Shown here: positions 1 to 64,000 of the stretch, piece after piece
Position numbering within the stretch: the first letter of the stretch is position 1
How the letters are laid out: every line of letters starts with the position of its first letter
Source: Candidatus Woesearchaeota archaeon
GTDB lineage: Archaea > Nanobdellota > Nanobdellia > Woesearchaeales > ARS49
Assembly (NCBI GenBank): GCA_038891615.1
Contig: JAWADY010000002.1
Coordinates: forward strand, 64,994-128,993
Length of the DNA stretch: 64,000 nucleotides
Reading direction: 5' to 3'
Program-made: the position numbers and the translations under genes
Notes under the pieces: model-generated
The model's input: the letters and a program-made list of their open reading frames with translations, nothing else
Databases searched by the model: none
What the model was told of the DNA's origin: nothing

Positions 1-2
1 CA

Positions 3-881
3 ATGTCAAAAAACGTCTTTGCGTTTAAGAAAGCACCGCCAGAATATCCCTACTCCCCATTCCCAAAACCGCCAATATTTCCTTCTGCACCAACATACGG
101 CTATTACGGTGATATAAGTATAGTGACTGAAAAAAGACTTTCTGCGGAGCTGAGCTCATACATAGAATCAAATATCCAAAGCTGCACTGATTGGTCAAGC
201 TTTGCACAGAAAGGGATTGATGTAAAAGTTGGTAAACCATCAGCGGATGTCCTTTTTGGAGACTCTGACACAACAGTCTCGCTTAGGTGGCGAATAGAGG
301 CAAAAAGCGGCCAGGCAGAAGCGGTCATAAACAAATTTGCAGCAAGCATTCCGGTTAGAATGAAGGTTGTACGTAACTATGCTCTCGAGATAGCCTCAAA
401 TGACACCCTTTACTATGACTATGAGCCTAGCAGTGCTCCAGCAGTCCAGGTTTTCAAAAGGGTTGATGGCAAAAGCGACATAATTCAAATCACAGATACG
501 CTTTCAAAAGTTGACACAAAACCGTTTATCTTCAGGTTTGCAAGAAAGAATAGGCCTCCTGTGCTTTTCGATTCTGATATTAAATTGCGATTTAATGAAA
601 TTTTTGCTTGCCCAGGCGATGTTATAAGTTTTGATGGCAAGACATTCAAAATAACTAAACAAAATGGTGACATTCGCTTTTCTTTTGCACCAAATGCAAC
701 AGATTTTGATGAAGATTCTAGTTTATCATTTAATGTTTCTGATAGAGGTGGTGAGCCCTTTCCTTTAAGCACAACTCAGCAAATGGCAAATATTGGTAAA
801 AGAGAACTAAGAATAGAAGTCAGTGATGGTCTTGAAAAAGATTGGTATGATGCAAGCCTGACTTTAAAAACAAAATGTTAA
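3..881 (+). CDS. hypothetical protein, probably 5'-truncated by the window edge; first visible gene of the giant-surface-protein operon
   Basis: The frame is open from nt 3 to TAA at 879-881. There is no hydrophobic N-terminus after the first Met, so the true start may lie upstream of the window. The stop overlaps the next start (ATGTTAA, 875-881). No family recognised. Confidence 0.5.
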   Translation: MSKNVFAFKKAPPEYPYSPFPKPPIFPSAPTYGYYGDISIVTEKRLSAELSSYIESNIQSCTDWSSFAQKGIDVKVGKPSADVLFGDSDTTVSLRWRIEAKSGQAEAVINKFAASIPVRMKVVRNYALEIASNDTLYYDYEPSSAPAVQVFKRVDGKSDIIQITDTLSKVDTKPFIFRFARKNRPPVLFDSDIKLRFNEIFACPGDVISFDGKTFKITKQNGDIRFSFAPNATDFDEDSSLSFNVSDRGGEPFPLSTTQQMANIGKRELRIEVSDGLEKDWYDASLTLKTKC

Positions 882-3800
882 GAAAAGAAGTTATTGGAAT
901 CTTTGTAGTGCTGTTCTTCGTAGTAATTGGAATCGCGGTCATTGCACAGGAAGAAAAAACAGGTTGTTGTTGTGATGAAAATGGAACTGCAATGGATTAC
1001 AGTCCTTTCCATACCCAAAATGAGTGCACTGATCCATTCACCATTCTTGTTCCACTTTCTTCAGAAAACATAAGCAAGTATACTCCTGACAACATCTCAA
1101 AAATATGTATAGACGCTTGTGGTGGTGCAGCCCCTAAGCCTTTACCATTGCCACTTGCTCCAAAAATAACTTTTTTTAAAGCAGAACCGTTGATGGGCCA
1201 AAAGAAATTTTTGCTCACCTGGGAGATAAATCAAACACCAAATGTCATCTATATAGACAGGTGCAAAGGAAATGACTGCACTAATTTTGGCAACATTGCA
1301 ACCTTTGCTGGAACCTCAAGGTCTTATGTCGATGATGATGCAAGCCTTGAGTGGCTAACAAATTACACCTACAGGTTGAGGATTGTCAATACAATTACAA
1401 GCCCACCACAAGAATCAAGCATGACAGCATCCTCAAGCCTTGGCGACATTGAGTGCTGGAATCGATTCGACAAAACTCCTTTCTGCATTTCAGAGTACTA
1501 CTATTGGAATGAGCCTATTCAGAGCTATCTCAAGAATTTTGGCTATTTTGGTTTCAGTTTCACTGATAATTTTGCAAGACAGGTGCGGACTGTTTTTGGA
1601 GTAACAAATCTTGACCACATAGGAAAGCTCGACTCAAGATGTCATGTGGTTGGCATAAACAGACTCAGTCAGTCTTCCTCAAGGTGCAAGAGCAACGAGA
1701 CTTGCCTTGTTGTGGATTCAAACACAATCTGCATAACCCCTTCACCTTGCGATACAAGCTTTAATGCAACCTCTGCTTCTTGTGAAAACACCCCTTCAGG
1801 TACTCCAAGCTATTGTTTCTCTGATAAGAGCCAAAGTGTTATTGAGCGCTGCTACAGTTGTGATAAAAGGATGAGCTGCTATGACTATCGTTCAAAAGAG
1901 GCCTGTGAGAGGGATGCATGCGGAATTGGAGATTGTATATGGAAGCCAACTTATGGAGCAATTGGAGTTGGAGTTTGCATCAATCCTTCTCAAAACAACT
2001 GTCTGCTTTGTGACAAGAAAACAGGAGACCTTCTTTCAGGCTTGGATTCAAAAAAATGGCCTAGTCTTTTGGCTTATAATGAGCTTTTTGACGCCTGCTC
2101 ACAGCTAAAGGCAGAAGCTCTTGGCAAATGCCTTGCCGTGACAGACCCTTCAACAGGAAAAACTTCTCCAAAGACTTGCGAACAAGCAACCTGCAGCGAT
2201 TATAAAACTCAGCAAGAATGTAATGCCGACACTTGTGGGTTGGGAATATGCAAATGGTTTGACTCACCCACCTTCCGCGGCTGTGCAAAGGATGCTGACA
2301 CCCCTCCTCAAGCCCCTGCAACAGATAGTGATGGTGATGGTATTCCTGATTGGTGGGAAATCAAGTATGGTTTGAATCCTAACAATCGTGATGATGCTGG
2401 TAGTGATTCTGATGGTGATGGCTTGAGCAATTTGGATGAATGGTTGCGTGGGACCCTTCCAAACAATCCTGATAGTGATGGTGATGGTGTCTCTGATCTT
2501 AATGATAATTGCCCTGGTACTCCTTCAAACACTTTTCAAGTTGATAGCAATGGGTGCCCTCTTCCTGTTAGTGATACCACTGATTCTGATGATGATGGTA
2601 TTCCTGATTGGTGGGAAAGAAAGTATGGTTTGAATCCTAACAATCCTGCTGATGCTGGTAGTGATTCTGATGGTGATGGCTTGAGCAATTTGGATGAATG
2701 GTTGCGTGGGACTCTTCCTAACAATCCTGATAGTGATGGTGATGGTGTTTCTGATCTTAATGATCAACATCCTGGTACTCCTTCAAACACTCAAGTTGAT
2801 AGCAATGGGCGCCCACCTCAAGGCAATGGCAAGCCGGATTGCATTGATCCAAACACAGGTGAAATAGATCCTGCGTGCGAAGCAGACAAGTGGTCACCTG
2901 AAACAGTCATTATCCCTGTGGGTGACAGAGGGGCTGTAAAATACCTATACATACAAATTACTGACCAGTTCAAAAGCACAGGTGAAAAATTAACTATTGC
3001 GCACTCTGGAACTGGAACAAAGGCAGAGTACTTTCCTAAAGGCTACAGCACTTTTCTTTGCGTTGGTAGCCTTTGCTCACCAAATGTTCGTGTGAACGCA
3101 ACTCCCTTGACTGTTGTAAATGGCTTCTTGACAATAAATGGTAAGCCTCTTGGACTGCAGCTTAAGGATGGTTCCAACATCTTAAGATTCTACTCACAAG
3201 ACCCTGCAAATAATAATGAACAAGTTAAGCAGCTAGAGGTGAATGCCTGCACAGGCTGTCAGGGACCTGCTCTCATTACTCCAATTGATATCGAAGGCGC
3301 AAGAATTGTAAATGGTGAGTATTATACAAAGCTAACACAGCCGCAAATAAAGCTATCCTTTGATGCAAAGGCAGAACTTGTTTTAAAGAGGCTTGTTTTT
3401 GGCAATTCTTTTACTGAGCTTAGCTCAAGCCCACAATCCGGCTTCAGCCAAAACTACACATTACTACCTCCTGAGCTAGCAGAAGCAAAGTATGTTCTGC
3501 AAATAAATGCTCGTGGAGAAAATGGAATCTCGAGCTCTAATACGCCTTACAGCTTCAATTTGACGATAGACAAAACCCCGCCACTCCTTTCATTCAATGT
3601 TGAACAAAACAGCATCTTAGAAAACCCAGACCAGTCTTTTGTGCTTAGCTTTAATGAGCCTGTCTTTGTTACTTCCATTTTTTTCGATGAAGAGCATGTT
3701 GCTCAAAATGGTCGCAAGTATGTTTTTACAAGAAATCTAACCTCTGAACTCAAGCAAGTGAATAGCAGCAAATATAACCTAACTGTTAATGGAATTCCTG

Positions 3801-6355
3801 ATGGGCATGTTGCGCTAAGAGTTACAGCAGAGGATTATGCCGGAAATACAATGGCTTCTGTGCTAAACTTTATTATTGACTCAACAGGCCCGGTCATTTC
3901 TCTGGCACAACCACTATTCGGAATTTCTGACAAGACACCATTTGACATTGTCGTTGAAACAGACCAGCCAGCTATCTGCAGATATTCAACAATTCAAAAT
4001 GTTGACACTGCGAGCATAAGCTATGATGCAATGGCAAAGTTCTACATACCTGAAAAACAAACCGCACAGCACATCATACAAGGCTTTGACGAGCTCACAG
4101 GAAAGCCAGAAAACACGCCCTGGAGGTTCTATGTTGTTTGCAAGGATGGCAAGCAACGCCAGTCTAACGAAACCTTCTGGCTGTCCGTTGATTCTGCTCC
4201 TCCAAAAATAACAGCTGCTTATGCAGAACCAAATCCAATCGTTGAGTACACAGACAGTGAGCTGCTAACAACACTGAAAGTCTCAACAGAACGCAGCTCC
4301 TTCTGCAGTTACAGCACAACAACCACGAGCTTTAGCCCTGAAAATGGTTTTGAAGGGACAGGCATAACTCCAAGGCAAGCGCACAATGCTGTGGTTAAAA
4401 TAACCACTTCTCCGACAACTTATAACATCGCTTGCATTTCACCAACCGATTATGGCAAAGCTGCGCCAAGAACAGCAACAGCAACAATAAAAATCACTGT
4501 TGACGTTGCAGCACCACTAACCATTTCCTGCAGCTATTGCCCTTCATTCTGGAATTCTACCACAAAAAACATATACCTGACCACAAACAAGCGCGCGCAA
4601 TGCTTCTGGACACTTGACAAGACAACCACTTCTTTTGGTACAGTTGGATATGAGCACAGCACCACTCTGAAAGTGCCATCTCTTGGCGAGAAAAAAGTGC
4701 TCTTTAGCTGCAATGCAGGCGCCCAAAGTGCAACCCTTGAGTATTCATTTCTTGTAGACAACAGCCCTCCTGTAATGCTCTATGTTAGTGATAACTCAAG
4801 CCTTAAAGAAGATACAGAGCATAGCTATTTCACAGATAGGTTAAGGGCAGCATGGCTCGGGCAGGATAATGAAAGTGGAATAACACGGTATTATTACTCT
4901 TTAATCGAAAAGGCAAACAACGCTGTTGTGATAAATTGTTCACCTGGCTCTCAACAAAACAATTGCCGATTCTCAACAGTACTTGATGGAAATTTCTTTG
5001 ACATTACGCAGGACCATAATGGAAAGTCGCTCAATTTAACAGACGGCTTTAGTTATTTCTTGAAGGTTTGGCCCCTAAATAGGGTTGGTCTTCTTGGAAA
5101 TCCAATGGACTCGGATGGAGTTGTAATAAACAAAAGCAAAAAGCCAGCTCACTGCAGCGATGGAATAACAAATGAAGGCGAATCAGGGCAGGACTGTGGT
5201 GGAGAGTGCGAGCCTTGTCCTGATGGTCAGCCTTGTAGGTCTGATTCGGACTGTCTCTCAAAAACCTGTATAGAAGGTTCGTGCAAGGCTCCGAGCTGTA
5301 CAGATTTAAGAAAGAATGGTAATGAAAGCTCAATCGATTGTGGTGGGAGCTGTCCAACAAAGTGCGAAGCTGGTAAAAGTTGTAACACTGACAGCGATTG
5401 CAAAACAGGACTAAGCTGTATATCTGGTGCATGCGCAGAACCAACAGCTTGCGAGAATGGTATACTTGATGGGCTTGAAACAGACATTGACTGCGGAAGG
5501 GTTTGTCCAACAAAATGCGCAGCTGGAAAGGGCTGTCTTGATAATAAAGATTGCGCTGATGGGCTATATTGTGTTAGTGGTGTTTGTTCTTCAACAACTC
5601 CAACCGCTGATTCTGATGGTGATGGTGTCACTAATGATCTTGACCAGTGCCCAAACACTCCGAAAGGTGAAAAAGTAGATAAAAACGGTTGTTCAGCAAG
5701 CCAGCGTGACACCGATGGAGATGGCATGAATGATGCTTGGGAGATACGCTATGGCTTTGATCCTGAGAATCCTGCTGATGCTTATACAGATGTCGATGCT
5801 GATGGCCTTAGTAATCTTGAGGAATTCAAGTTAGGAACTGATCCAAGAAACCCAGATACTGATGGTGATGGTTGGAGTGATGGGGCTGAGTTCAAGGCAG
5901 GAACAGACCCTCTAGACCCTGCCTCAAAGCCATCCGCCCCTATTGTGAGAGCTTTGCCATGGCTGTTGCTTGTTGCAATCCTTGCCATAGCCGGTTACGC
6001 AGCTTACAAGTACAGGAAGCAAATTGCTGCAATTTTTGTAAGGAAAAAGGTAATTCCTTTGCCAAAGCCGCCTGTGGTGTGGAGACCGCCACCAAGGCCT
6101 GTCCAAAGAGTTGTGCGTGTTCCAACAAGAGCAGAGTTAATCATTGAACAGCTTAGAAAGATTGCCCGAGCTACAAAGGCTGAAGAAGAGGAATACATTC
6201 CTGTAGAAGAGCTTGCCAGAAGGGCAGCTGCGCTAGAGCCAACAGAAGAAGTACTTAAGCATCTAAAGGCAGCAGTAAGAAAAAGCCCTGAGTTTGCAAG
6301 GGCTGCAGCTGCCCAGCCAAAGCTCAGAGCGATGCTCAAGAAAAAATCAAAATGA
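875..6355 (+). CDS. giant (1826 aa) Cys-rich, Ca-binding-repeat surface protein / putative adhesin with a C-terminal membrane anchor
   Basis: N-terminal hydrophobic signal/anchor (IGIFVVLFFVVIGIAVIA) and a Cys-rich N-terminal third. Three blocks of thrombospondin-type-3-like motifs (DSDGDGxxD, e.g. TDSDGDGIPDWWEIKYGLNPNN). The central part has recurring domain-boundary motifs (DKTPP, DSTGP, DSAPP, DNSPP) typical of tandem Ig-like domains. Three ~48-aa Cys-rich modules follow. A single TM (LPWLLLVAILAIAGYAAY, ~nt 5950-6010) is followed by a ~115-aa K/R/P/A/E-rich tail. Confidence 0.85.
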   Translation: MLRKEVIGIFVVLFFVVIGIAVIAQEEKTGCCCDENGTAMDYSPFHTQNECTDPFTILVPLSSENISKYTPDNISKICIDACGGAAPKPLPLPLAPKITFFKAEPLMGQKKFLLTWEINQTPNVIYIDRCKGNDCTNFGNIATFAGTSRSYVDDDASLEWLTNYTYRLRIVNTITSPPQESSMTASSSLGDIECWNRFDKTPFCISEYYYWNEPIQSYLKNFGYFGFSFTDNFARQVRTVFGVTNLDHIGKLDSRCHVVGINRLSQSSSRCKSNETCLVVDSNTICITPSPCDTSFNATSASCENTPSGTPSYCFSDKSQSVIERCYSCDKRMSCYDYRSKEACERDACGIGDCIWKPTYGAIGVGVCINPSQNNCLLCDKKTGDLLSGLDSKKWPSLLAYNELFDACSQLKAEALGKCLAVTDPSTGKTSPKTCEQATCSDYKTQQECNADTCGLGICKWFDSPTFRGCAKDADTPPQAPATDSDGDGIPDWWEIKYGLNPNNRDDAGSDSDGDGLSNLDEWLRGTLPNNPDSDGDGVSDLNDNCPGTPSNTFQVDSNGCPLPVSDTTDSDDDGIPDWWERKYGLNPNNPADAGSDSDGDGLSNLDEWLRGTLPNNPDSDGDGVSDLNDQHPGTPSNTQVDSNGRPPQGNGKPDCIDPNTGEIDPACEADKWSPETVIIPVGDRGAVKYLYIQITDQFKSTGEKLTIAHSGTGTKAEYFPKGYSTFLCVGSLCSPNVRVNATPLTVVNGFLTINGKPLGLQLKDGSNILRFYSQDPANNNEQVKQLEVNACTGCQGPALITPIDIEGARIVNGEYYTKLTQPQIKLSFDAKAELVLKRLVFGNSFTELSSSPQSGFSQNYTLLPPELAEAKYVLQINARGENGISSSNTPYSFNLTIDKTPPLLSFNVEQNSILENPDQSFVLSFNEPVFVTSIFFDEEHVAQNGRKYVFTRNLTSELKQVNSSKYNLTVNGIPDGHVALRVTAEDYAGNTMASVLNFIIDSTGPVISLAQPLFGISDKTPFDIVVETDQPAICRYSTIQNVDTASISYDAMAKFYIPEKQTAQHIIQGFDELTGKPENTPWRFYVVCKDGKQRQSNETFWLSVDSAPPKITAAYAEPNPIVEYTDSELLTTLKVSTERSSFCSYSTTTTSFSPENGFEGTGITPRQAHNAVVKITTSPTTYNIACISPTDYGKAAPRTATATIKITVDVAAPLTISCSYCPSFWNSTTKNIYLTTNKRAQCFWTLDKTTTSFGTVGYEHSTTLKVPSLGEKKVLFSCNAGAQSATLEYSFLVDNSPPVMLYVSDNSSLKEDTEHSYFTDRLRAAWLGQDNESGITRYYYSLIEKANNAVVINCSPGSQQNNCRFSTVLDGNFFDITQDHNGKSLNLTDGFSYFLKVWPLNRVGLLGNPMDSDGVVINKSKKPAHCSDGITNEGESGQDCGGECEPCPDGQPCRSDSDCLSKTCIEGSCKAPSCTDLRKNGNESSIDCGGSCPTKCEAGKSCNTDSDCKTGLSCISGACAEPTACENGILDGLETDIDCGRVCPTKCAAGKGCLDNKDCADGLYCVSGVCSSTTPTADSDGDGVTNDLDQCPNTPKGEKVDKNGCSASQRDTDGDGMNDAWEIRYGFDPENPADAYTDVDADGLSNLEEFKLGTDPRNPDTDGDGWSDGAEFKAGTDPLDPASKPSAPIVRALPWLLLVAILAIAGYAAYKYRKQIAAIFVRKKVIPLPKPPVVWRPPPRPVQRVVRVPTRAELIIEQLRKIARATKAEEEEYIPVEELARRAAALEPTEEVLKHLKAAVRKSPEFARAAAAQPKLRAMLKKKSK
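2321..2815 (+). repeat. in-frame tandem duplication (258-nt unit, 86 aa) encoding a triple DSDGDG Ca-binding module
   Basis: Copy 1 spans 2321-2578 (TDSDGDGIPDWWEIKYGLNPNNRDDAGSDSDGDGLSNLDEWLRGTLPNNPDSDGDGVSDLNDNCPGTPSNTFQVDSNGCP...). Copy 2 spans 2579-2815 (TDSDDDGIPDWWERKYGLNPNNPADAGSDSDGDGLSNLDEWLRGTLPNNPDSDGDGVSDLNDQHPGTPSNTQVDSNGRP). They are near-identical at the DNA level by eye, with a 3-nt deletion in copy 2. Confidence 0.9.
5153..5593 (+). repeat. three tandem ~48-51-aa Cys-rich modules within the giant protein
   Basis: The modules are CSDGITNEGESGQDCGGECEPCPDGQPCRSDSDCLSKTCIEGSC, CTDLRKNGNESSIDCGGSCPTKCEAGKSCNTDSDCKTGLSCISGAC and CENGILDGLETDIDCGRVCPTKCAAGKGCLDNKDCADGLYCVSGVC. The Cys spacing is conserved. 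Confidence 0.8.
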
Positions 6356-6852
6356 GACTTGGCCAAATAGTTGGGCAAATATTTCTTTTCTTGTTGGCAA
6401 CAATTGTTTTTGTTTTTATAGTTGTTTATGGCTATCGCGCAATAGGCAACCTTGTTGCAAAAGGTGAGCAAGCAGACCTAGTGCGATTCAACAGCGAGCT
6501 CAGTTCCGCAGTTAGTGCTATATCCCTTGACTATGGCAGCGTGCGTTGCCTAGAGCTCAGCCTTCCAAAAAGATATAGAACCTTTTGTTTTGTCGGGCAG
6601 GAGCCTGACATAGGCGCACTTTCCTTGGTCAGCCCATTAATTGCAAGTGCTGTCCAGTCAGGGATTAAGCAAAATGTTTTTTTAATCCCCCCTTCACCGC
6701 TTCAACTATATCTAGAAAAGGCAACGACAAAAGCAGAGGGAGGATTTTTTTGCATAAATACAAGCGGACCAACAAATCGCTTGCTACTCAGGCTTGAAGG
6801 TGGCGCAGGAGGAATTGCAGAGCTACAAAAATGGCAAGGAGCAAGCTGTTAA
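6352..6852 (+). CDS. prepilin-like protein (short basic leader plus hydrophobic helix)
   Basis: N-terminus is MRLGQ/IVGQIFLFLLATIVFVFIVVYGY. The start overlaps the giant-gene stop (ATGA at 6352-6355). Confidence 0.6.
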   Translation: MRLGQIVGQIFLFLLATIVFVFIVVYGYRAIGNLVAKGEQADLVRFNSELSSAVSAISLDYGSVRCLELSLPKRYRTFCFVGQEPDIGALSLVSPLIASAVQSGIKQNVFLIPPSPLQLYLEKATTKAEGGFFCINTSGPTNRLLLRLEGGAGGIAELQKWQGASC

Positions 6853-7820
6853 TTCCAAAGCACAGAAAAGGCCAGATAGAAGCGCCAGTAAGTTGGATAT
6901 TCATACTTATTGCAGGAGCTGTAATCCTTCTTTTTTTCTTTTCAACAACCATTAAGTTGCGTGACATTGCAAAACAAAAGCTTTCAATAACCCTTTTGTC
7001 AAACTTAGATGCACTCATCTCTAGCTCATCCGTTGCAAAAGGTACAAGCCAGCTGCTGCCGATTTATGACCAGCAACTTGTTTTTGAATGTACACAGGCT
7101 TGTCTTTGCGAGCTTTCAGTCCTTGGCGCAAAAAAGCCATTTAAAGACAGGCTGATTTTTGCTCAGCAAAAGGTTTTTGGAAGAAATGCGCTATTTTGGG
7201 CTCTTGACTGGAAGGAGCCATTCAGGATTGCTAATTTTCTTTACATAACAGACAGCTCAAGCAAATATTGGTTGGTTGGGGATTCGAGCAGCGAACCACT
7301 TAAGACAATAAAGTTCCTCCTTCCTAAGAATCTTAGTGCGGAGTTCGTAGACTCCACCCAAAACATCAAGCCAGGAAATTTCAAGAAAAGCAGGATTGTT
7401 CTTTTTGACAAAGCACTGGATGAAAGCCTTGCAGATAGTTTTCCCAAAGCATCTGAGCTAACATTACTTGTTGTCAACACCCAGAACAAAGAGCTTAAGT
7501 GGTACAAGAGAAAAGGTAGCAAGCTGGAAGTGCTGTCAAATGAAGGGGCGGATAACTACAAAAGCATTCCCCATCTTTTGGGAGCAATTTTTAGTGACGA
7601 GCCGCAGCTTTACGCCTGCCAACAAGCAGCTTCTGAGGACAGGAAAGCGGCCATAAAAGAAATCTATGTTGCACGTGTGCAAAAATTGATGCAAATTGTG
7701 CCAGAAGAACGTGGTTGCAGCGCGCTTTACGAAGAGACGTTCAAAAACATTAACGCTCCTGAGGCGCTTGAGGAGATTAATGAGGAATTGCTAAAAAAGA
7801 GTTGTCCAACAATATACTAA
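6831..7820 (+). CDS. prepilin-like protein, 329 aa
   Basis: N-terminus is MARSKLLIPKHRKGQ/IEAPVSWIFILIAGAVILLFFF (K-G-Q-I-E class III-type motif). It overlaps the upstream gene by 22 nt. Confidence 0.65.
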   Translation: MARSKLLIPKHRKGQIEAPVSWIFILIAGAVILLFFFSTTIKLRDIAKQKLSITLLSNLDALISSSSVAKGTSQLLPIYDQQLVFECTQACLCELSVLGAKKPFKDRLIFAQQKVFGRNALFWALDWKEPFRIANFLYITDSSSKYWLVGDSSSEPLKTIKFLLPKNLSAEFVDSTQNIKPGNFKKSRIVLFDKALDESLADSFPKASELTLLVVNTQNKELKWYKRKGSKLEVLSNEGADNYKSIPHLLGAIFSDEPQLYACQQAASEDRKAAIKEIYVARVQKLMQIVPEERGCSALYEETFKNINAPEALEEINEELLKKSCPTIY

Positions 7821-7821
7821 A

Positions 7822-8352
7822 ATGGCAAACAATGCATCTCCAAGCAAAAAGGCTCAGATAAAGATGTTTGAGAATATCGCTGTCCTCGTGATATTCTTTT
7901 TTCTTCTGGCTTTTGGTACAAGCTTTTACTTTACACTTCAAAAAAGTTCCCTTCAGCGTGAAATGGAACGCATTGCGCAGCTTGGAAACATTCAGCAGGC
8001 GCTTAGGCTTACATTCTTACCAGAGCTTGACTGCTCATTTGCTGCTGTACAAACTGAAAATTGTTTTGACAGGCTTAAGTTTGATGCTCTTGCAGATCAG
8101 CTTAAACCAGGTAGCCAGCGATGGCTTGAGTACTCTGCAATCCTTGGTTTTACTAGTATAAAACTAAAGACTGTTTATTCCAGCCTCTCTCCCCCGCCTG
8201 AAGAGAAACTTCTGTACGAAAGAAAGCTGAACGCAACTGCAATTCGCACAGAGATTCCTGTCTTGATTTGTGAAAACGGTTGCGACCCGCTAAATCAAAG
8301 CTATTCCTTCGGCATCCTTGAGGTGACAAGCTATGTTAGAAGGGCAACCTGA
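7822..8352 (+). CDS. prepilin-like protein, 176 aa
   Basis: N-terminus is MANNASPSKKAQ/IKMFENIAVLVIFFFLLAF. The start lies 1 nt after the upstream stop. Confidence 0.65.
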   Translation: MANNASPSKKAQIKMFENIAVLVIFFFLLAFGTSFYFTLQKSSLQREMERIAQLGNIQQALRLTFLPELDCSFAAVQTENCFDRLKFDALADQLKPGSQRWLEYSAILGFTSIKLKTVYSSLSPPPEEKLLYERKLNATAIRTEIPVLICENGCDPLNQSYSFGILEVTSYVRRAT

Positions 8353-8854
8353 TGGCATTGCTGTGTTGAAGGGATTAAAGAGAGCAAAAGGCGGGCAAAT
8401 GGAAATAATTGGTCTAACAATCATCATTCTTCTTGTTATAATTGGGGTGCTTTTTGGAATACAGTTTGTGCTCAAGGCAAAGCCGCCCACAATTGGACGA
8501 GAGTTTAGGGAATCGCAGTACGCAGCCAACTTCCTAAGCACTCTTACAGGTACAACAAGCGCATGTAATGGTTTGAGCATCACACAACTTTTACAGAACT
8601 GCGTGACAAGGACAGGGATTGACTGTCCATCAGGAAAGGGTGCTTGTGAGGAGGTTGAGGCTCTTATAGAAACAATCCTTGATAAAACAATTGGCAAGTC
8701 GGGACAAAACAGAGCATACCAACTTATGGTAAAAGGCAGCAACATTGACATTACTAAGTCTAATCGGGGAGGATGTCCGGGCGAAAAAGAGGTTGCAGAA
8801 CACACACTTCCAACAAGAGCTGGAGTAGTTTCTATACGCCTCGAGTTGTGCTAA
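8333..8854 (+). CDS. prepilin-like protein, 173 aa, Cys-containing
   Basis: N-terminus is ...LKRAKGGQ/MEIIGLTIIILLVIIGVLF. It overlaps the upstream gene by 20 nt and is the last gene of the operon. Confidence 0.6.
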   Translation: MLEGQPDGIAVLKGLKRAKGGQMEIIGLTIIILLVIIGVLFGIQFVLKAKPPTIGREFRESQYAANFLSTLTGTTSACNGLSITQLLQNCVTRTGIDCPSGKGACEEVEALIETILDKTIGKSGQNRAYQLMVKGSNIDITKSNRGGCPGEKEVAEHTLPTRAGVVSIRLELC

Positions 8855-8856
8855 AA

Positions 8857-10827
8857 CTATTTGCTAAAAGGATTTCTCATTTGCTTTGCTACCCAGACTG
8901 GGCTAAAATCTTCATAATCATTATCAGTAAGCTGCTCGAGCTTATCCTTTTCAATGTTGTAAACAAAGATTTCGCAATCTCTGTCTTTTTGTTTCTGTCC
9001 AAAACGAAACCAAGGGCAAGCAGAAAAGGCAATGCCTTTTGAGTCTTGCGACCAAGCAATGTTGTCCTCATTTACAAAAAAATTGTTTGGAATGCTAACT
9101 TTTTTGATGCTTAGTTTTGGCCAATCCGCTATATTGACAATGGTTACAATACTGCTCCCCTTATACCTTATTGCAAAATGTTTCAAATCTGGAGAGTTAT
9201 ACATTGCTAATGCCTGGTCTGGAAGTTTTGTCACAAATTTTGGCTTGTCCACACCGTTCTTACAAGATTCTTTTCTTTTTTTCTGGCAAGAGGCTAAGTC
9301 ATAAAGGGTGGCTTTCTCGAGTGCTAGAAAGTAAAGAAGGTTTTGGCTTTCACCTTTTGGATGATAAGGACTGGCTGCGAGGCTAAAGAACAAGCCAGGC
9401 TTTGCAAAAGTCAGTGCAGTAACATAATATCCCTTTTTTTCAAAAATCTTAAGTTTGATTGGGCTTTCTGATCCAAAGATTTTATAAGCATATATCTTGC
9501 CCTTCTTCTCATTGTTGGCATAAACGAGCCAGTTAAAATCAAACCACTCAAAGGCTTCCCACTCTGATTTGTCGTCGTACCCTGTTGATAAATTCTTTAT
9601 TTTGTTCTCTTCCGTCTTTAAAAGGGGAGCGAGCCTGATAGTCTTCCAGGACTTTTCTGCAACGCATCCACATTGTGGTGAGATCTTTATTTTGTGATAA
9701 AAGGATAACCCAGAACTTTCAGCAACATCCCCAAGCTTTGGAAAGAAGTAATGTAGTTTGTTGTCTATCACCACACCAACAGTTTCTCCATCGCTGCTTT
9801 TTATTAGGTTTTTGGCTTCCTTTTTTTTAAACACAACCACATTATGCGTTTCCTTTAATGGTGACCGTGGATAAACAAAGTTTATTCCGAAGTTGTCATC
9901 TAATCGTGAAATAAAGTATATTTTCTCATCAGTGACCAATGAAGAAAGCCAGATGAAGAATGAGGCTGTTGTGACAAACGCCGACCCTAAAAACCATTTC
10001 CTGTTTTTGCGCCACCAAAGATACCTGCACGCCTTTTTAGCGCTCCATCTTTTCTTTAGATTTGTTTGAAGAAAGCCAGAAATAAGTTTGCGAAGTGGAG
10101 CTTTTTTAAGTCGTTCATATTCTCCAGAAATTATTTTTTCTCGCAACCTTTCACGCTCAGCATCCTCAAAAGGAAAGCTACCAGTTATAAGCTTGTACAG
10201 TGCAACGCCTGCCGCCCAACTATCACTTTGTTGCGATGGCATAAAGCCTTTTAGTAGTTCTGGCGCACGATAGAGCAAGCTACCATAGCAAGGGCCGTAG
10301 TGTAGCTCCTTGCTGTTCGATAGTCCGAAGTCAACAATTTTTATCTTTCCTTCAGAAAGAATGAGGTTTTCAAGGCTCAGGTCACCATGTGTAACACCTC
10401 TTGAGTGCAAAAAGTCAAGTCCTTTACAAATCTGTTCCGCGCATTCAATGAGTTGCTTTTCATCGAGTTTGCCTGCAACCTCGCTCAGCTTTCTGCCTTC
10501 CACATACTCTTCAACAATAAATGGCAGGCCAGTCTTTTCGTCTATGTTAACAAAGTAGATTTTAGCAATATGTTCATGGCCTTTGCCGCGCTCCTCACGC
10601 AACTTTGTAAGAATTTTTGCCTCGCGCTCAAATGTGCTTTCAATGCTTACATTCCTATAAGCTGGAAATGAGCGCGAATGTTTCAGAATTTTTAGTGCAA
10701 CTGTTATGCCTTGTTGAGTATCATAAGCCTTCCAAACTTCTTTAAAAGCGCCGCCACCAATCTTTTCAATGAGTCTAAACTTACCGTTATTAAAAAAAGC
10801 ATTATCCTTAAATTCTTCTTCAGCCAT
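8857..10827 (-). CDS. membrane Ser/Thr protein kinase with a predicted extracytoplasmic beta-propeller (TolB/PD40-like) domain
   Basis: Hanks kinase motifs are present: G-loop GGGAFKEV, VALK, HGDLSLENL, DFG (VDFGLS) and APE (YRAPE). One TM follows (FLGSAFVTTASFFIWLSSLV). The ~350-aa C-terminal part carries repeated IAWSQDSKGIAF / FSPVW-type blades. Confidence 0.85.
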   Translation of the reverse strand: MAEEEFKDNAFFNNGKFRLIEKIGGGAFKEVWKAYDTQQGITVALKILKHSRSFPAYRNVSIESTFEREAKILTKLREERGKGHEHIAKIYFVNIDEKTGLPFIVEEYVEGRKLSEVAGKLDEKQLIECAEQICKGLDFLHSRGVTHGDLSLENLILSEGKIKIVDFGLSNSKELHYGPCYGSLLYRAPELLKGFMPSQQSDSWAAGVALYKLITGSFPFEDAERERLREKIISGEYERLKKAPLRKLISGFLQTNLKKRWSAKKACRYLWWRKNRKWFLGSAFVTTASFFIWLSSLVTDEKIYFISRLDDNFGINFVYPRSPLKETHNVVVFKKKEAKNLIKSSDGETVGVVIDNKLHYFFPKLGDVAESSGLSFYHKIKISPQCGCVAEKSWKTIRLAPLLKTEENKIKNLSTGYDDKSEWEAFEWFDFNWLVYANNEKKGKIYAYKIFGSESPIKLKIFEKKGYYVTALTFAKPGLFFSLAASPYHPKGESQNLLYFLALEKATLYDLASCQKKRKESCKNGVDKPKFVTKLPDQALAMYNSPDLKHFAIRYKGSSIVTIVNIADWPKLSIKKVSIPNNFFVNEDNIAWSQDSKGIAFSACPWFRFGQKQKDRDCEIFVYNIEKDKLEQLTDNDYEDFSPVWVAKQMRNPFSK

Positions 10828-10878
10828 CTCTTTTTTTTAAATTTATGCAAAAATTCTTTAAAAATTTTCCGAACAGCG

Positions 10879-11763
10879 TTATCTTGTTTTCTGGATAACA
10901 GATGGTAAAGCAAGCGCAGGAAGCTGTATGCTCAAGTCGACTATAGAAGCAAGGTGAATGTTTTTCCAGCCGTAACGACGTATTTCCTCAAAAATTCTCG
11001 AAGCTTCGGTTGCCGTTTCCTGTTTTGCATCGAAGACAAATCTGTAGCAAGCGTCAAAAAGCTTGGCAGCCTTTTCATATTGTTTTACAATCTCCTGTTC
11101 AGGAACCGCGCGCTGCTTGACTATCTCTGCAGCAAGATACTTGCACTCGTCACCAATTCTTTCCACACTCCAGACAATGACTGCCTTACGCATAGCCTCT
11201 AGGTGTTCTGATATGACATTTTTTGCAAGATACCTCATGCAGTAATGTGCAAGCCTATTCACATCAATATCGCGCTGCTCTAGATGTTCAAGAGCAGTGT
11301 AATCCCAATTTCGAATAGCTTCTACCGAATCCTCAAGCATTCCTTTTACAAGAAGAAACAACCTCCGATAAAGTGCTGGAAATTCATCTTTTATCTGACC
11401 AGCAACATCACGCAAAATGCAATAGTTGCTCCTTTGTTCAACAGTCTCAAAACCAATTAGCTCAATGAGGGCTTTTTTGACGCGCTGAGGAGTTTCTGCT
11501 TCGAAGTTTGTGATTTTTATTTCATCATAGCCATCCTCATAAAGCCTGACAATAAGCCTTGGCAAGAGGACTCCTGCCTCAGGCGCACTTATTTCTTTGC
11601 TTTTGAAGACCTTTTGAGTGCTTGTTGGAGAAAGCGAAATAAAACCTGGTTGTTCTGACATTTCAATCTCATCTCCTTTCTTTATTCCATACTTTCTTGC
11701 CCATTTCGCAGGAAGACTTACCACAAGCGTTTGCTTGGAAAGCTGAATGACCTTTCTTCTCAT
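10879..11763 (-). CDS. AbrB/SpoVT-domain plus PhoU-like domain transcriptional regulator
   Basis: The N-terminus VIQLSKQTLVVSLPAKWARKYGIKKGDEIEM is a swapped-hairpin AbrB motif. The helical C-terminal ~200 aa resemble PhoU-type repeats. Confidence 0.75.
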   Translation of the reverse strand: MRRKVIQLSKQTLVVSLPAKWARKYGIKKGDEIEMSEQPGFISLSPTSTQKVFKSKEISAPEAGVLLPRLIVRLYEDGYDEIKITNFEAETPQRVKKALIELIGFETVEQRSNYCILRDVAGQIKDEFPALYRRLFLLVKGMLEDSVEAIRNWDYTALEHLEQRDIDVNRLAHYCMRYLAKNVISEHLEAMRKAVIVWSVERIGDECKYLAAEIVKQRAVPEQEIVKQYEKAAKLFDACYRFVFDAKQETATEASRIFEEIRRYGWKNIHLASIVDLSIQLPALALPSVIQKTR

Positions 11764-11910
11764 AATCCTTTGAAATGGTGCTTTGTATATAAAGTTTTCT
11801 ATAGGTATATAATTAAATTTTTATTATATATTTTAAGATAACTTATATATTTTAAGCATAAAATATATACTTTTGTTAATGCACTCACCTAAAAAAAGGA
11901 GGTGAGAAAG
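11764..11910. promoter_or_regulatory. AT-rich divergent promoter region with TATA-like boxes, a 14-bp direct repeat and a Shine-Dalgarno site
   Basis: TGTATATAAAG lies at ~11784-11794, 20-30 nt from the minus-strand ATG. TTATATATTTTAAG occurs twice (11824-11837 and 11843-11856). AAATATATAC lies at ~11861-11870, and AGGAGGTGA at 11897-11905 precedes the ATG at 11911. Confidence 0.55.
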
Positions 11911-12393
11911 ATGTCTGACTTTCAAAAAAAGGATTTGGTAATAATAGCCCATCTCAGGCAGAATGCGCGGATGAAGCTAACAGCAATGTCAAGAAAAACA
12001 GCACTCCCTGTCTCAACAATTTATGACAGGTTACAACTTCATGAAGGAAAGACAATCCTAAAGCATTCGTCTCTCATTGACTTTTCAAGACTTGGCTTTA
12101 GTGCAAGAGTGAATGTTCTCTTCAAACTTGGAAAAACTGATAAACAGGAATTTGTAGCATTCCTATCAAAACATCAGAATGTCAACAGCCTTTACAGGAT
12201 TAATAATGGTTTTGATTTCCTTGCAGAGTGCATTTTTAAGAACATACGAGAACTAGAAGACTTTTTCGAACAACTTGATGCAAGGTTTGACATAAAGCAT
12301 AAAGAGGTTTACCATGTTATTGACGAGCTAAAGCGTGAAGCCTTTTTATCAGACCCTCAATTGATTGAGCTTGCAGGAATTGAAGCAGCCTAA
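11911..12393 (+). CDS. Lrp/AsnC-family transcriptional regulator
   Basis: An HTH N-terminus (DLVIIAHLRQNARMKLTAMSRKTALPVSTIYDRL) is followed by a RAM-like C-terminal domain. The track start at 11902 is a GTG inside the SD site; the ATG at 11911 has proper spacing. Confidence 0.8.
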   Translation: MSDFQKKDLVIIAHLRQNARMKLTAMSRKTALPVSTIYDRLQLHEGKTILKHSSLIDFSRLGFSARVNVLFKLGKTDKQEFVAFLSKHQNVNSLYRINNGFDFLAECIFKNIRELEDFFEQLDARFDIKHKEVYHVIDELKREAFLSDPQLIELAGIEAA

Positions 12394-12493
12394 TCCGCCC
12401 TGAAAGGAAGCAAATGCGTAGTGAATTGCTTGCTCAAACTCAACACACAACAAAGCTTACAAAGCAAACATTTTACGATTTTCAGTAGCAAGC

Positions 12494-12501
12494 TTTAAAT
12501 A
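12494..12501 (+). promoter_or_regulatory. TATA box (TTTAAATA) for the 14-gene prepilin-like operon
   Basis: TTTAAATA lies 43-50 nt upstream of the ATG at 12544. GAGGTG at 12533-12538 is a well-spaced SD site. Confidence 0.5.
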
Positions 12502-12543
12502 CTCTGTACTTACTTTTCTTGAAAAACAAAACGAGGTGTTGAG

Positions 12544-12798
12544 ATGTCAAAAGGTCAAGGCATTTCAATTAATGTTATCATAATAGCTGCGATTGCACTG
12601 CTTGTTCTTGTTGTTCTTTCTGTTATGTTCATAGGCAGGATAGGACTCTTTGGAGTTAAGAGTGTTTCTTGCACAGAACAGGGAGGAACATGTTCTGTTG
12701 ATGTCTGCCCAGCAGGGACAAGGGAGTACACACCTTGGAGGTGCCCTGATACTCCTGAGGGGGCAAAGCAGCGCTGCTGCGTGGCAATAGGGGTGTAA
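12544..12798 (+). CDS. small 6-Cys prepilin-like protein (84 aa), candidate major pilin, paralog 1
   Basis: Sequence is MSKGQG/ISINVIIIAAIALLVLVVLSVMFIGRIGLFG followed by a 6-Cys globular tail ending ...QRCCVAIGV. Confidence 0.75.
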   Translation: MSKGQGISINVIIIAAIALLVLVVLSVMFIGRIGLFGVKSVSCTEQGGTCSVDVCPAGTREYTPWRCPDTPEGAKQRCCVAIGV

Positions 12799-12809
12799 GT
12801 GAATTTTCA

Positions 12810-13079
12810 ATGGCAAAAGCGCAAGGGCTGCCAATAAACACAATCATTATCGTTGCGCTAGCACTTGTTGTTCTTTTAGTCATTGCAGCCATTTTTACTG
12901 GTCGTATACAGCTTTTTGGAAGAGCGCTAAGCAACTGCCCAAAAGGAGAGGGGAAGTGGTGCACAGACAACCCTTCGGATTGCGCAGCTGGCAACGCAGC
13001 AGCAAGTCCGCTAAAAAATTGCAACGAAGATGCTGACCCTGAACCAGAAGGGAGCTATTGTTGCATACCATTGGCATGA
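12810..13079 (+). CDS. small 6-Cys prepilin-like protein (89 aa), paralog 2
   Basis: Sequence is MAKAQG/LPINTIIIVALALVVLLVIAAIFTGRIQLFG with a 6-Cys tail ending ...GSYCCIPLA. Confidence 0.75.
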   Translation: MAKAQGLPINTIIIVALALVVLLVIAAIFTGRIQLFGRALSNCPKGEGKWCTDNPSDCAAGNAAASPLKNCNEDADPEPEGSYCCIPLA

Positions 13080-13366
13080 GAATGGGCAAAATGAGCGGAA
13101 AAAAGGGTGCTGAAGCCATTTGGTACATAATCGCGCTTGTCATTGGGCTAATAGTTCTTGTTGTGCTGGTAGCATTATTTACAGGAAAGGTAAAGCTGTT
13201 TGGCAAGGCAGGAGAAGAAATCGAAAAAGGTGTTCGTGGAAATCTTTGTTTTGAGCAGGGTTTTTGTGAAGCGGGCACTGCTTGTCCTCCTGGTTCAACA
13301 GCAATCCCGCGCCCTGCTGCTGGCTGGACAGATTGCACAGGGATTTGTTGCAAGCAAGTTGGATAA
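13076..13366 (+). CDS. small 6-Cys prepilin-like protein (~96 aa), paralog 3
   Basis: Sequence is MRMGKMSGKKG/AEAIWYIIALVIGLIVLVVLVALFTGKVKLFG with a 6-Cys tail ending ...CTGICCKQVG. The start is chosen at the ATGA overlap (13076). The track start 13058 and the ATGs at 13082 and 13091 are alternatives. Confidence 0.7.
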   Translation: MRMGKMSGKKGAEAIWYIIALVIGLIVLVVLVALFTGKVKLFGKAGEEIEKGVRGNLCFEQGFCEAGTACPPGSTAIPRPAAGWTDCTGICCKQVG

Positions 13367-13398
13367 AGTTTTTATACGCAAGAGCCACTTGATTTTTT

Positions 13399-13512
13399 AT
13401 GCACAAAAGAGGCGTTGAAAAAAGCACTTTGTTATACCTCATCCTAATCCTTATCTTTCTTGCGCTTGCAGCCTATATTCTTGTGAGAATTGCTGGGAGG
13501 ATTTTTGGATGA
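13399..13512 (+). CDS. 37-aa mini prepilin-like ORF (not in the supplied track)
   Basis: My translation is MHKRG/VEKSTLLYLILILIFLALAAYILVRIAGRIFG*. The stop overlaps the next start (ATGA at 13509-13512), and the orientation and operon are the same. Confidence 0.5.
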   Translation: MHKRGVEKSTLLYLILILIFLALAAYILVRIAGRIFG

Positions 13513-14225
13513 GCCTGCTCATTGTCAGAAGGAAGGGAATAACAGAAACAGGATTAGTGGCAATAATCCTTGTCCTTGCCTCTGGCATTGTTCTTGGAGC
13601 TCTTGTCTATCAGTTTACTGTTAAGGGGAAGCAGGTTGGCTCTATCGAGCTTTGCAGACAGAATGTGCTAACTGCTAGCAAAGTTGTAGCGCTTGGCAAA
13701 GCAGATATTTGGCCAATCACCAACTGCTTTACAGAAGACCTTGGCAAACTTCCAGAAAAAGAAGAAGAAGCCATTACTCTGATTGCCGAGGGTATTAGGA
13801 AGTGCTGGTACATGTGGGGCGAAGGAAAGCTAACTCCATGGAGCTCTACATGGCTATCAAGAAACATCATGTGTCATGTTTGTACGATGTTTGAGCCAAG
13901 CGCAGAAGTGAGTATTGAAAAGCTTCATGGTTGGATGAGGACTCACAACATTCCTGGCAAAGAATTAACCTACTATGACTTTTTGAAAGAAGGCTACATC
14001 CCTTTCATCTATCCAGCACTTGAAGAAGAAGCCAAAGCCAAAAAAGTTGACCTCACAAAAGGAATGAAATGGGCTGTCTTTTATGCCTATGGAACGCGCG
14101 CGGATTGGCTAAGATTTCCCCTCATTGGTGGACTTGTGCTTGAAGAACCAAAACAAGGCGTTGCCTTCCTGCCGACAAATGAACTCGGAGGCATATGTAC
14201 ATATACTACGATAAAACTCAAATGA
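13509..14225 (+). CDS. prepilin-like protein, 238 aa (CW..GEG..C.VC family, paralog a)
   Basis: N-terminus is MSLLIVRRKG/ITETGLVAIILVLASGIVLGALVY. The motif ...IRKCWYMWGEGKLTPW...MCHVCTMF is shared with the next gene. Confidence 0.7.
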   Translation: MSLLIVRRKGITETGLVAIILVLASGIVLGALVYQFTVKGKQVGSIELCRQNVLTASKVVALGKADIWPITNCFTEDLGKLPEKEEEAITLIAEGIRKCWYMWGEGKLTPWSSTWLSRNIMCHVCTMFEPSAEVSIEKLHGWMRTHNIPGKELTYYDFLKEGYIPFIYPALEEEAKAKKVDLTKGMKWAVFYAYGTRADWLRFPLIGGLVLEEPKQGVAFLPTNELGGICTYTTIKLK

Positions 14226-15145
14226 AAAGGGCGCAAGTAACAACACAGACACTCTTGGTAGTGCTCGTGCTTTTACTCGTAGCAGCTGTCATCTTTATTT
14301 CTTTTCAGACAAGACTCTTTGGCTTAGCAGAAGCCAAAAGTGCAAAGGATGTTTGCAAAACTTCTGTCTATGCCAATGCGCTGCTTGGAAGAAGTGTTGG
14401 AATCTTTTCTTCGGATATAAAATGTCCAACTCAGTATCTTCAGATAGACAATAGTGATGTTGCACATGCAAAGTTTGAGATTGCAAAAGCTCTGTCAGAT
14501 TGTTGGGAACAATTTGGAGAAGGCAGGCTTGAGCTTTTTTCTGGAGAAGGTGTTTTTTGTTCCGTATGTCATTTGATAACTTTTAAGCACAAAGAAAAAG
14601 CAATAAGCGGGCTTTTAGACTATCTTGCAACTAACAAAAAACCCCTTACTGACAAAAGCTATCTTGATTATCTAACAAGCTATCACACTTCAGGAAGCGA
14701 GGTTCTTAAGGCATATGCAGCTGAAAAGCTCCCGCCTGACATTCTTGACCCATCGCGAGGCAACACCTATGCAACAATCTTCTACTATGTCAAGGGTAAA
14801 GACCATGTGAAGGATGTTATTGAAAGAGCCCAAGCAGCAGCACCTGGCATTGGGCTTGAAGCACTTGGTATCGGATTGATAAAGGCAGGCAGTGCAACAG
14901 CTGGCTTGATTTCAGCAACCGGCATTGGTGCGCCTCTAGGTGTAGTTGTTGCAAAGGTCTCAACAATTGTCGGCGGAGTTTTGATTGTTGGCGGAGCAGG
15001 CTATGCCCTCCTCGCTGGTTGGTTCGGCGGAGTCCCTGTAGAATTCCTCTCACAAGTACGCCTCGAGCCTTACAACGAGCAAACGCTTAAAAACCTCGGA
15101 TGCCAAATCCTGCCTGCAGCTGAAAAAGCAGAGGTTGGAAGGTGA
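14222..15145 (+). CDS. prepilin-like protein, ~307 aa (paralog b) with a Gly-rich hydrophobic C-terminal region
   Basis: The start is taken at the ATGA overlap (14222): MKRAQ/VTTQTLLVVLVLLLVAAVIFISF. It carries the motif ...LSDCWEQFGEGRLELF...FCSVCHLITF. The C-terminal segment is GIGLEALGIGLIKAGSATAGLISATGIGAPLGVVVAKVSTIVGGVLIVGGAGYALLAGWFGG. Confidence 0.7.
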   Translation: MKRAQVTTQTLLVVLVLLLVAAVIFISFQTRLFGLAEAKSAKDVCKTSVYANALLGRSVGIFSSDIKCPTQYLQIDNSDVAHAKFEIAKALSDCWEQFGEGRLELFSGEGVFCSVCHLITFKHKEKAISGLLDYLATNKKPLTDKSYLDYLTSYHTSGSEVLKAYAAEKLPPDILDPSRGNTYATIFYYVKGKDHVKDVIERAQAAAPGIGLEALGIGLIKAGSATAGLISATGIGAPLGVVVAKVSTIVGGVLIVGGAGYALLAGWFGGVPVEFLSQVRLEPYNEQTLKNLGCQILPAAEKAEVGR

Positions 15146-15279
15146 TGAAAAAAGGCATATCCCGCGAGGCATTTGTTTACATACTCTTGGCACTTATTGC
15201 AATCCTCATTGGAGTAATCTTGATAATTTTTTGGGGAGGCGGGGCAGAAAAGGTCCTTAAGTCTCTTGGTTTGGGATAG
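15145..15279 (+). CDS. 44-aa mini prepilin-like ORF (not in the supplied track)
   Basis: My translation is MKKG/ISREAFVYILLALIAILIGVILIIFWGGGAEKVLKSLGLG*. The start overlaps the upstream stop by 1 nt (TGATG). Confidence 0.5.
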   Translation: MKKGISREAFVYILLALIAILIGVILIIFWGGGAEKVLKSLGLG

Positions 15280-15284
15280 CTCAA

Positions 15285-15641
15285 ATGGACAAAAAAGCTG
15301 TTGCAATAGAAACAATAGTCATCCTTCTCCTTGCACTTGTTGCTCTCCTTTTCTTTACAGTCCTTGGAGGAAAGCAGCTTCAATTGGGCAAGAAAATAAG
15401 CTTTTTCATGCCGGGCTGCCCAAAGGGTGTTTTAATAACCACAGAATGTCCATGTGATGGCCAAAAGATAAGTTCAGGTTATTGCTGTGATTTTGGACCA
15501 AGCCAAAAGCCTTGCTTTTGCGTAGAGCGAAATGTTAATAAGTGCGAGGATTACAAAAAGCAAGAGGATTGTGTAAGCAATCCTTGCCAAGTTCAAACTG
15601 CTTGCACCTTTGAACAAGGTGTTTGCAAAAGGGCTGGTTAA
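15285..15641 (+). CDS. Cys-rich prepilin-like protein, 118 aa (12 Cys)
   Basis: N-terminus is MDKKA/VAIETIVILLLALVALLFFTVLGG. The tail is CPKGVLITTECPCDGQKISSGYCCDFG... Confidence 0.7.
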   Translation: MDKKAVAIETIVILLLALVALLFFTVLGGKQLQLGKKISFFMPGCPKGVLITTECPCDGQKISSGYCCDFGPSQKPCFCVERNVNKCEDYKKQEDCVSNPCQVQTACTFEQGVCKRAG

Positions 15642-15645
15642 ATAA

Positions 15646-16071
15646 ATGGCAAAAAAAGGGGTAAGTGGAATACAGGTCGTCATAGCACTTTTGATTGGCA
15701 TCATAGTGCTCTATGTTGTTGTGGCTTTTATGCAAGCACAGTTCAAGAAGGCTGGAAAGAGTATCGAGGAAATAACTCCTTCCACAATCAGCTTTGCGCT
15801 GCAAGGCTGCAGGCTCCAAGCCGCACGAGGTTTTTCTGATGCAGATAAGGATGGATATCCCGACTTTTGTGATGTCTGCGAAGGCGGTGATGACGGAAAG
15901 CACAGCGATGCTGACTGGGTTCCAGATGATTGTGATGCGCATGAAAAAACAAAAGGGCTTCCTGCAAAGGAATGTGGTTGTGAAAAGCCAGAAATGGATT
16001 CTGAAGGCAGGCTGATAAAGAGCTGTGGGAGGCTTCTTTCAATCGAGCCATTTAAGTGCGCGAAAAAATGA
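15646..16071 (+). CDS. prepilin-like protein, 141 aa, with an acidic D-rich/Cys segment
   Basis: N-terminus is MAKKG/VSGIQVVIALLIGIIVLYVVVAF. The segment DADKDGYPDFCDVCEGGDDGKHSDADWVPDDCD looks like a Ca-binding site. Confidence 0.7.
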   Translation: MAKKGVSGIQVVIALLIGIIVLYVVVAFMQAQFKKAGKSIEEITPSTISFALQGCRLQAARGFSDADKDGYPDFCDVCEGGDDGKHSDADWVPDDCDAHEKTKGLPAKECGCEKPEMDSEGRLIKSCGRLLSIEPFKCAKK

Positions 16072-16088
16072 ATTTGGTAAAATGAAAA

Positions 16089-16949
16089 ATGAGCAAAAGG
16101 AAAGGCCAGGAAGAAGTTGGAAGGATGCTTTGGGAACTTGTTGCGCTGATACTGGCAGTAACTGTTATCATTGGAGGGATATTGTTTTTTGGAAGGGCAT
16201 TTGGATTTATTGGTGAGAGCAAAGAGGAACAGGACACAATCTCAAGCTTTTACAGCCTTGCAACAAAACTAAACGAACTGGCGCTGCTTTCAGAGTCATT
16301 CGTTCATGACAGGCTACCACTTTTTATTGGGGAAGGATTTGTAATTGTTGGCTTTGACAAAGCTGGAGATATTTCTGTCAATGGTTGCAGCGATGAAACA
16401 CATCTTGGAGTTCCAGCTACTGACCTCATCCCAAAGCCAGAGTTCTGTGGCGAGTTTGCTTGCATATGCCTCTATTCTGGCATTAGCGAAGAAGTCGGCG
16501 AGAAGCAGCCAATTTCTTGTGCCAAAATTTTCGCTGACAGATTGATTGGCTTGAGTAGTGCGTATCTTGAAAAAAACTATCCCTCTTTTGAGTCTTTTTG
16601 GAAAAACGCAATGGGCTCTCGTAGGGATAAGCCAGAACTACAAAGGTTCATGGTAACAGGGACAGAGCCTTTTAGCACTCTTCTCGAAAAAGACTATCCT
16701 CTTTTCCCAAGCTTTGAAAGCTACCCCTATACCTATTTTGTTCTTCATGGTGAGTGTGAAAACTGGTGGTTTGATGCCAACTTTGGCACACAAAGCCTCT
16801 ATCTTGAAAAAGTGAGGATAAAAGACAGGAACTATTTATTTATCACCGCAGACATCGAGGACTTTGTAAACAAAAGGGTTGCTGCAATAAAGGATTGGCT
16901 AGAGAAGCAAAAGAGTCAAGAGAAAGCCGAGGGAGGGCTGGTTGGTTGA
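16089..16949 (+). CDS. prepilin-like protein, 286 aa
   Basis: N-terminus is MSKRKGQ/EEVGRMLWELVALILAVTVIIGGILFF. Confidence 0.65.
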   Translation: MSKRKGQEEVGRMLWELVALILAVTVIIGGILFFGRAFGFIGESKEEQDTISSFYSLATKLNELALLSESFVHDRLPLFIGEGFVIVGFDKAGDISVNGCSDETHLGVPATDLIPKPEFCGEFACICLYSGISEEVGEKQPISCAKIFADRLIGLSSAYLEKNYPSFESFWKNAMGSRRDKPELQRFMVTGTEPFSTLLEKDYPLFPSFESYPYTYFVLHGECENWWFDANFGTQSLYLEKVRIKDRNYLFITADIEDFVNKRVAAIKDWLEKQKSQEKAEGGLVG

Positions 16950-17784
16950 AATGGTTGTGATTGGCAAGCGAGCCGTTGTTCATCCAGTTGCTCTGACAAT
17001 TGCAGAGCTTATTTTAGCCGCAATTATTGTCCTTGCAATGTACAATTTTGCCTCAAGGGCAAGAGAGCCTGGAAGGCTTGAAAAAGAGTTTGTTGCAAAA
17101 GACCTTGGCTTGCTGCTTGACGCCGTTTCCGTTGGCCAAGGGAGTTACTATTTGGTTTACACATCACCAGCCCTTCATCAAGATTTCAAGATTTCTGCAG
17201 GCGCCCACGAGGTTGTTGTTGATGGCTCAAGGCAGCCCTACGCATCTGGGCGTATAGAAATAAAAGGAGATTCCTTTGGAACAGATAAACTTGTGATCTG
17301 GTCTGAAACTGGAATTCTTGGCACGCCTTCAGCAGTCAAAGGTCACCTGCTACAGCTTCCTTGCGAAAGCCCACTGTCTTTTTCAACTGATAGGCAGCTT
17401 GCGGTAGCTGCTGATGATGGTGCCAAACAACTTGTTGAAAGACTTTTTGTCAAGGACTTAGGGAAAAGGCTGTTGTCAAATGATGAGAAAGGCGCAAGTG
17501 CGCTATTAAAAATTTTCACAGGAACAAAAAATGGGACAGCGAAGGCATATTTTTGGAAGGATGATAAGTCAGCAAGGTCGCTTGCATGCGCCCTTTTGAA
17601 CAGCATTGTCGCTTTTGAAGGAACCAATTCAGCCCTTCTTCTTCCGCTTAATCCTGAGCTTGCACCAAAGCGTTTTGCAGAGCTTGAGAAACAAAAGCCA
17701 GCTGTCTTCCTCGAGCTAGGCCCAGACCTTATTTCAAGCCCTGAACTTGCTCAGGCACTTTATGGTGGTGTTCGAAGTGGCTGA
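16942..17784 (+). CDS. prepilin-like protein, ~277-280 aa
   Basis: N-terminus is (MVE)MVVIGKRA/VVHPVALTIAELILAAIIVLAM. The track start is TTG at 16942; the ATG at 16951 lies 1 nt after the upstream TGA. Confidence 0.6.
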   Translation: MVEMVVIGKRAVVHPVALTIAELILAAIIVLAMYNFASRAREPGRLEKEFVAKDLGLLLDAVSVGQGSYYLVYTSPALHQDFKISAGAHEVVVDGSRQPYASGRIEIKGDSFGTDKLVIWSETGILGTPSAVKGHLLQLPCESPLSFSTDRQLAVAADDGAKQLVERLFVKDLGKRLLSNDEKGASALLKIFTGTKNGTAKAYFWKDDKSARSLACALLNSIVAFEGTNSALLLPLNPELAPKRFAELEKQKPAVFLELGPDLISSPELAQALYGGVRSG

Positions 17785-18325
17785 AAGGCAACAAGCAAAC
17801 ATTTTTAGCAAAAAGGCTCAACTCCTTAGCCATCACACAAAATTTCTTTTCATAAGCCTTCCATTTGTTATTATCTCCGCTCTTGCGTTGTTTCTTCTCG
17901 CAAACAGGTTTCTTGAAATAAGAGTAAATACCTTTCCCCTCGAGGCAAACGCATTTGTTGAAAGCATACTCTACTCATCTGCTGGGCTGGCTTATGTTGA
18001 CAATGTAACCGGGATTACCTATTCTGGAATCATAGACATCACAAAACTTGAAGAAAAGGACATTGGAAAAAGGTTGTCTAAGGCTTTTAACTATGGTGAA
18101 GGGCAAAGTTACCTTGCAGCAAAGCTTCTGATTGGTGATAGGACAATTTTCTATAACAACGAACCAGAAGCACCTTGGTATGACCGCTGGAAACCAAAGG
18201 TTGGGCTCAAGGGTGCTGGCGGAGTGCAATCGGTTACTTTTGTTAAATATGTGCTCATCAAAAATGGAAGTATGTTAGAACCTGCAACCGTTTACATAGA
18301 GTTGCTCAAGCCTGGTGAGGGCTAA
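17747..18325 (+). CDS. prepilin-like protein, ~180-192 aa (start uncertain)
   Basis: N-terminus is ...IFSKKAQ/LLSHHTKFLFISLPFVIISALALFLLA. Candidate starts are 17747, ATG 17762 and GTG 17777, and all overlap the upstream gene end (17784). Confidence 0.55.
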   Translation: MLRHFMVVFEVAERQQANIFSKKAQLLSHHTKFLFISLPFVIISALALFLLANRFLEIRVNTFPLEANAFVESILYSSAGLAYVDNVTGITYSGIIDITKLEEKDIGKRLSKAFNYGEGQSYLAAKLLIGDRTIFYNNEPEAPWYDRWKPKVGLKGAGGVQSVTFVKYVLIKNGSMLEPATVYIELLKPGEG

Positions 18326-18900
18326 TGGTAATAAATGGAAGAAAAGGCGTTGTTGGGGAGCTATTAGTTGCATTTCTCTCTTTTGCAGGCCTTGCTCTTA
18401 CAATCCTACTCTTCACTTTCATATTCTCTCCAGCAGACTTTCCTGGTCCTCAAACTTTGACCGTGCTTAATGAAGGAGAAACAGATGGCAAACTTAGACT
18501 GCTGACCATTCTTCGCTCACCAGTTGTTTTTGATGGGGAGAAAATAGATTTTGCAGACATGATTGCACTTTGGCAAGGAAAGCAAGAGCCGCTCGAAAGC
18601 ATTCTTCACTCAGAGCTTGAAAAGCTGCTTAATAACAAGCTAAGTTATGAGTTCGAGCATGCTGGTGTCAAATTTGTGCGCACTTATGCTTTTGCCATTT
18701 ATAGCATAAAAGACGATTTAAGTCGTGGCAAAGAACTAATGAAAGTAGAGGCAAGCGGCTATTCAGGAGGTAAAGAAATAGCCTCAACTCATGTTGCATT
18801 AAAGGATGGCAATGTGCTTGAGGTTGTGCTATTTTCAAGCGCGCAAAAAAAGCCATCCAAAACTCCTGTTTCGAGCGCTTCATCCATACCTATAAAATAA
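18325..18900 (+). CDS. prepilin-like protein, 191 aa
   Basis: N-terminus is MVINGRKG/VVGELLVAFLSFAGLALTILLFTFIF. There is a TAATG start/stop overlap at 18323-18327. Confidence 0.65.
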   Translation: MVINGRKGVVGELLVAFLSFAGLALTILLFTFIFSPADFPGPQTLTVLNEGETDGKLRLLTILRSPVVFDGEKIDFADMIALWQGKQEPLESILHSELEKLLNNKLSYEFEHAGVKFVRTYAFAIYSIKDDLSRGKELMKVEASGYSGGKEIASTHVALKDGNVLEVVLFSSAQKKPSKTPVSSASSIPIK

Positions 18901-18901
18901 A

Positions 18902-19870
18902 ATGGTCAAATCAAACAAACGCGCAACAATCTTTTTTGAACCACTAATACTTTTGGGGTTAATCGTTGCTCTTAGCATCGCAGCTATTTCTGTTAGCCAA
19001 AAAAGGTCCTCTTTTGGAACAATTGGCAGACCAGCTGCTGACCTTCTTAATTACAATGACTTTGGTGAAGAACTTCTTTTTAAGGTTGAACAAGCAGCGA
19101 GGTTTGCAGTTCGCGATGCGCTTTATGAGTTGGGTGCAAATGGTTGGAGTGCTGAAGGTCCAAACTTAGGTTGTGATAGCCAGCCAATTGGCAAGCCTTT
19201 GCTTATCGAGAGCTTTCCTACACCACAGGAGATTGTTGAAGAACTAACAAAAATTTCTGATAGGAAGCTTAGGGCTTATTCGCTCAGGGCTTCGCAGCTC
19301 CTTGGTCTTGGGAGGTTGGGCTTCCACTTGCCAACAGGTATTGAATATGAGTGGTTTGTTGAGCACTCTGGTGGGCTGTTGAGAGTGAGTGGCATTGCTG
19401 ACAAGCCAGTTACCTTCTCATTTAGCTCATACGAGGTAGGTAAACCAACACTCTACGGCCAGCCGCTGCCACTGCCAACTGCTTCAGTTGTTTTTATTCC
19501 TCTTGAACGTCCAAAACAGCCAGAAGCCCTGCTCTTGCTTTATGGCAATTATTCGATAAGGCCGTCCTTCACAGTCTGGATAGATTACGACCTTTTCGGC
19601 GTCTATGAAAGAATAAAAGAAGGCGTTGAGCAACTCAAAACAATCATTCAGGAAAACAGGGCTCTTGGTTTTGAGGTGACAGACCTGGCGCTCAAAAACA
19701 AAGTCAAGGAGCTGAATTCTGCGCAGGGAGAGCTTGTTTGGCAAGTCCCTAAGAGGACAAGTGAAGATCCGGCTATCTACTCTTTTGTTATTTCTCATAA
19801 GAAGCAGCTTTTAGGATGCAGTCAGCCTATTCAAATAAGGTTTGCGATGAGAATTCCATTAGCTGCTTGA
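18902..19870 (+). CDS. prepilin-like protein, 322 aa; last gene of the operon
   Basis: N-terminus is MVKSNKRA/TIFFEPLILLGLIVALSIAAISV. The start lies 1 nt after the upstream stop. Confidence 0.65.
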   Translation: MVKSNKRATIFFEPLILLGLIVALSIAAISVSQKRSSFGTIGRPAADLLNYNDFGEELLFKVEQAARFAVRDALYELGANGWSAEGPNLGCDSQPIGKPLLIESFPTPQEIVEELTKISDRKLRAYSLRASQLLGLGRLGFHLPTGIEYEWFVEHSGGLLRVSGIADKPVTFSFSSYEVGKPTLYGQPLPLPTASVVFIPLERPKQPEALLLLYGNYSIRPSFTVWIDYDLFGVYERIKEGVEQLKTIIQENRALGFEVTDLALKNKVKELNSAQGELVWQVPKRTSEDPAIYSFVISHKKQLLGCSQPIQIRFAMRIPLAA

Positions 19871-19947
19871 GGAAGAAGACTATTTGTCATTATTCTGAAT
19901 CACACAAATATTTATAAATTGCTTTCTGCTCGAGCAACTCATAAGGG

Positions 19948-21036
19948 GTGGTTGAACTGATAAGAATTCCTTATGCTGATATTGTTGAAAAGATAAAGTC
20001 AAAGACAGGCATGTCTGAAGAGGAGATAAGACACCTCGTTGAAGAGAAGCAAAGACAGCTTTCTGGCTTGATTTCAAAGGACGGAGCTGCGCACATCGTT
20101 GCAAACGAACTCGGGGTTAAGCTTTTTGAACATGGTAGCAGGTTGAAAATCAAAGAGCTATATCCAGAAATGCGAGCAATCGAGACTGTTGGCAAGGTTC
20201 TACAGGTTTTCCTGCCAAAGCAGTTTGTACGTGCGGATAACACTTTTGGAAACGTTGGAAGCTTTACGTTGGGCGATGAGACAGGCCACATAAGGGTTGT
20301 TTGTTGGGGAAAGAATGCTGAAGCAATGGCAGGGCTGAAGGTTGGGGATGTTGTTAGAATAATTTCTGGATATGTTCGCGAAAACAGAGGCCTAAGAGAG
20401 GTTCATCTTAATGACAATAGCTCACTCATTATTAATCCAGAAGGCATTGACATAACCGAGGTAAAACAACCCGCAGCCGCAATAAAAAAAGCAATTAAGG
20501 AACTTTCTGATGGGGATGAGAATATTGAAATAACAGGTACAGTTATACAGGTTTTTGATTTGAAGTTCTTTGAGTCGTGCCCTGATTGTGGTAAGAGGCT
20601 TAAGCAAGAAGGCTCTGAATGGTTTTGTAGGCTTCACAAGCGCGTGGAACCGACTTACTCTCCTGTTTTAAACTTGATCCTTGATGATGGAACAGATTCG
20701 ATACGCGTTGTTCTCTTCAGAAATCAGGTTGAAAGGCTTCTTGACAAAAGCACGCAAGATGTCCTCGCCTATAAGGGCTCTCCTGAAAGCTTTTCAGACT
20801 TCAAAACAGCTCTGCTTGGAGAAGTACTACGGCTCATCGGTCGGGTAAAACGCAATGAATTTTTTGACAGGCTTGAGTTCACTGCACAACGCGTTTTCAA
20901 AATTCAACCTGGTCAGGAAGAAGTAAAAGCCGAAGTGCAACCTGCTGAGACTGAAAGAACAGAGTTTAAGCCTGAAGAGCTTGAATTTACTAGTGCTGAG
21001 CACTGGTCACTGGACAACTCTGCGCAGAATATATAA
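19948..21036 (+). CDS. rpa: replication protein A (RPA)-like ssDNA-binding protein with OB folds and a Zn ribbon
   Basis: The N-terminal helical domain (GMSEEEIRHLVEEKQRQLSGLISKDGAAHIVANELGV) is followed by OB-fold-like segments. The Zn ribbon is CPDCGKRLKQEGSEWFCRLH. The start codon is GTG. Confidence 0.8.
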   Translation: MVELIRIPYADIVEKIKSKTGMSEEEIRHLVEEKQRQLSGLISKDGAAHIVANELGVKLFEHGSRLKIKELYPEMRAIETVGKVLQVFLPKQFVRADNTFGNVGSFTLGDETGHIRVVCWGKNAEAMAGLKVGDVVRIISGYVRENRGLREVHLNDNSSLIINPEGIDITEVKQPAAAIKKAIKELSDGDENIEITGTVIQVFDLKFFESCPDCGKRLKQEGSEWFCRLHKRVEPTYSPVLNLILDDGTDSIRVVLFRNQVERLLDKSTQDVLAYKGSPESFSDFKTALLGEVLRLIGRVKRNEFFDRLEFTAQRVFKIQPGQEEVKAEVQPAETERTEFKPEELEFTSAEHWSLDNSAQNI

Positions 21037-21268
21037 GTTAAGCGATAAGTATTAAAGAATATGAAACAAACACTTGAAAGGTCAGCCCTGCTTTCGAGCA
21101 AGCTTTCGAATGACTCTCACTTAATGCTAAAAGATGTAAAAATGGTTAAAACAGAAGCAGAAAGGATGAAAAAAGCACGCCAATTTAGAAAGTTTTTCAA
21201 CTTTTCGTACAAAAGGCAAATAAAAACCACCTCTTGTAAAAGCAAAAAAGATTTGGAGGCGGTGAAAA

Positions 21269-21517
21269 ATGGAAAAGAAAATGCCTGAAAAGAAATTCAG
21301 GGCAGGCGCGGTTAGCGCAACGATATGGCTAAATGAAGGGTTAAGGGATGGGCAAATAGTCAACTACCCCACCGTGTGCTTTGAAAAGGTATACAAGGAC
21401 AAGTCTGGGCAGTGGAAATCGACAAATTCTTTAAACATGAGTGATATCCCCAAAGCAATAGTTGTGCTCTCAAAAGCTTTTGAGTTCCTTGCGCTCAAGT
21501 CAAAAGAAACTTCCTAA
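21269..21517 (+). CDS. small conserved hypothetical protein (82 aa), possible nucleic-acid-binding protein
   Basis: The SD site GGAGGCGGTGA precedes the ATG. Sequence is KFRAGAVSATIWLNEG...VCFEKVYKDKSGQWKSTNSLNMSDIPKAIVVLSKAFEFL. It lies between the RPA and RadA genes. Its function is a guess. Confidence 0.5.
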   Translation: MEKKMPEKKFRAGAVSATIWLNEGLRDGQIVNYPTVCFEKVYKDKSGQWKSTNSLNMSDIPKAIVVLSKAFEFLALKSKETS

Positions 21518-21538
21518 AAGCGATAAGGTGACCTCATA

Positions 21539-22525
21539 ATGCCTGGAAAGGAAGAAAGTGGAAAAAGAAAGATAACCTCTGTAGCGGACCTTCCAGGCAT
21601 AGGACCAGCAACGCTTGAAAAGCTTGAGGCTGCAGGCTTTAACGACTTGATGTCGGTTGCAGTTGCAACACCTGGCGAGCTTGTTGGAGCTGCAGAGATT
21701 TCAGAAGCAACTGCAAAGAAAATAATCTCAATTGCGCGAGCTAATCTTGAAATGGATTTTGCTTCAGGCGATGAACTTCTAAAGAGACGAGAAAATGTCA
21801 TGAGAATAACAACTGGCAGTAGCGCGCTTGACAAGCTTTTGGGCGGCGGGGTGGAGACTGCAGCCCTGACAGAAGCTTATGGGATGTATGGAAGCGGAAA
21901 AAGCCAGCTAGGCTTTGCGCTCGCAGTTAGATGTCAACTTCCGGTTGAAAAAGGTGGGCTTGGAGGATGTGCTGTTTTTATCGACACAGAAGGGACTTTC
22001 AGGCCAGAAAGGATATCTCAAATAGCCACCGCTCTTGGAATGTCTCCACAAGAAGTTCTAAAGAACATCAAAGTTGCACGAGCAATAAACGCAGACCATC
22101 AAATGCTTCTTGCTGAAAAAATTGAAGACTTGATAAAGAATCAAGGTTTGCCTGTCAAACTTGTTGTAATAGACAGTCTGACTGCTCATTTTAGGGCAGA
22201 ATTCGTTGGGCGAGGCACCCTTGCAGACAGGCAGCAGAAAATAAATAGGCACATGCACAGACTGCTGAGGCTCGCAGAACAGTACAATCTTGCGGTCTAT
22301 GTAACAAACCAGGTCATGTCAAAGCCTGATGTGTTCTTTGGAGACCCAACCGAAGCCATCGGTGGTAACATAGTTTTCCACAACAGCACCTACAGGCTCT
22401 ATCTAAGGAAAGGAAGAAAAGGCACACGTGTTGCAAAGATGGTTGATGCCCCAAACATTCCAGAATCAGAAGCCGTTTTCGTCATTGATGAGAGCGGTGT
22501 CCGTGACGCAAAAGGGCTTGATTGA
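21539..22525 (+). CDS. radA: DNA repair and recombination protein RadA
   Basis: An N-terminal HhH domain (LPGIGPATLEKLEAAGF) is present, with Walker A GMYGSGKSQ and Walker B KLVVIDSL. The RecA/Rad51 core length is typical (328 aa). Confidence 0.93.
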   Translation: MPGKEESGKRKITSVADLPGIGPATLEKLEAAGFNDLMSVAVATPGELVGAAEISEATAKKIISIARANLEMDFASGDELLKRRENVMRITTGSSALDKLLGGGVETAALTEAYGMYGSGKSQLGFALAVRCQLPVEKGGLGGCAVFIDTEGTFRPERISQIATALGMSPQEVLKNIKVARAINADHQMLLAEKIEDLIKNQGLPVKLVVIDSLTAHFRAEFVGRGTLADRQQKINRHMHRLLRLAEQYNLAVYVTNQVMSKPDVFFGDPTEAIGGNIVFHNSTYRLYLRKGRKGTRVAKMVDAPNIPESEAVFVIDESGVRDAKGLD

Positions 22526-22754
22526 TTTTTGCTGGATAAAAAGGCATCGCAGCAATGCGACTTTGCGGCGAATTAAGATACAAAATGTTTGAGCTGGAAT
22601 TCAGAACTATGTTGCAAACCTTGAATAGGATTGAACATTTTGTGCACGGCAACGATAGGTTTAAATACGCCTAAGTCAAAGATTTTCAATGTTGTGTGTA
22701 GCTTATTCTACATGCAGCTCAATACAAAAATCGAAGAAAGGGTGAATAGATAAA

Positions 22755-23099
22755 ATGTACGGAAATTTTGGTGGGAGAGATTTCCGACCAAGAGGGGGCA
22801 TTGCTCCCATAAAGGTTGGAGAAGAGCTTGATGTAACCATCGAAGCTGTTGGAGAGAAAGGGGATGGCATAGCCAAAAAAAATGGCTTTGTCATCTTTGT
22901 GCCAAACACAAAGCAAGGCCAAAAAGTCCGCATACGAGTGACAAAAGTCCTTGCAAAGGTCGGTTTTGCAGAGGTCGTTGAAGCAGCCAAGGAAGCCCCT
23001 GCCCCAGCAGCTGAGCCAGCTGTTGAAGAGGTTGCTGAAGAAGCTCCTAGCTCTCCAGAAGACACTGAGACCTTTGGTGAAGAAGAGACAGAGGAATAG
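22755..23099 (+). CDS. TRAM-domain protein with an acidic C-terminal tail
   Basis: The segment GEELDVTIEAVGEKGDGIAKKNGFVIFVPNTKQGQKVRIRVTKVLAKVGFAEVV matches the TRAM beta-barrel pattern. Confidence 0.8.
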   Translation: MYGNFGGRDFRPRGGIAPIKVGEELDVTIEAVGEKGDGIAKKNGFVIFVPNTKQGQKVRIRVTKVLAKVGFAEVVEAAKEAPAPAAEPAVEEVAEEAPSSPEDTETFGEEETEE

Positions 23100-23104
23100 T
23101 TACG

Positions 23105-23117
23105 TTTTGTTTTTTTT
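23105..23117 (+). terminator. oligo-T tract (archaeal terminator-like)
   Basis: TTTTGTTTTTTTT occurs immediately after the TAG of the TRAM gene. Confidence 0.35.
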
Positions 23118-23156
23118 CGCAAATTTTTTATTATTCTTTTTATGCGGTCATGACTA

Positions 23157-23705
23157 ATGAGACTTTTTGTAGCAGTTGGTTTGCCGAAGGAGGTAAGTGA
23201 GCACTTGCACGAGCTCGCAGTGGCGCTTGCTTCTGAGCCTTCTGCTAAGGTTGCCCTTGCCGCTGGAAGCCATCTAACATTAAAATTTCTTGGAGAGCAA
23301 CCAGAAGAGAAGCTAGAAGAAATAAAGAGCCTGCTTTCTGAAATTAGTTTTGAGCCATTCGAGGGAGCGCTCAATGGTATTGGATGGTTTCCTGGAGGAA
23401 AAAGGATGCGTGTTATCTGGATTGGGATAAAACCAGAAGAAGCATTTTCTAAACTTCAACAAAAGGTGGAAAGCTCGCTTAAAAGCTTTGGCAAGGCAGA
23501 AGAAAGAGCCTTTTCTCCTCACATCACTTTGGCAAGAGTGAAGGCTATTTTTGACAAGGCTGCCTTTGCAAAAGCTGTTACAGAGCTCGGCAAGAGAGTG
23601 AAACAGCTTCGCTTTGTAGTTACCAGCTTTAGCCTTATGAAATCGACTCTAACCAAAAAAGGGGCTGTTTACGAGGAGTTGGCTAAATTTGTTGCAAAGG
23701 CTTGA
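23157..23705 (+). CDS. thpR: RNA 2',3'-cyclic phosphodiesterase / 2'-5' RNA ligase (2H phosphoesterase, LigT/ThpR family)
   Basis: Two H-x-T-x motifs are present: HLTLKFLG and HITLARV. Confidence 0.88.
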   Translation: MRLFVAVGLPKEVSEHLHELAVALASEPSAKVALAAGSHLTLKFLGEQPEEKLEEIKSLLSEISFEPFEGALNGIGWFPGGKRMRVIWIGIKPEEAFSKLQQKVESSLKSFGKAEERAFSPHITLARVKAIFDKAAFAKAVTELGKRVKQLRFVVTSFSLMKSTLTKKGAVYEELAKFVAKA

Positions 23706-23814
23706 CAGAAATCTTTATAAAGGCTATTCAGTCGAATCTTGACAAAATAACCAACGCACAAAGCCTGCTTGGCTTTGCGCATCGGCTGTTGAGGTAGCCA
23801 AATTTGTTTATAAC

Positions 23815-24417
23815 ATGGCAGTCGAATCACAGTTTTTGGTCCCTCAAGAACTCTATCTTAAGTCCGGCATACACATAGGGACAAAGTTTAAGACTAGGTA
23901 TATGGCCCCCTTTATTTACAAGACAAGGCCTGACGGGCTTGCCGTGCTCAACCTGCAAAAAATAGACCAACGAATAGGTATTGCAGCAAACCTTCTCGCA
24001 CAATTTGCTCCAGAAGACATCGTTGTTGTTAGCAGGAGAGAGAATAGTTGGAAGGCTGTCAAGGCTTTTGGCAAGGTTGTTGGCTGCAGGGTGTTCGCTG
24101 GAAGATATCCCCCTGGAATAATTACAAATCCTAGGCTTGAAAGCTACATGGAGGCAAAGATTTTTCTTGTTACTGATGCCTGGCCTGATAGAAATGCAAT
24201 AAATGATGCTCTTTCGCTTGGTATCCCTGTAATTGCGCTCTGCGATACCAATAACACTGCAAACAACATCGACCTAGTCATTCCATGCAACAATAAGGGG
24301 AAGAAAAGTCTAGGTTTGCTTTTTTTCATACTAGCGAGGGAATATCTCCGAAGACGAGGTCTTCTTGGCAAGGACGAGGAGCCTAAATTTACCCTCGAAG
24401 ACTTTGTTGAGGAATAA
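23815..24417 (+). CDS. rps2: 30S ribosomal protein uS2
   Basis: The sequence LYLKSGIHIGTKFKTRYMAPFIYKTRPDGLAVLNLQKID...VIALCDTNN is the archaeal S2 pattern. Confidence 0.92.
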   Translation: MAVESQFLVPQELYLKSGIHIGTKFKTRYMAPFIYKTRPDGLAVLNLQKIDQRIGIAANLLAQFAPEDIVVVSRRENSWKAVKAFGKVVGCRVFAGRYPPGIITNPRLESYMEAKIFLVTDAWPDRNAINDALSLGIPVIALCDTNNTANNIDLVIPCNNKGKKSLGLLFFILAREYLRRRGLLGKDEEPKFTLEDFVEE

Positions 24418-25162
24418 TTTTATCGACGGCAGCTTTTAGCCCTTCCGGCACAATCTCAAAAAGAAGTTCGCGTTCTCCAGCAATACTCCTGTGCTTGCGA
24501 AGGATTGCTTTTCTCAGTCCACCATGACCAATCTGAAGCTCAATAAGACACTTGCTGCCATACTTCAGAATGTCTCCTCCTACCATTGCCATCCTGCGGC
24601 CGCTGGCATGATTGCCATGCCACGCCAAAGGCTGTTCTAGCCTTTCCTCACGCTCAAATGTGCTATAAACCTGGTTTGTAAGAAGGACAGGGATTTTCTT
24701 CTTTCTCGCGATTTCAGTTAAGCCTGCAACCTGTAAGCCAAGCTCTCTATTAAAATTTCCACTACTGTTTCCTATCTTCCTTTCGAGCCTGTAGAGCATG
24801 GATATAGTATCGACAACAATCAATCCTATTTTCTGGTTTACCAGACTTTTCAGCCTTTCAATGCTTCTTTTTTGTTGTTGAAAGGTTGTTGGGTTTAGAA
24901 AAATTATTTTCTCTAAAATTGGCTTGTAGTTTTTGGCAAGCTGTTTCAGTCTTGCTACCGAGAAACCTCCTTCTGTATCAACAAATATTGTTTTTTTCCC
25001 ACGCTCTGCCGTTGCAATAGCAGCCAAAAGAGCGAGTGTTGTCTTTCCTGCCCCTGCAGGTCCATAAATTGTCGTAACAGCATCCTGCTCGTATCCACCT
25101 TCCAAAAAGGCATCAAGCAAAGAAGAGCCTGTCGGAACTCTCTGCTCGGTCAAGGTTACCAT
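24389..25162 (-). CDS. radB: RadB-like (RadA paralog / KaiC-fold) ATPase
   Basis: Motifs are VPTGSSLLDAFLEGG, Walker A GPAGAGKTT and Walker B LIVVDTIS. There is no N-terminal HhH domain. The 3' end overlaps rps2 convergently by 29 nt. Confidence 0.8.
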   Translation of the reverse strand: MVTLTEQRVPTGSSLLDAFLEGGYEQDAVTTIYGPAGAGKTTLALLAAIATAERGKKTIFVDTEGGFSVARLKQLAKNYKPILEKIIFLNPTTFQQQKRSIERLKSLVNQKIGLIVVDTISMLYRLERKIGNSSGNFNRELGLQVAGLTEIARKKKIPVLLTNQVYSTFEREERLEQPLAWHGNHASGRRMAMVGGDILKYGSKCLIELQIGHGGLRKAILRKHRSIAGERELLFEIVPEGLKAAVDKIIPQQSLRG

Positions 25163-25299
25163 TTTGGATTAATTTTTTTTCAGATTTTATAACCTTTTTG
25201 TCTGTTCTGAGCGCATTCACAAAATTGAAACGAAACCATTGCCAAAGTCAGAGAAAAGTTTTTTAAGCCCTTTTCCGCACGCAACTAAAAAAGAGCACC

Positions 25300-26553
25300 A
25301 TGAACCCTATATTAAGTTTTTTTGTATGGACTGCTATATGTATTTCCCTTTACTTTTCAGTCTTTTGGCTACTTGTATTCATTGAGGGAGATGTTCAAAC
25401 AAGGCAGCGCACTACAAAGCTAAAGCGCTTTCCTTACATCTCCGTTGTAGTTCCTGCATTTAATGAGGAAACTCATATTACCGAAACCCTCCATTCCCTT
25501 CTCAATCTAGATTATCCAAAGAAAAGGCTTGAAATAATTGTAGTGGATGATGGGAGCACTGATCGCACAGCAGAGATGGTCCAAAGCATAGCCAGGAAAT
25601 TCAGCGACAGGAAGATAAAACTTATTCGCAAGGTAAATGGGGGAAAGGGAAGCGCGCTGAATGCAGGGCTCAAAAAGGCCAAAGGGGAGTTATTTGTCTG
25701 CATGGATGCGGATTCTATTGTGCTGCCTGACGCCCTCCGCAAAGCACTCATCCACTTTGAACCTGATGTGGCAGCAGTCCTGCCATTGCTGAAAGTGAAG
25801 AATCCAAAAGCTGTTGTTCAGAAAATGCAATGGTTTGAATACCTTATCAACATGTTTTACAAGAAGCTTCTTTCAAAGCTAAACTGCATTCATGTCGCAC
25901 CAGGCCCCTTCTCCGTCTACAGAACAGCCGTCCTTAAGGAGGTTGGCGGATTTGATGAGCACAATCTTACTGAAGACCTTGAGATGACCCTTCGTTTGCA
26001 ATCAAAGAACTATAGAATCGTTCAGCTTGATAACACCAGCGTGTACACAATCTCACCACATTCTTTTAAAGAGTTTTATAAACAGCGCAACAGATGGTAC
26101 AAAGGAACTCTTCTTAACCTTGCAAAATATAAACATATGATTTTTAACTCAAAGTATGGCGATTTCGGCCTATTTCAGCTTCCTTCTGTCCTGCTTACAG
26201 GGGTTGTTGCACTGATCCTTTTCTCCTCTTTTGTGTGGGACAAGCTAAAGCCTTCTTTCGATTTTCTGTACAGGCTCAAATTCGTTAACTTTGATTTTAT
26301 GACGCTACTCCGTGATTTTCATTTTGAAATAAAATTCTTAGATTTAGACATCCGATGGCTCTTCACTTTTGCGATTGTCATGACTCTCGCAATTTTCATC
26401 CTTATCAAGTCCCATCAGCTGACCAAGGAGCGCATTAAGCCAAAAAGCACCATCCCGCTTTTGATCTATCTTTTTGGTTACTATGCCCTGCTAACCATTG
26501 TTTGGATAACTGTTCTTTTTGAACTCGCAATTGGCAGAAGGCAGAGGTGGTAG
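25300..26553 (+). CDS. membrane-integrated processive family-2 glycosyltransferase (cellulose/chitin/PNAG-synthase-like)
   Basis: The D, DxD, TED and QxxRW motif set is present: VVDDGSTD, CMDADS, LTEDLEMT and KQRNRWYKG. TM helices flank it at the N- and C-termini. Confidence 0.88.
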   Translation: MNPILSFFVWTAICISLYFSVFWLLVFIEGDVQTRQRTTKLKRFPYISVVVPAFNEETHITETLHSLLNLDYPKKRLEIIVVDDGSTDRTAEMVQSIARKFSDRKIKLIRKVNGGKGSALNAGLKKAKGELFVCMDADSIVLPDALRKALIHFEPDVAAVLPLLKVKNPKAVVQKMQWFEYLINMFYKKLLSKLNCIHVAPGPFSVYRTAVLKEVGGFDEHNLTEDLEMTLRLQSKNYRIVQLDNTSVYTISPHSFKEFYKQRNRWYKGTLLNLAKYKHMIFNSKYGDFGLFQLPSVLLTGVVALILFSSFVWDKLKPSFDFLYRLKFVNFDFMTLLRDFHFEIKFLDLDIRWLFTFAIVMTLAIFILIKSHQLTKERIKPKSTIPLLIYLFGYYALLTIVWITVLFELAIGRRQRW

Positions 26554-27249
26554 ATGGTTGAACGTACGATAAGCAAATCTAAATACATTCTTGCAGCTCT
26601 AATAACTGGCGTAATCTTTTTGCTTGGAATTGCCCTTGGCTTGGTTATTGAGGGCAAGAGGGTAACTTATGTTCAGGATTTTATGGATTCCCAACGAATT
26701 GAATTTACGAGCTCACAACTCCAATACAGCTATTTGAAGGAGCTAAACAGGAAGGATGATTGTCCTGCAATTTACGAGATATTTTATTCAAACCTGCGAA
26801 ACCTTGAGCGAACAGGAGCCCGCTTGGAAGGATACGCAGTCAACAGCAAAATAAATGACGAGGCTTTTAATCGCTTAAAGAGGGAGTACGTGCTTGAGGA
26901 ATTGCGATACTGGCTTCTTGCAAAACAAGCCAAAGAGTTGTGTGAAGACAAATTTATTACAATGCTGTATTTCTATTCGGATGATGAGCACTGTCCCCGC
27001 TGTGGCGACCAGGAATTCGTGCTGAACTATCTCAAAAAGGCTTTTGAACAGAAGCTACTTATTTTCTCACTTGATGAAAGGCTCAATGAGCCAATGATTT
27101 TGATTCTAAAAAAGCAATACAATCTAACAACTTTTCCAACCCTTATTGTTGAAGAAAAGAAATATGCTGGCTTCACTTCAAAGGATATCCTTCTTAAAGA
27201 GCTCTGCAGCAGACTTGATGCTCCACCTTGTGAGGCTTTAAGAAAGTAA
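26554..27249 (+). CDS. membrane-anchored thioredoxin-fold protein with a CPRC active site (putative extracytoplasmic thiol-disulfide oxidoreductase)
   Basis: An N-terminal TM (YILAALITGVIFLLGIALGLVI) is present. The thioredoxin-like core is ITMLYFYSDDEHCPRCGDQ...TTFPTLIV (CxxC plus a cis-Pro loop). The start immediately follows the GT2 stop. Confidence 0.7.
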   Translation: MVERTISKSKYILAALITGVIFLLGIALGLVIEGKRVTYVQDFMDSQRIEFTSSQLQYSYLKELNRKDDCPAIYEIFYSNLRNLERTGARLEGYAVNSKINDEAFNRLKREYVLEELRYWLLAKQAKELCEDKFITMLYFYSDDEHCPRCGDQEFVLNYLKKAFEQKLLIFSLDERLNEPMILILKKQYNLTTFPTLIVEEKKYAGFTSKDILLKELCSRLDAPPCEALRK

Positions 27250-27255
27250 AATTTC

Positions 27256-27645
27256 CTAGCAAGGTTCGCTCATCTCTGTAAGTGGTATCCTTAAGAGCCT
27301 TTCAAGCCTTTTTGCTTCTGCCAGTTCTGGCAAAAGCTCTCCGTTCTCAAACTTGCGAAGCACTGATTCCCTCACAGCAATCCTTGATGCAAACTCCTTT
27401 TGGGTCAAGCCTGTCTTTTCCCTCGTAATCCTCAATTTTTCTCCAAAATCGCTTACAACCCGCTCTATCGCCTTTTTTTCTGCAGGAAAACTTTGAGGTT
27501 TTGCCTGACTCTTTTTGACGGCTTCAGTTGGCAAAACAGTCAAAACTTTTCCAAACCGGCTGCAGCTCTTGCAAAGCCAAAGCTCTGCACCTTCAACTAA
27601 ACACCTTGCAAAGCTTTTTGTCCGATTACATATTTCACAAAGCAT
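27256..27645 (-). CDS. mbf1: multiprotein bridging factor 1 (aMBF1), Zn ribbon plus HTH
   Basis: The N-terminal Zn ribbon is CEICNRT...CKSC. The C-terminal cro-like HTH is GLTQKEFASRIAVRESVLRKFENGE. Confidence 0.88.
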   Translation of the reverse strand: MLCEICNRTKSFARCLVEGAELWLCKSCSRFGKVLTVLPTEAVKKSQAKPQSFPAEKKAIERVVSDFGEKLRITREKTGLTQKEFASRIAVRESVLRKFENGELLPELAEAKRLERLLRIPLTEMSEPC

Positions 27646-27653
27646 AGGTTTAA

Positions 27654-28064
27654 CTACCCTTTCATCACCTTTACTACAAGCTTTCGCGCTCTTGGGCCAT
27701 CAAATTCACAAAGCCAGATTCTCTGCCATTCTCCAAGTGCAAGCCTTCCATCAAACACTGGTATTGCAAGCGAAGGGCCAATAAGACTTGCCTTTAGATG
27801 GGCCGTGGCGTTGTCATGAACCCTTCCATGTGCCCAACCCCCTTTCACCTTTTCAGGAGCAAACATTGAGAGCACTCTTAGAAAATCCTCCTTTATTCCT
27901 GGGTCTGCGCTTTCGTTTATCGCAAGGCAGGCTGTTGTGTGTTTTAGCCAAAGAAAAGCAACTCCAGAACTTGTGCCCAAGACGGTCTTTTCTATATCTT
28001 CAGTTATATCAACAATTTCTTCCTTTTTTGTTGTTTGAAAGCTTAACTCAATCATTCTCGACAT
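27654..28064 (-). CDS. YjbQ/UPF0047 family protein (secondary thiamine-phosphate synthase-like)
   Basis: The sequence HTTACLAINESADPGIKEDF...ATAHLKASLIGPSLAIPVFDGRLALGEWQRIWLCEFDGPR fits the family pattern. Confidence 0.85.
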   Translation of the reverse strand: MSRMIELSFQTTKKEEIVDITEDIEKTVLGTSSGVAFLWLKHTTACLAINESADPGIKEDFLRVLSMFAPEKVKGGWAHGRVHDNATAHLKASLIGPSLAIPVFDGRLALGEWQRIWLCEFDGPRARKLVVKVMKG

Positions 28065-28133
28065 TTTAACATCTCAGCACTTTAAAAACTTTCTTCAGCA
28101 AGATTTAAAAATGTACCCACCTACTTAAAAAGA

Positions 28134-29213
28134 ATGGTTCAAAAAGAGGAGCTAAAAAAAATTATTTGTTCAGCGCTTTCTTCTGGAATATCTCGTAAGG
28201 AGCTTGAAAATTTTCTTGCAGAGTTCGGTTGGCCACAAGAGATGGTTCATGAATATATCAACATCGACTGCGACAACCTCCCAATAATTTATGTTCGTGG
28301 AGTATCAAAAAGCTTTGGGAAGCATCAGGTTCTGCAAGATGTTACTTTTCATATCAATAAAGGTGAAATACTTGGTATAATCGGCGCAAGTGGCGTCGGA
28401 AAGACAACCCTTCTTAACATCATTGTTGGTTTTGTTCAACCAGATTCTGGAGAGATTGTTTTAAATATTCCACATAAGCCTGGCTGGGGTGGTTCGCGTG
28501 ATGTCAAAAGGATGTTTGGGTTTGCAGCGCAAACCCCTAGCTTTTATCCACACCTAACTGCGCGCGAAAACATTGAACACTTTGCCGCGCTCTACGGCTT
28601 CACAAAAGCTGAGCGCAGGCTAAGGGCAGAATCACTGCTAAAGCTCGTAGGACTTTCAGATTTCGCAGAATTACTTGCTTCACAGTTGTCTGGTGGAATG
28701 CAAAAACGTCTTGATATAGCCTGCGCCCTTGTGCACAACCCTCCCATTCTAATACTAGATGAGCCTGTTGCTGACATTGATTTGCTTCTTAGGCAGCAAA
28801 TGTGGAACTTAATAAAAGCAATAAACAAGCGCGGCACAACGGTCATTATAGCTTCACACTTCCTTCTTGAGCTTGAAAGCTTGTGCACAAGAATTGCGCT
28901 CTTGCACAAAAAAAAGATTACACAAATTGGAAGTCCTCCAGAGCTCAGCTCGGCTCTTCTAAAAAAGCACAGGATGACCTTGGAGCTAGCCTCACGCAAC
29001 TATACCCAACTTTTTTCAGAACTTGCCCGCGACCCAAAGCTTAAGTGTCAGTTTTTTATTCAAGAAGGCAAAGCGGTGTTGTTGACAGAAAGTCCTGAAG
29101 AACTTCTACACGCGCTTGTGCACATACTTGAACGCTCAAAAGACACTCTGCTAGAGTTGAATATTTCAAAGCCAACATTAAAGGAGCTGTTTGAGGTAGT
29201 GGAAAAGGGATAA
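28134..29213 (+). CDS. ABC transporter ATP-binding protein (ABC-2/DrrA-like) with N- and C-terminal extensions
   Basis: Motifs are Walker A GASGVGKTT, signature LSGGMQKR and Walker B ILILDEP. Confidence 0.9.
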   Translation: MVQKEELKKIICSALSSGISRKELENFLAEFGWPQEMVHEYINIDCDNLPIIYVRGVSKSFGKHQVLQDVTFHINKGEILGIIGASGVGKTTLLNIIVGFVQPDSGEIVLNIPHKPGWGGSRDVKRMFGFAAQTPSFYPHLTARENIEHFAALYGFTKAERRLRAESLLKLVGLSDFAELLASQLSGGMQKRLDIACALVHNPPILILDEPVADIDLLLRQQMWNLIKAINKRGTTVIIASHFLLELESLCTRIALLHKKKITQIGSPPELSSALLKKHRMTLELASRNYTQLFSELARDPKLKCQFFIQEGKAVLLTESPEELLHALVHILERSKDTLLELNISKPTLKELFEVVEKG

Positions 29214-29217
29214 TGCG

Positions 29218-30954
29218 ATGAGCGCGCTAATTGAACTAATACGAAAGAATCTCCTTCTTCTTGTTAGGGCTAGGGCTTCAGCATCGATTGTTGTATTTGG
29301 GCCGATGCTAGTGATATTTGTGGCTGGGCTTGCATTCGACAATATCGGTACCTATAACGTGCGAGTCGGGGTCTATTCTGCACACTTTAACGAGCTCTCA
29401 GAGTCCTTTGTGCAAACGCTCTCAAAGAACAGCATGAAGATTTCGCGTTTTGATTCCGAAAACAGCTGTGTTGACGCAGTCAGAGGAGGAGCGCTTCATA
29501 CCTGTATCGTCTTTTCGCCAGATTTCACTCTTGGTAAAGATGCAGCAAATGAGCTTTCCTTTCATATAGATCCCTCTAAAATAAACCTTGTCTGGGTGAT
29601 TCTTGAATCCCTTTCCTCAGCTGTCGCTGAAAGGACAAGGGAGCTTTCACTTAATCTTACCTCTGTTGCAATCAGAGCTATTGAGATAACTGATAATGAA
29701 CTCTCTGGTAAAAAACCCGTTGTTATCCAGCTAGCAACTGAAAACGAAGAGGTTTCGCAAAAGGCATCAGAGATAAGAGAGCGTCTTGGCCGACTTGATC
29801 TCGGCATTAATAAGTCAGCATTTGGAATTGAGGTTATGTCAAAAAGGCAAGAAGACATTCAAAATCATCTAGAAGAACTCAAGGCAATCTCAAATGAACT
29901 CGTGGGCAGCGTCGCTGAAAGGTTGAACAGAGCCAAAGATCTCGTTGAAAGTAGCGAACTGAACTCCACGATAAAAGAGAACATAACCGAAGCTCTGGCA
30001 AGGGCAAGGAACAGCCTTTCTTCTTTTGTCTCAACAATAAATCTAACAATGAATGCAACAACCACAAGCTTTGCTGAAGTTAACGCTTCATTACAGAACC
30101 TTGTTTATCATGTTGAAACAACTGCCAACAAGCTTCAAGCAGTAGAAGAAACAAGAAATAGAGTCTTTGCAACTCTTGAAGCAGCAAAAGCAGAGCTGGA
30201 CAGTTCACTACTCGGAATTGCTTCTATTCAAAACTCCCTCAACAAAATTTCATCCATACTCTCAATGGTTCAAATTCGTGAACCAGAAAAGATTGTCCAA
30301 CCCATCACAACTGTAATAAAGCCAGTTGTTGCACAAAAGACTTATCTGAACTACATTTTCCCAATCCTTGTCATTCTTATTCTCATGTTCACCGCGCTTT
30401 TACTTGCTCCAACTTTGATACTCTTAGAGAAAAAATCAGCAGCCTTTTTTAGAAACTTCATGGCTCCAACTCCAGGTGTTGTACATCTTGGTTCAGTCTT
30501 TATAAGCTCTGGAATTATCCTTATCTTACAGCTTGCAGTACTCTTGGGAATCGCAGCCATAGGTTTCAAAGCTCAAATTACAACAAACATTGTCGCAACA
30601 GCAATAATCCTTTTCATTTTGCTCATCCTTTTTATAACTCTTGGAATGATTTTGGGATACCTTTTTAATTCAGAAGAAACGGCAATGCTAGCGGCTATTG
30701 CACTTGGTTCTGTTTTTCTCTTCCTGTCAGACATAATCATCCCCATAGAGACCATGCCACCGGCTATAGAAGGGATGGCAAAACTGAACCCCCTTATCCT
30801 TGGCGGCCTTGCTCTTCGAAGAGCTATCATTTTCGGTGCGACACTTCAAGAACTATGGAAGGAGGTTGCAATTTTAGGAGGATATATTCTTGTCGCAGGA
30901 CTTTTTGTTTTAGCAGCTTATTTATCAGGCAAGAGCAGGCAAAAAAATATTTAA
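29218..30954 (+). CDS. ABC-2-type permease with a large coiled-coil extracytoplasmic loop (YhgE/Pip-like architecture)
   Basis: An N-terminal TM is followed by a ~330-aa helical loop and 5 C-terminal TMs. It lies immediately downstream of the ATPase. Confidence 0.8.
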   Translation: MSALIELIRKNLLLLVRARASASIVVFGPMLVIFVAGLAFDNIGTYNVRVGVYSAHFNELSESFVQTLSKNSMKISRFDSENSCVDAVRGGALHTCIVFSPDFTLGKDAANELSFHIDPSKINLVWVILESLSSAVAERTRELSLNLTSVAIRAIEITDNELSGKKPVVIQLATENEEVSQKASEIRERLGRLDLGINKSAFGIEVMSKRQEDIQNHLEELKAISNELVGSVAERLNRAKDLVESSELNSTIKENITEALARARNSLSSFVSTINLTMNATTTSFAEVNASLQNLVYHVETTANKLQAVEETRNRVFATLEAAKAELDSSLLGIASIQNSLNKISSILSMVQIREPEKIVQPITTVIKPVVAQKTYLNYIFPILVILILMFTALLLAPTLILLEKKSAAFFRNFMAPTPGVVHLGSVFISSGIILILQLAVLLGIAAIGFKAQITTNIVATAIILFILLILFITLGMILGYLFNSEETAMLAAIALGSVFLFLSDIIIPIETMPPAIEGMAKLNPLILGGLALRRAIIFGATLQELWKEVAILGGYILVAGLFVLAAYLSGKSRQKNI

Positions 30955-30976
30955 ATTGCCGCAATGAAAAAAGAGC

Positions 30977-32398
30977 ATGGTGCTTAAGCTCTATAACACC
31001 CTTTCAAGGCGGAAAGAGATTTTTAAGTCAATAAAACCAGGCAAGGTAGGCTTCTACACCTGTGGTCCAACGGTTTATGATTATCCTCATATTGGAAACT
31101 ATCGCGCCTTCATATTTGCAGATATCTTAAAGCGCTATCTGACCTACAAGGGATATGCAGTAAAGCATGTCATGAACATCACTGATGTTGATGACAAAAC
31201 CATAAGTCGTTCAAGGCAGGAAGGTGTAACACTAAAGCAACTGACAACCAAATACGCCAATGCCTTCTTTGAAGAACTTGCACTACTCAACATAAAGCCA
31301 GCAACTGTTTATCCACGTGCAACAGAGCACATTCCCGAAATGGTTGCAATGATAAAAGCTCTTATGGCAGCCGGACTTGCGTACACCGCATCTGATAACT
31401 GCATTTATTATTCGATATCAAAATTCAAGGACTACGGGAAGCTTGCTGGAATTCGAATGGAAAAACTCCGGCCCGGAGCTTCTGGCAGAGTGGTGAGGGA
31501 TGAGTATGAAAAGGAGCGCGTGGAGGATTTTGCGCTTTGGAAGGCATGGCGTCCTGAGGATGGTGATGTTTTCTGGGAAACTGAATTAGGAAAAGGAAGG
31601 CCTGGTTGGCATATCGAATGTTCGGCCATGTCAACAAAATACCTGGGTTGCCCATTTGACATACACTCTGGAGGCGTGGATCTCATCTTTCCACATCATC
31701 AGAATGAGATAGCACAAAGTGAAGGGGCTGGATGTAAAAAGTTTGTAAACTATTGGCTGCACAACGAATGGTTGCTTGTTGAAGGGAAAAAGATGTCAAA
31801 AAGTCTTGGCAATTTCTACACCCTCAGAGATTTGCTTGCAAAGGGTTATGACCCAAAGGCAATAAGATATATCCTTCTTGCCACACATTACAGACAAAAG
31901 TTAAATTTCACTTTCAAAGGCCTTGAGGCTGCTGAGAGGTCTCTTCAAAGGATATGGGATTTCGTGGCAAGGCTTGACAGCCAGCCTCTTTCTGTGAAGA
32001 AACCAGCAGCCATAGATGGCATTATTTCCAGGACAAAGGCAGCCTTTGAGGCAGCGATGGATGATGACCTCGATATATCAAAAGCACTGGCAGCAATCTA
32101 TGCTCTTATAACAAAGACAAACAAGCTCATCGATGACCAGAGGCTTGCAAGAGAGGACTGCCAAAAAATAAAAAAATTTTTGATAACAATTGACAGCATT
32201 CTTGGGATTCTTATACCGCCGCCACAGGACGAGCTTGCGCCAGAACTTAAAGCTCTCATTGAAAAGCGTGAGGCAGCAAGGGCGGCTGGAGACTGGGCAA
32301 AGGCTGATGCGATACGCCAGGAGCTAGCTCAAAAAGGAATTCTTCTAGAAGACACTCCACAAGGAGTGCGCTGGAAAAAGGTCAAAGCACTATCCTGA
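30977..32398 (+). CDS. cysS: cysteinyl-tRNA synthetase
   Basis: Motifs are the HIGN variant of HIGH (YPHIGNYR), KMSKS, and WHIECSAM (Zn site). Confidence 0.95.
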   Translation: MVLKLYNTLSRRKEIFKSIKPGKVGFYTCGPTVYDYPHIGNYRAFIFADILKRYLTYKGYAVKHVMNITDVDDKTISRSRQEGVTLKQLTTKYANAFFEELALLNIKPATVYPRATEHIPEMVAMIKALMAAGLAYTASDNCIYYSISKFKDYGKLAGIRMEKLRPGASGRVVRDEYEKERVEDFALWKAWRPEDGDVFWETELGKGRPGWHIECSAMSTKYLGCPFDIHSGGVDLIFPHHQNEIAQSEGAGCKKFVNYWLHNEWLLVEGKKMSKSLGNFYTLRDLLAKGYDPKAIRYILLATHYRQKLNFTFKGLEAAERSLQRIWDFVARLDSQPLSVKKPAAIDGIISRTKAAFEAAMDDDLDISKALAAIYALITKTNKLIDDQRLAREDCQKIKKFLITIDSILGILIPPPQDELAPELKALIEKREAARAAGDWAKADAIRQELAQKGILLEDTPQGVRWKKVKALS

Positions 32399-34793
32399 GC
32401 TCTTTCCCAAACCTTATTTCTGTAATGTTGTGCGTCTGCTGGAGCTCTTTTTCAGCAGGAGCGAGGCTTTCCGGAAACACAGCCAATTTTACAGAACTTT
32501 TGAGACTTAAGCCTTTTTCCTTTTTTGCCTTCCATATCGCGCTGTTTACAGAAAGAAGATCTTTGGTCGCTAAAGCAGGTTTTGCAAGAATTTTGGCTTT
32601 TGGAAATTTTTCTGTATGTATCTCTTTTCCTGTCAGTCTCTCATAGATTGTGCTTGTTATCATTGGAATGACTGGTGCGAGGAGCTTGAGAAGCGTTTCA
32701 AGGCAGTGATTTAGTGTTTGGATTGCTCCTGCCTGCTCAGCAATGCTCCAGCTTTGATTACTATTATATGCACGACCTTTTACAAGCTCAAGGTAATTCG
32801 ACGCAAAAGTTTCCCATATGAAATGTCTGATGGCAATTACAGGTTGATGGAAATCGTAGTTTTGATAGCGCTCGTTTGCAAGCTTCACTAGCTCGTTAAG
32901 TTCAAACAAAATCCATTTATCTAACTCCCGCAACTTTGGTTTTTCTCTTTTGCTCTTAAGCTCTGGAAGCTCAAACATTGAAATAAATCTGGCAATATTC
33001 CAAAGTTTTGTCAGTGTTTTTCCAGCCGCTTCAATACGCTCAAAGTTACACCTGAAATCACCCTTTTCCAAGTTTCCTTCAACAGCAGCCCATAGTCTAA
33101 ATGGCTCTGCACCAAAACGGTCAAGTACCTCTTTAGGCTCTATGACATTTCCTGCAGACTTCGACATCTTCTTGCCGGACTCATCAACTACATGATAATT
33201 TATCCAGACATCTCTGAATATTGGTTTCCCAGTCAAGAGATAGCACTTTAGCAAAGTGTAATAAAGCCATGTGCGTACTATCTCTTTGCCTTGGGGCCTT
33301 AGTGAGCATGGTGCTGCTTTTTCAAAAAAATCTTGAGCTCTTGACCACTTTAGAATGTACAATGGGCTGTTTGAGCTGTCAAACCATGTATCTAAAACCC
33401 TTTCCTCTCCTTTGAAACTCTTGCCTTTGCACTTTGGGCAAGCGTCGATTGGTGGCCCCTCCTTCCATGGTTGATAATACCTTGGTCTTTTTTCAATCGG
33501 TGGAACAACTCTGTAACCACAGCCAGTGCATTGCCAAAGTGGAATTTCTGTTGCATAATATCTTCGACGTGATATCGGCCAATCAAGCGATACAGACTTA
33601 ATCCAATCTAAAAGAAGCTGTCTTGACTCTGGAGAAAAAAATCTCAGCGCATGAGCTATCTTTTCCATCCTCGATTTATACTCGACCTGTTTTAGGTAAA
33701 ACTCTTCCATTTCTATGAACTCAATAGGATCTTTCGAGCGCTCACAAACAGGGCTCCTGTGAAGGATCTTTCGTTGTTTCACAAGAAGCCCCTCACCTTT
33801 CAAACGCTCAATCATGGCCTTTCTCGCAACATCAACAGGGAGCCCAGCCAAAAACTGAGCGTGCTCATTCATCGTGCCATCCTTGTTTATTGCAATGACT
33901 GGCTTCAATCCCATCTCTCTAAAGAACCTGATGTCACTCAAATCTCCTGCTGAGCACATCATGACAAGGCCAGTCCCTTTTGTTGGGTCGGCAAGTGGAT
34001 GAGCCTTTATCGGAACCTCTTTATTAAAAATTGGAGTTATTGCTGTCTTGCCCTCAAGGTGGCTGTACCTCTTGTCTTCAGGATTATATATGACCATCGC
34101 ACAAGTGCATATTAATTCTGGCCTGGTTGTTCCAACAATAATTTTTTCTCCACTCTCCTTTACTGTAAAAACTATGTCGTTAAAATCAGTTTCTTTGAGC
34201 TCGTACTCTATTTCAGCATCTGCAAGAGTTGTTTGACAACCAGGACACCAGTTGCTTATCCTTTTGTCCTCATAAATAAGCCCTTTGTTCCACAGCCTAA
34301 TGAATGTCTCCTGTGTCAAAGCCCTATAGTCTGGACTGTCGGTTGAATATGCATCACCAATCTTGTCGCCTTCATTCCAGGAATTAAAGCTTATACCGCA
34401 TCTCAAAAAATAGTTGATGGATGCCGTTGATGCCTTTTCAAGAATTTTTTTGCAAAGCTCGAGTGCTTTTCCCCTTGGAATTGAGTTGAGTTTCACCTTG
34501 AATTCCTTTTCAGCAGCCATTTCAATAGGCAAACCATTCTTGTCAAGGCCAAGCGGGAAAAGTACGGCATCCCCTACCATTCTATGGTAGCGTGCGAACA
34601 TATCCATCAAGACATAAGTAGTTAGTTGGCCGATATGAATAGGGGTATTAACATATGGAGGTGGAGTGTCTATGCTGAAAACCTTTTGTCCCCTTTTTTT
34701 CTTGAAAGCATAAATTCCAGAATCCTTCCACTTATTGTACCTATCAGCTTCAAGTGCCTTGCTCCAAGCTGTTTCTTTTAGCTTAGTCGCCAT
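32382..34793 (-). CDS. valS: valyl-tRNA synthetase (class Ia)
   Basis: Motifs are IDTPPPYVNTPIHIGQ (HIGH region) and KMSKSAGN. The 803-aa length fits archaeal ValRS rather than IleRS or LeuRS. The 3' end overlaps cysS by 17 nt. Confidence 0.85.
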   Translation of the reverse strand: MATKLKETAWSKALEADRYNKWKDSGIYAFKKKRGQKVFSIDTPPPYVNTPIHIGQLTTYVLMDMFARYHRMVGDAVLFPLGLDKNGLPIEMAAEKEFKVKLNSIPRGKALELCKKILEKASTASINYFLRCGISFNSWNEGDKIGDAYSTDSPDYRALTQETFIRLWNKGLIYEDKRISNWCPGCQTTLADAEIEYELKETDFNDIVFTVKESGEKIIVGTTRPELICTCAMVIYNPEDKRYSHLEGKTAITPIFNKEVPIKAHPLADPTKGTGLVMMCSAGDLSDIRFFREMGLKPVIAINKDGTMNEHAQFLAGLPVDVARKAMIERLKGEGLLVKQRKILHRSPVCERSKDPIEFIEMEEFYLKQVEYKSRMEKIAHALRFFSPESRQLLLDWIKSVSLDWPISRRRYYATEIPLWQCTGCGYRVVPPIEKRPRYYQPWKEGPPIDACPKCKGKSFKGEERVLDTWFDSSNSPLYILKWSRAQDFFEKAAPCSLRPQGKEIVRTWLYYTLLKCYLLTGKPIFRDVWINYHVVDESGKKMSKSAGNVIEPKEVLDRFGAEPFRLWAAVEGNLEKGDFRCNFERIEAAGKTLTKLWNIARFISMFELPELKSKREKPKLRELDKWILFELNELVKLANERYQNYDFHQPVIAIRHFIWETFASNYLELVKGRAYNSNQSWSIAEQAGAIQTLNHCLETLLKLLAPVIPMITSTIYERLTGKEIHTEKFPKAKILAKPALATKDLLSVNSAIWKAKKEKGLSLKSSVKLAVFPESLAPAEKELQQTHNITEIRFGKELRIVL

Positions 34794-35192
34794 TCAAAAC
34801 ACCAAAGACATTCCTTTTATACTCTTTTCAATTTCATAATAGCTAAGGCGCCCAAGCTTTGCACTCCTTGCCCTCTCACAAATGCTGGAAAAGAACCGCG
34901 TCATCTTTTCTTCAAGTTCCTCAATGTCGTTGCTTGTTCGTACGACAACAGTCCCTGCAAGAGGGCCTTCATCTTCCACAAAGCTAATTCCAGAATCAGC
35001 CTTTTTAGCCTTATTTCTTATTTCCGAAATGACCTCTTTTGTTAGGATGGCAGGCTCGATGATTTTACATCTTTTGACAAATGCCTTTTCCTTGCCTGCC
35101 GAATTGACGATGACCCTGAAACTTACCTCTTCAGTCCTTGGATCAAACTGCTCAACCTCAATTTTTTTGTAGCTTATATCGACGAACTGCAT
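34794..35192 (-). CDS. hypothetical protein, 132 aa, co-transcribed with valS
   Basis: The stop directly abuts the valS start. No family recognised. Confidence 0.55.
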   Translation of the reverse strand: MQFVDISYKKIEVEQFDPRTEEVSFRVIVNSAGKEKAFVKRCKIIEPAILTKEVISEIRNKAKKADSGISFVEDEGPLAGTVVVRTSNDIEELEEKMTRFFSSICERARSAKLGRLSYYEIEKSIKGMSLVF

Positions 35193-35398
35193 GAGATGGC
35201 ATTTTGGATTTTATTTTATAAGTCTTTCGCAAAAGGTTGTCATGAAGCAGGCTCAGCTTTGGACTTCAAAAGCTATTTTTCATTTACTTTAAGCCCCTTT
35301 TTGCATTTTCTCTGACAAAAATATCTGTATGATTGCGCTTAAGTTTTCAAAATTTGAATTCCGCGAGCGTTAGTTTAATAAATTCACAGCCCTAGAAT

Positions 35399-36628
35399 GT
35401 GCAAATGGCATTATTGATTGAGAGATACGCTCCTCAAAGCCTTGCACAGATACCGCAGCCAGGGATTTCAGTTTTGCGCAACTGTGTAAAAAAACAGCTT
35501 GAAGGCAAGCTCAGTGGCAAGGCAGTTTTTATTTACGGGCCAACCGGTTGTGGAAAAACAACTGCTGTCAAATGTCTTGCAAGAGAGCTTGGACTTGAGC
35601 TTTTTGAACTAAATGCCTCTGATTTCAGGTCTTCAAAAGACCTAGAAGTGACGCTGATGCCAGCAGTTAGTCAATCGAGTCTTTGGGCTGCCAGCCGGTT
35701 GATACTTCTTGATGAGCTTGATGGCCTTGACCCCTCAGAAGATGGAGGCGCGGTTGGCACAATTTTAGCAGCGATAAAGCTTTCAAAACATCCAATTGTG
35801 CTTGTTGCAAACGAGCCGTGGACAGCTCAGCTGGCTCCGCTCCGCGAAAAGGCAATTCTCATCGAGTTTCAAAAAATACCAATTAAAATTATTTTCAACA
35901 CCCTCAAGAACATTTGTCAGAAAGAAGGAACGGCTTATGATATGCAGGCACTTGCATTGCTTGCCCAAAAGTCATCGGGGGATCTTAGGTCAGCACTCGT
36001 GGATCTTGAGCTTTTGTTGCCTAGAGGCGTGGCGCTAAAAGATGTTCAAGAGCTTGCATCAAGAGATGCATCCAAACAAATGAGCGAAGCCCTTTTTACA
36101 ATCTTTAAGCAGACAGACCCAAATGCGGTTGTTGGTGCTTTTGACAAGACAGGCGAGGAACTAACTACTTCAATGCTTTGGCTGGATGAAAATCTTCCTC
36201 GAGAGTACCTTAATCCAGCAGACCTTGCGCGGGCTTATGAAGCCCTAAGCAGAGCAGATGTTCATCTTGGAAGGATAAGACGCTCCCAACATTGGAGGCT
36301 GCTTAACTATGCAGGCATCATGATGACCTCAGGCGTTGCTGTTGCCAAGTCAAGTGTCAATGCTTACGCGAACAGATACACAAAAACAAAAAGGCTTTTC
36401 AGGCATTGGCAACTCAACAGGCAAAATAGTATTGCAAAATCAATAGCCAGCAAGTTTTCTGCTTTAAGCCATCTGTCAACAAGAAGAGCATTTCAGACAT
36501 TGCCTTTTTTGAAAAGGCTGCTTTCTAGTGCTTTTGGGGATGCTGTCGCAAAAGATGTTGGTTTAACAGATGAAGAGGTTGGCTGGCTTTTAGGAAAGGC
36601 AAAGGCAAACGGGCTGTACTTACAGTAG
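35399..36628 (+). CDS. rfcL: replication factor C large subunit-like AAA+ protein
   Basis: Motifs are RYAPQSL, Walker A GPTGCGKTT and Walker B LILLDELD, with a helical lid. The TATA-like TTTAATAAA at ~35373 suggests a near-leaderless mRNA, so the ATG at 35405 may be the true start. Confidence 0.75.
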   Translation: MQMALLIERYAPQSLAQIPQPGISVLRNCVKKQLEGKLSGKAVFIYGPTGCGKTTAVKCLARELGLELFELNASDFRSSKDLEVTLMPAVSQSSLWAASRLILLDELDGLDPSEDGGAVGTILAAIKLSKHPIVLVANEPWTAQLAPLREKAILIEFQKIPIKIIFNTLKNICQKEGTAYDMQALALLAQKSSGDLRSALVDLELLLPRGVALKDVQELASRDASKQMSEALFTIFKQTDPNAVVGAFDKTGEELTTSMLWLDENLPREYLNPADLARAYEALSRADVHLGRIRRSQHWRLLNYAGIMMTSGVAVAKSSVNAYANRYTKTKRLFRHWQLNRQNSIAKSIASKFSALSHLSTRRAFQTLPFLKRLLSSAFGDAVAKDVGLTDEEVGWLLGKAKANGLYLQ

Positions 36629-36667
36629 CGTTAGTTATTTAAAGCACACCAAGCTTTTGCACATAAA

Positions 36668-38152
36668 ATGAAATACGAGGATGTCATCAATCTTGCACTT
36701 AGAAGGGGAATCTTTTTCCTCTCTTCAGAGATTTATGCAAACGCACCAGCAGGCTTTTATGATTATGGTCCTTATGGTGCTGCAATAAAGCGAAAAATCA
36801 TTGAGCTCTGGCGTAAGCAATTCGTTCAGAAAGAAGAGATGCTCGAGATTGATGGTTCTGTGCTAATGCCCGAAGAAGTTTTTATCTCTTCGGGCCATCT
36901 AAGAAGTTTTGCAGACCCTATAACAAAATGCACTAAGTGCAGTTCAACTTTCAGAGCGGATACTCTTTTAGAAGAAGAGGGCAAGCTAAAGCTAAAAGAA
37001 GGGGCAAGCGTTGAAGAGCTGACAGCCGCGCTAAAAAAGCTTGGTCTTCTCTGTAAGAAGTGTAAAGGTCAGTTGTCAGATGTCTTTCGTTCAAGTCTCA
37101 TGGTCAAGGCAGAAGTTGGAATAGCAAAAAAGTCTCCACTTTATCTTCGGCCAGAAACATGTCAAAGCATTTTTTGCGACTGGGCCAGGCTGCTAAAAAC
37201 AATGAGGATTTCACTTCCAAAAGGGATTGCACAAACAGGCAGAGCTTTCAGAAACGAGATTTCACCAAGGCAGACTCTTCTTAGACAGGTAGAATTTTCT
37301 CAGATGGAAGCAGAGATTTTCTTTGACCCAGAAAAGATAAACGAATTTGGACGTTTTGAGGAGCTTGAAAACTACGAGTTGCGTCTCTTACGCATTGGCA
37401 AGAAGACTGTTGAGAATGTCTCTTGTCGAGATGCTGTTAACAAGGGGCTTGTTTCAGGAAAGCTCATAGCATATTTCCTTGCAAGGCTTCAACAGCTGTA
37501 TACAAGCTTTGGCTTGCCACTCCATTCAATGCGCTTTCGTGAGATTGACAAAGATGAAAGACCTTTTTATTCTAAAGAGACTTGGGATTTTGAGGTTGAA
37601 ACTTCTCTTGGGTGGCTCGAGCTCGTTGCGAACAATTACCGAACGGACTACGACCTCAAAGGTCATGCAGCCGGTTCTGGTAAAGATCTCAGCTTTGTTG
37701 ACGAGAAAGGAAGAAAGTTCATTCCGCATATTTGGGAGGTTTCAGCAGGGCTTGACAGAACCTTTTATGCAATACTTGAACACGCGTACAAAAAAGAAGG
37801 CGAAAGGACACTTCTCACTCTAGCTCCAAAGATTGCTCCGCTTCACGCAGCAGTCTTTCCTCTTCTCTCAAACAAGCCAGAGCTAATAACAAAGGCTCAA
37901 ACGGTTTATAGGAAACTTCTTGAAAGCGGCTTTGAGGTTGTTTACGATGAGACAGGAAGCATAGGCAAAAGGTACGCAAGGATGGATGAAATCGGCTGTC
38001 CCGTCTGCATAACGATTGACTTTGAAAGCCTTACAGCAGAAGATGTGACAATTCGCGATCGCGATACTACAAAGCAAAAACGCATAAAGATTGCCAATCT
38101 TCCAAATGCGCTCGCGAGCATTACCTCAGGAACACCATTTGAAAAGATTTAA
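36668..38152 (+). CDS. glyS: glycyl-tRNA synthetase (archaeal/eukaryal alpha2 type)
   Basis: The sequence RRGIFFLSSEIYANAPAGFYDYGPYGAAIKRKI is the hallmark N-terminus, and the class II core plus anticodon-binding domain are present. Confidence 0.93.
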   Translation: MKYEDVINLALRRGIFFLSSEIYANAPAGFYDYGPYGAAIKRKIIELWRKQFVQKEEMLEIDGSVLMPEEVFISSGHLRSFADPITKCTKCSSTFRADTLLEEEGKLKLKEGASVEELTAALKKLGLLCKKCKGQLSDVFRSSLMVKAEVGIAKKSPLYLRPETCQSIFCDWARLLKTMRISLPKGIAQTGRAFRNEISPRQTLLRQVEFSQMEAEIFFDPEKINEFGRFEELENYELRLLRIGKKTVENVSCRDAVNKGLVSGKLIAYFLARLQQLYTSFGLPLHSMRFREIDKDERPFYSKETWDFEVETSLGWLELVANNYRTDYDLKGHAAGSGKDLSFVDEKGRKFIPHIWEVSAGLDRTFYAILEHAYKKEGERTLLTLAPKIAPLHAAVFPLLSNKPELITKAQTVYRKLLESGFEVVYDETGSIGKRYARMDEIGCPVCITIDFESLTAEDVTIRDRDTTKQKRIKIANLPNALASITSGTPFEKI

Positions 38153-38190
38153 AAGGTCAGCGCTCTCGACTTTTTTTCGCCGGGGTTAAA

Positions 38191-38264
38191 GGGGCAGTAA
38201 CTCAGCCCGGGAGAGTGCACGGCTGAAGACCGTGGTGTCGCCGGTTCAAATCCGGCCTGCCCCA
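38191..38264 (+). tRNA. tRNA-Phe (GAA)
   Basis: The hand-folded cloverleaf is GGGGCAG/TA/GCTC..GAGT region/CACGG-CTGAAGA-CCGTG/GTGTC/GCCGG-TTCAAAT-CCGGC/CTGCCCC-A. CCA is not encoded. Confidence 0.9.
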
Positions 38265-40454
38265 TTAGCCAAATCTAAGGGTTGCTGCCATTATTCTTAG
38301 GGCAATAAAGTTGAAAAGCAGAATCACAAATAGTGCAACGATGGTGTAAAGTGCTGTGCTTCTTATAAGATTCCTTCCAAGCACATAACGCTCGCCAAGC
38401 TTGTCAGCGCCGTTTTCTATGCCGTTTGCAAGGATAGTGAGTATTGCAATAATTTCAACAACATAGATGCCAACAACGAGCTGGAAATAATAAGTCGGTA
38501 TACCATCGCCAAGCAAGCTTGCAATTGAACTAAGCTTTTCTCCAACATCAGGAGTCTGGAGCTTTGAGAATTGGTGTGACAATGCGCCAATGATTGTTGT
38601 TATCATTGATGTTATCCCAATAACTATCCCTGCGATGGTGGGTGCAAGGAAGTTTATTTGTGATTTCATGTCTGCAATTATGTCAGCCATAAGGTCCTTT
38701 AGACGCTCATTAACCCTGTGTATCTCTTTTATGTACCTAGAGACATTCATGAGTGCTTGAGCAGCTATCTTTGGACCTTTCTTTATGCTTTCAACAAGCA
38801 CCTTCATTGAACTTTCCACTACTGCGCTCGGGAAGTATGTTAGTGCACCAATCCGTGGATGAAATATTGCGTCTCTCAATCCAAGTCCAAGCTTTCTTAT
38901 GTTCGTGGAGATGACGGCAAAGAAATTTCCTGAAACAGTTTCTCCCATAACCTCCGCAACGTTACCAACTGCCATTTCGGCAGGAATTCCATCACCAAGT
39001 CTATTTCCAAGTTGGAAAAGGGCAGATGCAAACTCTTCTTCAAGCCTTTTTGTTCGTTCTCTTATTTTTATCACATTGCTGCTTCTCATCCTAAAGTATA
39101 TGCCAAACCCTAACCCAAGCGCAAGTGGGAAAAGAAGAGATATGACAGAAGCACCAAGCCCATAAGGTCCGAGCTTTTTACCTACCAACCTTATCGAATC
39201 CCTGTATTCGAGAAGGCAGATAAGTCTTTTACATGTTGTTGTTTCTGTTTCAGCACCAAAACCCATATCAAATTCTGGTGAAAAGGCGTGAATAAGTAGC
39301 GGTGACATTGCGCCGATGAAGAGAACGCCTGCTATAACTACTGCTACAATTGCGGGATTAATTGTAAGTTCTGTTCTTCCAATCTTCAAAATAATGTTTT
39401 TGTACCTTTTCAGCTCTGGATTTATTTCTGAGATGTCGACATCTCCATATCCAGTTGGCCTTGTTGAAAGAATGTTTGTGCCCAGATGATAAACTCCAAG
39501 TGGCAGCAGTATGTTGTACAGAATGGCAACGTGATACCACTTTACTCCTTCGATAAAGCTTACAAGGAGAGGGAGTATAACAAGTCCAAGAACTGGAAGG
39601 ATTATTCCTAACATATGAAGGGTTGTTATTGGGCTCTTAAGATTATGGGCATAGTGCAGCATCTTTTCATAAGTCTCCTCAAGAATAACATCGAGGCTTT
39701 TGTCAAGGAGAGCCAGTCTTGCCTCTTCAGTAGGCTCGTAAAGCGAACCTTCAATAAGATGGAATGCTTCTACAAACTCTCTGTTCCAGTTTTTCCAGCC
39801 TTCAAGATAAACATCAAGGCTTTCCTTTACTGTATCATAAATTCCTGATTCTACATTCCACAAGACTTTCTTAAGGTCTAGAGAAAGAGGAGGCGCAAGG
39901 TGTTCTGAAGCAAATTGCAATGCAAGCTCGAGGTTCGAGGTATGCCGCATGTAGGTAACAACATAGAAAATGCATAGCACCATCTGATTTGATGCACGCA
40001 TTCTCCAGGTATTCGCAATTGTATATGGAAGATTTCCGAGAAGTGGAAAAAGCAGTATGCCAACAATAGTGCTCAGCATCGCGAAGAAGAACGAACCAAG
40101 AAGTATTGATATTAAAATTCCAAAAAGCATAACTGCAAGCGGTGCAACCGTTGAAAAGGCAACAGCCTCTTCAGGCCTTATTTCAAGGTGTGCAGTCTCG
40201 ATAGCCTCTTTTAGCTTCTCAAGCCTTTCTGTTTTGAGCCTAAGTCTTATCAGCTTTCCAGAGAACCTGCAGAGCTTTTCATAAAATGTCAGAGGTCTGG
40301 GAAACATTTCCTCCTTAAATTCCCTATACTCTCTTGTGATTATCCTTCTTGGAATTTGAGGAGGGCTCTGACCTAACTCCTGCTCAAGTCTTTCTTTGTA
40401 TTTTTGAACGAGAGACTTAACTTCTTCTTTTGCTCCTGGAGAGAGGTTGTTCAC
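38265..40454 (-). CDS. FlaJ/PilC/TadC-family polytopic membrane platform protein of a type IV filament system
   Basis: This 729-aa multi-TM protein has two cytoplasmic helical domains and lies immediately downstream of the ATPase. The GTG start is preceded by GAGGTGG. The stop abuts tRNA-Phe. Confidence 0.75.
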   Translation of the reverse strand: MNNLSPGAKEEVKSLVQKYKERLEQELGQSPPQIPRRIITREYREFKEEMFPRPLTFYEKLCRFSGKLIRLRLKTERLEKLKEAIETAHLEIRPEEAVAFSTVAPLAVMLFGILISILLGSFFFAMLSTIVGILLFPLLGNLPYTIANTWRMRASNQMVLCIFYVVTYMRHTSNLELALQFASEHLAPPLSLDLKKVLWNVESGIYDTVKESLDVYLEGWKNWNREFVEAFHLIEGSLYEPTEEARLALLDKSLDVILEETYEKMLHYAHNLKSPITTLHMLGIILPVLGLVILPLLVSFIEGVKWYHVAILYNILLPLGVYHLGTNILSTRPTGYGDVDISEINPELKRYKNIILKIGRTELTINPAIVAVVIAGVLFIGAMSPLLIHAFSPEFDMGFGAETETTTCKRLICLLEYRDSIRLVGKKLGPYGLGASVISLLFPLALGLGFGIYFRMRSSNVIKIRERTKRLEEEFASALFQLGNRLGDGIPAEMAVGNVAEVMGETVSGNFFAVISTNIRKLGLGLRDAIFHPRIGALTYFPSAVVESSMKVLVESIKKGPKIAAQALMNVSRYIKEIHRVNERLKDLMADIIADMKSQINFLAPTIAGIVIGITSMITTIIGALSHQFSKLQTPDVGEKLSSIASLLGDGIPTYYFQLVVGIYVVEIIAILTILANGIENGADKLGERYVLGRNLIRSTALYTIVALFVILLFNFIALRIMAATLRFG

Positions 40455-40482
40455 TAGTCCACCTCTTTTTGCAATTTAGCCC

Positions 40483-42753
40483 TTATCCAATCGCGAATTC
40501 CTTTTTAATACTCCTCTTGAGCCACTCATTCCATTCGAAAAATATTCTTTCTGTATCAAGCCTTCCAACTTCCTCAAGTATCTTATCCGAGATGTTGTGG
40601 AAGGCATCATTTGCAGTTATAACAAACTTTGCCTCAAGAATGTCTGGTCTTTTGAGAGCTCTGGCTGTCTCAACCAGCGTTTCTTTGATTCTTGCTCTTA
40701 AGTTTATGTTCTCCCACACTGCATCCCAGTTGCCAGCCCATTCTTTTACATTTGAAGCAATTGCCTTTAGCACATCGCTGTCGCCAGCAAGAAGGTCTTG
40801 TGTTGGCTGCAGCGTGTCTGTGCGCACATCGTATCTCATCAAATCAACGAAACCTTTCTCTGCAAGAGGGTCTTCTTCCCAAAACTTTCTTACTTCTGTG
40901 ATTTGGGTTATCCTTCTCCACCTATGCAGGCCATCTGGACTTCTTATCGGATTTGCCACAACAATGAGATCTGTCGCCTTAAAGGATGTTCTTGGAACAC
41001 CAAGGTCATTAACAACTCTATCAAAGACACCGTACGGGCTGTCGCCGTGAATCGTTCCAGCAACGACATTTGCGAGGGCACCAACTCTCATTGCTTCGTA
41101 GAGCGCGCGAGCCTCAACAGACCTTACTTCTCCTATGATAAGGCTGCTGTCTCCCAGCCTAAGTGTTGTACGCAAGCCTTCTTCTGCAGGCACTTCTGTT
41201 GTTCCACGGGTCAATGCGCTGGCTACCTTCATAGATTGAATGTTGTAGCCAAGCTCGCGCAGAGAGCTAACTGGTAACTCAAGTGTATCTTCTATGGTCA
41301 ATACTCTTATCCTGCGCATTATCTCTGTCATAAGCGATGCCAGAAAAGATGTTTTTCCTGCAGATCTTGTACCTGCGATTAGCATTGTTCGCGCGCCATC
41401 GATGCAAAAGCTCAGAATGCCTGCGCCAAGAGGGCTAATCATTCTGTTTTCTATGAAAAGTGGAAGAGTCCATGGCTTGTCGCGATGCCTCCTGAAGCTA
41501 TACGCAATACCTGTTGGGTTCAATGGAGCTGTTATTGCCGCAATCCTTGCACGCGCTCTTGGTATAATAAGTTCTGTATCAAGAATTGGATTTGCCTCAT
41601 CAAAAGGCCTATTCGAGAGAAGTCTCAGCTTTGAGGCCCAGCTTTCAGCCTCGCTTGCTGTTGGCACAATGTTTGTCATGCAGTCAGCATAATCAGCCTG
41701 TACAACAAATATTGGAATCCTGCCCATGGGACTGTTAACCGAGATATCCTGTATTTTTTCATCCTGAAGAAGAACTTCAACAAGTCCAAAGCCAACTGTG
41801 TACCTCACTAGGATGTTTGCAAGCTCCTGCAGTTCTTTTTCTCGAAGTTTCAGGCCGCGATACTCCGCAAGTTCCTCAAGAAGGTCAGAACCAATCCGCT
41901 CAAAAACCTGCCTCATACGCTCCGGGTCTACGAACTCTGAGCGTTTTGGCTTGTGTTCTACGATAATATTTCTCGCAGAATCAAGGAGCTCATACTTCTC
42001 CTCACTAAGCTTGAATTCTGGAGGAATAATATGATAAAGGTATTGTACCGTGTTCGGTAGGGAAAAGATGTTGACTTCTGTTCCATTTACAATGTAGCTC
42101 TCAAGCAGCTCTGCATCCGGCGGAAAGCTTGACATTAGTTTGGTAAACATAAAGTCTGGCTTTATTGTCGGCGAAAATATTCTTCTATAAATGTCCCTCT
42201 CGCCAACCTTGTATCCTGCTAATTGCTCTTTTGCAAGCTTGATGAGTGTTGTTTGTTGGAGTAAGCCAAGTGCGTCCTCCACTGCCTTAAGATAGCGCTG
42301 CAGGCACCTCTGGCCTTCGGGAGAGGCATGCTTAAGATATTCTCTTTCTCGTCTTGCAATGCGCTCCAGCTCAACATAAGCTCCCACAGGATCGCTTTTT
42401 AGCATTGTATGTAGGATTGACTGCAGCTCTGTGTATCTCCTTGTTAACCATTTCAAGCACGTCATATCAGATAAGAAGCCATACGCCAATCTTCTGCGTA
42501 GCAGCTCCTTGTACGCAATTGCTATCTCATTAAGTATTGCTGTTTGAGTGCCATCATATTCATAATCGCGCTTTTGCACAAAAACAATTCTTGTAACTGT
42601 GCCAACCTCTGCAAGAATGTCAATTGTCATTGACATTGTTTTTGGAGAATCTTCAATTGAGGGAAAAAATGTGCAGGCCTCTGCATCTATTCTAAGAATT
42701 ATCTCCTCACCTTCTCTTATAATCTCGTAGCTGAAACAACCTCTATCAGGCAT
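40483..42753 (-). CDS. FlaI/PilB/VirB11-family type IV filament assembly ATPase with an enlarged N-terminal region (~756 aa)
   Basis: Motifs are Walker A IAGTRSAGKTSFL, Walker B/Asp box RVLTIEDTLEL and His box VAGTIHGDSP. The start is set to the ATG at 42753, preceded by GAGGTGGGAGG; the track start at 42780 is a TTG. Confidence 0.85.
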   Translation of the reverse strand: MPDRGCFSYEIIREGEEIILRIDAEACTFFPSIEDSPKTMSMTIDILAEVGTVTRIVFVQKRDYEYDGTQTAILNEIAIAYKELLRRRLAYGFLSDMTCLKWLTRRYTELQSILHTMLKSDPVGAYVELERIARREREYLKHASPEGQRCLQRYLKAVEDALGLLQQTTLIKLAKEQLAGYKVGERDIYRRIFSPTIKPDFMFTKLMSSFPPDAELLESYIVNGTEVNIFSLPNTVQYLYHIIPPEFKLSEEKYELLDSARNIIVEHKPKRSEFVDPERMRQVFERIGSDLLEELAEYRGLKLREKELQELANILVRYTVGFGLVEVLLQDEKIQDISVNSPMGRIPIFVVQADYADCMTNIVPTASEAESWASKLRLLSNRPFDEANPILDTELIIPRARARIAAITAPLNPTGIAYSFRRHRDKPWTLPLFIENRMISPLGAGILSFCIDGARTMLIAGTRSAGKTSFLASLMTEIMRRIRVLTIEDTLELPVSSLRELGYNIQSMKVASALTRGTTEVPAEEGLRTTLRLGDSSLIIGEVRSVEARALYEAMRVGALANVVAGTIHGDSPYGVFDRVVNDLGVPRTSFKATDLIVVANPIRSPDGLHRWRRITQITEVRKFWEEDPLAEKGFVDLMRYDVRTDTLQPTQDLLAGDSDVLKAIASNVKEWAGNWDAVWENINLRARIKETLVETARALKRPDILEAKFVITANDAFHNISDKILEEVGRLDTERIFFEWNEWLKRSIKKEFAIG

Positions 42754-42867
42754 GTGAAGTCCTCCCACCTCTTTGAGCAAAGGTTTTTAGCACTTTGACA
42801 TGGTTACACAATTTATTATCCTGCTAAGCAAAACCTTATTAAAGCAAATTTATAAGCTTTTGCAAAA

Positions 42868-43368
42868 ATGCCTGAAGAACTGCTGCCGCCGATAGGAACT
42901 AATATCGCGCCTGAACCCGCAAGCCAAGCTACAGAGCCATCCCAACAGCCAAAGCGCCTTTTCAAGTCAAAAATGCCAGAAACGACAGAGCTTTCATCGC
43001 TGCGTGAGGAACTTCTATCACTCAGCACCCGTCTAAGAGTGTCCGAAGAGCGCTATGTTGACTTTCGAAGAAAGCTTCAACTTCTAGAGCAAAACCTTCT
43101 TTCAAACCACAAACGGGTAATGGAAGAAATAAAGCTCCTGCTCTCAGAAACAACAGAGCTAAAAAAGAAGATTGATGAGATTGAAAACAAACTCCTTCTT
43201 ATTGTAAAGGAATTACAACTCACAGCAAAAAGAGAAGATGTGGAAGTAATGAAAAAGTATTTTGAACTTTGGAGCCCAGTTAGTTTTGCAACAATTTCTC
43301 AGGTTGAGAAAATGATTGCAGAAGCGCTACAGGAACGGCAAGGAGATGCCGAAGAAGAAAAGACATGA
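42868..43368 (+). CDS. coiled-coil protein, 166 aa, divergent from the ATPase gene
   Basis: Heptad-rich sequence (LREELLSLSTRLRVSEERYVDFRRKLQLLEQNLL...IDEIENKLLLIVKELQL). No enzymatic motifs. Confidence 0.6.
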   Translation: MPEELLPPIGTNIAPEPASQATEPSQQPKRLFKSKMPETTELSSLREELLSLSTRLRVSEERYVDFRRKLQLLEQNLLSNHKRVMEEIKLLLSETTELKKKIDEIENKLLLIVKELQLTAKREDVEVMKKYFELWSPVSFATISQVEKMIAEALQERQGDAEEEKT

Positions 43369-43470
43369 TGACTTGCCCTAGAGCAGCTTCTCACTCCAAT
43401 CTTCAAACCAGAAACCTTTATAAAAGCCACATTCCAAATTCGTTCAAGAGCAAGCTTAAAAGAGGAAAAG

Positions 43471-44184
43471 ATGCCTTTGTTCGGCCTTTTTGGTAAAAAA
43501 AAGGAAACCCCTCCTTCGCCTTTTGAAGGGCTTAAGCAAGAGCTTGCACCTCCCCTTGTTCAACGAGTCATTTCGCTTCAGCAACAAGGCCTTTCAAACA
43601 GCCAAATCATCGAGGCTCTCCAAAGAGAGGGCTTTGCTCTTGACAAAATTGTGGAAGCATTGAATCAAGCCGCTGCACCTCCGCCTGCTGGGCCCATTCC
43701 TACGGAGATGCCACAAGCCCCTCCACCAACTCCACCGTCAGAGCTTCCTCAAGCTCCTCAACCAGTGCCTGCACCGCCTGCAATGTATCCTGCTGAATAT
43801 CCTGAATATACCTATCCAGCTTACCCAGCCTATCCTGCTGAAGAAATACTTTCCCGAGAGAATGTTGAGGCAATTGCTGAGTCGATAGTTGAGGAGCGTT
43901 GGAAGGAGGCTACAAAAGAGCTTACAAAGTTGAGTGAATGGAAGGAAGCTTCAACAAGAAGACTTGACAAGCTTGAGCAGTCTCTTACGGACCTTAAAGC
44001 TGACATTGATAACCTTCACAAAGCACTCGTTGCAAAAATAAGCGAATACGACAAGAGTCTCATTGATGTTGGCGTAGAACTTAAGGCGATGGAAAAGGTT
44101 TTTCAGAAAGTGCTTCCAAGCCTAACAGAATCTGTTTCAGAACTATCACGAATTACGCAGCGGGTAAAAAAGGCAAAGAAGTAA
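43471..44184 (+). CDS. coiled-coil protein, 237 aa, with an N-terminal amphipathic peptide and a Pro-rich linker
   Basis: The N-terminus is MPLFGLFGKKKE. A small helical module (GLSNSQIIEALQREGFALDKIVEALNQA) is followed by a P-rich spacer and a C-terminal coiled coil (...EYDKSLIDVGVELKAMEKVFQKVLPSL). Confidence 0.6.
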   Translation: MPLFGLFGKKKETPPSPFEGLKQELAPPLVQRVISLQQQGLSNSQIIEALQREGFALDKIVEALNQAAAPPPAGPIPTEMPQAPPPTPPSELPQAPQPVPAPPAMYPAEYPEYTYPAYPAYPAEEILSRENVEAIAESIVEERWKEATKELTKLSEWKEASTRRLDKLEQSLTDLKADIDNLHKALVAKISEYDKSLIDVGVELKAMEKVFQKVLPSLTESVSELSRITQRVKKAKK

Positions 44185-44312
44185 CTTCATAGTGCATTTC
44201 GTTGGGCACTTTTGCGCCCAAATCATTGCAGCTTATCTAAATTTTTATGAGATTTTAATTTTTAAAGGCGAGAACAGTTATATTTTTAAACAGCCTCCAT
44301 CTCTTTTGTTGA

Positions 44313-45506
44313 ATGCTAATTGGTCTTGTTGGTAAGCCTTCTGCTGGCAAAAGCACTTTCTTTAAGGCACTAACTCTCGCGGAAGTTGCCATTGCACCGT
44401 ATCCTTTCACCACGATAAAACCAAATGAGGGCGTTGGTTTTGTTCGAGTTGATTGTGTTGAAAAGGAATTTGGGGTTGCCTGCAATCCTCGCGAGGGTTA
44501 TTGTAGCAATGGCATTCGTTTTGTTCCAATCAAATTGATGGATGTTGCCGGGCTTGTGCCAGGCGCGCATCTTGGGAAAGGACTTGGGCTTCAATTTCTT
44601 GACGACCTTAGGCAGGCAGAATGCCTTATACATATTGTTGATGCTTCTGGAAGCACGAATGAAAAAGGCGAGGTTGTTGCTCCAGGGAGCTACGACCCTT
44701 CATATGACATAAAATTTCTTGAGCATGAGCTTGACATGTGGTTTCTTGAAATCATAAAGCGTGGTTGGGAAAAGGTTGCCAAGCTATCTCAACAGACAAA
44801 AAAAGAAGTTTCTACAATTCTTGCAAGACAACTCTCTGGTTTGAATGTGAGTGAAGAGCTTGTCAGGGAACTTATATCAAAACTTGGTCTAGACCCTCTT
44901 TCTCCCATGTCCTGGAGCGAAGAAGTTCTTCACAGCCTTGCTATTGATCTTCGTAAAAGGACAAAACCCCTACTCATCGCAGCAAACAAGGCAGACATTC
45001 CTGAATCTGAAAAGAATATAAAGAGGATGGTTGAGCTCTTTCCAGATAAGGAAGTGGTTCCATGCTCTGCAGAAGCAGAGCTCGCGCTCAAAGAAGCAGC
45101 AAAGGCAGGTTTAATAAAATACTTGCCAGGCAGCAGTGATTTTGAAGTTGTTGGAAAGCTTAACGATAAACAGGCCGCTGCACTTGAATTTATTAGACAG
45201 AATGTGCTTAAAAAGTACGGAAGTACGGGTGTACAACAAACTCTTGATGATGCTGTATTCAAACTTCTTGGTTACATTGCAGTATTTCCTGGTGGTGTAA
45301 ACAAACTTGCAGACCAATTTGGGCGTGTTCTTCCGGATTGTTTTCTCATGCCAAAAAACAGCACAGCACTTGACTTTGCATTCAGAATTCATACAGATCT
45401 TGGAAAGGCGTTTGTAAGAGCAGTTGATGTGCGCTCGAAAAAAACAATTGGTAAAGACTATTTGCTAAAGCACAGGGATGTCATTGAGATTGTTGCAAAG
45501 GCATAG
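44313..45506 (+). CDS. Obg-family GTPase (YchF/Ygr210-like) with a C-terminal TGS domain
   Basis: Motifs are G1 GKPSAGKST, G3 DVAGL and G4 NKAD. The C-terminal beta-grasp is ...KDYLLKHRDVIEIV. Confidence 0.85.
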   Translation: MLIGLVGKPSAGKSTFFKALTLAEVAIAPYPFTTIKPNEGVGFVRVDCVEKEFGVACNPREGYCSNGIRFVPIKLMDVAGLVPGAHLGKGLGLQFLDDLRQAECLIHIVDASGSTNEKGEVVAPGSYDPSYDIKFLEHELDMWFLEIIKRGWEKVAKLSQQTKKEVSTILARQLSGLNVSEELVRELISKLGLDPLSPMSWSEEVLHSLAIDLRKRTKPLLIAANKADIPESEKNIKRMVELFPDKEVVPCSAEAELALKEAAKAGLIKYLPGSSDFEVVGKLNDKQAAALEFIRQNVLKKYGSTGVQQTLDDAVFKLLGYIAVFPGGVNKLADQFGRVLPDCFLMPKNSTALDFAFRIHTDLGKAFVRAVDVRSKKTIGKDYLLKHRDVIEIVAKA

Positions 45507-45550
45507 TTGCAAAACTTTCAGCCCCTTCAAAACGCATTTGTCAGACCCAT

Positions 45551-46705
45551 CTAAACTTTGAAAAGCCTTTCATGCAGCTTGCTAAAAGCTTTTAATCGCT
45601 CAAGAAATCGGTGCCATGCGCGCCTAGGAATACGCGCTCCCGCTGCCGGGATGTGGCCTCCAGCTGCTGCTTGAGCAATCCCTCGCACAGCCCGGTCAAG
45701 GAGTGCATTAACCTTTACTTTTTTGTCACTCCTTCTTCCGCTGACATCCCACCAGCCATCAGCACGCCGATAAACGATGAGCGTACGGTGAGGGTGCCTA
45801 AAGGCTGCTATTGTGCTAAGCGTAGAAGAGATTTTGAGTGGTGAACTTGCATCATAAAAAACTATTTCTCCAGGAGGAGTATTTCTCACAGCAATGTCAA
45901 ACCTTTTTAAGTGGCCCTTCAACTCATCATTCATTTTCTTTGTAATGAGTTTGAATGCGTTTATAATCTCCAAAGGGCTCTTTGCATCATAGACAACCTT
46001 CCAACATTTTTTTACACCATCTTTGCTGTACTTTATTGCTGATTGGATTGCATTGGCCGCCTTTCCAAAAGCACTCCTCCACACATCCTTTCCAATCCTA
46101 AGTCTTTTTTTGGCCGCAGCCTTTTGAACAAAGCCCTTCCAACAATTATAACCTGCATCCGCAACAATTCCTATTGCTGCAATCCAATCAAACGAAGAAA
46201 TGTCAGCAACGGTCATTCCAAAATCGTATGCAAGTTTTGAGCTGCAATAGCTCGCAGCCTCTTTTGTTGAGAAAAGCTGCGGTTTTATCAAAAGACCATT
46301 TTTAATTGTTTTTGAGTACAAAGGGTGATGGTCAAGGATAAGAAGCCTTGCAAAACTTGAGATGCTTTTTACGATATTCTTTAGTTGATCAAGCGCAAGG
46401 TCTGTTGTTATAACCATGCTAATCCTTGCTCTTTTTAGTTTTGAAATTGTTGCTTTGTTTGGTCTTCGTTCAGGTTCTGAAATAACAAGTTCTGGTGACC
46501 TTCCCCTCACCGCTTCAATGAGTTTCGAAATGATTACTGCAGAGCACAGCCCATCAGGGTCTGCATCATGAATTATTGCAACCCTTCTTCCTCGTGTTGA
46601 AGCAAGGAATCTTACAAAGCTACTCTCCAGCCTTTCACGAACCTTTTCAAGCGATTTATGCTTTCTTGTCATATCCTCTCTTGCGTTTGAACGCAAATAT
46701 GCCAA
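45551..46705 (-). CDS. DHH-family phosphoesterase (RecJ-like)
   Basis: Motifs are IIHDADPDGLCS and LILDHHP. The track start is a TTG; the ATG at 46672 is an alternative. Confidence 0.8.
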   Translation of the reverse strand: MAYLRSNAREDMTRKHKSLEKVRERLESSFVRFLASTRGRRVAIIHDADPDGLCSAVIISKLIEAVRGRSPELVISEPERRPNKATISKLKRARISMVITTDLALDQLKNIVKSISSFARLLILDHHPLYSKTIKNGLLIKPQLFSTKEAASYCSSKLAYDFGMTVADISSFDWIAAIGIVADAGYNCWKGFVQKAAAKKRLRIGKDVWRSAFGKAANAIQSAIKYSKDGVKKCWKVVYDAKSPLEIINAFKLITKKMNDELKGHLKRFDIAVRNTPPGEIVFYDASSPLKISSTLSTIAAFRHPHRTLIVYRRADGWWDVSGRRSDKKVKVNALLDRAVRGIAQAAAGGHIPAAGARIPRRAWHRFLERLKAFSKLHERLFKV

Positions 46706-46736
46706 AATGACAGCTTGTCAACTCTTGGCAGTGCTT

Positions 46737-47123
46737 TCAAGAATCACTGCCTTTTTTTCTCATACGCTCAAAAGTCGCAGCGATATCAATTATGTACTTC
46801 CCATCAGCAACTTTAAATATCAATGGCTCATTTTTAAAAAGCCTTACGAGGTCTAGTTCGTACTTTCCTGGCTTCAGAACATTAATGCTCTCCAAGTCAA
46901 GCACAACTGGTTTTTCTGGCTCTTCAAGTCCTATAATTTTGAAGATGTCAGATTCGATTTCTTTCTTTTCCTTTTCTGAAAGAGGGCTCGCTGGCCCTTC
47001 TGGTTGCTTCAGCTTTTCTTTCTTTATGAAAAAGAAAAGCTTCCCACCACAGGAACAACCCTTTAGTATCGCAGAAGAGCCATCATCGTAGAACGTATTG
47101 CACCGTACGCATTGGTGTGGCAT
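46737..47123 (-). CDS. Zn-ribbon-containing protein (archaeal DUF2072-like)
   Basis: The N-terminus is CVRCNTFY...CSCGG. It belongs to a conserved three-gene unit with the two upstream genes. Confidence 0.65.
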   Translation of the reverse strand: MPHQCVRCNTFYDDGSSAILKGCSCGGKLFFFIKKEKLKQPEGPASPLSEKEKKEIESDIFKIIGLEEPEKPVVLDLESINVLKPGKYELDLVRLFKNEPLIFKVADGKYIIDIAATFERMRKKGSDS

Positions 47124-47126
47124 TTG

Positions 47127-47507
47127 CTATCTTTTTTTCCTCTTTTCTTGTGTAAAAAGTTCAATTTTGTGAGGGTCTTTCTTTATCTTCTTGACTATGC
47201 TGGCTGGCCCGATTATGGTCATTCCCTGCCTGTTTCCCAAAAGAAAGCTAAGGACGTTTTCGCGGAATTTCTTAATTCCTGAGAAGTTGCCTTGTTGAGG
47301 ATTTATAACTGCAAGCTCTATCCCTTTGAAATCCTTATTTATCTCTTCCATTGTTGCTTTTATAAGTTCAGCCTCTTCGTCCTTCGATAATCTCCCCTGA
47401 AAAAGAACTATCTTGTCTTCTTTTGCGACATTTAACAACTTTCTTATTCTTCCAACAGAGCTAAGCTGTTCAAGCTCACTATATGGAATGAATTGCAGGG
47501 TCACCAT
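47127..47507 (-). CDS. conserved archaeal protein (DUF2073-like)
   Basis: Assignment rests on recalled family resemblance and its conserved position between the GTPase and the Zn-ribbon genes. Confidence 0.55.
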   Translation of the reverse strand: MVTLQFIPYSELEQLSSVGRIRKLLNVAKEDKIVLFQGRLSKDEEAELIKATMEEINKDFKGIELAVINPQQGNFSGIKKFRENVLSFLLGNRQGMTIIGPASIVKKIKKDPHKIELFTQEKRKKR

Positions 47508-47508
47508 C

Positions 47509-48147
47509 TTATTTTCTCAGAAGCTCGTATAATTTTTCATAAAACTCGTTAATGTTCTTGCCATATTTTGCAGATATGCCAATAACATCGTATTGAGGAA
47601 AGGCTGTCTGAACCCTTTTCAGCTTGGCACGCTTGAGGTCTATCTTGTTTGCAGCGATTAGCACAGGTATTTTTCGAGCAGCAAGGTTCCCAACTATTGT
47701 TATGTTAACTTGTGAATAAGGGTCCTGAGTTGCATCTAATACGAGTACAACCCCGTCAACATCATCCAGCCACTTTATTGCTTCTATCACTCCTTTTGTT
47801 GCTTCGCGCGCCCTGCGCTTCGCTTTTGATTCAGGCAGCCCACTTTTGATGAAATCCTCATAATCTATTCTTGTTGCAATCCCTGGCGTATCAACAAGAC
47901 TAAATTGCAGTTCCTTGCCCTTCTTTAGTTTTATTACAATTCGCTCTTTTACATTGACCTCTCTTGTTTCGTGCGGAACTGGACTGACCTTTCCCATTTC
48001 TTTGCCAATCCAGTCCAAGCATATCTTGTTCGCAAGAGTTGTTTTCCCTGAATTTGGAGGACCATAAAGGCCAAGTTTAAGGGACTGTCTTCTTTTGAAA
48101 AGCTCGCCAAAAAGACCTCCGAAAACGCTCTTCAACAGCTTTAACAT
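47509..48147 (-). CDS. small GTP-binding protein
   Basis: Motifs are G1 GPPNSGKTT, G3 DTPG and G4 NKID. Confidence 0.85.
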   Translation of the reverse strand: MLKLLKSVFGGLFGELFKRRQSLKLGLYGPPNSGKTTLANKICLDWIGKEMGKVSPVPHETREVNVKERIVIKLKKGKELQFSLVDTPGIATRIDYEDFIKSGLPESKAKRRAREATKGVIEAIKWLDDVDGVVLVLDATQDPYSQVNITIVGNLAARKIPVLIAANKIDLKRAKLKRVQTAFPQYDVIGISAKYGKNINEFYEKLYELLRK

Positions 48148-48243
48148 CTCTGCACCGCTTTTGCAATAAACAAAATAGGTTTTTATTTAAAACTTTCTAA
48201 AGAGAAAAATAAAAACTCAAGGCAAGAGAAGAAGTCAAATGCT

Positions 48244-48471
48244 TTAGCGACCCCGCGCCATCTTTGCCCTTGAGATATCTCCCTTTTTGTCAATGAAATA
48301 AAGATAACCTGGCTCTTTTTTGACTCCAACTTTCGCGACAAGCTCAGGCTTTCCTCCACGCCCCTTCCTGCCCCGTGCCATCTTGACCCTACTGACATTT
48401 CCCTTTTTGTCAACAAAATAAAGATATCCTTCTGCTTTTTTGACACCAACTTTTGCAACCTTTTCAGCCAT
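48244..48471 (-). CDS. highly basic 75-aa protein made of two tandem ~40-aa repeats
   Basis: The sequence is MAEK[VAKVGVKKAEGYLYFVDKKGNVSRVKMARGR]KGRGGKPEL[VAKVGVKKEPGYLYFIDKKGDISRAKMARGR]. The ATG at 48471 is preceded by an SD-like GGGGGT; the track start at 48477 is a TTG. Confidence 0.65.
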   Translation of the reverse strand: MAEKVAKVGVKKAEGYLYFVDKKGNVSRVKMARGRKGRGGKPELVAKVGVKKEPGYLYFIDKKGDISRAKMARGR

Positions 48472-48562
48472 TTTCAACCCCCTTTAATTTTCTTTTCAAA
48501 TCGACGATAAAAGCGTCTTTGAAGCAAGAAACAGTTCTAGTTTATAAAGTTTGCGTCTTTCT

Positions 48563-48787
48563 TCATCCCTTACTTTTGCGTGCTTTCATTCGTGGTTTTA
48601 GGTGGGCTATTTTGTGCCTCTCTTTTCCAAGGTACCATACAGGTCTCAAAAGCTTCTGAAGTTTTGCAGCAGTTTCGAGAGATTCTGTATACTCTCTAAA
48701 TATTTTCTTTCTACTATGTGGTATAAGTGGTTCTATCTTTTTTGCTTCTGCAAGTGCCAACTCAACGATAGACCTCTTTTTTGCCAT
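48563..48787 (-). CDS. small basic hypothetical protein, 74 aa
   Basis: ATG start and a K/R-rich sequence. No family recognised. Confidence 0.45.
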   Translation of the reverse strand: MAKKRSIVELALAEAKKIEPLIPHSRKKIFREYTESLETAAKLQKLLRPVWYLGKERHKIAHLKPRMKARKSKG

Positions 48788-48875
48788 TTCCTCAAATCTT
48801 AGCCTTGTATCTTTTGTATAAAAATGCTTCGGCGAAAGGCATTTATATCCTCCAGCCGTTCTTGAGGTGGGGAAA

Positions 48876-50066
48876 ATGAAATTTGCACATCTTGCAGACT
48901 GTCATATCGGTGGATGGCGTGAGCCTGTTCTCCGTGAACTGAACAACAGAGCATTTTCAGAAGCTGTTGCGCGATGCCTTGCAGAAAAGGTCGACTTTGT
49001 ACTCATAGCAGGAGACCTTTTTAACACCTCACTGCCTGCACTTGATAGTCTTAGGAGCGCTGTTGCTGGCCTTCGCGAACTGAAGGAAGCTGGAATTCCA
49101 GTTTATGCAGTTCCTGGTAGCCATGACTATAGCCCAAGTGGCAGGACGATTGTTGATGTGCTTGAGAGTGCAGGGTTGCTTGTCAATGTTGTAAACGAAG
49201 AAGCAAATTTTGTCGTAGATAAAAAGACTGGAGCAAAGCTCATAGGACTTCCTGGTTGGAAGGGTGGGCTTGACCAATCACTCTTCTCTTCAATTGACAA
49301 AAGTGCACTTGAGGCTGAAAAAGGTTTCAAGATCTTCCTATTCCACACGACGGTGAAGGAGCTGATAACAAAAGATTTTGAAATGATTCCATCTGTGCCA
49401 GCTTCAGCTTTTCCAGAAGGGTTTGACTATTATGCAGGTGGTCACATTCACATTGTCAGCAGGCACAGGTTTGGGAAGGGGTTTATGGTCTATCCAGGGC
49501 CGCTCTTTCCGAACAACTTTTCAGAGCTTGAGAAGCTGGGAGCGGGAGGATTTTTCGTATATGAAGATGGCAAGCTTGAGCATGTAAGACTCGAGCTCTG
49601 TCCTGTTCGGCCTTTAGTCTTGGATTGCAATCACAAACGGCCAGCTGAGATTTGCCAGGAGATTGCACACAGGATAGACCAGCTTGAGCTTAAAGGGGCC
49701 TTGCTGCTTGTCAGGCTTTATGGAAGCCTGGCTGGGAAATCTACAGAGATTCCTTTTAACGAGTTGTTTGCACGCGCATACGAGAAGGGTGCACTCTTTG
49801 TTCTCAAGAATTCTCATCAGCTCATAAACGAAGAACTTGCAAAGACCGAAACTGTTTCGGGAACTGTTGAGGAAATAGAACAGAGTGTGATTGAAAGCTT
49901 TTCAGGAAAAGGCCCTTTTACAAAGGAAAAAGAACGCCAGCTTCTTGCCGCCATTATGCAGGTGCTTTCTGCTGAAAAAGCCGAGGGTGAAACTACTGTT
50001 GATTTTGAGACAAGACTGAAAAAAGCCGTTGCAGGGGTCTTAGGCATAACACAGGAGGCACACTAA
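48876..50066 (+). CDS. mre11: Mre11/SbcD-family metallophosphoesterase (DNA double-strand break repair nuclease)
   Basis: Calcineurin-like motifs are present: HLADCHIG, GDLFN, PGSHD and GGHIH. The start is set to the ATG at 48876 after GAGGTGG, with TATA-like TTTATAT at ~48842. Confidence 0.8.
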   Translation: MKFAHLADCHIGGWREPVLRELNNRAFSEAVARCLAEKVDFVLIAGDLFNTSLPALDSLRSAVAGLRELKEAGIPVYAVPGSHDYSPSGRTIVDVLESAGLLVNVVNEEANFVVDKKTGAKLIGLPGWKGGLDQSLFSSIDKSALEAEKGFKIFLFHTTVKELITKDFEMIPSVPASAFPEGFDYYAGGHIHIVSRHRFGKGFMVYPGPLFPNNFSELEKLGAGGFFVYEDGKLEHVRLELCPVRPLVLDCNHKRPAEICQEIAHRIDQLELKGALLLVRLYGSLAGKSTEIPFNELFARAYEKGALFVLKNSHQLINEELAKTETVSGTVEEIEQSVIESFSGKGPFTKEKERQLLAAIMQVLSAEKAEGETTVDFETRLKKAVAGVLGITQEAH

Positions 50067-50074
50067 GAAAATTT

Positions 50075-51385
50075 CTATGGGCTTTTTCTAAGCATTGTTC
50101 GTGGAAAGGGTATTGCATCTTTTATGTTGTCAAGTCCACAAATCCACGATATGACGCGCTCGATGCCCATCCCAAATCCAGAATGTGGAACAGAGCCATA
50201 GCGTCTTGTGTCAAAATACCATTCGTAATGTTCTGGATGTTCGCCGCTCTTTTTTAGCGCTTCTTTCATTGCATTGATGTCAAGGTCTCGTTGCGAGCCT
50301 CCAATTATCTCGCCGTACCCTTCAGGCGCGAGCATGTCAAAACAGAGTGCCGTCTTAGGATCTCTTGGGTCTGCTGGCTTATAAAATGCCATTATCTCCT
50401 TTGGATAGTTCGTTACGATGAGAGGCCTGTCAAAATGCTTCATTATTTTGTTCTCTTCAATTGTCCTCAAGTCCTTGCCCCACTGCACTACCAATCCTTC
50501 TTTTTTCTTCAAAAGCTCAAGGACTTGTGTATATGTAAGCCTAGGAAAAGGTGTTTTTACCTTTTTGAGCTTCGACAGTTCTTGCCCAAGCTGTGTTAGT
50601 TCTGAGCTGTTTTCCTTTAACACAGCCTTTACAACGTGCTCAACGAGCTCTTCGGCTTGTTTAATAGCTCCGTCCAAGTCCTGCCACGCTGTTTCGACCT
50701 CTGCCATCCAGAACTCTGCAAGGTGTCTCGAGGTTTTGCTCCGTTCTGCTCTAAAGCATGGACTAATTGTGAATATCTTTTCAAGTCCAAAAATTCCTGC
50801 CTCTGCATAAAGCTGCCAACTTTGAGTAAGGTATGCAATGTCGTCAAAGTATTTTAGCTGGAAAAGGGTTGCTCCCCCTTCGCAAGCAACTGGGGTTATT
50901 ATAGGTGGAGACCATTCGTAGTAGCCTCGCTCATAGAAATAATCTCGTACCGCCTTGAGGATGGTTGAGCGAATCTTAAGGATGTTTGTTAGCTTTCTAC
51001 TTCTTAACCAAAGATGCCTCACATCGAGGAGAAACTCCTGACTAAGATCCTTTGCTATTGGGAATCTCTCTGCAATATGAACAATTTTCAGGTCTGAAAC
51101 TTTTAGCTCGTATCCTGTTGGAGCCCTTTCATCTTTTACAAGCTCGCCCTCAACAATAAGCGAGCTTTCCATTGTTACCTTTTCCGCATTACTGAATAAC
51201 TCCTTTGGCACATTTTCTTTCTTGACAACACATTGTATGATGTTGGAGCTATCTCTTAAAACAATAAACACTTTGTCCGCAAACTTCCTTTCGCGATAGC
51301 ACCAGCCTCTAAGCCTAACCTTTCCTTTACCTTTTTCAAGTGCTTCTTGTATCGAAATAATGCCGTCTTTTTCAGCTACTGCCAT
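50075..51385 (-). CDS. asnS: asparaginyl-tRNA synthetase
   Basis: A class IIb core is present, with FRAERSKTSRHLAEFWMAEVETAW (AsnRS-type motif 2 region) and GFGMGIERV (motif 3). Confidence 0.85.
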   Translation of the reverse strand: MAVAEKDGIISIQEALEKGKGKVRLRGWCYRERKFADKVFIVLRDSSNIIQCVVKKENVPKELFSNAEKVTMESSLIVEGELVKDERAPTGYELKVSDLKIVHIAERFPIAKDLSQEFLLDVRHLWLRSRKLTNILKIRSTILKAVRDYFYERGYYEWSPPIITPVACEGGATLFQLKYFDDIAYLTQSWQLYAEAGIFGLEKIFTISPCFRAERSKTSRHLAEFWMAEVETAWQDLDGAIKQAEELVEHVVKAVLKENSSELTQLGQELSKLKKVKTPFPRLTYTQVLELLKKKEGLVVQWGKDLRTIEENKIMKHFDRPLIVTNYPKEIMAFYKPADPRDPKTALCFDMLAPEGYGEIIGGSQRDLDINAMKEALKKSGEHPEHYEWYFDTRRYGSVPHSGFGMGIERVISWICGLDNIKDAIPFPRTMLRKSP

Positions 51386-51431
51386 TTTTCCTTTAAATTA
51401 AAGAACTCTTTTAAAGTTTTCCAGTCGTTCG

Positions 51432-52739
51432 TCAGGGCACAACTCGTTCTGGGTCCCTTGGAAATAGCACTCCTTCTCGGATGTTTCCAAGCCCAAGTAT
51501 GTTTTTTACAAGTCTGTCAATGCCAAGCCCGAAACCGCCATGTGGAGGCATGCCATAGCGGAATGCTTCTAGATAAAATGCAAAATCCTTCGGGTCTAGC
51601 CCTTTACCTTTCATCTGCTCAACAAGCTGGATGTAGCGATGTTCGCGTTGCCCTCCTGAAGCAAGCTCCTCTCCACCATACTCGAAGTCAAAGCTCCGTG
51701 ACAGTCCATTCTCTGCCATTATGTAGAAAGGTTTTATCTTGAATGGAAACTTTGTGATAAAGTACGCCTTTGTGCCGTACCTTTTTTTCACAAGTTCTCC
51801 CAAAAGCTTTTCGTCTTCTGCCCCTATGTCCTCGTCTTCTTTTATCTTTGAGCCAGCTTCCTTGAGCATGTCCAAGGCTTCGCTGTACCTTATCCTTGGA
51901 AATGGAAGCTGAGGAGGCTCCAAGTGAATATCAAAAAGGCCCAGCTCACGCGCGAATTCAGATTTTATTTTTCCAATAACAAAAACAAACAACCTTTCAA
52001 GAAGTCTTAGCACATCCTCTTCATCTTTTATGAATGCCATTTCGAGGTCAAAATGCGTGAACTCTGTGAGATGTCTCGTTGTATGCGATTTTTCTGCCCT
52101 AAAGCTTGGCCCTATCTCAAAGACCTTGTCAAAGCCCGAAGCAAGCACAGCCTGTTTGTACAGCTGCTGGCTTTGACTCAGAAAAACTTTTTTGCCATAG
52201 TAATTTACTTGGAAAAGGGTTGCTCCTCCCTCTGCCCCTGCACTTATGAGTTTTGGCGTTTGTATTTCAATAAAACCCTCTGAGTTAAGGAAAGCGCGGA
52301 TTGCAGCATTTAGTCCTGAACGTATTTTAAAAATTGCCAGGTTTTTTCGGTTTCTTAGATCAAGTAGTCTGTTGTCAAGCCTTTTGTCAAGGCCAGTAGG
52401 AATCTTCCCGGAGAAGTCGATTGGAAGCACTGGTTCGCTTTTACTTATTACCTCAAACTTTTCAAGAACAAGCTCTTTTTCTCCAGATTTGAGCTTTGAC
52501 TCAGCCATTTTCCCCTCTGCAACGATTACAGATTCCTTTGGGATCTTTTCAAGCTCAGACATTTTTTCAAAATCTGGAAGAGCTGTTAGCTGAATCTCCC
52601 CTTCCCTATCACGGAGCCTGACAAAAGCAATCTTTCCAATGCGTTTTATGTCAGCCGCCCACCCTGCTACTACAACTCGTGTTCCAGCAGCCTTTTTCAG
52701 CGCCTCGCTTGAATAAATCCTTCTTGCTAGATCTATCAT
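51432..52739 (-). CDS. aspS: aspartyl-tRNA synthetase (archaeal type)
   Basis: Motifs are FRAEKSHTTRHLTEFTHFDLEMAF and GFGLGIDRL, preceded by an N-terminal OB fold. Confidence 0.85.
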   Translation of the reverse strand: MIDLARRIYSSEALKKAAGTRVVVAGWAADIKRIGKIAFVRLRDREGEIQLTALPDFEKMSELEKIPKESVIVAEGKMAESKLKSGEKELVLEKFEVISKSEPVLPIDFSGKIPTGLDKRLDNRLLDLRNRKNLAIFKIRSGLNAAIRAFLNSEGFIEIQTPKLISAGAEGGATLFQVNYYGKKVFLSQSQQLYKQAVLASGFDKVFEIGPSFRAEKSHTTRHLTEFTHFDLEMAFIKDEEDVLRLLERLFVFVIGKIKSEFARELGLFDIHLEPPQLPFPRIRYSEALDMLKEAGSKIKEDEDIGAEDEKLLGELVKKRYGTKAYFITKFPFKIKPFYIMAENGLSRSFDFEYGGEELASGGQREHRYIQLVEQMKGKGLDPKDFAFYLEAFRYGMPPHGGFGLGIDRLVKNILGLGNIREGVLFPRDPERVVP

Positions 52740-53374
52740 TTTTTCCGTCCTCTGCTTCTGCCTTTGAGCCTGAGCTTCAATGCAAGGTCTTCAAGTTTTT
52801 CCAGCCCATATTTCAGGCTATCAAACTTTTTTCTTAAAGGTTGGTTTCTAAAATCAAATAGGGTCAGTTGTTCATGAATCCCTTCAACAAATGCCTTTAT
52901 CTCAAGCGCAGACCTTTCATTGCCTTTTATCACAGAATTTATGGCTTTTCGCACAAGCTCGCCCACCATATCACAAAGTCCTAGAAGATATATATCTATG
53001 TCAACGCCAAGTTCTTTGGGAGAGAAAAGTCGCTTCTCACTCGCCCAGCCATAGTAGCAGGAAGCCTCAACATACTCTTCCAGAGCCTCTGCATAAGCAC
53101 CAATCATTGCAAGATGTTTGTCACCCTTTACAAGGCTTTCTGCCTCTTTTATTCTGCTTTTTGCAACCCTTAGTGCAGCTGCTGCCGAAGCGAGGTCTTC
53201 TCTATGAAGTGCATAAATTGCCTTTTTGCTTTCCTTTAGAATATCTCTTGATTTCTTTATAAGCTCTTCGCGGGCATAATCAAAAGCCTCTAGCTTCTGC
53301 CTCATGAGCTCAAAAGTCTTTTTGTCAATCATTACTGTAGTTTGTGAGCGCAGCCCTTTTAAATCTATTGCCAC
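52736..53374 (-). CDS. translin-family nucleic-acid-binding protein
   Basis: This helical protein carries YLLGLCDMVGELVRKA (the translin signature region). The start is GTG, and the stop overlaps the aspS start by 4 nt. Confidence 0.75.
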   Translation of the reverse strand: MAIDLKGLRSQTTVMIDKKTFELMRQKLEAFDYAREELIKKSRDILKESKKAIYALHREDLASAAAALRVAKSRIKEAESLVKGDKHLAMIGAYAEALEEYVEASCYYGWASEKRLFSPKELGVDIDIYLLGLCDMVGELVRKAINSVIKGNERSALEIKAFVEGIHEQLTLFDFRNQPLRKKFDSLKYGLEKLEDLALKLRLKGRSRGRKK

Positions 53375-53399
53375 GCACTGCTCTGAAACAAAGAAAAGG

Positions 53400-53407
53400 T
53401 TTATATA
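53400..53407. promoter_or_regulatory. TATA box (TTTATATA), possibly bidirectional (translin gene leftward, six-gene operon rightward)
   Basis: It lies 26-33 nt from the GTG at 53374 on the minus strand and 45-52 nt upstream of the ATG at 53452. AGAGAGGT at 53433-53440 is a candidate SD site. Confidence 0.45.
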
Positions 53408-53451
53408 CTCTCATTCTTCAAAAAAGCAAAAAAGAGAGGTTAAAAAACCTG

Positions 53452-54003
53452 ATGGCCGCGACTGTTCTTGGAAATGTCATTGAGTTTTTTAATAGAATAG
53501 GAATTTACGATGTCGTGCTACCCTTTCTTCTCGTTTTCACAATTGTTTTTGCAATCTTTGAGAGAACAAAGGTTCTTGGAACAGAAAAGATTGATGGGGA
53601 AGTTGTTACAAAAAAGAACCTTAATGCAATGGCTGCCTTTGTAATTGCATTTTTTGTAGTAGCTTCAGGCCAGGTTGTGGAGACAATCACAAAGGTTTCT
53701 GCAAACATGGTTGTTCTTCTCTTTCTTGTGATATTCTTCCTAATGCTTGTTGGCACACTTTACAAAGAAGGAGAATTTGTTGAAAAGGGACTTGAAGGCT
53801 GGCCAAGAAATGTCTTTATTATAGTTCTTACCCTTGGAATCATTCTTGTTTTCCTAGACGGAATAAAAGCAGCTGACGGTCGGAGTTGGTTACAGGTTGC
53901 AACAGATTACCTTCAGCTGAACTGGTCCTCACCTGCTGTTGCCTCAGTAGTGCTCATCCTTCTCGTCATATTCATAATAAACTGGCTAACAAAGGGTAAG
54001 TAG
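53452..54003 (+). CDS. polytopic membrane protein, paralog M1 of an unrecognised family
   Basis: It has 4-5 TMs. The N-terminal motif is IGIYDVVLPFLLVFTIVFAIFERTKVLG. The start is set to the ATG after the SD site. Confidence 0.7.
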   Translation: MAATVLGNVIEFFNRIGIYDVVLPFLLVFTIVFAIFERTKVLGTEKIDGEVVTKKNLNAMAAFVIAFFVVASGQVVETITKVSANMVVLLFLVIFFLMLVGTLYKEGEFVEKGLEGWPRNVFIIVLTLGIILVFLDGIKAADGRSWLQVATDYLQLNWSSPAVASVVLILLVIFIINWLTKGK

Positions 54004-54579
54004 GTGATGCAAATGATTTTTCGGCTTCAATTTGGGCCTTATGGCATAGGTTTTAGGGACCTTTTTTATAGACTGCAGGTTTTGGGCGTGTTTGATGTTC
54101 TGATACCTTTTGTTCTAATCTTCACCATTCTTTATGCAGTCCTTCAGAAAGTAGGAGTGTTCAAAGAGAAGAAGTTCAATATTCTCATCTCGCTTGCAAT
54201 AGCTCTTCTCGTAGTTGTCCCTCATGTTGTTGGAGGCTATCCTGCTGGCTTTGATGTAGTTGAAATCATAAACCGCTCGCTCCCGCAAATAGCCTTCCTC
54301 CTCATAGCTTTTGTTCTTTTTCTCATAATGGTTGGGCTTGTCTGGAAGCCACAGAAGGGAACGGAACTTGTGTTTCAAGGGGCTCTTGTTCCAATCATTG
54401 TTGCGCTTATTCTCTTTTTCATCTTTAGCAGTGCGATTTATCAGCAAGCCATTCCGAACTGGCTTTGGTGGATTCTTGATCCAACCTTGCAGATGTTCGT
54501 TGTGATTTTGCTGATATTCGGGCTTGTTGTGTGGTTTGTGACAAGCGGAGCAAAGGAAGAAAAAGAGGGAAAAGATTAA
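54004..54579 (+). CDS. polytopic membrane protein, paralog M2
   Basis: The motif is LGVFDVLIPFVLIFTILYAVLQKVGVF. Candidate starts are GTG 54004, ATG 54007 and ATG 54013. Confidence 0.7.
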   Translation: MMQMIFRLQFGPYGIGFRDLFYRLQVLGVFDVLIPFVLIFTILYAVLQKVGVFKEKKFNILISLAIALLVVVPHVVGGYPAGFDVVEIINRSLPQIAFLLIAFVLFLIMVGLVWKPQKGTELVFQGALVPIIVALILFFIFSSAIYQQAIPNWLWWILDPTLQMFVVILLIFGLVVWFVTSGAKEEKEGKD

Positions 54580-54594
54580 AAGAGCTAGTGAAAT

Positions 54595-55158
54595 ATGGCA
54601 ACCCTGCTTGACCTAGGCCTTGTGAGAACTTTTGACGCCCTGTTTCCTTTCCTTTTTGTCTTTGTTGTTGTTTATGGCGTCCTAAGCTACACAAAACTTC
54701 TTGGCGAGAACAAAAGTGTACATGCAATAATTGCATTTATACTTGCCATAGCCGCCCTATTCTCCCGCATTGCTCTAAAGACAATAACCCTCATGGCCCC
54801 ATGGTTCGTTATTCTTTTTGTTTTCGCGATATTTGCAATAATGACTTATCAGCTCTTTGGTGTTAAAGAGGAAGAGATATCTGGACTTTGGAAAAAGTGG
54901 ACAGCTGGTGGTAGCACCATCTTCTATTGGTTATTGGCACTCATACTTATGATAGGACTTGGCTCGTTGTTCACTGTCCTGCGCGAAGAAAGGGCACCAC
55001 CTTTTTTCATCCAAAATGCCACTGTTACTCCAGGCATTCCAGAAGCCCGGATTAGCTTTTGGTCAACAGTATTCCATCCAAAAGTTCTTGGAGCCGCACT
55101 TCTTTTCTTGATAGCATTGTTCGCCATAAAGAGCCTCACAGAGCTTCCAAAGAAATAA
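54595..55158 (+). CDS. polytopic membrane protein, paralog M3
   Basis: The motif is VRTFDALFPFLFVFVVVYGVLSYTKLLG. Confidence 0.7.
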   Translation: MATLLDLGLVRTFDALFPFLFVFVVVYGVLSYTKLLGENKSVHAIIAFILAIAALFSRIALKTITLMAPWFVILFVFAIFAIMTYQLFGVKEEEISGLWKKWTAGGSTIFYWLLALILMIGLGSLFTVLREERAPPFFIQNATVTPGIPEARISFWSTVFHPKVLGAALLFLIALFAIKSLTELPKK

Positions 55159-55167
55159 CCTTAAATT

Positions 55168-55779
55168 GTGAAAATGGTAGAAATAATAGATCGGTATTCT
55201 CGTTTTGGCAAAAATCTCTTAAAAATCACAAGTTTTGTATTGGGCTACAAGGATGTTTTTTCTTTAGAAAAACTAATCACTCTTATTCACGAGTGGCTCG
55301 TTGAGGAAGGCTATGCAACACGGGATGATGAGAAGTTTGGTGAGGTGTTTTATTTGCAAAAGGACAACCCTGTTGCAGGCAATGAGTACTGGATTCGTTG
55401 GAGGCTTGAGAAAACCCCCTTTCAAACAAAGCTTTGGAAATATCTTCTTGATATCGATATACACGTTCTTGGATTAAAAAAAGTTGAGCTTGTTGCCGGA
55501 GGGAAAAAGCTTGAAGCAGATAAGGGAAAGGTTGAGATTGCTGCAGACTTTGGCTTACTTCTTGACCCACAAAATTTGCTTGAGGCTCCGGTTATTAAAC
55601 CATTTAAAATGCTTGTGCTAAAGGGCTTTCTTAAGGCGCAGTTTTCAAAGCACAAAGAAGCAGTCTTCACTGATGCTCAAAGGCTTCAAGATATGTTAAA
55701 ATCCTATCTCCGTCTTGAGACCTACTTGACTGAAAAAGGGCTTCCGGAATTCCTTGGCAAAAGGCCGGAGGCAAGATAA
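55168..55779 (+). CDS. soluble hypothetical protein, paralog S1 of an unrecognised family
   Basis: Shared pattern: ...LITLIHEWLVEEGY...YWIRWRLEK...LDIDIHVLGLKKVELV...GKVEIAADFGLLLD... Confidence 0.65.
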   Translation: MKMVEIIDRYSRFGKNLLKITSFVLGYKDVFSLEKLITLIHEWLVEEGYATRDDEKFGEVFYLQKDNPVAGNEYWIRWRLEKTPFQTKLWKYLLDIDIHVLGLKKVELVAGGKKLEADKGKVEIAADFGLLLDPQNLLEAPVIKPFKMLVLKGFLKAQFSKHKEAVFTDAQRLQDMLKSYLRLETYLTEKGLPEFLGKRPEAR

Positions 55780-56280
55780 ATGGTAGTGAAGATAGACATA
55801 CCAGTTTCAATTATACGCTATGCTGGGCTTTTTCAAAAGGAAAAACTGCTTAGAACAGTTCGTGGCTGGCTTCTTTCAGAGCGCTATCTCTTTAGTGAGC
55901 CAAAGCATAAGTACAGCAGCTCTCCAACTGGTGCAACATTAGAGGTGCGGTTTGAAGGCGATAGAAAGGTAACAAGCTATGTGCGCTTCAAAATTGTTGT
56001 AGATATTCTGATTAATGAAATGAAGGATGTACAAGTTGTCAAGGATGGCATTCAAACAGTCCTTCAAGAAGGAAAAATACTTATCGAAACAAAGGGCACT
56101 TTGGAATTGGATTGGCAAAATCGTTTTGGAGGTTCAAAATTTCTTCAGGGCTTACACGACTTTTATCTAAAGTACATAATAAAGAAAAAAATTGATGAAG
56201 TATGGTGGGGAGCTCTTTATTCCAAAATATTTAAATTGAACTCAGTCATTAGAGAAGCAATAGGCTTTGAAACAGTCTGA
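55780..56280 (+). CDS. soluble hypothetical protein, paralog S2
   Basis: Shared pattern: ...LLRTVRGWLLSERY...EPKHKY...LEVRFEGDRKVTSYVRFKIVVDILINEMKDVQVV...GKILIETKGTLELDWQNRF... The start abuts the S1 stop. Confidence 0.65.
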   Translation: MVVKIDIPVSIIRYAGLFQKEKLLRTVRGWLLSERYLFSEPKHKYSSSPTGATLEVRFEGDRKVTSYVRFKIVVDILINEMKDVQVVKDGIQTVLQEGKILIETKGTLELDWQNRFGGSKFLQGLHDFYLKYIIKKKIDEVWWGALYSKIFKLNSVIREAIGFETV

Positions 56281-56290
56281 GGTCGCTCTG

Positions 56291-56806
56291 ATGCCAGAAC
56301 GCGAGACAATTGTTGACAAAGAACGGTTAGAGTATGAAGGACCATTTGAGCTTTCTGCTTTTTATCAGCTTCTCCAGAGCACAATTGCTGAGCTTGGTTA
56401 TGGCGTAAGGGAAAGAAAGCATTCCGAAGCGGTTTCGAAGGAAGGAAAGCTAATCTATCTTGAGCTAGAGTGTAGAAAGGTGCTATCAGAGGACTATGCT
56501 AGAGCTCTTATTCTGCTAAATGTTCAGCTTATAAATGTCAAAGACATCGTTGTTGAGGGCAAAAAATATCAGACAGGAAAGATTAGCATTGTTCTTGATG
56601 GCATCCTTGAAACAGACTATGAAGGAAGATGGGAGGAAAAGCCGCTTCTTCTCTTTCTCAGGACTCTTTATGACAAATTTATTTTTAAAACAATAACTGG
56701 TGGATACGATAGAATAATCCGAGAAGATGCAAATAGGCTGAAAGACATTGTCAGTGCATTCTTTAACATTTCTGCCTTTAGGGTGCCTCAACGTGCCTCT
56801 GCCTAA
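56291..56806 (+). CDS. soluble hypothetical protein, paralog S3
   Basis: Shared pattern: ...LLQSTIAELGY...ERKHSE...LELECRKVLSEDYARALILLNVQLINVKDIVV...GKISIVLDGILETDYEGRW... The ATG at 56291 is preceded by GAGGT; the track start at 56267 is a TTG. Confidence 0.65.
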   Translation: MPERETIVDKERLEYEGPFELSAFYQLLQSTIAELGYGVRERKHSEAVSKEGKLIYLELECRKVLSEDYARALILLNVQLINVKDIVVEGKKYQTGKISIVLDGILETDYEGRWEEKPLLLFLRTLYDKFIFKTITGGYDRIIREDANRLKDIVSAFFNISAFRVPQRASA

Positions 56807-56875
56807 ACTCTTGGAAATGTTTTTAAACAGTTGTTTTAGAAAGCTATTCTGAGATAGAGCTGCCTAAAAGCTGAC

Positions 56876-56959
56876 GCCTCCGTAGCTCAGTAGTGGAGCG
56901 ACTGCCTTGTATCTGTGCAAGAAAGCAGTAGGTCAGGGGTGCGAATCCCCTCGGAGGCT
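56876..56959 (+). tRNA. tRNA-Thr (UGU) with a 12-nt intron at the canonical 37/38 position
   Basis: The acceptor is GCCTCCG/CGGAGGC and the anticodon stem is ACTGC/GCAGT. The loop reads C-U-UGU-A, followed by the intron TCTGTGCAAGAA (56912-56923). CTTG of the loop pairs with CAAG of the intron and leaves a 3-nt AAA bulge (relaxed bulge-helix-bulge). The T-loop reads TGCGAAT. Confidence 0.8.
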
Positions 56960-57058
56960 TCATTCTTATTTAACCAGCCGCAGGAAAACTTCATATTCTC
57001 TTTAAGCTTTGCTAAGCTTTCAAAATGTTTATATAACAAAAGAGGTGCTCAATATTTT

Positions 57059-57712
57059 ATGGAAACAAGCAAATGCGGCAGGTTTATTGTTCTTGATGGC
57101 ATTGATGGTTCTGGAAAGAGCATGCAAGCAAAGGCACTCGCTTGTTACCTTTTTGACAAATCAAAAGAGTACAATGTCCTTCTCACGCGCGAGCCTTTTA
57201 ATTCAGACTATTGTGCTGAAATTCGTAGGCTACTCAAGGAAGGAAAAACTCCTTATGAAAACGCCGAGAAGCTCACAGAACTTTTTGTTGCTGACAGAAA
57301 ACTTCATGCTGGCCTGATAGCAAAGTGCCTTTCTGCAGGCGTTCATGTTGTGTCGGACAGGTATAAGTATTCAACCTTTGCGTACCAACAAGCGCAAGGC
57401 TTAAACCTAGACCGCCTGATTGAAATGCACGCTTCTTTGCTTGTTCCTGACATTGCAATAATTATTGATATTCCTGCCAAAGTTGCACTCGAGCGCATCA
57501 AGGACAGCCCTAAAAGGTCATATTACGAGGTTTTTGAAGCTCTTTCCTTTCAAGAGGTCCTACGGCAGAACTTTCTATCACTTCGCAAGAGCTTACCAAA
57601 TGAGCGGATTGTGATTATTGATGGAAACAAGCCTGCAGTTGAGGTCTTTGAATCGATAAGGAAGGAAGTGGACAAGCTGTATGGCTCTTGTGGTCAAAAG
57701 AAACTTTTATAA
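57059..57712 (+). CDS. tmk: thymidylate kinase
   Basis: Motifs are the P-loop FIVLDGIDGSGKS, LLTREP and DRY. The track start at 56915 lies inside the tRNA, so the start is moved to the ATG at 57059 after AGAGGTG. Confidence 0.9.
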   Translation: METSKCGRFIVLDGIDGSGKSMQAKALACYLFDKSKEYNVLLTREPFNSDYCAEIRRLLKEGKTPYENAEKLTELFVADRKLHAGLIAKCLSAGVHVVSDRYKYSTFAYQQAQGLNLDRLIEMHASLLVPDIAIIIDIPAKVALERIKDSPKRSYYEVFEALSFQEVLRQNFLSLRKSLPNERIVIIDGNKPAVEVFESIRKEVDKLYGSCGQKKLL

Positions 57713-57809
57713 AAAAGCTATTGCTTCGTTGCTTAAAAGAGGAAAATACTTTTGTTTGTCAAAAAGAACTACTGATGCGAACAGTGTCTGATTGGTTGAG
57801 GTGATTGTG

Positions 57810-58286
57810 ATGGAAATAAAAGAAGCCTATGAACGCTTGCGAAAACGTTATCCTGAACTCCCTCCATTCCAACAGCTTGATTTTGAATTTGAGCTTTCAA
57901 CGATTGAAAAGGAGAGATTTGAAGAGCCTTTCATTCTTAGGCTTATCTGCAGTAGGATAAGCGAAAAAGTAAGCCCGCTGAAGGATTTTTTTGATCAGCT
58001 CCTTCAGCCAGAAGCTACATCCTTTAGCAGCATCTACGAATCACGCTGTTTCACAGAAGCTGAGAAACATGAAATTCTCGATGTCTACAAAAAATATATG
58101 CTTTTTGTCAGAGCACTTGATGAAGCCCTTCTTATGCTCGATGATAAAAAATATGTGGAAGTCGTTAAACTCTCCTTGTCAGAGTGGCCTGATGTGAGAA
58201 AAGCAGTCCTACCTTTTCTGAAGAAGCTTCGTGAATGCTGGAAGACGCCGTTTGAAAAGAAAAGAATTCTTGAATATCTTGGTTAA
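57810..58286 (+). CDS. hypothetical protein, 158 aa
   Basis: The ATG at 57810 is preceded by GAGGTGA. The protein is helical and acidic. No family recognised. Confidence 0.55.
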   Translation: MEIKEAYERLRKRYPELPPFQQLDFEFELSTIEKERFEEPFILRLICSRISEKVSPLKDFFDQLLQPEATSFSSIYESRCFTEAEKHEILDVYKKYMLFVRALDEALLMLDDKKYVEVVKLSLSEWPDVRKAVLPFLKKLRECWKTPFEKKRILEYLG

Positions 58287-58294
58287 ACTTGCGC

Positions 58295-58930
58295 ATGAAA
58301 ATAATCTTGTTCGGTCCACAAGGCTCTGGAAAAGGAACGCAGGGCAGACTCCTTAGTCAAGCTTTTGGTATTCCACATATTGATGTTGGAGAGCTTTTGC
58401 GCAAGGAACTTGAAAAGGGAACAGAGCTTGGCATGCGGGCAAAGAAAGTTCTTGAGCATGGAGGCTTTGTAGAGGATGGTGAGATTTTCAAACTTGTGAA
58501 GTCAAAGCTGTTAAGCAGCGAGTCCGAAAAAGGGTGGATTCTTGATGGTTTTCCAAGGACGCTAGAACAGGCAGACTTTCTTGAACAGGTTGCAAAACCT
58601 GATATTGCTATACTTTTGAAGATTCCTGACCGTATTGCAATCAAAAGACTTTCCAGCAGAAGACAATGCCCAAAGTGCGGAAGGGTATACGGCTTAGATA
58701 TTCCCCCAAAAAAGCGAGGGAGGTGTGATGAGTGCGGGGAAAGACTTCTTAGGCGCAAGGATGACAGTCCTGCAGCAATAAGAAAGCGGCTTAGACTTTA
58801 TCACAAAGTTACAGAACCAATACTTAGGCGTTACAAGAAGCAAAGGCTTGTTTACGAAGTTGATGCCTCAGGGGCTATTGAAGAAGTTTTTAAGGAGCTT
58901 TGTTCTGTTGTTAGAGAGTTCTCTGAGTAA
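58295..58930 (+). CDS. adk: adenylate kinase (long, bacterial-type, with a Zn-binding lid)
   Basis: The P-loop is GPQGSGKGT. The lid is CPKCGRVY...CDECG. Confidence 0.92.
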   Translation: MKIILFGPQGSGKGTQGRLLSQAFGIPHIDVGELLRKELEKGTELGMRAKKVLEHGGFVEDGEIFKLVKSKLLSSESEKGWILDGFPRTLEQADFLEQVAKPDIAILLKIPDRIAIKRLSSRRQCPKCGRVYGLDIPPKKRGRCDECGERLLRRKDDSPAAIRKRLRLYHKVTEPILRRYKKQRLVYEVDASGAIEEVFKELCSVVREFSE

Positions 58931-59895
58931 CGATAAAATTTATTATTAAAGAGTTGCCTAATAAACTCTGTTGCGTAGCTTCCTTTTGGAAGGTCAAAAT
59001 TTAGCTGTAACTTCTTTTTGCCAGGATTAAGCTCGTCTGGTTTTGGCCCTTGAACCACAAGCCCCTGCGCTTCTATCCAAACTTTCCGTGTGCTTCCTTC
59101 ACAGCTTAGCTCTGGGAATTGCTTGATTATAAAATCCTTTGTTGTCAGACTCTCCCTTTTCAAAATGTTCTTTACAAGTGGCTCTTCTGAAGTATCAAAG
59201 CCAATTATTGGAAGTACGGCTTCAGGTTCAATGTCTTGTGCCTGCCTTAAATATTCTTTTGCCATCTCATTCCACAGCCAGCTTTGGTAGCTTGCCACAA
59301 AAAACTTTAACAGCTTTAGATGCACTTGCTTGAGAGCACCAATTGGATCAGAAGGAACTTCTTTTAACCGCTGCTTAACAGCAGGGTATTTTTTAGCAGC
59401 AAGTTCAGCAGCCTTTGCCCATTCTTGATGTAGAATTGCCCTACCTATTTCGAGTCCGTCGCCCCTAAACCTTTGCTCCCCGAAAAAGTTCACAAAGTAC
59501 TTTTTTATCTCCGGCATAGAATCAATGCCGCGCACAACAATTTCAAACCGATTTCCAACATTGCTTCCAAGCGAGATTGGTTTTTTTCCCCGACCAAGAA
59601 AGGTTAGCTCGATGCCCTGGCCTAATAATCTGGCTCCAACTTTTTCCAATCTTTCTTTTCCTATTCCTTTAACAGAACAAATCTGCTCTGTGATTGCTCT
59701 TTTATCTTTATTTCCAGCCCATCCAAACATGCGAAGCCGAAGCCCTAGCTTTTCAGCAATCACCTGCAACGCCTTGAGGGTTGTCCAATTCCTCTTTTTC
59801 AACACAAAGTATGCAAATTTACCATCCTTTTTTGGCTTAAGGTTCATAAGTTCTTTTACTACAAAGTCCTCTGGAATTTGCTTTAATTTGAACAT
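58852..59895 (-). CDS. truD: tRNA pseudouridine(13) synthase TruD
   Basis: The sequence IPEDFVVKE...GWAGNKDKRAITEQ includes the catalytic Asp region. The 3' end overlaps adk by 79 nt. Confidence 0.88.
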   Translation of the reverse strand: MFKLKQIPEDFVVKELMNLKPKKDGKFAYFVLKKRNWTTLKALQVIAEKLGLRLRMFGWAGNKDKRAITEQICSVKGIGKERLEKVGARLLGQGIELTFLGRGKKPISLGSNVGNRFEIVVRGIDSMPEIKKYFVNFFGEQRFRGDGLEIGRAILHQEWAKAAELAAKKYPAVKQRLKEVPSDPIGALKQVHLKLLKFFVASYQSWLWNEMAKEYLRQAQDIEPEAVLPIIGFDTSEEPLVKNILKRESLTTKDFIIKQFPELSCEGSTRKVWIEAQGLVVQGPKPDELNPGKKKLQLNFDLPKGSYATEFIRQLFNNKFYRYSENSLTTEQSSLKTSSIAPEASTS

Positions 59896-59927
59896 GATGC
59901 TCCCTCTCGAATGTAATTAAAGGCAAA

Positions 59928-60032
59928 CGCGCCCGGGAGGATTTGAACCCCCGATCTCCAGGTTAGGAACCTGTCGCTCTATTTGTCCGAGCAGAAAAGT
60001 GCTTTCTGCCCACCAGACTGAGCTACGGGCGC
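59928..60032 (-). tRNA. tRNA-Arg (CCU) with a 31-nt non-canonical intron in the D-loop
   Basis: Read from the reverse complement. The acceptor is GCGCCCG/CGGGCGC. The D arm is GCTC-AGTCTGGT[31-nt insert]A-GAGC. The anticodon arm is (A)CAGG-TTCCTAA-CCTG(G), and the T arm is GGGGG-TTCAAAT-CCTCC. The insert (plus-strand 59981-60011) contains a 7-bp hairpin, GCAGAAA/TTTCTGC. Confidence 0.75.
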
Positions 60033-60112
60033 ATTGAAAGGAAAGCTCTTTTAGTGTTTTTAAATATTCTCACCAGCTGTCAGTGCCTTCTTAGCCCTTG
60101 CCAAATAGCTGC

Positions 60113-61969
60113 TCAAGATGAGCTGCCAAGCATTCTTTTCAAAAGCTCTGCAATCTTTTGGCCAGGTGCCTTTCCTCGAAGCTTTGACATAGCAATGCCC
60201 ATTACAGCATTGAAACCAAGTCCTGCCTTTTCAGCAACAAGCGCCTTTAGTTCCTTTTCCAATTCCTTTTCAGAAAGCTGCCTAAACTGGCCAAGCACTT
60301 CTTTAACAGGCTTTGCGGTTGCAAGGATTGGCAAAATGGCTTCTTTTGAAATCTCGCCCTTCTCAAGCGCAGAGAAAATGCTTTCAAAATCCTCTTCGCT
60401 AAGCCAAATCTCAAGATTGAACTCTGCTTTAACCTTCTTTTCAACCGTCATGAGCAGCTCAGCTATGTATGCTGGCTTGAGGGTTTTGAACTTATTAACA
60501 AACCTTTCAAAAATGTCTATACGGTCACTTTTTGCAACTAACTCAGCAAGGTCTTTTGAAAGTCCGAGCTTTCTATACCTTGCAATCTTTTGTTCAATGA
60601 GCTCCGGAAGGGCTATGCCGGAAAGCATCTCTTTTGTAATTGTGATAGGAGGAATGTCTGTTTCTGGATACATTCGCGCAGCCCCTGGCATAGGTCTAAG
60701 GTAGCTTGTGCTTCCATCAGCATTTGCTTTTCTAACTTCTTTCGGAACCCCTTCAAAAGCCTCAAGCGCACGTTGTCTTACAGCCTCCAGCGCAGAGAAC
60801 GCCTGTTGCCTATGACCTGCTACGACAATCACAAAGCCATCTCCTTTCCCGCATCCAAGAGCTTTTGCAACCTTTGCCTTTTCCTCACTGCTTATACCAT
60901 ATCCAGGCAATTCGTCCGAATGCAGTATTCCTCCAACCCCTGCTGCAACAGCAGCCCTTTCTGAAAGTTCTGTTCCAAAACGCCTGCCAGGTTGAAGCTC
61001 CTTGCCAAAAATTCCTTCAAACAATGGCAACTTAAGTGCAAAAGCGCTTCCATTGCTTTGAATTGTTGACTGAATGAGCTTTGATTTTGTGCCTTCCAAC
61101 AATGCTCTGACATCGACAGGTACGACCTTTTTGATTGCCTCTGCCTTTGCGCCCCTTAACTTAAGTTCATCCTTAATAGCAAGCAGACCAAGTTGGCGTC
61201 TTACTTCGTTCTCAACAAGCACAGGTATCATCCCAAGTTCCTGGCATCCTTTTATCTCTATTCTCTCACCACCAGTTATGGAAACATTTACATCCTGCCT
61301 TATTGTCCCAATCCCGCGCTTTACACTTCCTGTGCTCCTAAGTAGCAGCCCTAGTTTCTCAGCAGCCTCTTTTGCCTGTTCTGGACTTTTTATGTCAGCT
61401 GCGGTTCCTATCTCAATCAAAGGGATGCCGAGCCTGTCAAGCCTATAAATGATATGCTTGTGACCTCTTTCCTCTTTTATTATCCTCGCAGAATCCTCTT
61501 CTAAGCAAATTGTTTTTATTCCAATCCTTCCTTGGCTTGTTTCAATCTCGCCATCGAGTCCAACAAGAGCTGTTCTTTGGAAGCCTGTCGTGTTTGAGCC
61601 GTCAATAACAATCTTTCTCATCACCCTAACTTGGTCAACAGGTCTTGCCTTTAAAAGAAGGCTTACTTGCAGTGCAGTTCTAAGAGCAGTTTCATTAAAG
61701 CTTTCCGGAGGGCTCTCATCAAGTTCAACCAGGCAACTGACATCTCTATGCACTTCGTAGATAAAGCTTAACCCTTTCATTTGCTCAGCAAGTGCCGCGA
61801 GGTCAACTTCTCCAACCTCTCCTGGCAGGGCCCTAAGCTTTCGCAAAATTGTGAAGTCAGGGCTGCTTTCTTTAATTATTGTAGGGCATTTACAAAACAG
61901 TTTTTTGCCTTCGAGCTGTTGATGGACCTCAAGCCCTACCCTAAGACCAAGCTTTGAATAGTCTGCCAT
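60113..61969 (-). CDS. gatE: Glu-tRNA(Gln) amidotransferase subunit E
   Basis: The N-terminus GLRVGLEVHQQLEGKKLFCKCP is characteristic. The 618-aa length and the GatB-like C-terminal YqeY-like tail also fit. Confidence 0.92.
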   Translation of the reverse strand: MADYSKLGLRVGLEVHQQLEGKKLFCKCPTIIKESSPDFTILRKLRALPGEVGEVDLAALAEQMKGLSFIYEVHRDVSCLVELDESPPESFNETALRTALQVSLLLKARPVDQVRVMRKIVIDGSNTTGFQRTALVGLDGEIETSQGRIGIKTICLEEDSARIIKEERGHKHIIYRLDRLGIPLIEIGTAADIKSPEQAKEAAEKLGLLLRSTGSVKRGIGTIRQDVNVSITGGERIEIKGCQELGMIPVLVENEVRRQLGLLAIKDELKLRGAKAEAIKKVVPVDVRALLEGTKSKLIQSTIQSNGSAFALKLPLFEGIFGKELQPGRRFGTELSERAAVAAGVGGILHSDELPGYGISSEEKAKVAKALGCGKGDGFVIVVAGHRQQAFSALEAVRQRALEAFEGVPKEVRKANADGSTSYLRPMPGAARMYPETDIPPITITKEMLSGIALPELIEQKIARYRKLGLSKDLAELVAKSDRIDIFERFVNKFKTLKPAYIAELLMTVEKKVKAEFNLEIWLSEEDFESIFSALEKGEISKEAILPILATAKPVKEVLGQFRQLSEKELEKELKALVAEKAGLGFNAVMGIAMSKLRGKAPGQKIAELLKRMLGSSS

Positions 61970-62085
61970 ATTAGCTAACCTTCAAACAGGGCGCTCATTC
62001 ACTTCTTGAAATTCCTTGGCTATAAAAAGCTGATGCCGCAAGCTTTTTAAGCACAGCATTTTTAGCTATTAAAAAGAGGGAAATA

Positions 62086-62475
62086 ATGGTTTTTATTTCG
62101 TCGTTTGGTGTGGCAGAGGCGCTTTGGCTAGCGTTTATGGCTCTTATTGGAACTCTGCTTCTTATGCTGACTGCAAAGGTGTTTAAGCTCAACGCGAGCT
62201 TTGAGCAGGCACTCCCTGTTTCTATTCTCTCATTTGCTATTGTTTGGGTTGCAGCACTTCTTTTTTCACAACTTGACTTACTTGGTGTTGTGCTAAGCTG
62301 GTTTACAAGTGTAGTAAGTAGCATATTACTGGTCAAGTGGAGATACAAGCTTGGCTTAGGCTGGTCTGCCGCAGTATGGCTTGTTTGGGCAATGCTAAGT
62401 TTTGTTGTTGGATTTGCGCTCGGACTTATAGCACCAATTTTCTTTCCAAAATCTTTCTTAGTGCAGCCACTTTAA
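62086..62475 (+). CDS. small membrane protein, 129 aa
   Basis: Four hydrophobic helices. No family recognised. Confidence 0.5.
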   Translation: MVFISSFGVAEALWLAFMALIGTLLLMLTAKVFKLNASFEQALPVSILSFAIVWVAALLFSQLDLLGVVLSWFTSVVSSILLVKWRYKLGLGWSAAVWLVWAMLSFVVGFALGLIAPIFFPKSFLVQPL

Positions 62476-62822
62476 TCCTTATTCCTGCTGATAAGAGCGA
62501 TGAGTGAAGCAACAATCGTTAGCCCCAGAATCGATTCAAGAAAAGTTTTCACAACTTCTGTACTGCCATATTTGCTGTACAATATATAAGCCGCTCCAAA
62601 CCCAACAAAAAGGGGTATTGGGAGGTATTTACGAGTCAGCTTCTCAAAATATCCTCTCTTCAATCTCGCCTTGTATTGCTGAAGCTTGATTTTCTCAGCA
62701 AGCTTTGGATTCTTTTCAAGAGCTTTTTTTATTGCTGCTTCCCACTCTTGACTCATTTCGTTTTTGGAAAAAAGCAACAAATATAAAATTTTTGTGGATG
62801 TTTTTTGTCTCAACGCTTCCAA
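62472..62822 (-). CDS. small membrane protein (start uncertain)
   Basis: Two C-terminal TMs. The internal Met at 62756 is an alternative start that avoids overlap with the upstream gene. Confidence 0.45.
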   Translation of the reverse strand: MEALRQKTSTKILYLLLFSKNEMSQEWEAAIKKALEKNPKLAEKIKLQQYKARLKRGYFEKLTRKYLPIPLFVGFGAAYILYSKYGSTEVVKTFLESILGLTIVASLIALISRNKD

Positions 62823-63043
62823 ACAACAGCTCCCCTTTTATGGACCTCCTTCACCCTGTGCAAAGGTATTTCAGCTTCTTTGCCTTCACGCTCAATCACA
62901 ACAAAATTTCCCTCAATGCGCTTGATTGAAGTATATGGAAGCTCAACAAGCCTGCCAAGGTCGATGAAGCAAAAAGAGTACTCCTCAGGCCTTTCCTTTG
63001 GGTCCCACTTGATTTTATTAAAAAGTTCTTTTATTGTTTTCAT
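62810..63043 (-). CDS. DUF504/MJ1316-domain protein (RNA cyclic-phosphate-end recognition domain family)
   Basis: This 77-aa protein has IKWDPKE...FVVIEREGKEAEIPLHRVKEVHKRGAVVWKR, which matches the recalled family pattern. Confidence 0.7.
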   Translation of the reverse strand: MKTIKELFNKIKWDPKERPEEYSFCFIDLGRLVELPYTSIKRIEGNFVVIEREGKEAEIPLHRVKEVHKRGAVVWKR

Positions 63044-63083
63044 GAGTGCTTATCTTAGCAAAATCACATAGGTGCAACGCTTT

Positions 63084-64000
63084 CTAATCTATTTTTTCAA
63101 GCCTTTCTGAGACTTCCCCAACAATGCTTTTTTGAAAAAGCTCTTCTATCATATCCTTTGGATAGTTTGAGAGCAACCATGCAAGCTTAACAAAAGCAGT
63201 CTCTGGGCTCATATCTGTGTGATTACCAATAACCCCGAGCTTCTGGAGTCTTCGTCCTGTTGAATAGACATCAAGGTCTATTCTACCATAAATTGTTTGA
63301 GAAGCCATTGCCACAACAGTACCAGAGCTCACAAGCCTTGAAATTGCCTCTGCAATCTTTGAGTGTTCTTTCGTTGCAACATCGCTCTCATTTATTGGTG
63401 CATGGCCAAGACCCGTGCCTTCAATGACAAGTCCATCATAGCCCTTGAAGGCAAGAAACTCCTCAGCAGACATGTTTGGATGAACTTTCAGCAGCCCAAC
63501 TTTTACAGCCTCGTTTATATATGTTAGCTTTGGTTCACGCTTTGACCTTCTCTCATAGTCTTCTCTCAAAAATTCAATTTTTCGTGATGAAAAATCTACC
63601 TTTGCCCACGGAATTGTTCCAATTGCCTTAAAGGCATCCCTTCTGCTTGAGTGCATCTTTCTACATTTAGTTGCTGGAAGCACAATACAACTTTTGTCTT
63701 CAATGCTTTCGTGCATGCAGACAACCACGCCTGCGAAATCCGCTCTTGCAGCAAAAAGGCAGGCAGAGAGAAGGTTTAGTGCTGCATCAGTAGATGGTCT
63801 ATCAGAGCTTCTTTGGCTGCCAACTAGAACAACAGGAATTGGTAAGTTCTGAAGCATGAATGAAAGCGCTGCAGAAGTGTAGTGCAGTGTGTCAGTGCCA
63901 TGGGTTATCACTATTCCCCGTGCACCAGCCTTTATTTCTTTTACAATTTCCTGAGCAAGAATGTTCCAGTGATGAAAACGCATGTCCTCTGAAAAGATGT
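63084..64000 (-). CDS. gatD: Glu-tRNA(Gln) amidotransferase subunit D (asparaginase-like), N-terminus beyond the window end
   Basis: The sequence ITHGTDTLHYTSAALSFML...VVLVGSQRSSDRPSTDA is the asparaginase/GatD motif. The frame stays open to nt 64000. Confidence 0.88.
   Translation of the reverse strand, partial: IFSEDMRFHHWNILAQEIVKEIKAGARGIVITHGTDTLHYTSAALSFMLQNLPIPVVLVGSQRSSDRPSTDAALNLLSACLFAARADFAGVVVCMHESIEDKSCIVLPATKCRKMHSSRRDAFKAIGTIPWAKVDFSSRKIEFLREDYERRSKREPKLTYINEAVKVGLLKVHPNMSAEEFLAFKGYDGLVIEGTGLGHAPINESDVATKEHSKIAEAISRLVSSGTVVAMASQTIYGRIDLDVYSTGRRLQKLGVIGNHTDMSPETAFVKLAWLLSNYPKDMIEELFQKSIVGEVSERLEKID

Follow-up and report, generated by a model that had tools for sequence, protein, structure and literature searches.

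Archaeal tRNA introns are marked by a splice motif of two 3-nt bulges separated by a 4-bp helix, the bulge-helix-bulge (BHB), which occurs in D-loops as well (Hirata 2019, PMC6379350). Non-canonical intron positions include 20/21, 22/23 and 25/26 (Yoshihisa 2014, PMC4090602). Introns within the D-loop have been described in tRNA-Glu(UUC) of M. kandleri (position 20b/21, with a relaxed HBh' motif) and in tRNA-Thr(UGU) of A. pernix (PMC5829648; Hirata et al. 2011, PMC3241643), and both pre-tRNAs have been cleaved experimentally (PMC5829648). EndA variants with extra loops have been linked to the disrupted tRNAs of Crenarchaeota and DPANN archaea (Fujishima et al. 2011, PMC3239211; Kaneta et al. 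2018). Further disrupted tRNA genes, still to be identified, were also predicted for DPANN MAGs, a Woesearchaeota genome among them (Kaneta et al. 2018, PMC5829648).

The window, as we call the whole 64,000-nt stretch of DNA analysed here, contains what is very probably a functional tRNA-Arg(CCU) gene of a DPANN host with a 30-nt BHB intron in its D-loop, between G19 and A20. An intron at position 19/20 of a Woesearchaeota tRNA-Arg(CCU) was not found in the papers on archaeal tRNA introns cited here.

Layout and splice-site geometry of the tRNA-Arg(CCU) gene

The gene, intron included, lies on the minus strand at 59928..60032 and specifies a 105-nt precursor without an encoded CCA. Its 5' exon (60013..60032, tRNA positions 1-19, GCGCCCGUAGCUCAGUCUGG) was delimited by a BHB scan and by alignment to the intron-less orthologue of locus L010. 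The intron (UGGGCAGAAAGCACUUUUCUGCUCGGACAA, 30 nt, 59983..60012) was placed between G19 and A20 by the same scan and by comparison with orthologues, and the 3' exon (59928..59982, tRNA positions 20-73, AUAGAGCG...CGGGCGCG) starts at A20. Read on the minus strand from 60032 to 59928, with arrows at the cuts, the gene is GCGCCCG UA GCUC AGUCUGG↓UGGGCAGAAAGCACUUUUCUGCUCGGACAA↓AUA GAGC G ACAGG UUCCUAA CCUGG AGAUC GGGGG UUCAAAU CCUCC CGGGCGC G.

A previous sequence-only reading had reported that an insert in the D-loop interrupts this minus-strand gene. The insert is real, as seen both in the sequence and in the ARAGORN call, which becomes tRNA-Arg(CCT) once the insert is removed. The perfect acceptor stem described in that reading (GCGCCCG/CGGGCGC, 7 bp, followed by discriminator G), the T arm (GGGGG-UUCAAAU-CCUCC) and the anticodon loop (UUCCUAA, TTCCTAA in the DNA) are all present, and the D stem GCUC/GAGC is split by the insert. 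For the anticodon arm as a whole, the loop stands and the perfect stem does not, as A27.G43 is a purine-purine mismatch. Position 27:43 is also mismatched in the intron-less orthologue, and relatives carry G27.A43.

In the spliced form, ARAGORN places the anticodon CCU at 59965..59967 (minus strand), within a 7-nt loop of a cloverleaf whose D-loop contains A20. The spliced product is 75 nt long and has the D-loop AGUCUGGAUA, which includes G18, G19, A20, U20a and A21. A20 is a classical arginine identity element for the ArgRS of E. coli and T. thermophilus. The discriminator base is followed by a T-rich trailer. On the other side of the gene, a TATA-box-like TTTAAAAA is located at 60057..60064 (minus strand), 24 nt upstream of tRNA position 1. 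This box aligns with TTTAAATA, which is found upstream of the L010 orthologue and of an orphan tRNA fragment in locus L025, and the spacing is 24 nt in all of them. We infer that this box is the promoter from which the tRNA is expressed.

Standard tRNA finders were predicted to miss or mis-score the gene, and this holds for the two that were run, ARAGORN and the Rfam tRNA model. With default settings on the whole window, the sole ARAGORN call is tRNA-Phe(GAA) at 38191-38264, and with the -i option the tRNA-Arg(CCU) locus is mis-called tRNA-Leu(TAA). Rfam RF00005 at the gathering threshold detects tRNA-Phe and a tRNA at 56876-56959, which its alignment shows with a 14-nt insertion in the anticodon loop (the true intron is 12 nt), and misses the tRNA-Arg(CCU) locus. 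In E-value mode there is a partial match of 27.8 bits at the locus, for a threshold of 29 bits. The D arm seen by Rfam, GCUC-GGACAAAUA-GAGC, was rejected as an artefact, the 3' end of the intron resembling a D arm. A scan for T-loop motifs combined with Rfam in E-value mode over the window and its flanks, looking for hidden or split tRNAs, found only tRNA-Phe, tRNA-Thr and tRNA-Arg(CCU), and the window holds no second copy or fragment of tRNA-Arg(CCU). AGG is the commonest arginine codon in the window, making up 32% of the arginine codons of its long ORFs, and the CCU decoder therefore matters; the tRNA that reads the top arginine codon of the window is nevertheless unseen by both programs. 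Such MAGs therefore seem to be without a CCU decoder, and decoders missed in this way bias estimates of completeness and codon capacity for DPANN genomes.

Splice sites were located with the BHB rule of two 3-nt bulges, a 4-bp helix between them and a cut after the second base of each bulge. Applied to the tRNA-Thr(UGU) of the window (56876-56959), the rule recovers the canonical 12-nt intron at 37/38, with the central helix H = CUUG/CAAG and the bulges UA↓U and AA↓A. When all registers of the Arg precursor were scanned, three candidates gave a valid tRNA. The best of them has H = GUCU(15-18)/GGAC(45-48), bulges GG↓U and AA↓A and cuts at 20↓21 and 50↓51 of the pre-tRNA, so that the intron is nt 21-50. 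It alone combines a long inner helix h' with some outer helix h, and it is the sole register whose product agrees with the intron-less orthologues. Two further registers were rejected. One, with a 28-nt intron and a 77-nt tRNA, lacks the outer helix h, and its D-loop is absent among the orthologues; the other, with a 32-nt intron and the GCUC of the intron as D stem, has outer helices of 1-2 bp and a D-loop without A14 and G18G19.

In window coordinates (all on the minus strand), the exon strand of the central helix, GUCU (G15-U17a), is at 60015..60018 and pairs with the intron strand GGAC at 59985..59988. The 5' splice-site bulge GG↓U (60012..60014), cut after G19, consists of the 3 nt between H and h', and the 3' splice-site bulge AA↓A (59982..59984), cut before A20, lies within a 5-nt strand AAAUA that faces A14. 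Helix h' is the intron hairpin GGGCAGAAA/UUUCUGCUC (59989..60011), which has 9 bp and the loop GCACU. Inspection of the intron by eye showed no box C/D motifs.

The precursor folds at -46.8 kcal/mol (z = -4.4), a value reached by 0 of 200 shuffles, and the BHB-constrained fold lies no more than 0.3 kcal/mol from the unconstrained MFE. Minimal geometry at the junction (H = 4 bp, h' ≥ 3 bp) was regained by 377 of 200,000 intron shuffles (0.19%). The 5' site is a textbook H-B-h', and relaxation concerns the 3' site only, where the AAA bulge is followed by U20a, A21 and then the D stem. A strict 3' bulge requires a pair between A14 and U20a, which costs +1.0 kcal/mol in the nearest-neighbour model (-43.4 vs -44.4); without this pair the site is a 1x5 internal loop of the relaxed HBh' type. 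In a strict hBHBh' motif, which EndAs of any type can cleave, both outer helices directly adjoin the bulges; here h' has 9 bp and h is made up of the single A14-U pair, a 1-nt bulge (A21) and the 4-bp D stem. The locus thus has the bulge and helix spacing of a BHB intron, with the strict 3' bulge conditional on A14-U20a, and excision restores a cloverleaf that ARAGORN calls tRNA-Arg(cct) and that matches intron-less orthologues scoring 63-64 bits with the Rfam tRNA model.

EndA cleavage at both bulges of a BHB leaves 2',3'-cyclic phosphate and 5'-OH ends, which are ligated by RtcB. In the tRNA-Arg(CCU) precursor, the D-loop bases G15-U17a would pair with GGAC near the 3' end of the intron to form the 4-bp central helix, and the outer helices would be provided by the 9-bp hairpin of the intron and by the D stem with the possible A14-U20a pair. 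EndA would be expected to cut two bases into each bulge (GG↓U and AA↓A), and an RtcB-type ligase would join the exons into the 75-nt tRNA with its D-loop AGUCUGGAUA. The contacts of G18 and G19 with the T-loop and the recognition of A20 by ArgRS would be possible only after splicing, and any biological role of the intron is likewise putative.

Host, orthologous loci and alternative explanations

The host is labelled as a DPANN MAG, Candidatus Woesearchaeota archaeon, and the window comes from a DPANN-type archaeal genome (G+C 43%), with the archaeal markers GatD/GatE, TruD and RadA. Neighbouring genes are gatD, gatE, truD, adk, tmk, two class II aminoacyl-tRNA synthetase paralogues, radA and others. 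TruD and GatE proteins identical to those of the window are encoded on contig JAWACO010000001.1 of MAG GCA_038896715.1 (Candidatus Woesearchaeota archaeon). The host is a DPANN archaeon and not one of the Thermoproteales-type crenarchaea named in the sequence-only reading; the non-canonical D-loop intron itself stands.

The same reading had expected a heterotetrameric or epsilon2 endonuclease in the host. Such an enzyme is plausible; its subunit type is not deducible from the intron, because alpha4-type EndAs with an extra L3 loop have been reported in several DPANN lineages that have disrupted tRNAs (Kaneta et al. 2018, PMC5829648). Among the genes called at contig positions 73,681-154,775 (81 kb, Pfam annotations), no EndA (PF01974/PF02778) is present, and no RtcB gene was seen in these 81 kb. 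A tblastn search of the window and all loci with M. jannaschii EndA gave no match, a weak negative since the query was approximate. The tRNA-Thr intron of the window lacks h' and is bulge-helix-loop-like, which hints at a tolerant enzyme, although its position at 37/38 makes the hint non-decisive.

The gene order gatE-tRNA-Arg(CCU)-truD-adk is kept in relatives, the nearest of which have TruD proteins at most 54% identical to that of the window. In one of them (L010, TruD 54% identical), an intron-less tRNA-Arg(CCU) is located at 1196-1270 (GCACCCGUAGCUCAGUCUGGAUAGAGCGGCAGGUUCCUAACCUGAAGAUCGGGGGUUCAAAUCCUCCCGGGUGCG); it scores 63.3 bits with the Rfam tRNA model and has the same D-loop, AGUCUGGAUA. 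The intron-less L100 and L101 have the D-loops AGCUUGGAUA and AGCUUGGACA, respectively. Together with L003, L061 and about 20 further archaeal loci among those collected they make up the intron-less set, in which nearly all D-loops are of the form AGYYUGGAUA. A20 is present in every tRNA-Arg(CCU) orthologue collected.

Introns were found in the D-loop of tRNA-Arg(CCU) in other relatives. L012, L013 and L025 represent one lineage, with a TruD 82% identical to that of L010, and their junctions read ...GUCUGG↓AGGGCAUAAGCAAGCAAUCGCUUUGCUUGGCUCGGACAA↓AUAGAGCGG... with an intron of 39 nt. When the L012 exons are joined at the predicted cuts, the result agrees with the L010 tRNA at 75 of 75 positions. 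L021, obtained in a metagenome scan (TruD 36% identical), has a 44-nt intron with the junction as in the window. The introns of both lineages form the GUCU/GGAC helix with bulges GG↓A and AA↓A, as in the window except for the first intron base. The hairpin of L021 is UACCGG/CCGGUA, and those of the window and L012 share their first four pairs, GGGC/GCUC; the introns of the latter two are homologous, with a common 5' GGGCA and 3' GCUCGGACAA. Across the three intron-bearing lineages the GUCU/GGAC helix is invariant and the motif is kept, and the interior of the intron varies (30, 39 and 44 nt), a comparison that is statistically weak with n = 3 among the loci listed. In L016 and L024, which came from the same metagenome scan as L021, a 46-nt BHB intron interrupts the D-loop of tRNA-Arg(CCU) three bases further 5'. 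The metagenome scan comprised at least 80 loci, mostly bacterial tRNA-Arg(CCU), and is not a measure of intron frequency among relatives. The distribution of the intron is patchy, and therefore points to recent gain, loss or transfer.

The geometry and the orthologues together support an archaeal BHB-type intron at a non-canonical position in the D-loop. The junction G19/A20 is fixed because the BHB ruler, the intron-less orthologues and independent intron-bearing lineages agree on it; the comparison of intron-plus and intron-minus orthologues pins it to the nucleotide.

That the gene is instead decaying or non-functional, with the insert as an unremoved scar (for instance of a mobile element) and AGG read by another tRNA, strikes us as improbable. 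Mobile-element activity at the tRNA-Arg(CCU) gene is indeed seen in relatives (an orphan fragment and a LAGLIDADG gene, see below), and a tRNA-Arg(UCU) could in principle read AGG. Against decay, the two exons show no damage and barely differ from functional-looking orthologues, the BHB has been kept in three lineages despite the divergent length and sequence of the insert, the promoter-like box and the synteny are conserved, and neither a second copy nor a fragment of the gene occurs in the window.

Hardly any credence is left for the boundaries given by the sequence-only reading, namely a 31-nt intron (59981-60011) at position 20/21, a 5-bp helix GUCUG/CGGAC with GUGG and AAAU bulges, a 7-bp hairpin and a mature tRNA of 74 nt with the D-loop AGUCUGGUA. 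ARAGORN accepts this 74-nt product too as tRNA-Arg(cct), its 9-nt D-loop looks canonical for archaeal tRNAs in general, and a fifth pair, G18-C, is possible in the longer helix. However, the cuts that it implies are not two bases into 3-nt bulges 4 bp apart, and the 5-bp/7-bp conformer, at -42.1 kcal/mol, is 2.3 kcal/mol less stable than the 4-bp/9-bp conformer at -44.4 kcal/mol. The 74-nt product also lacks the A20-U20a found in every orthologue, and would thereby lose the arginine identity element. In L012 and L021, where the first intron base is A, the same boundaries would join GGA to AGAGC, whereas the corrected ones give exactly the L010 tRNA. The values replaced are accordingly 30 nt at 59983-60012 between G19 and A20 for the intron, a 4-bp GUCU/GGAC helix, 3-nt bulges and a 9-bp hairpin for the fold, and 75 nt with the D-loop AGUCUGGAUA for the product.

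A self-splicing intron of group I or II, or an enlarged D-arm tolerated unspliced in the mature tRNA, has next to no chance of being correct: group I introns do occur in rRNA genes of Woesearchaeota and Pacearchaeota (PMC6125680), but 30 nt is far below the size of a ribozyme core, no Rfam intron family matches at E ≤ 10, and in established tRNA architecture a 9-bp hairpin added at G19 would abolish the interaction of G18 and G19 with the T-loop.

A LAGLIDADG gene family at tRNA-Arg(CCU)

In one of the relatives, L025, an ORF of 336 aa (1204-2214) precedes the intron-bearing tRNA and terminates at the UAG formed by tRNA nt 8-10. An intact 26-nt copy of the 5' part of the spliced tRNA (GCACCCGUAGCUCAGUCUGGAUAGAG) lies upstream of the ORF, behind the ancestral end of gatE and the TATA box; this displaced 5' exon, the original one, keeps the intron-less junction. 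L025 and L010, with TruD proteins 82% identical and identical tRNA exons, are colinear save for one insertion of ~1,080 nt that is flanked by AUAGAG and can be written exactly at G19/A20. Besides the LAGLIDADG gene, the insertion contains a duplicate of the 5' exon and a 39-nt intron homologous to that of the window. In another genome (L103), the 3' end of a homologous ORF extends into a tRNA-Arg(CCU) that is intron-less, and a degenerate fragment precedes the ORF.

The family to which the ORF belongs has about 63 close members, from Pace-, Woese- and Nanoarchaeota MAGs. Two LAGLIDADG-type motifs, LLGDGW and FDTDG, are invariant in the family alignment, many members have precomputed Pfam LAGLIDADG_3/_2 matches, and more distantly related proteins of Patescibacteria bear the annotation homing endonuclease. 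The L025 ORF itself matches Pfam LAGLIDADG_2 below threshold, and searches with it of PDB and NCBIfam gave no matches. In at least 55 of the 63 members, the C-terminal tail is the translated 5' end of a tRNA: 47 tails read A-x-V-A-Q-(S/P/L/F)-G-stop (GCN CNN GUA GCU CAG YYU GGA UAG) or similar frame-1 variants, and 8 are in frame 2, e.g. MHP-stop. Four tails read through the anticodon loop, CUCCUAA, and with two DNA-verified loci all 6 of the 6 decodable cases are tRNA-Arg(CCU). These sequences suggest a putative homing-endonuclease cassette dedicated to tRNA-Arg(CCU). An association of this LAGLIDADG family with tRNA-Arg(CCU) was not turned up by a full-text literature search, and archaeal group I introns with LAGLIDADG genes have been found only in rRNA genes (Nawrocki et al. 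2018, PMC6125680). Searches of IMG/VR with the D-loop-intron pattern, the tRNA clade and the LAGLIDADG family returned just unrelated phage and bacterial tRNAs and distant endonucleases.

The intron of the L025 lineage seems to have come in together with the endonuclease cassette, and, lying 5-6 nt from the cassette junction, it could act as target-site immunity. For the window, we regard it as unlikely, though worth considering, that the D-loop intron is, or descends from, part of a LAGLIDADG-driven mobile unit dedicated to tRNA-Arg(CCU) in Woese- and Pacearchaeota. In such a unit the intron would split the target of the endonuclease and thereby confer immunity, as in collaborative homing, and the window intron would be a remnant left after loss of the endonuclease gene, e.g. 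by recombination between the 20-nt repeats. A tblastn search of the window and of the flanking loci of its contig found no homologue of the L025 ORF, and the gap between gatE and the tRNA is only 80 nt in the window. Among the loci compared, the intron and a LAGLIDADG ORF occur in one insertion only in L025. The link between the endonuclease cassette and the window intron is thus hypothetical, because most endonuclease-bearing alleles seem to be intron-less and the window is without the gene. The mechanism by which BHB introns are gained and spread was stated to be unknown (Yoshihisa 2014, PMC4090602). If real, the mobile unit would offer a concrete one, and the presence of an endonuclease gene and an intron in a single insertion could make the gain and movement of BHB introns experimentally testable.

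Comparison with known systems

In archaeal rRNA genes, LAGLIDADG genes lie inside the BHB introns themselves, as for I-DmoI and I-PorI. Collaborative homing, in which a free-standing endonuclease is paired with an ORF-less intron, reportedly operates in cyanophage psbA/F-CphI and in mobE-nrdB of phage Aeh1. L025 resembles the latter arrangement in that a LAGLIDADG gene and an ORF-less D-loop intron are found in one insertion next to or within the target gene. It differs in that the host gene is a tRNA gene, the intron is of the BHB type and the 5' exon is duplicated; the window has no endonuclease gene.

The canonical archaeal intron at 37/38, represented in the window by that of tRNA-Thr(UGU), follows the same cleavage rule as the D-loop intron. 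The two differ in location and in their outer helix, which in tRNA-Arg(CCU) is the D stem and not the anticodon stem. With the introns of Thermoproteales and other Crenarchaeota, and with the disrupted tRNAs of DPANN archaea (Nanoarchaeum, ARMAN-2, Woese- and Pacearchaeota MAGs), the locus shares a transplantable BHB and the fact of being missed by tRNA finders (PMC4090602, PMC3239211).

The closest systems are the D-loop introns of M. kandleri and A. pernix. They and the window intron are of the protein-spliced type, the central helix is formed between D-loop bases of the exon and the intron, and of the two splice sites one is a proper bulge between H and h' and the other is relaxed. The window locus differs from both in the tRNA species, in the phylum (DPANN) and in its position at G19/A20, and its two cuts keep the 4-bp/3-nt ruler if A14 pairs with U20a. 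BHB introns in D-loops and disrupted DPANN tRNAs have already been published; what the window locus adds is a conserved G19/A20 case.

LAGLIDADG-type reading frames and a second intron position at tRNA-Arg(CCU)

In two relatives of the Woesearchaeota archaeon, the tRNA-Arg(CCU) gene has a LAGLIDADG-type open reading frame (ORF) directly 5' to it that overlaps the tRNA gene. One of these loci is L025 (JGI contig Ga0315289_10000002, locus positions 1164-2318), which comes from the same genome as loci L012, L013 and L078, and the other is L103 (GCA_053530895.1, locus positions 2938-4054). The 5' part of the tRNA occurs once more upstream of the ORF, as an orphan copy in intron-less form. Compared with its close relative L010, an intron-less orthologue locus, L025 differs by a single insertion of ~1.08 kb, which holds the D-loop intron as well as the LAGLIDADG-type ORF and the repeated 5' part. 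The ORF family has ~63 members, and the C-terminal tails of most of them are encoded by a tRNA 5' end.

Another archaeal lineage, represented by L016 (1413-1533) and L024 (3425-3545; both on the matched strand), carries a 46-nt bulge-helix-bulge intron in the D-loop of tRNA-Arg(CCU), three bases further 5'. Its junctions read AGCU|...|UGGAUA, its central helix (H) is UCAG/CUGA and it includes an 11-bp hairpin. This site is a second D-loop intron position within tRNA-Arg(CCU).

The uppermost pair of the anticodon stem in tRNA-Arg(CCU), positions 27 and 43 (59973 and 59957 in the window), is a purine-purine mismatch. The window has A27.G43 and both L010 and L012 have G27.A43, so a mismatch is kept at 27/43 in both intron-plus and intron-minus orthologues.

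The tRNA-Thr(UGU) intron

The window also encodes a tRNA-Thr(UGU) (56876-56959, plus strand) with a 12-nt intron at 37/38, a gene that ARAGORN missed in default mode. The intron motif has H = CUUG/CAAG and a proper 3' bulge, without an outer helix h', a bulge-helix-loop-like arrangement. The L025 orthologue (5147-5259) has a 42-nt insertion at the same place. Upstream of tRNA-Thr, six consecutive ORFs of ~170-200 aa each (53344-56806, plus strand), all without a Pfam match, are flanked on their other side by a translin-family gene.

Other genes in the window

Pfam matches identify a TRAM-domain gene (~22755-23099) and, next along the plus strand, a LigT/2'-5' RNA ligase (2H phosphoesterase) family gene (~23157-23705). 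This pair might bear on how the cell deals with the 2',3'-cyclic phosphate ends that arise from tRNA splicing. Near gatD/gatE, two adjacent class II aminoacyl-tRNA synthetase paralogues of Asp/Lys/Asn type (50075-51385 and 51432-52739, minus strand) match PF00152 and an OB anticodon-binding domain. The convergent truD (minus) and adk (plus) genes overlap at their 3' ends by ~79 nt (58852-58930), and the deposited gene calls show this overlap as well as our own ORF predictions.

A predicted surface protein of 1826 aa with weak Big_13/TSP3 matches (875-6355, plus strand) is followed by a long series of small ORFs with hydrophobic N-termini, none of which has a Pfam match (13509-19870, plus strand). 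Beyond this series lies a T2SSE-type ATPase (region 40483-42780, minus strand), and together these genes may form a pilus or surface-appendage locus.
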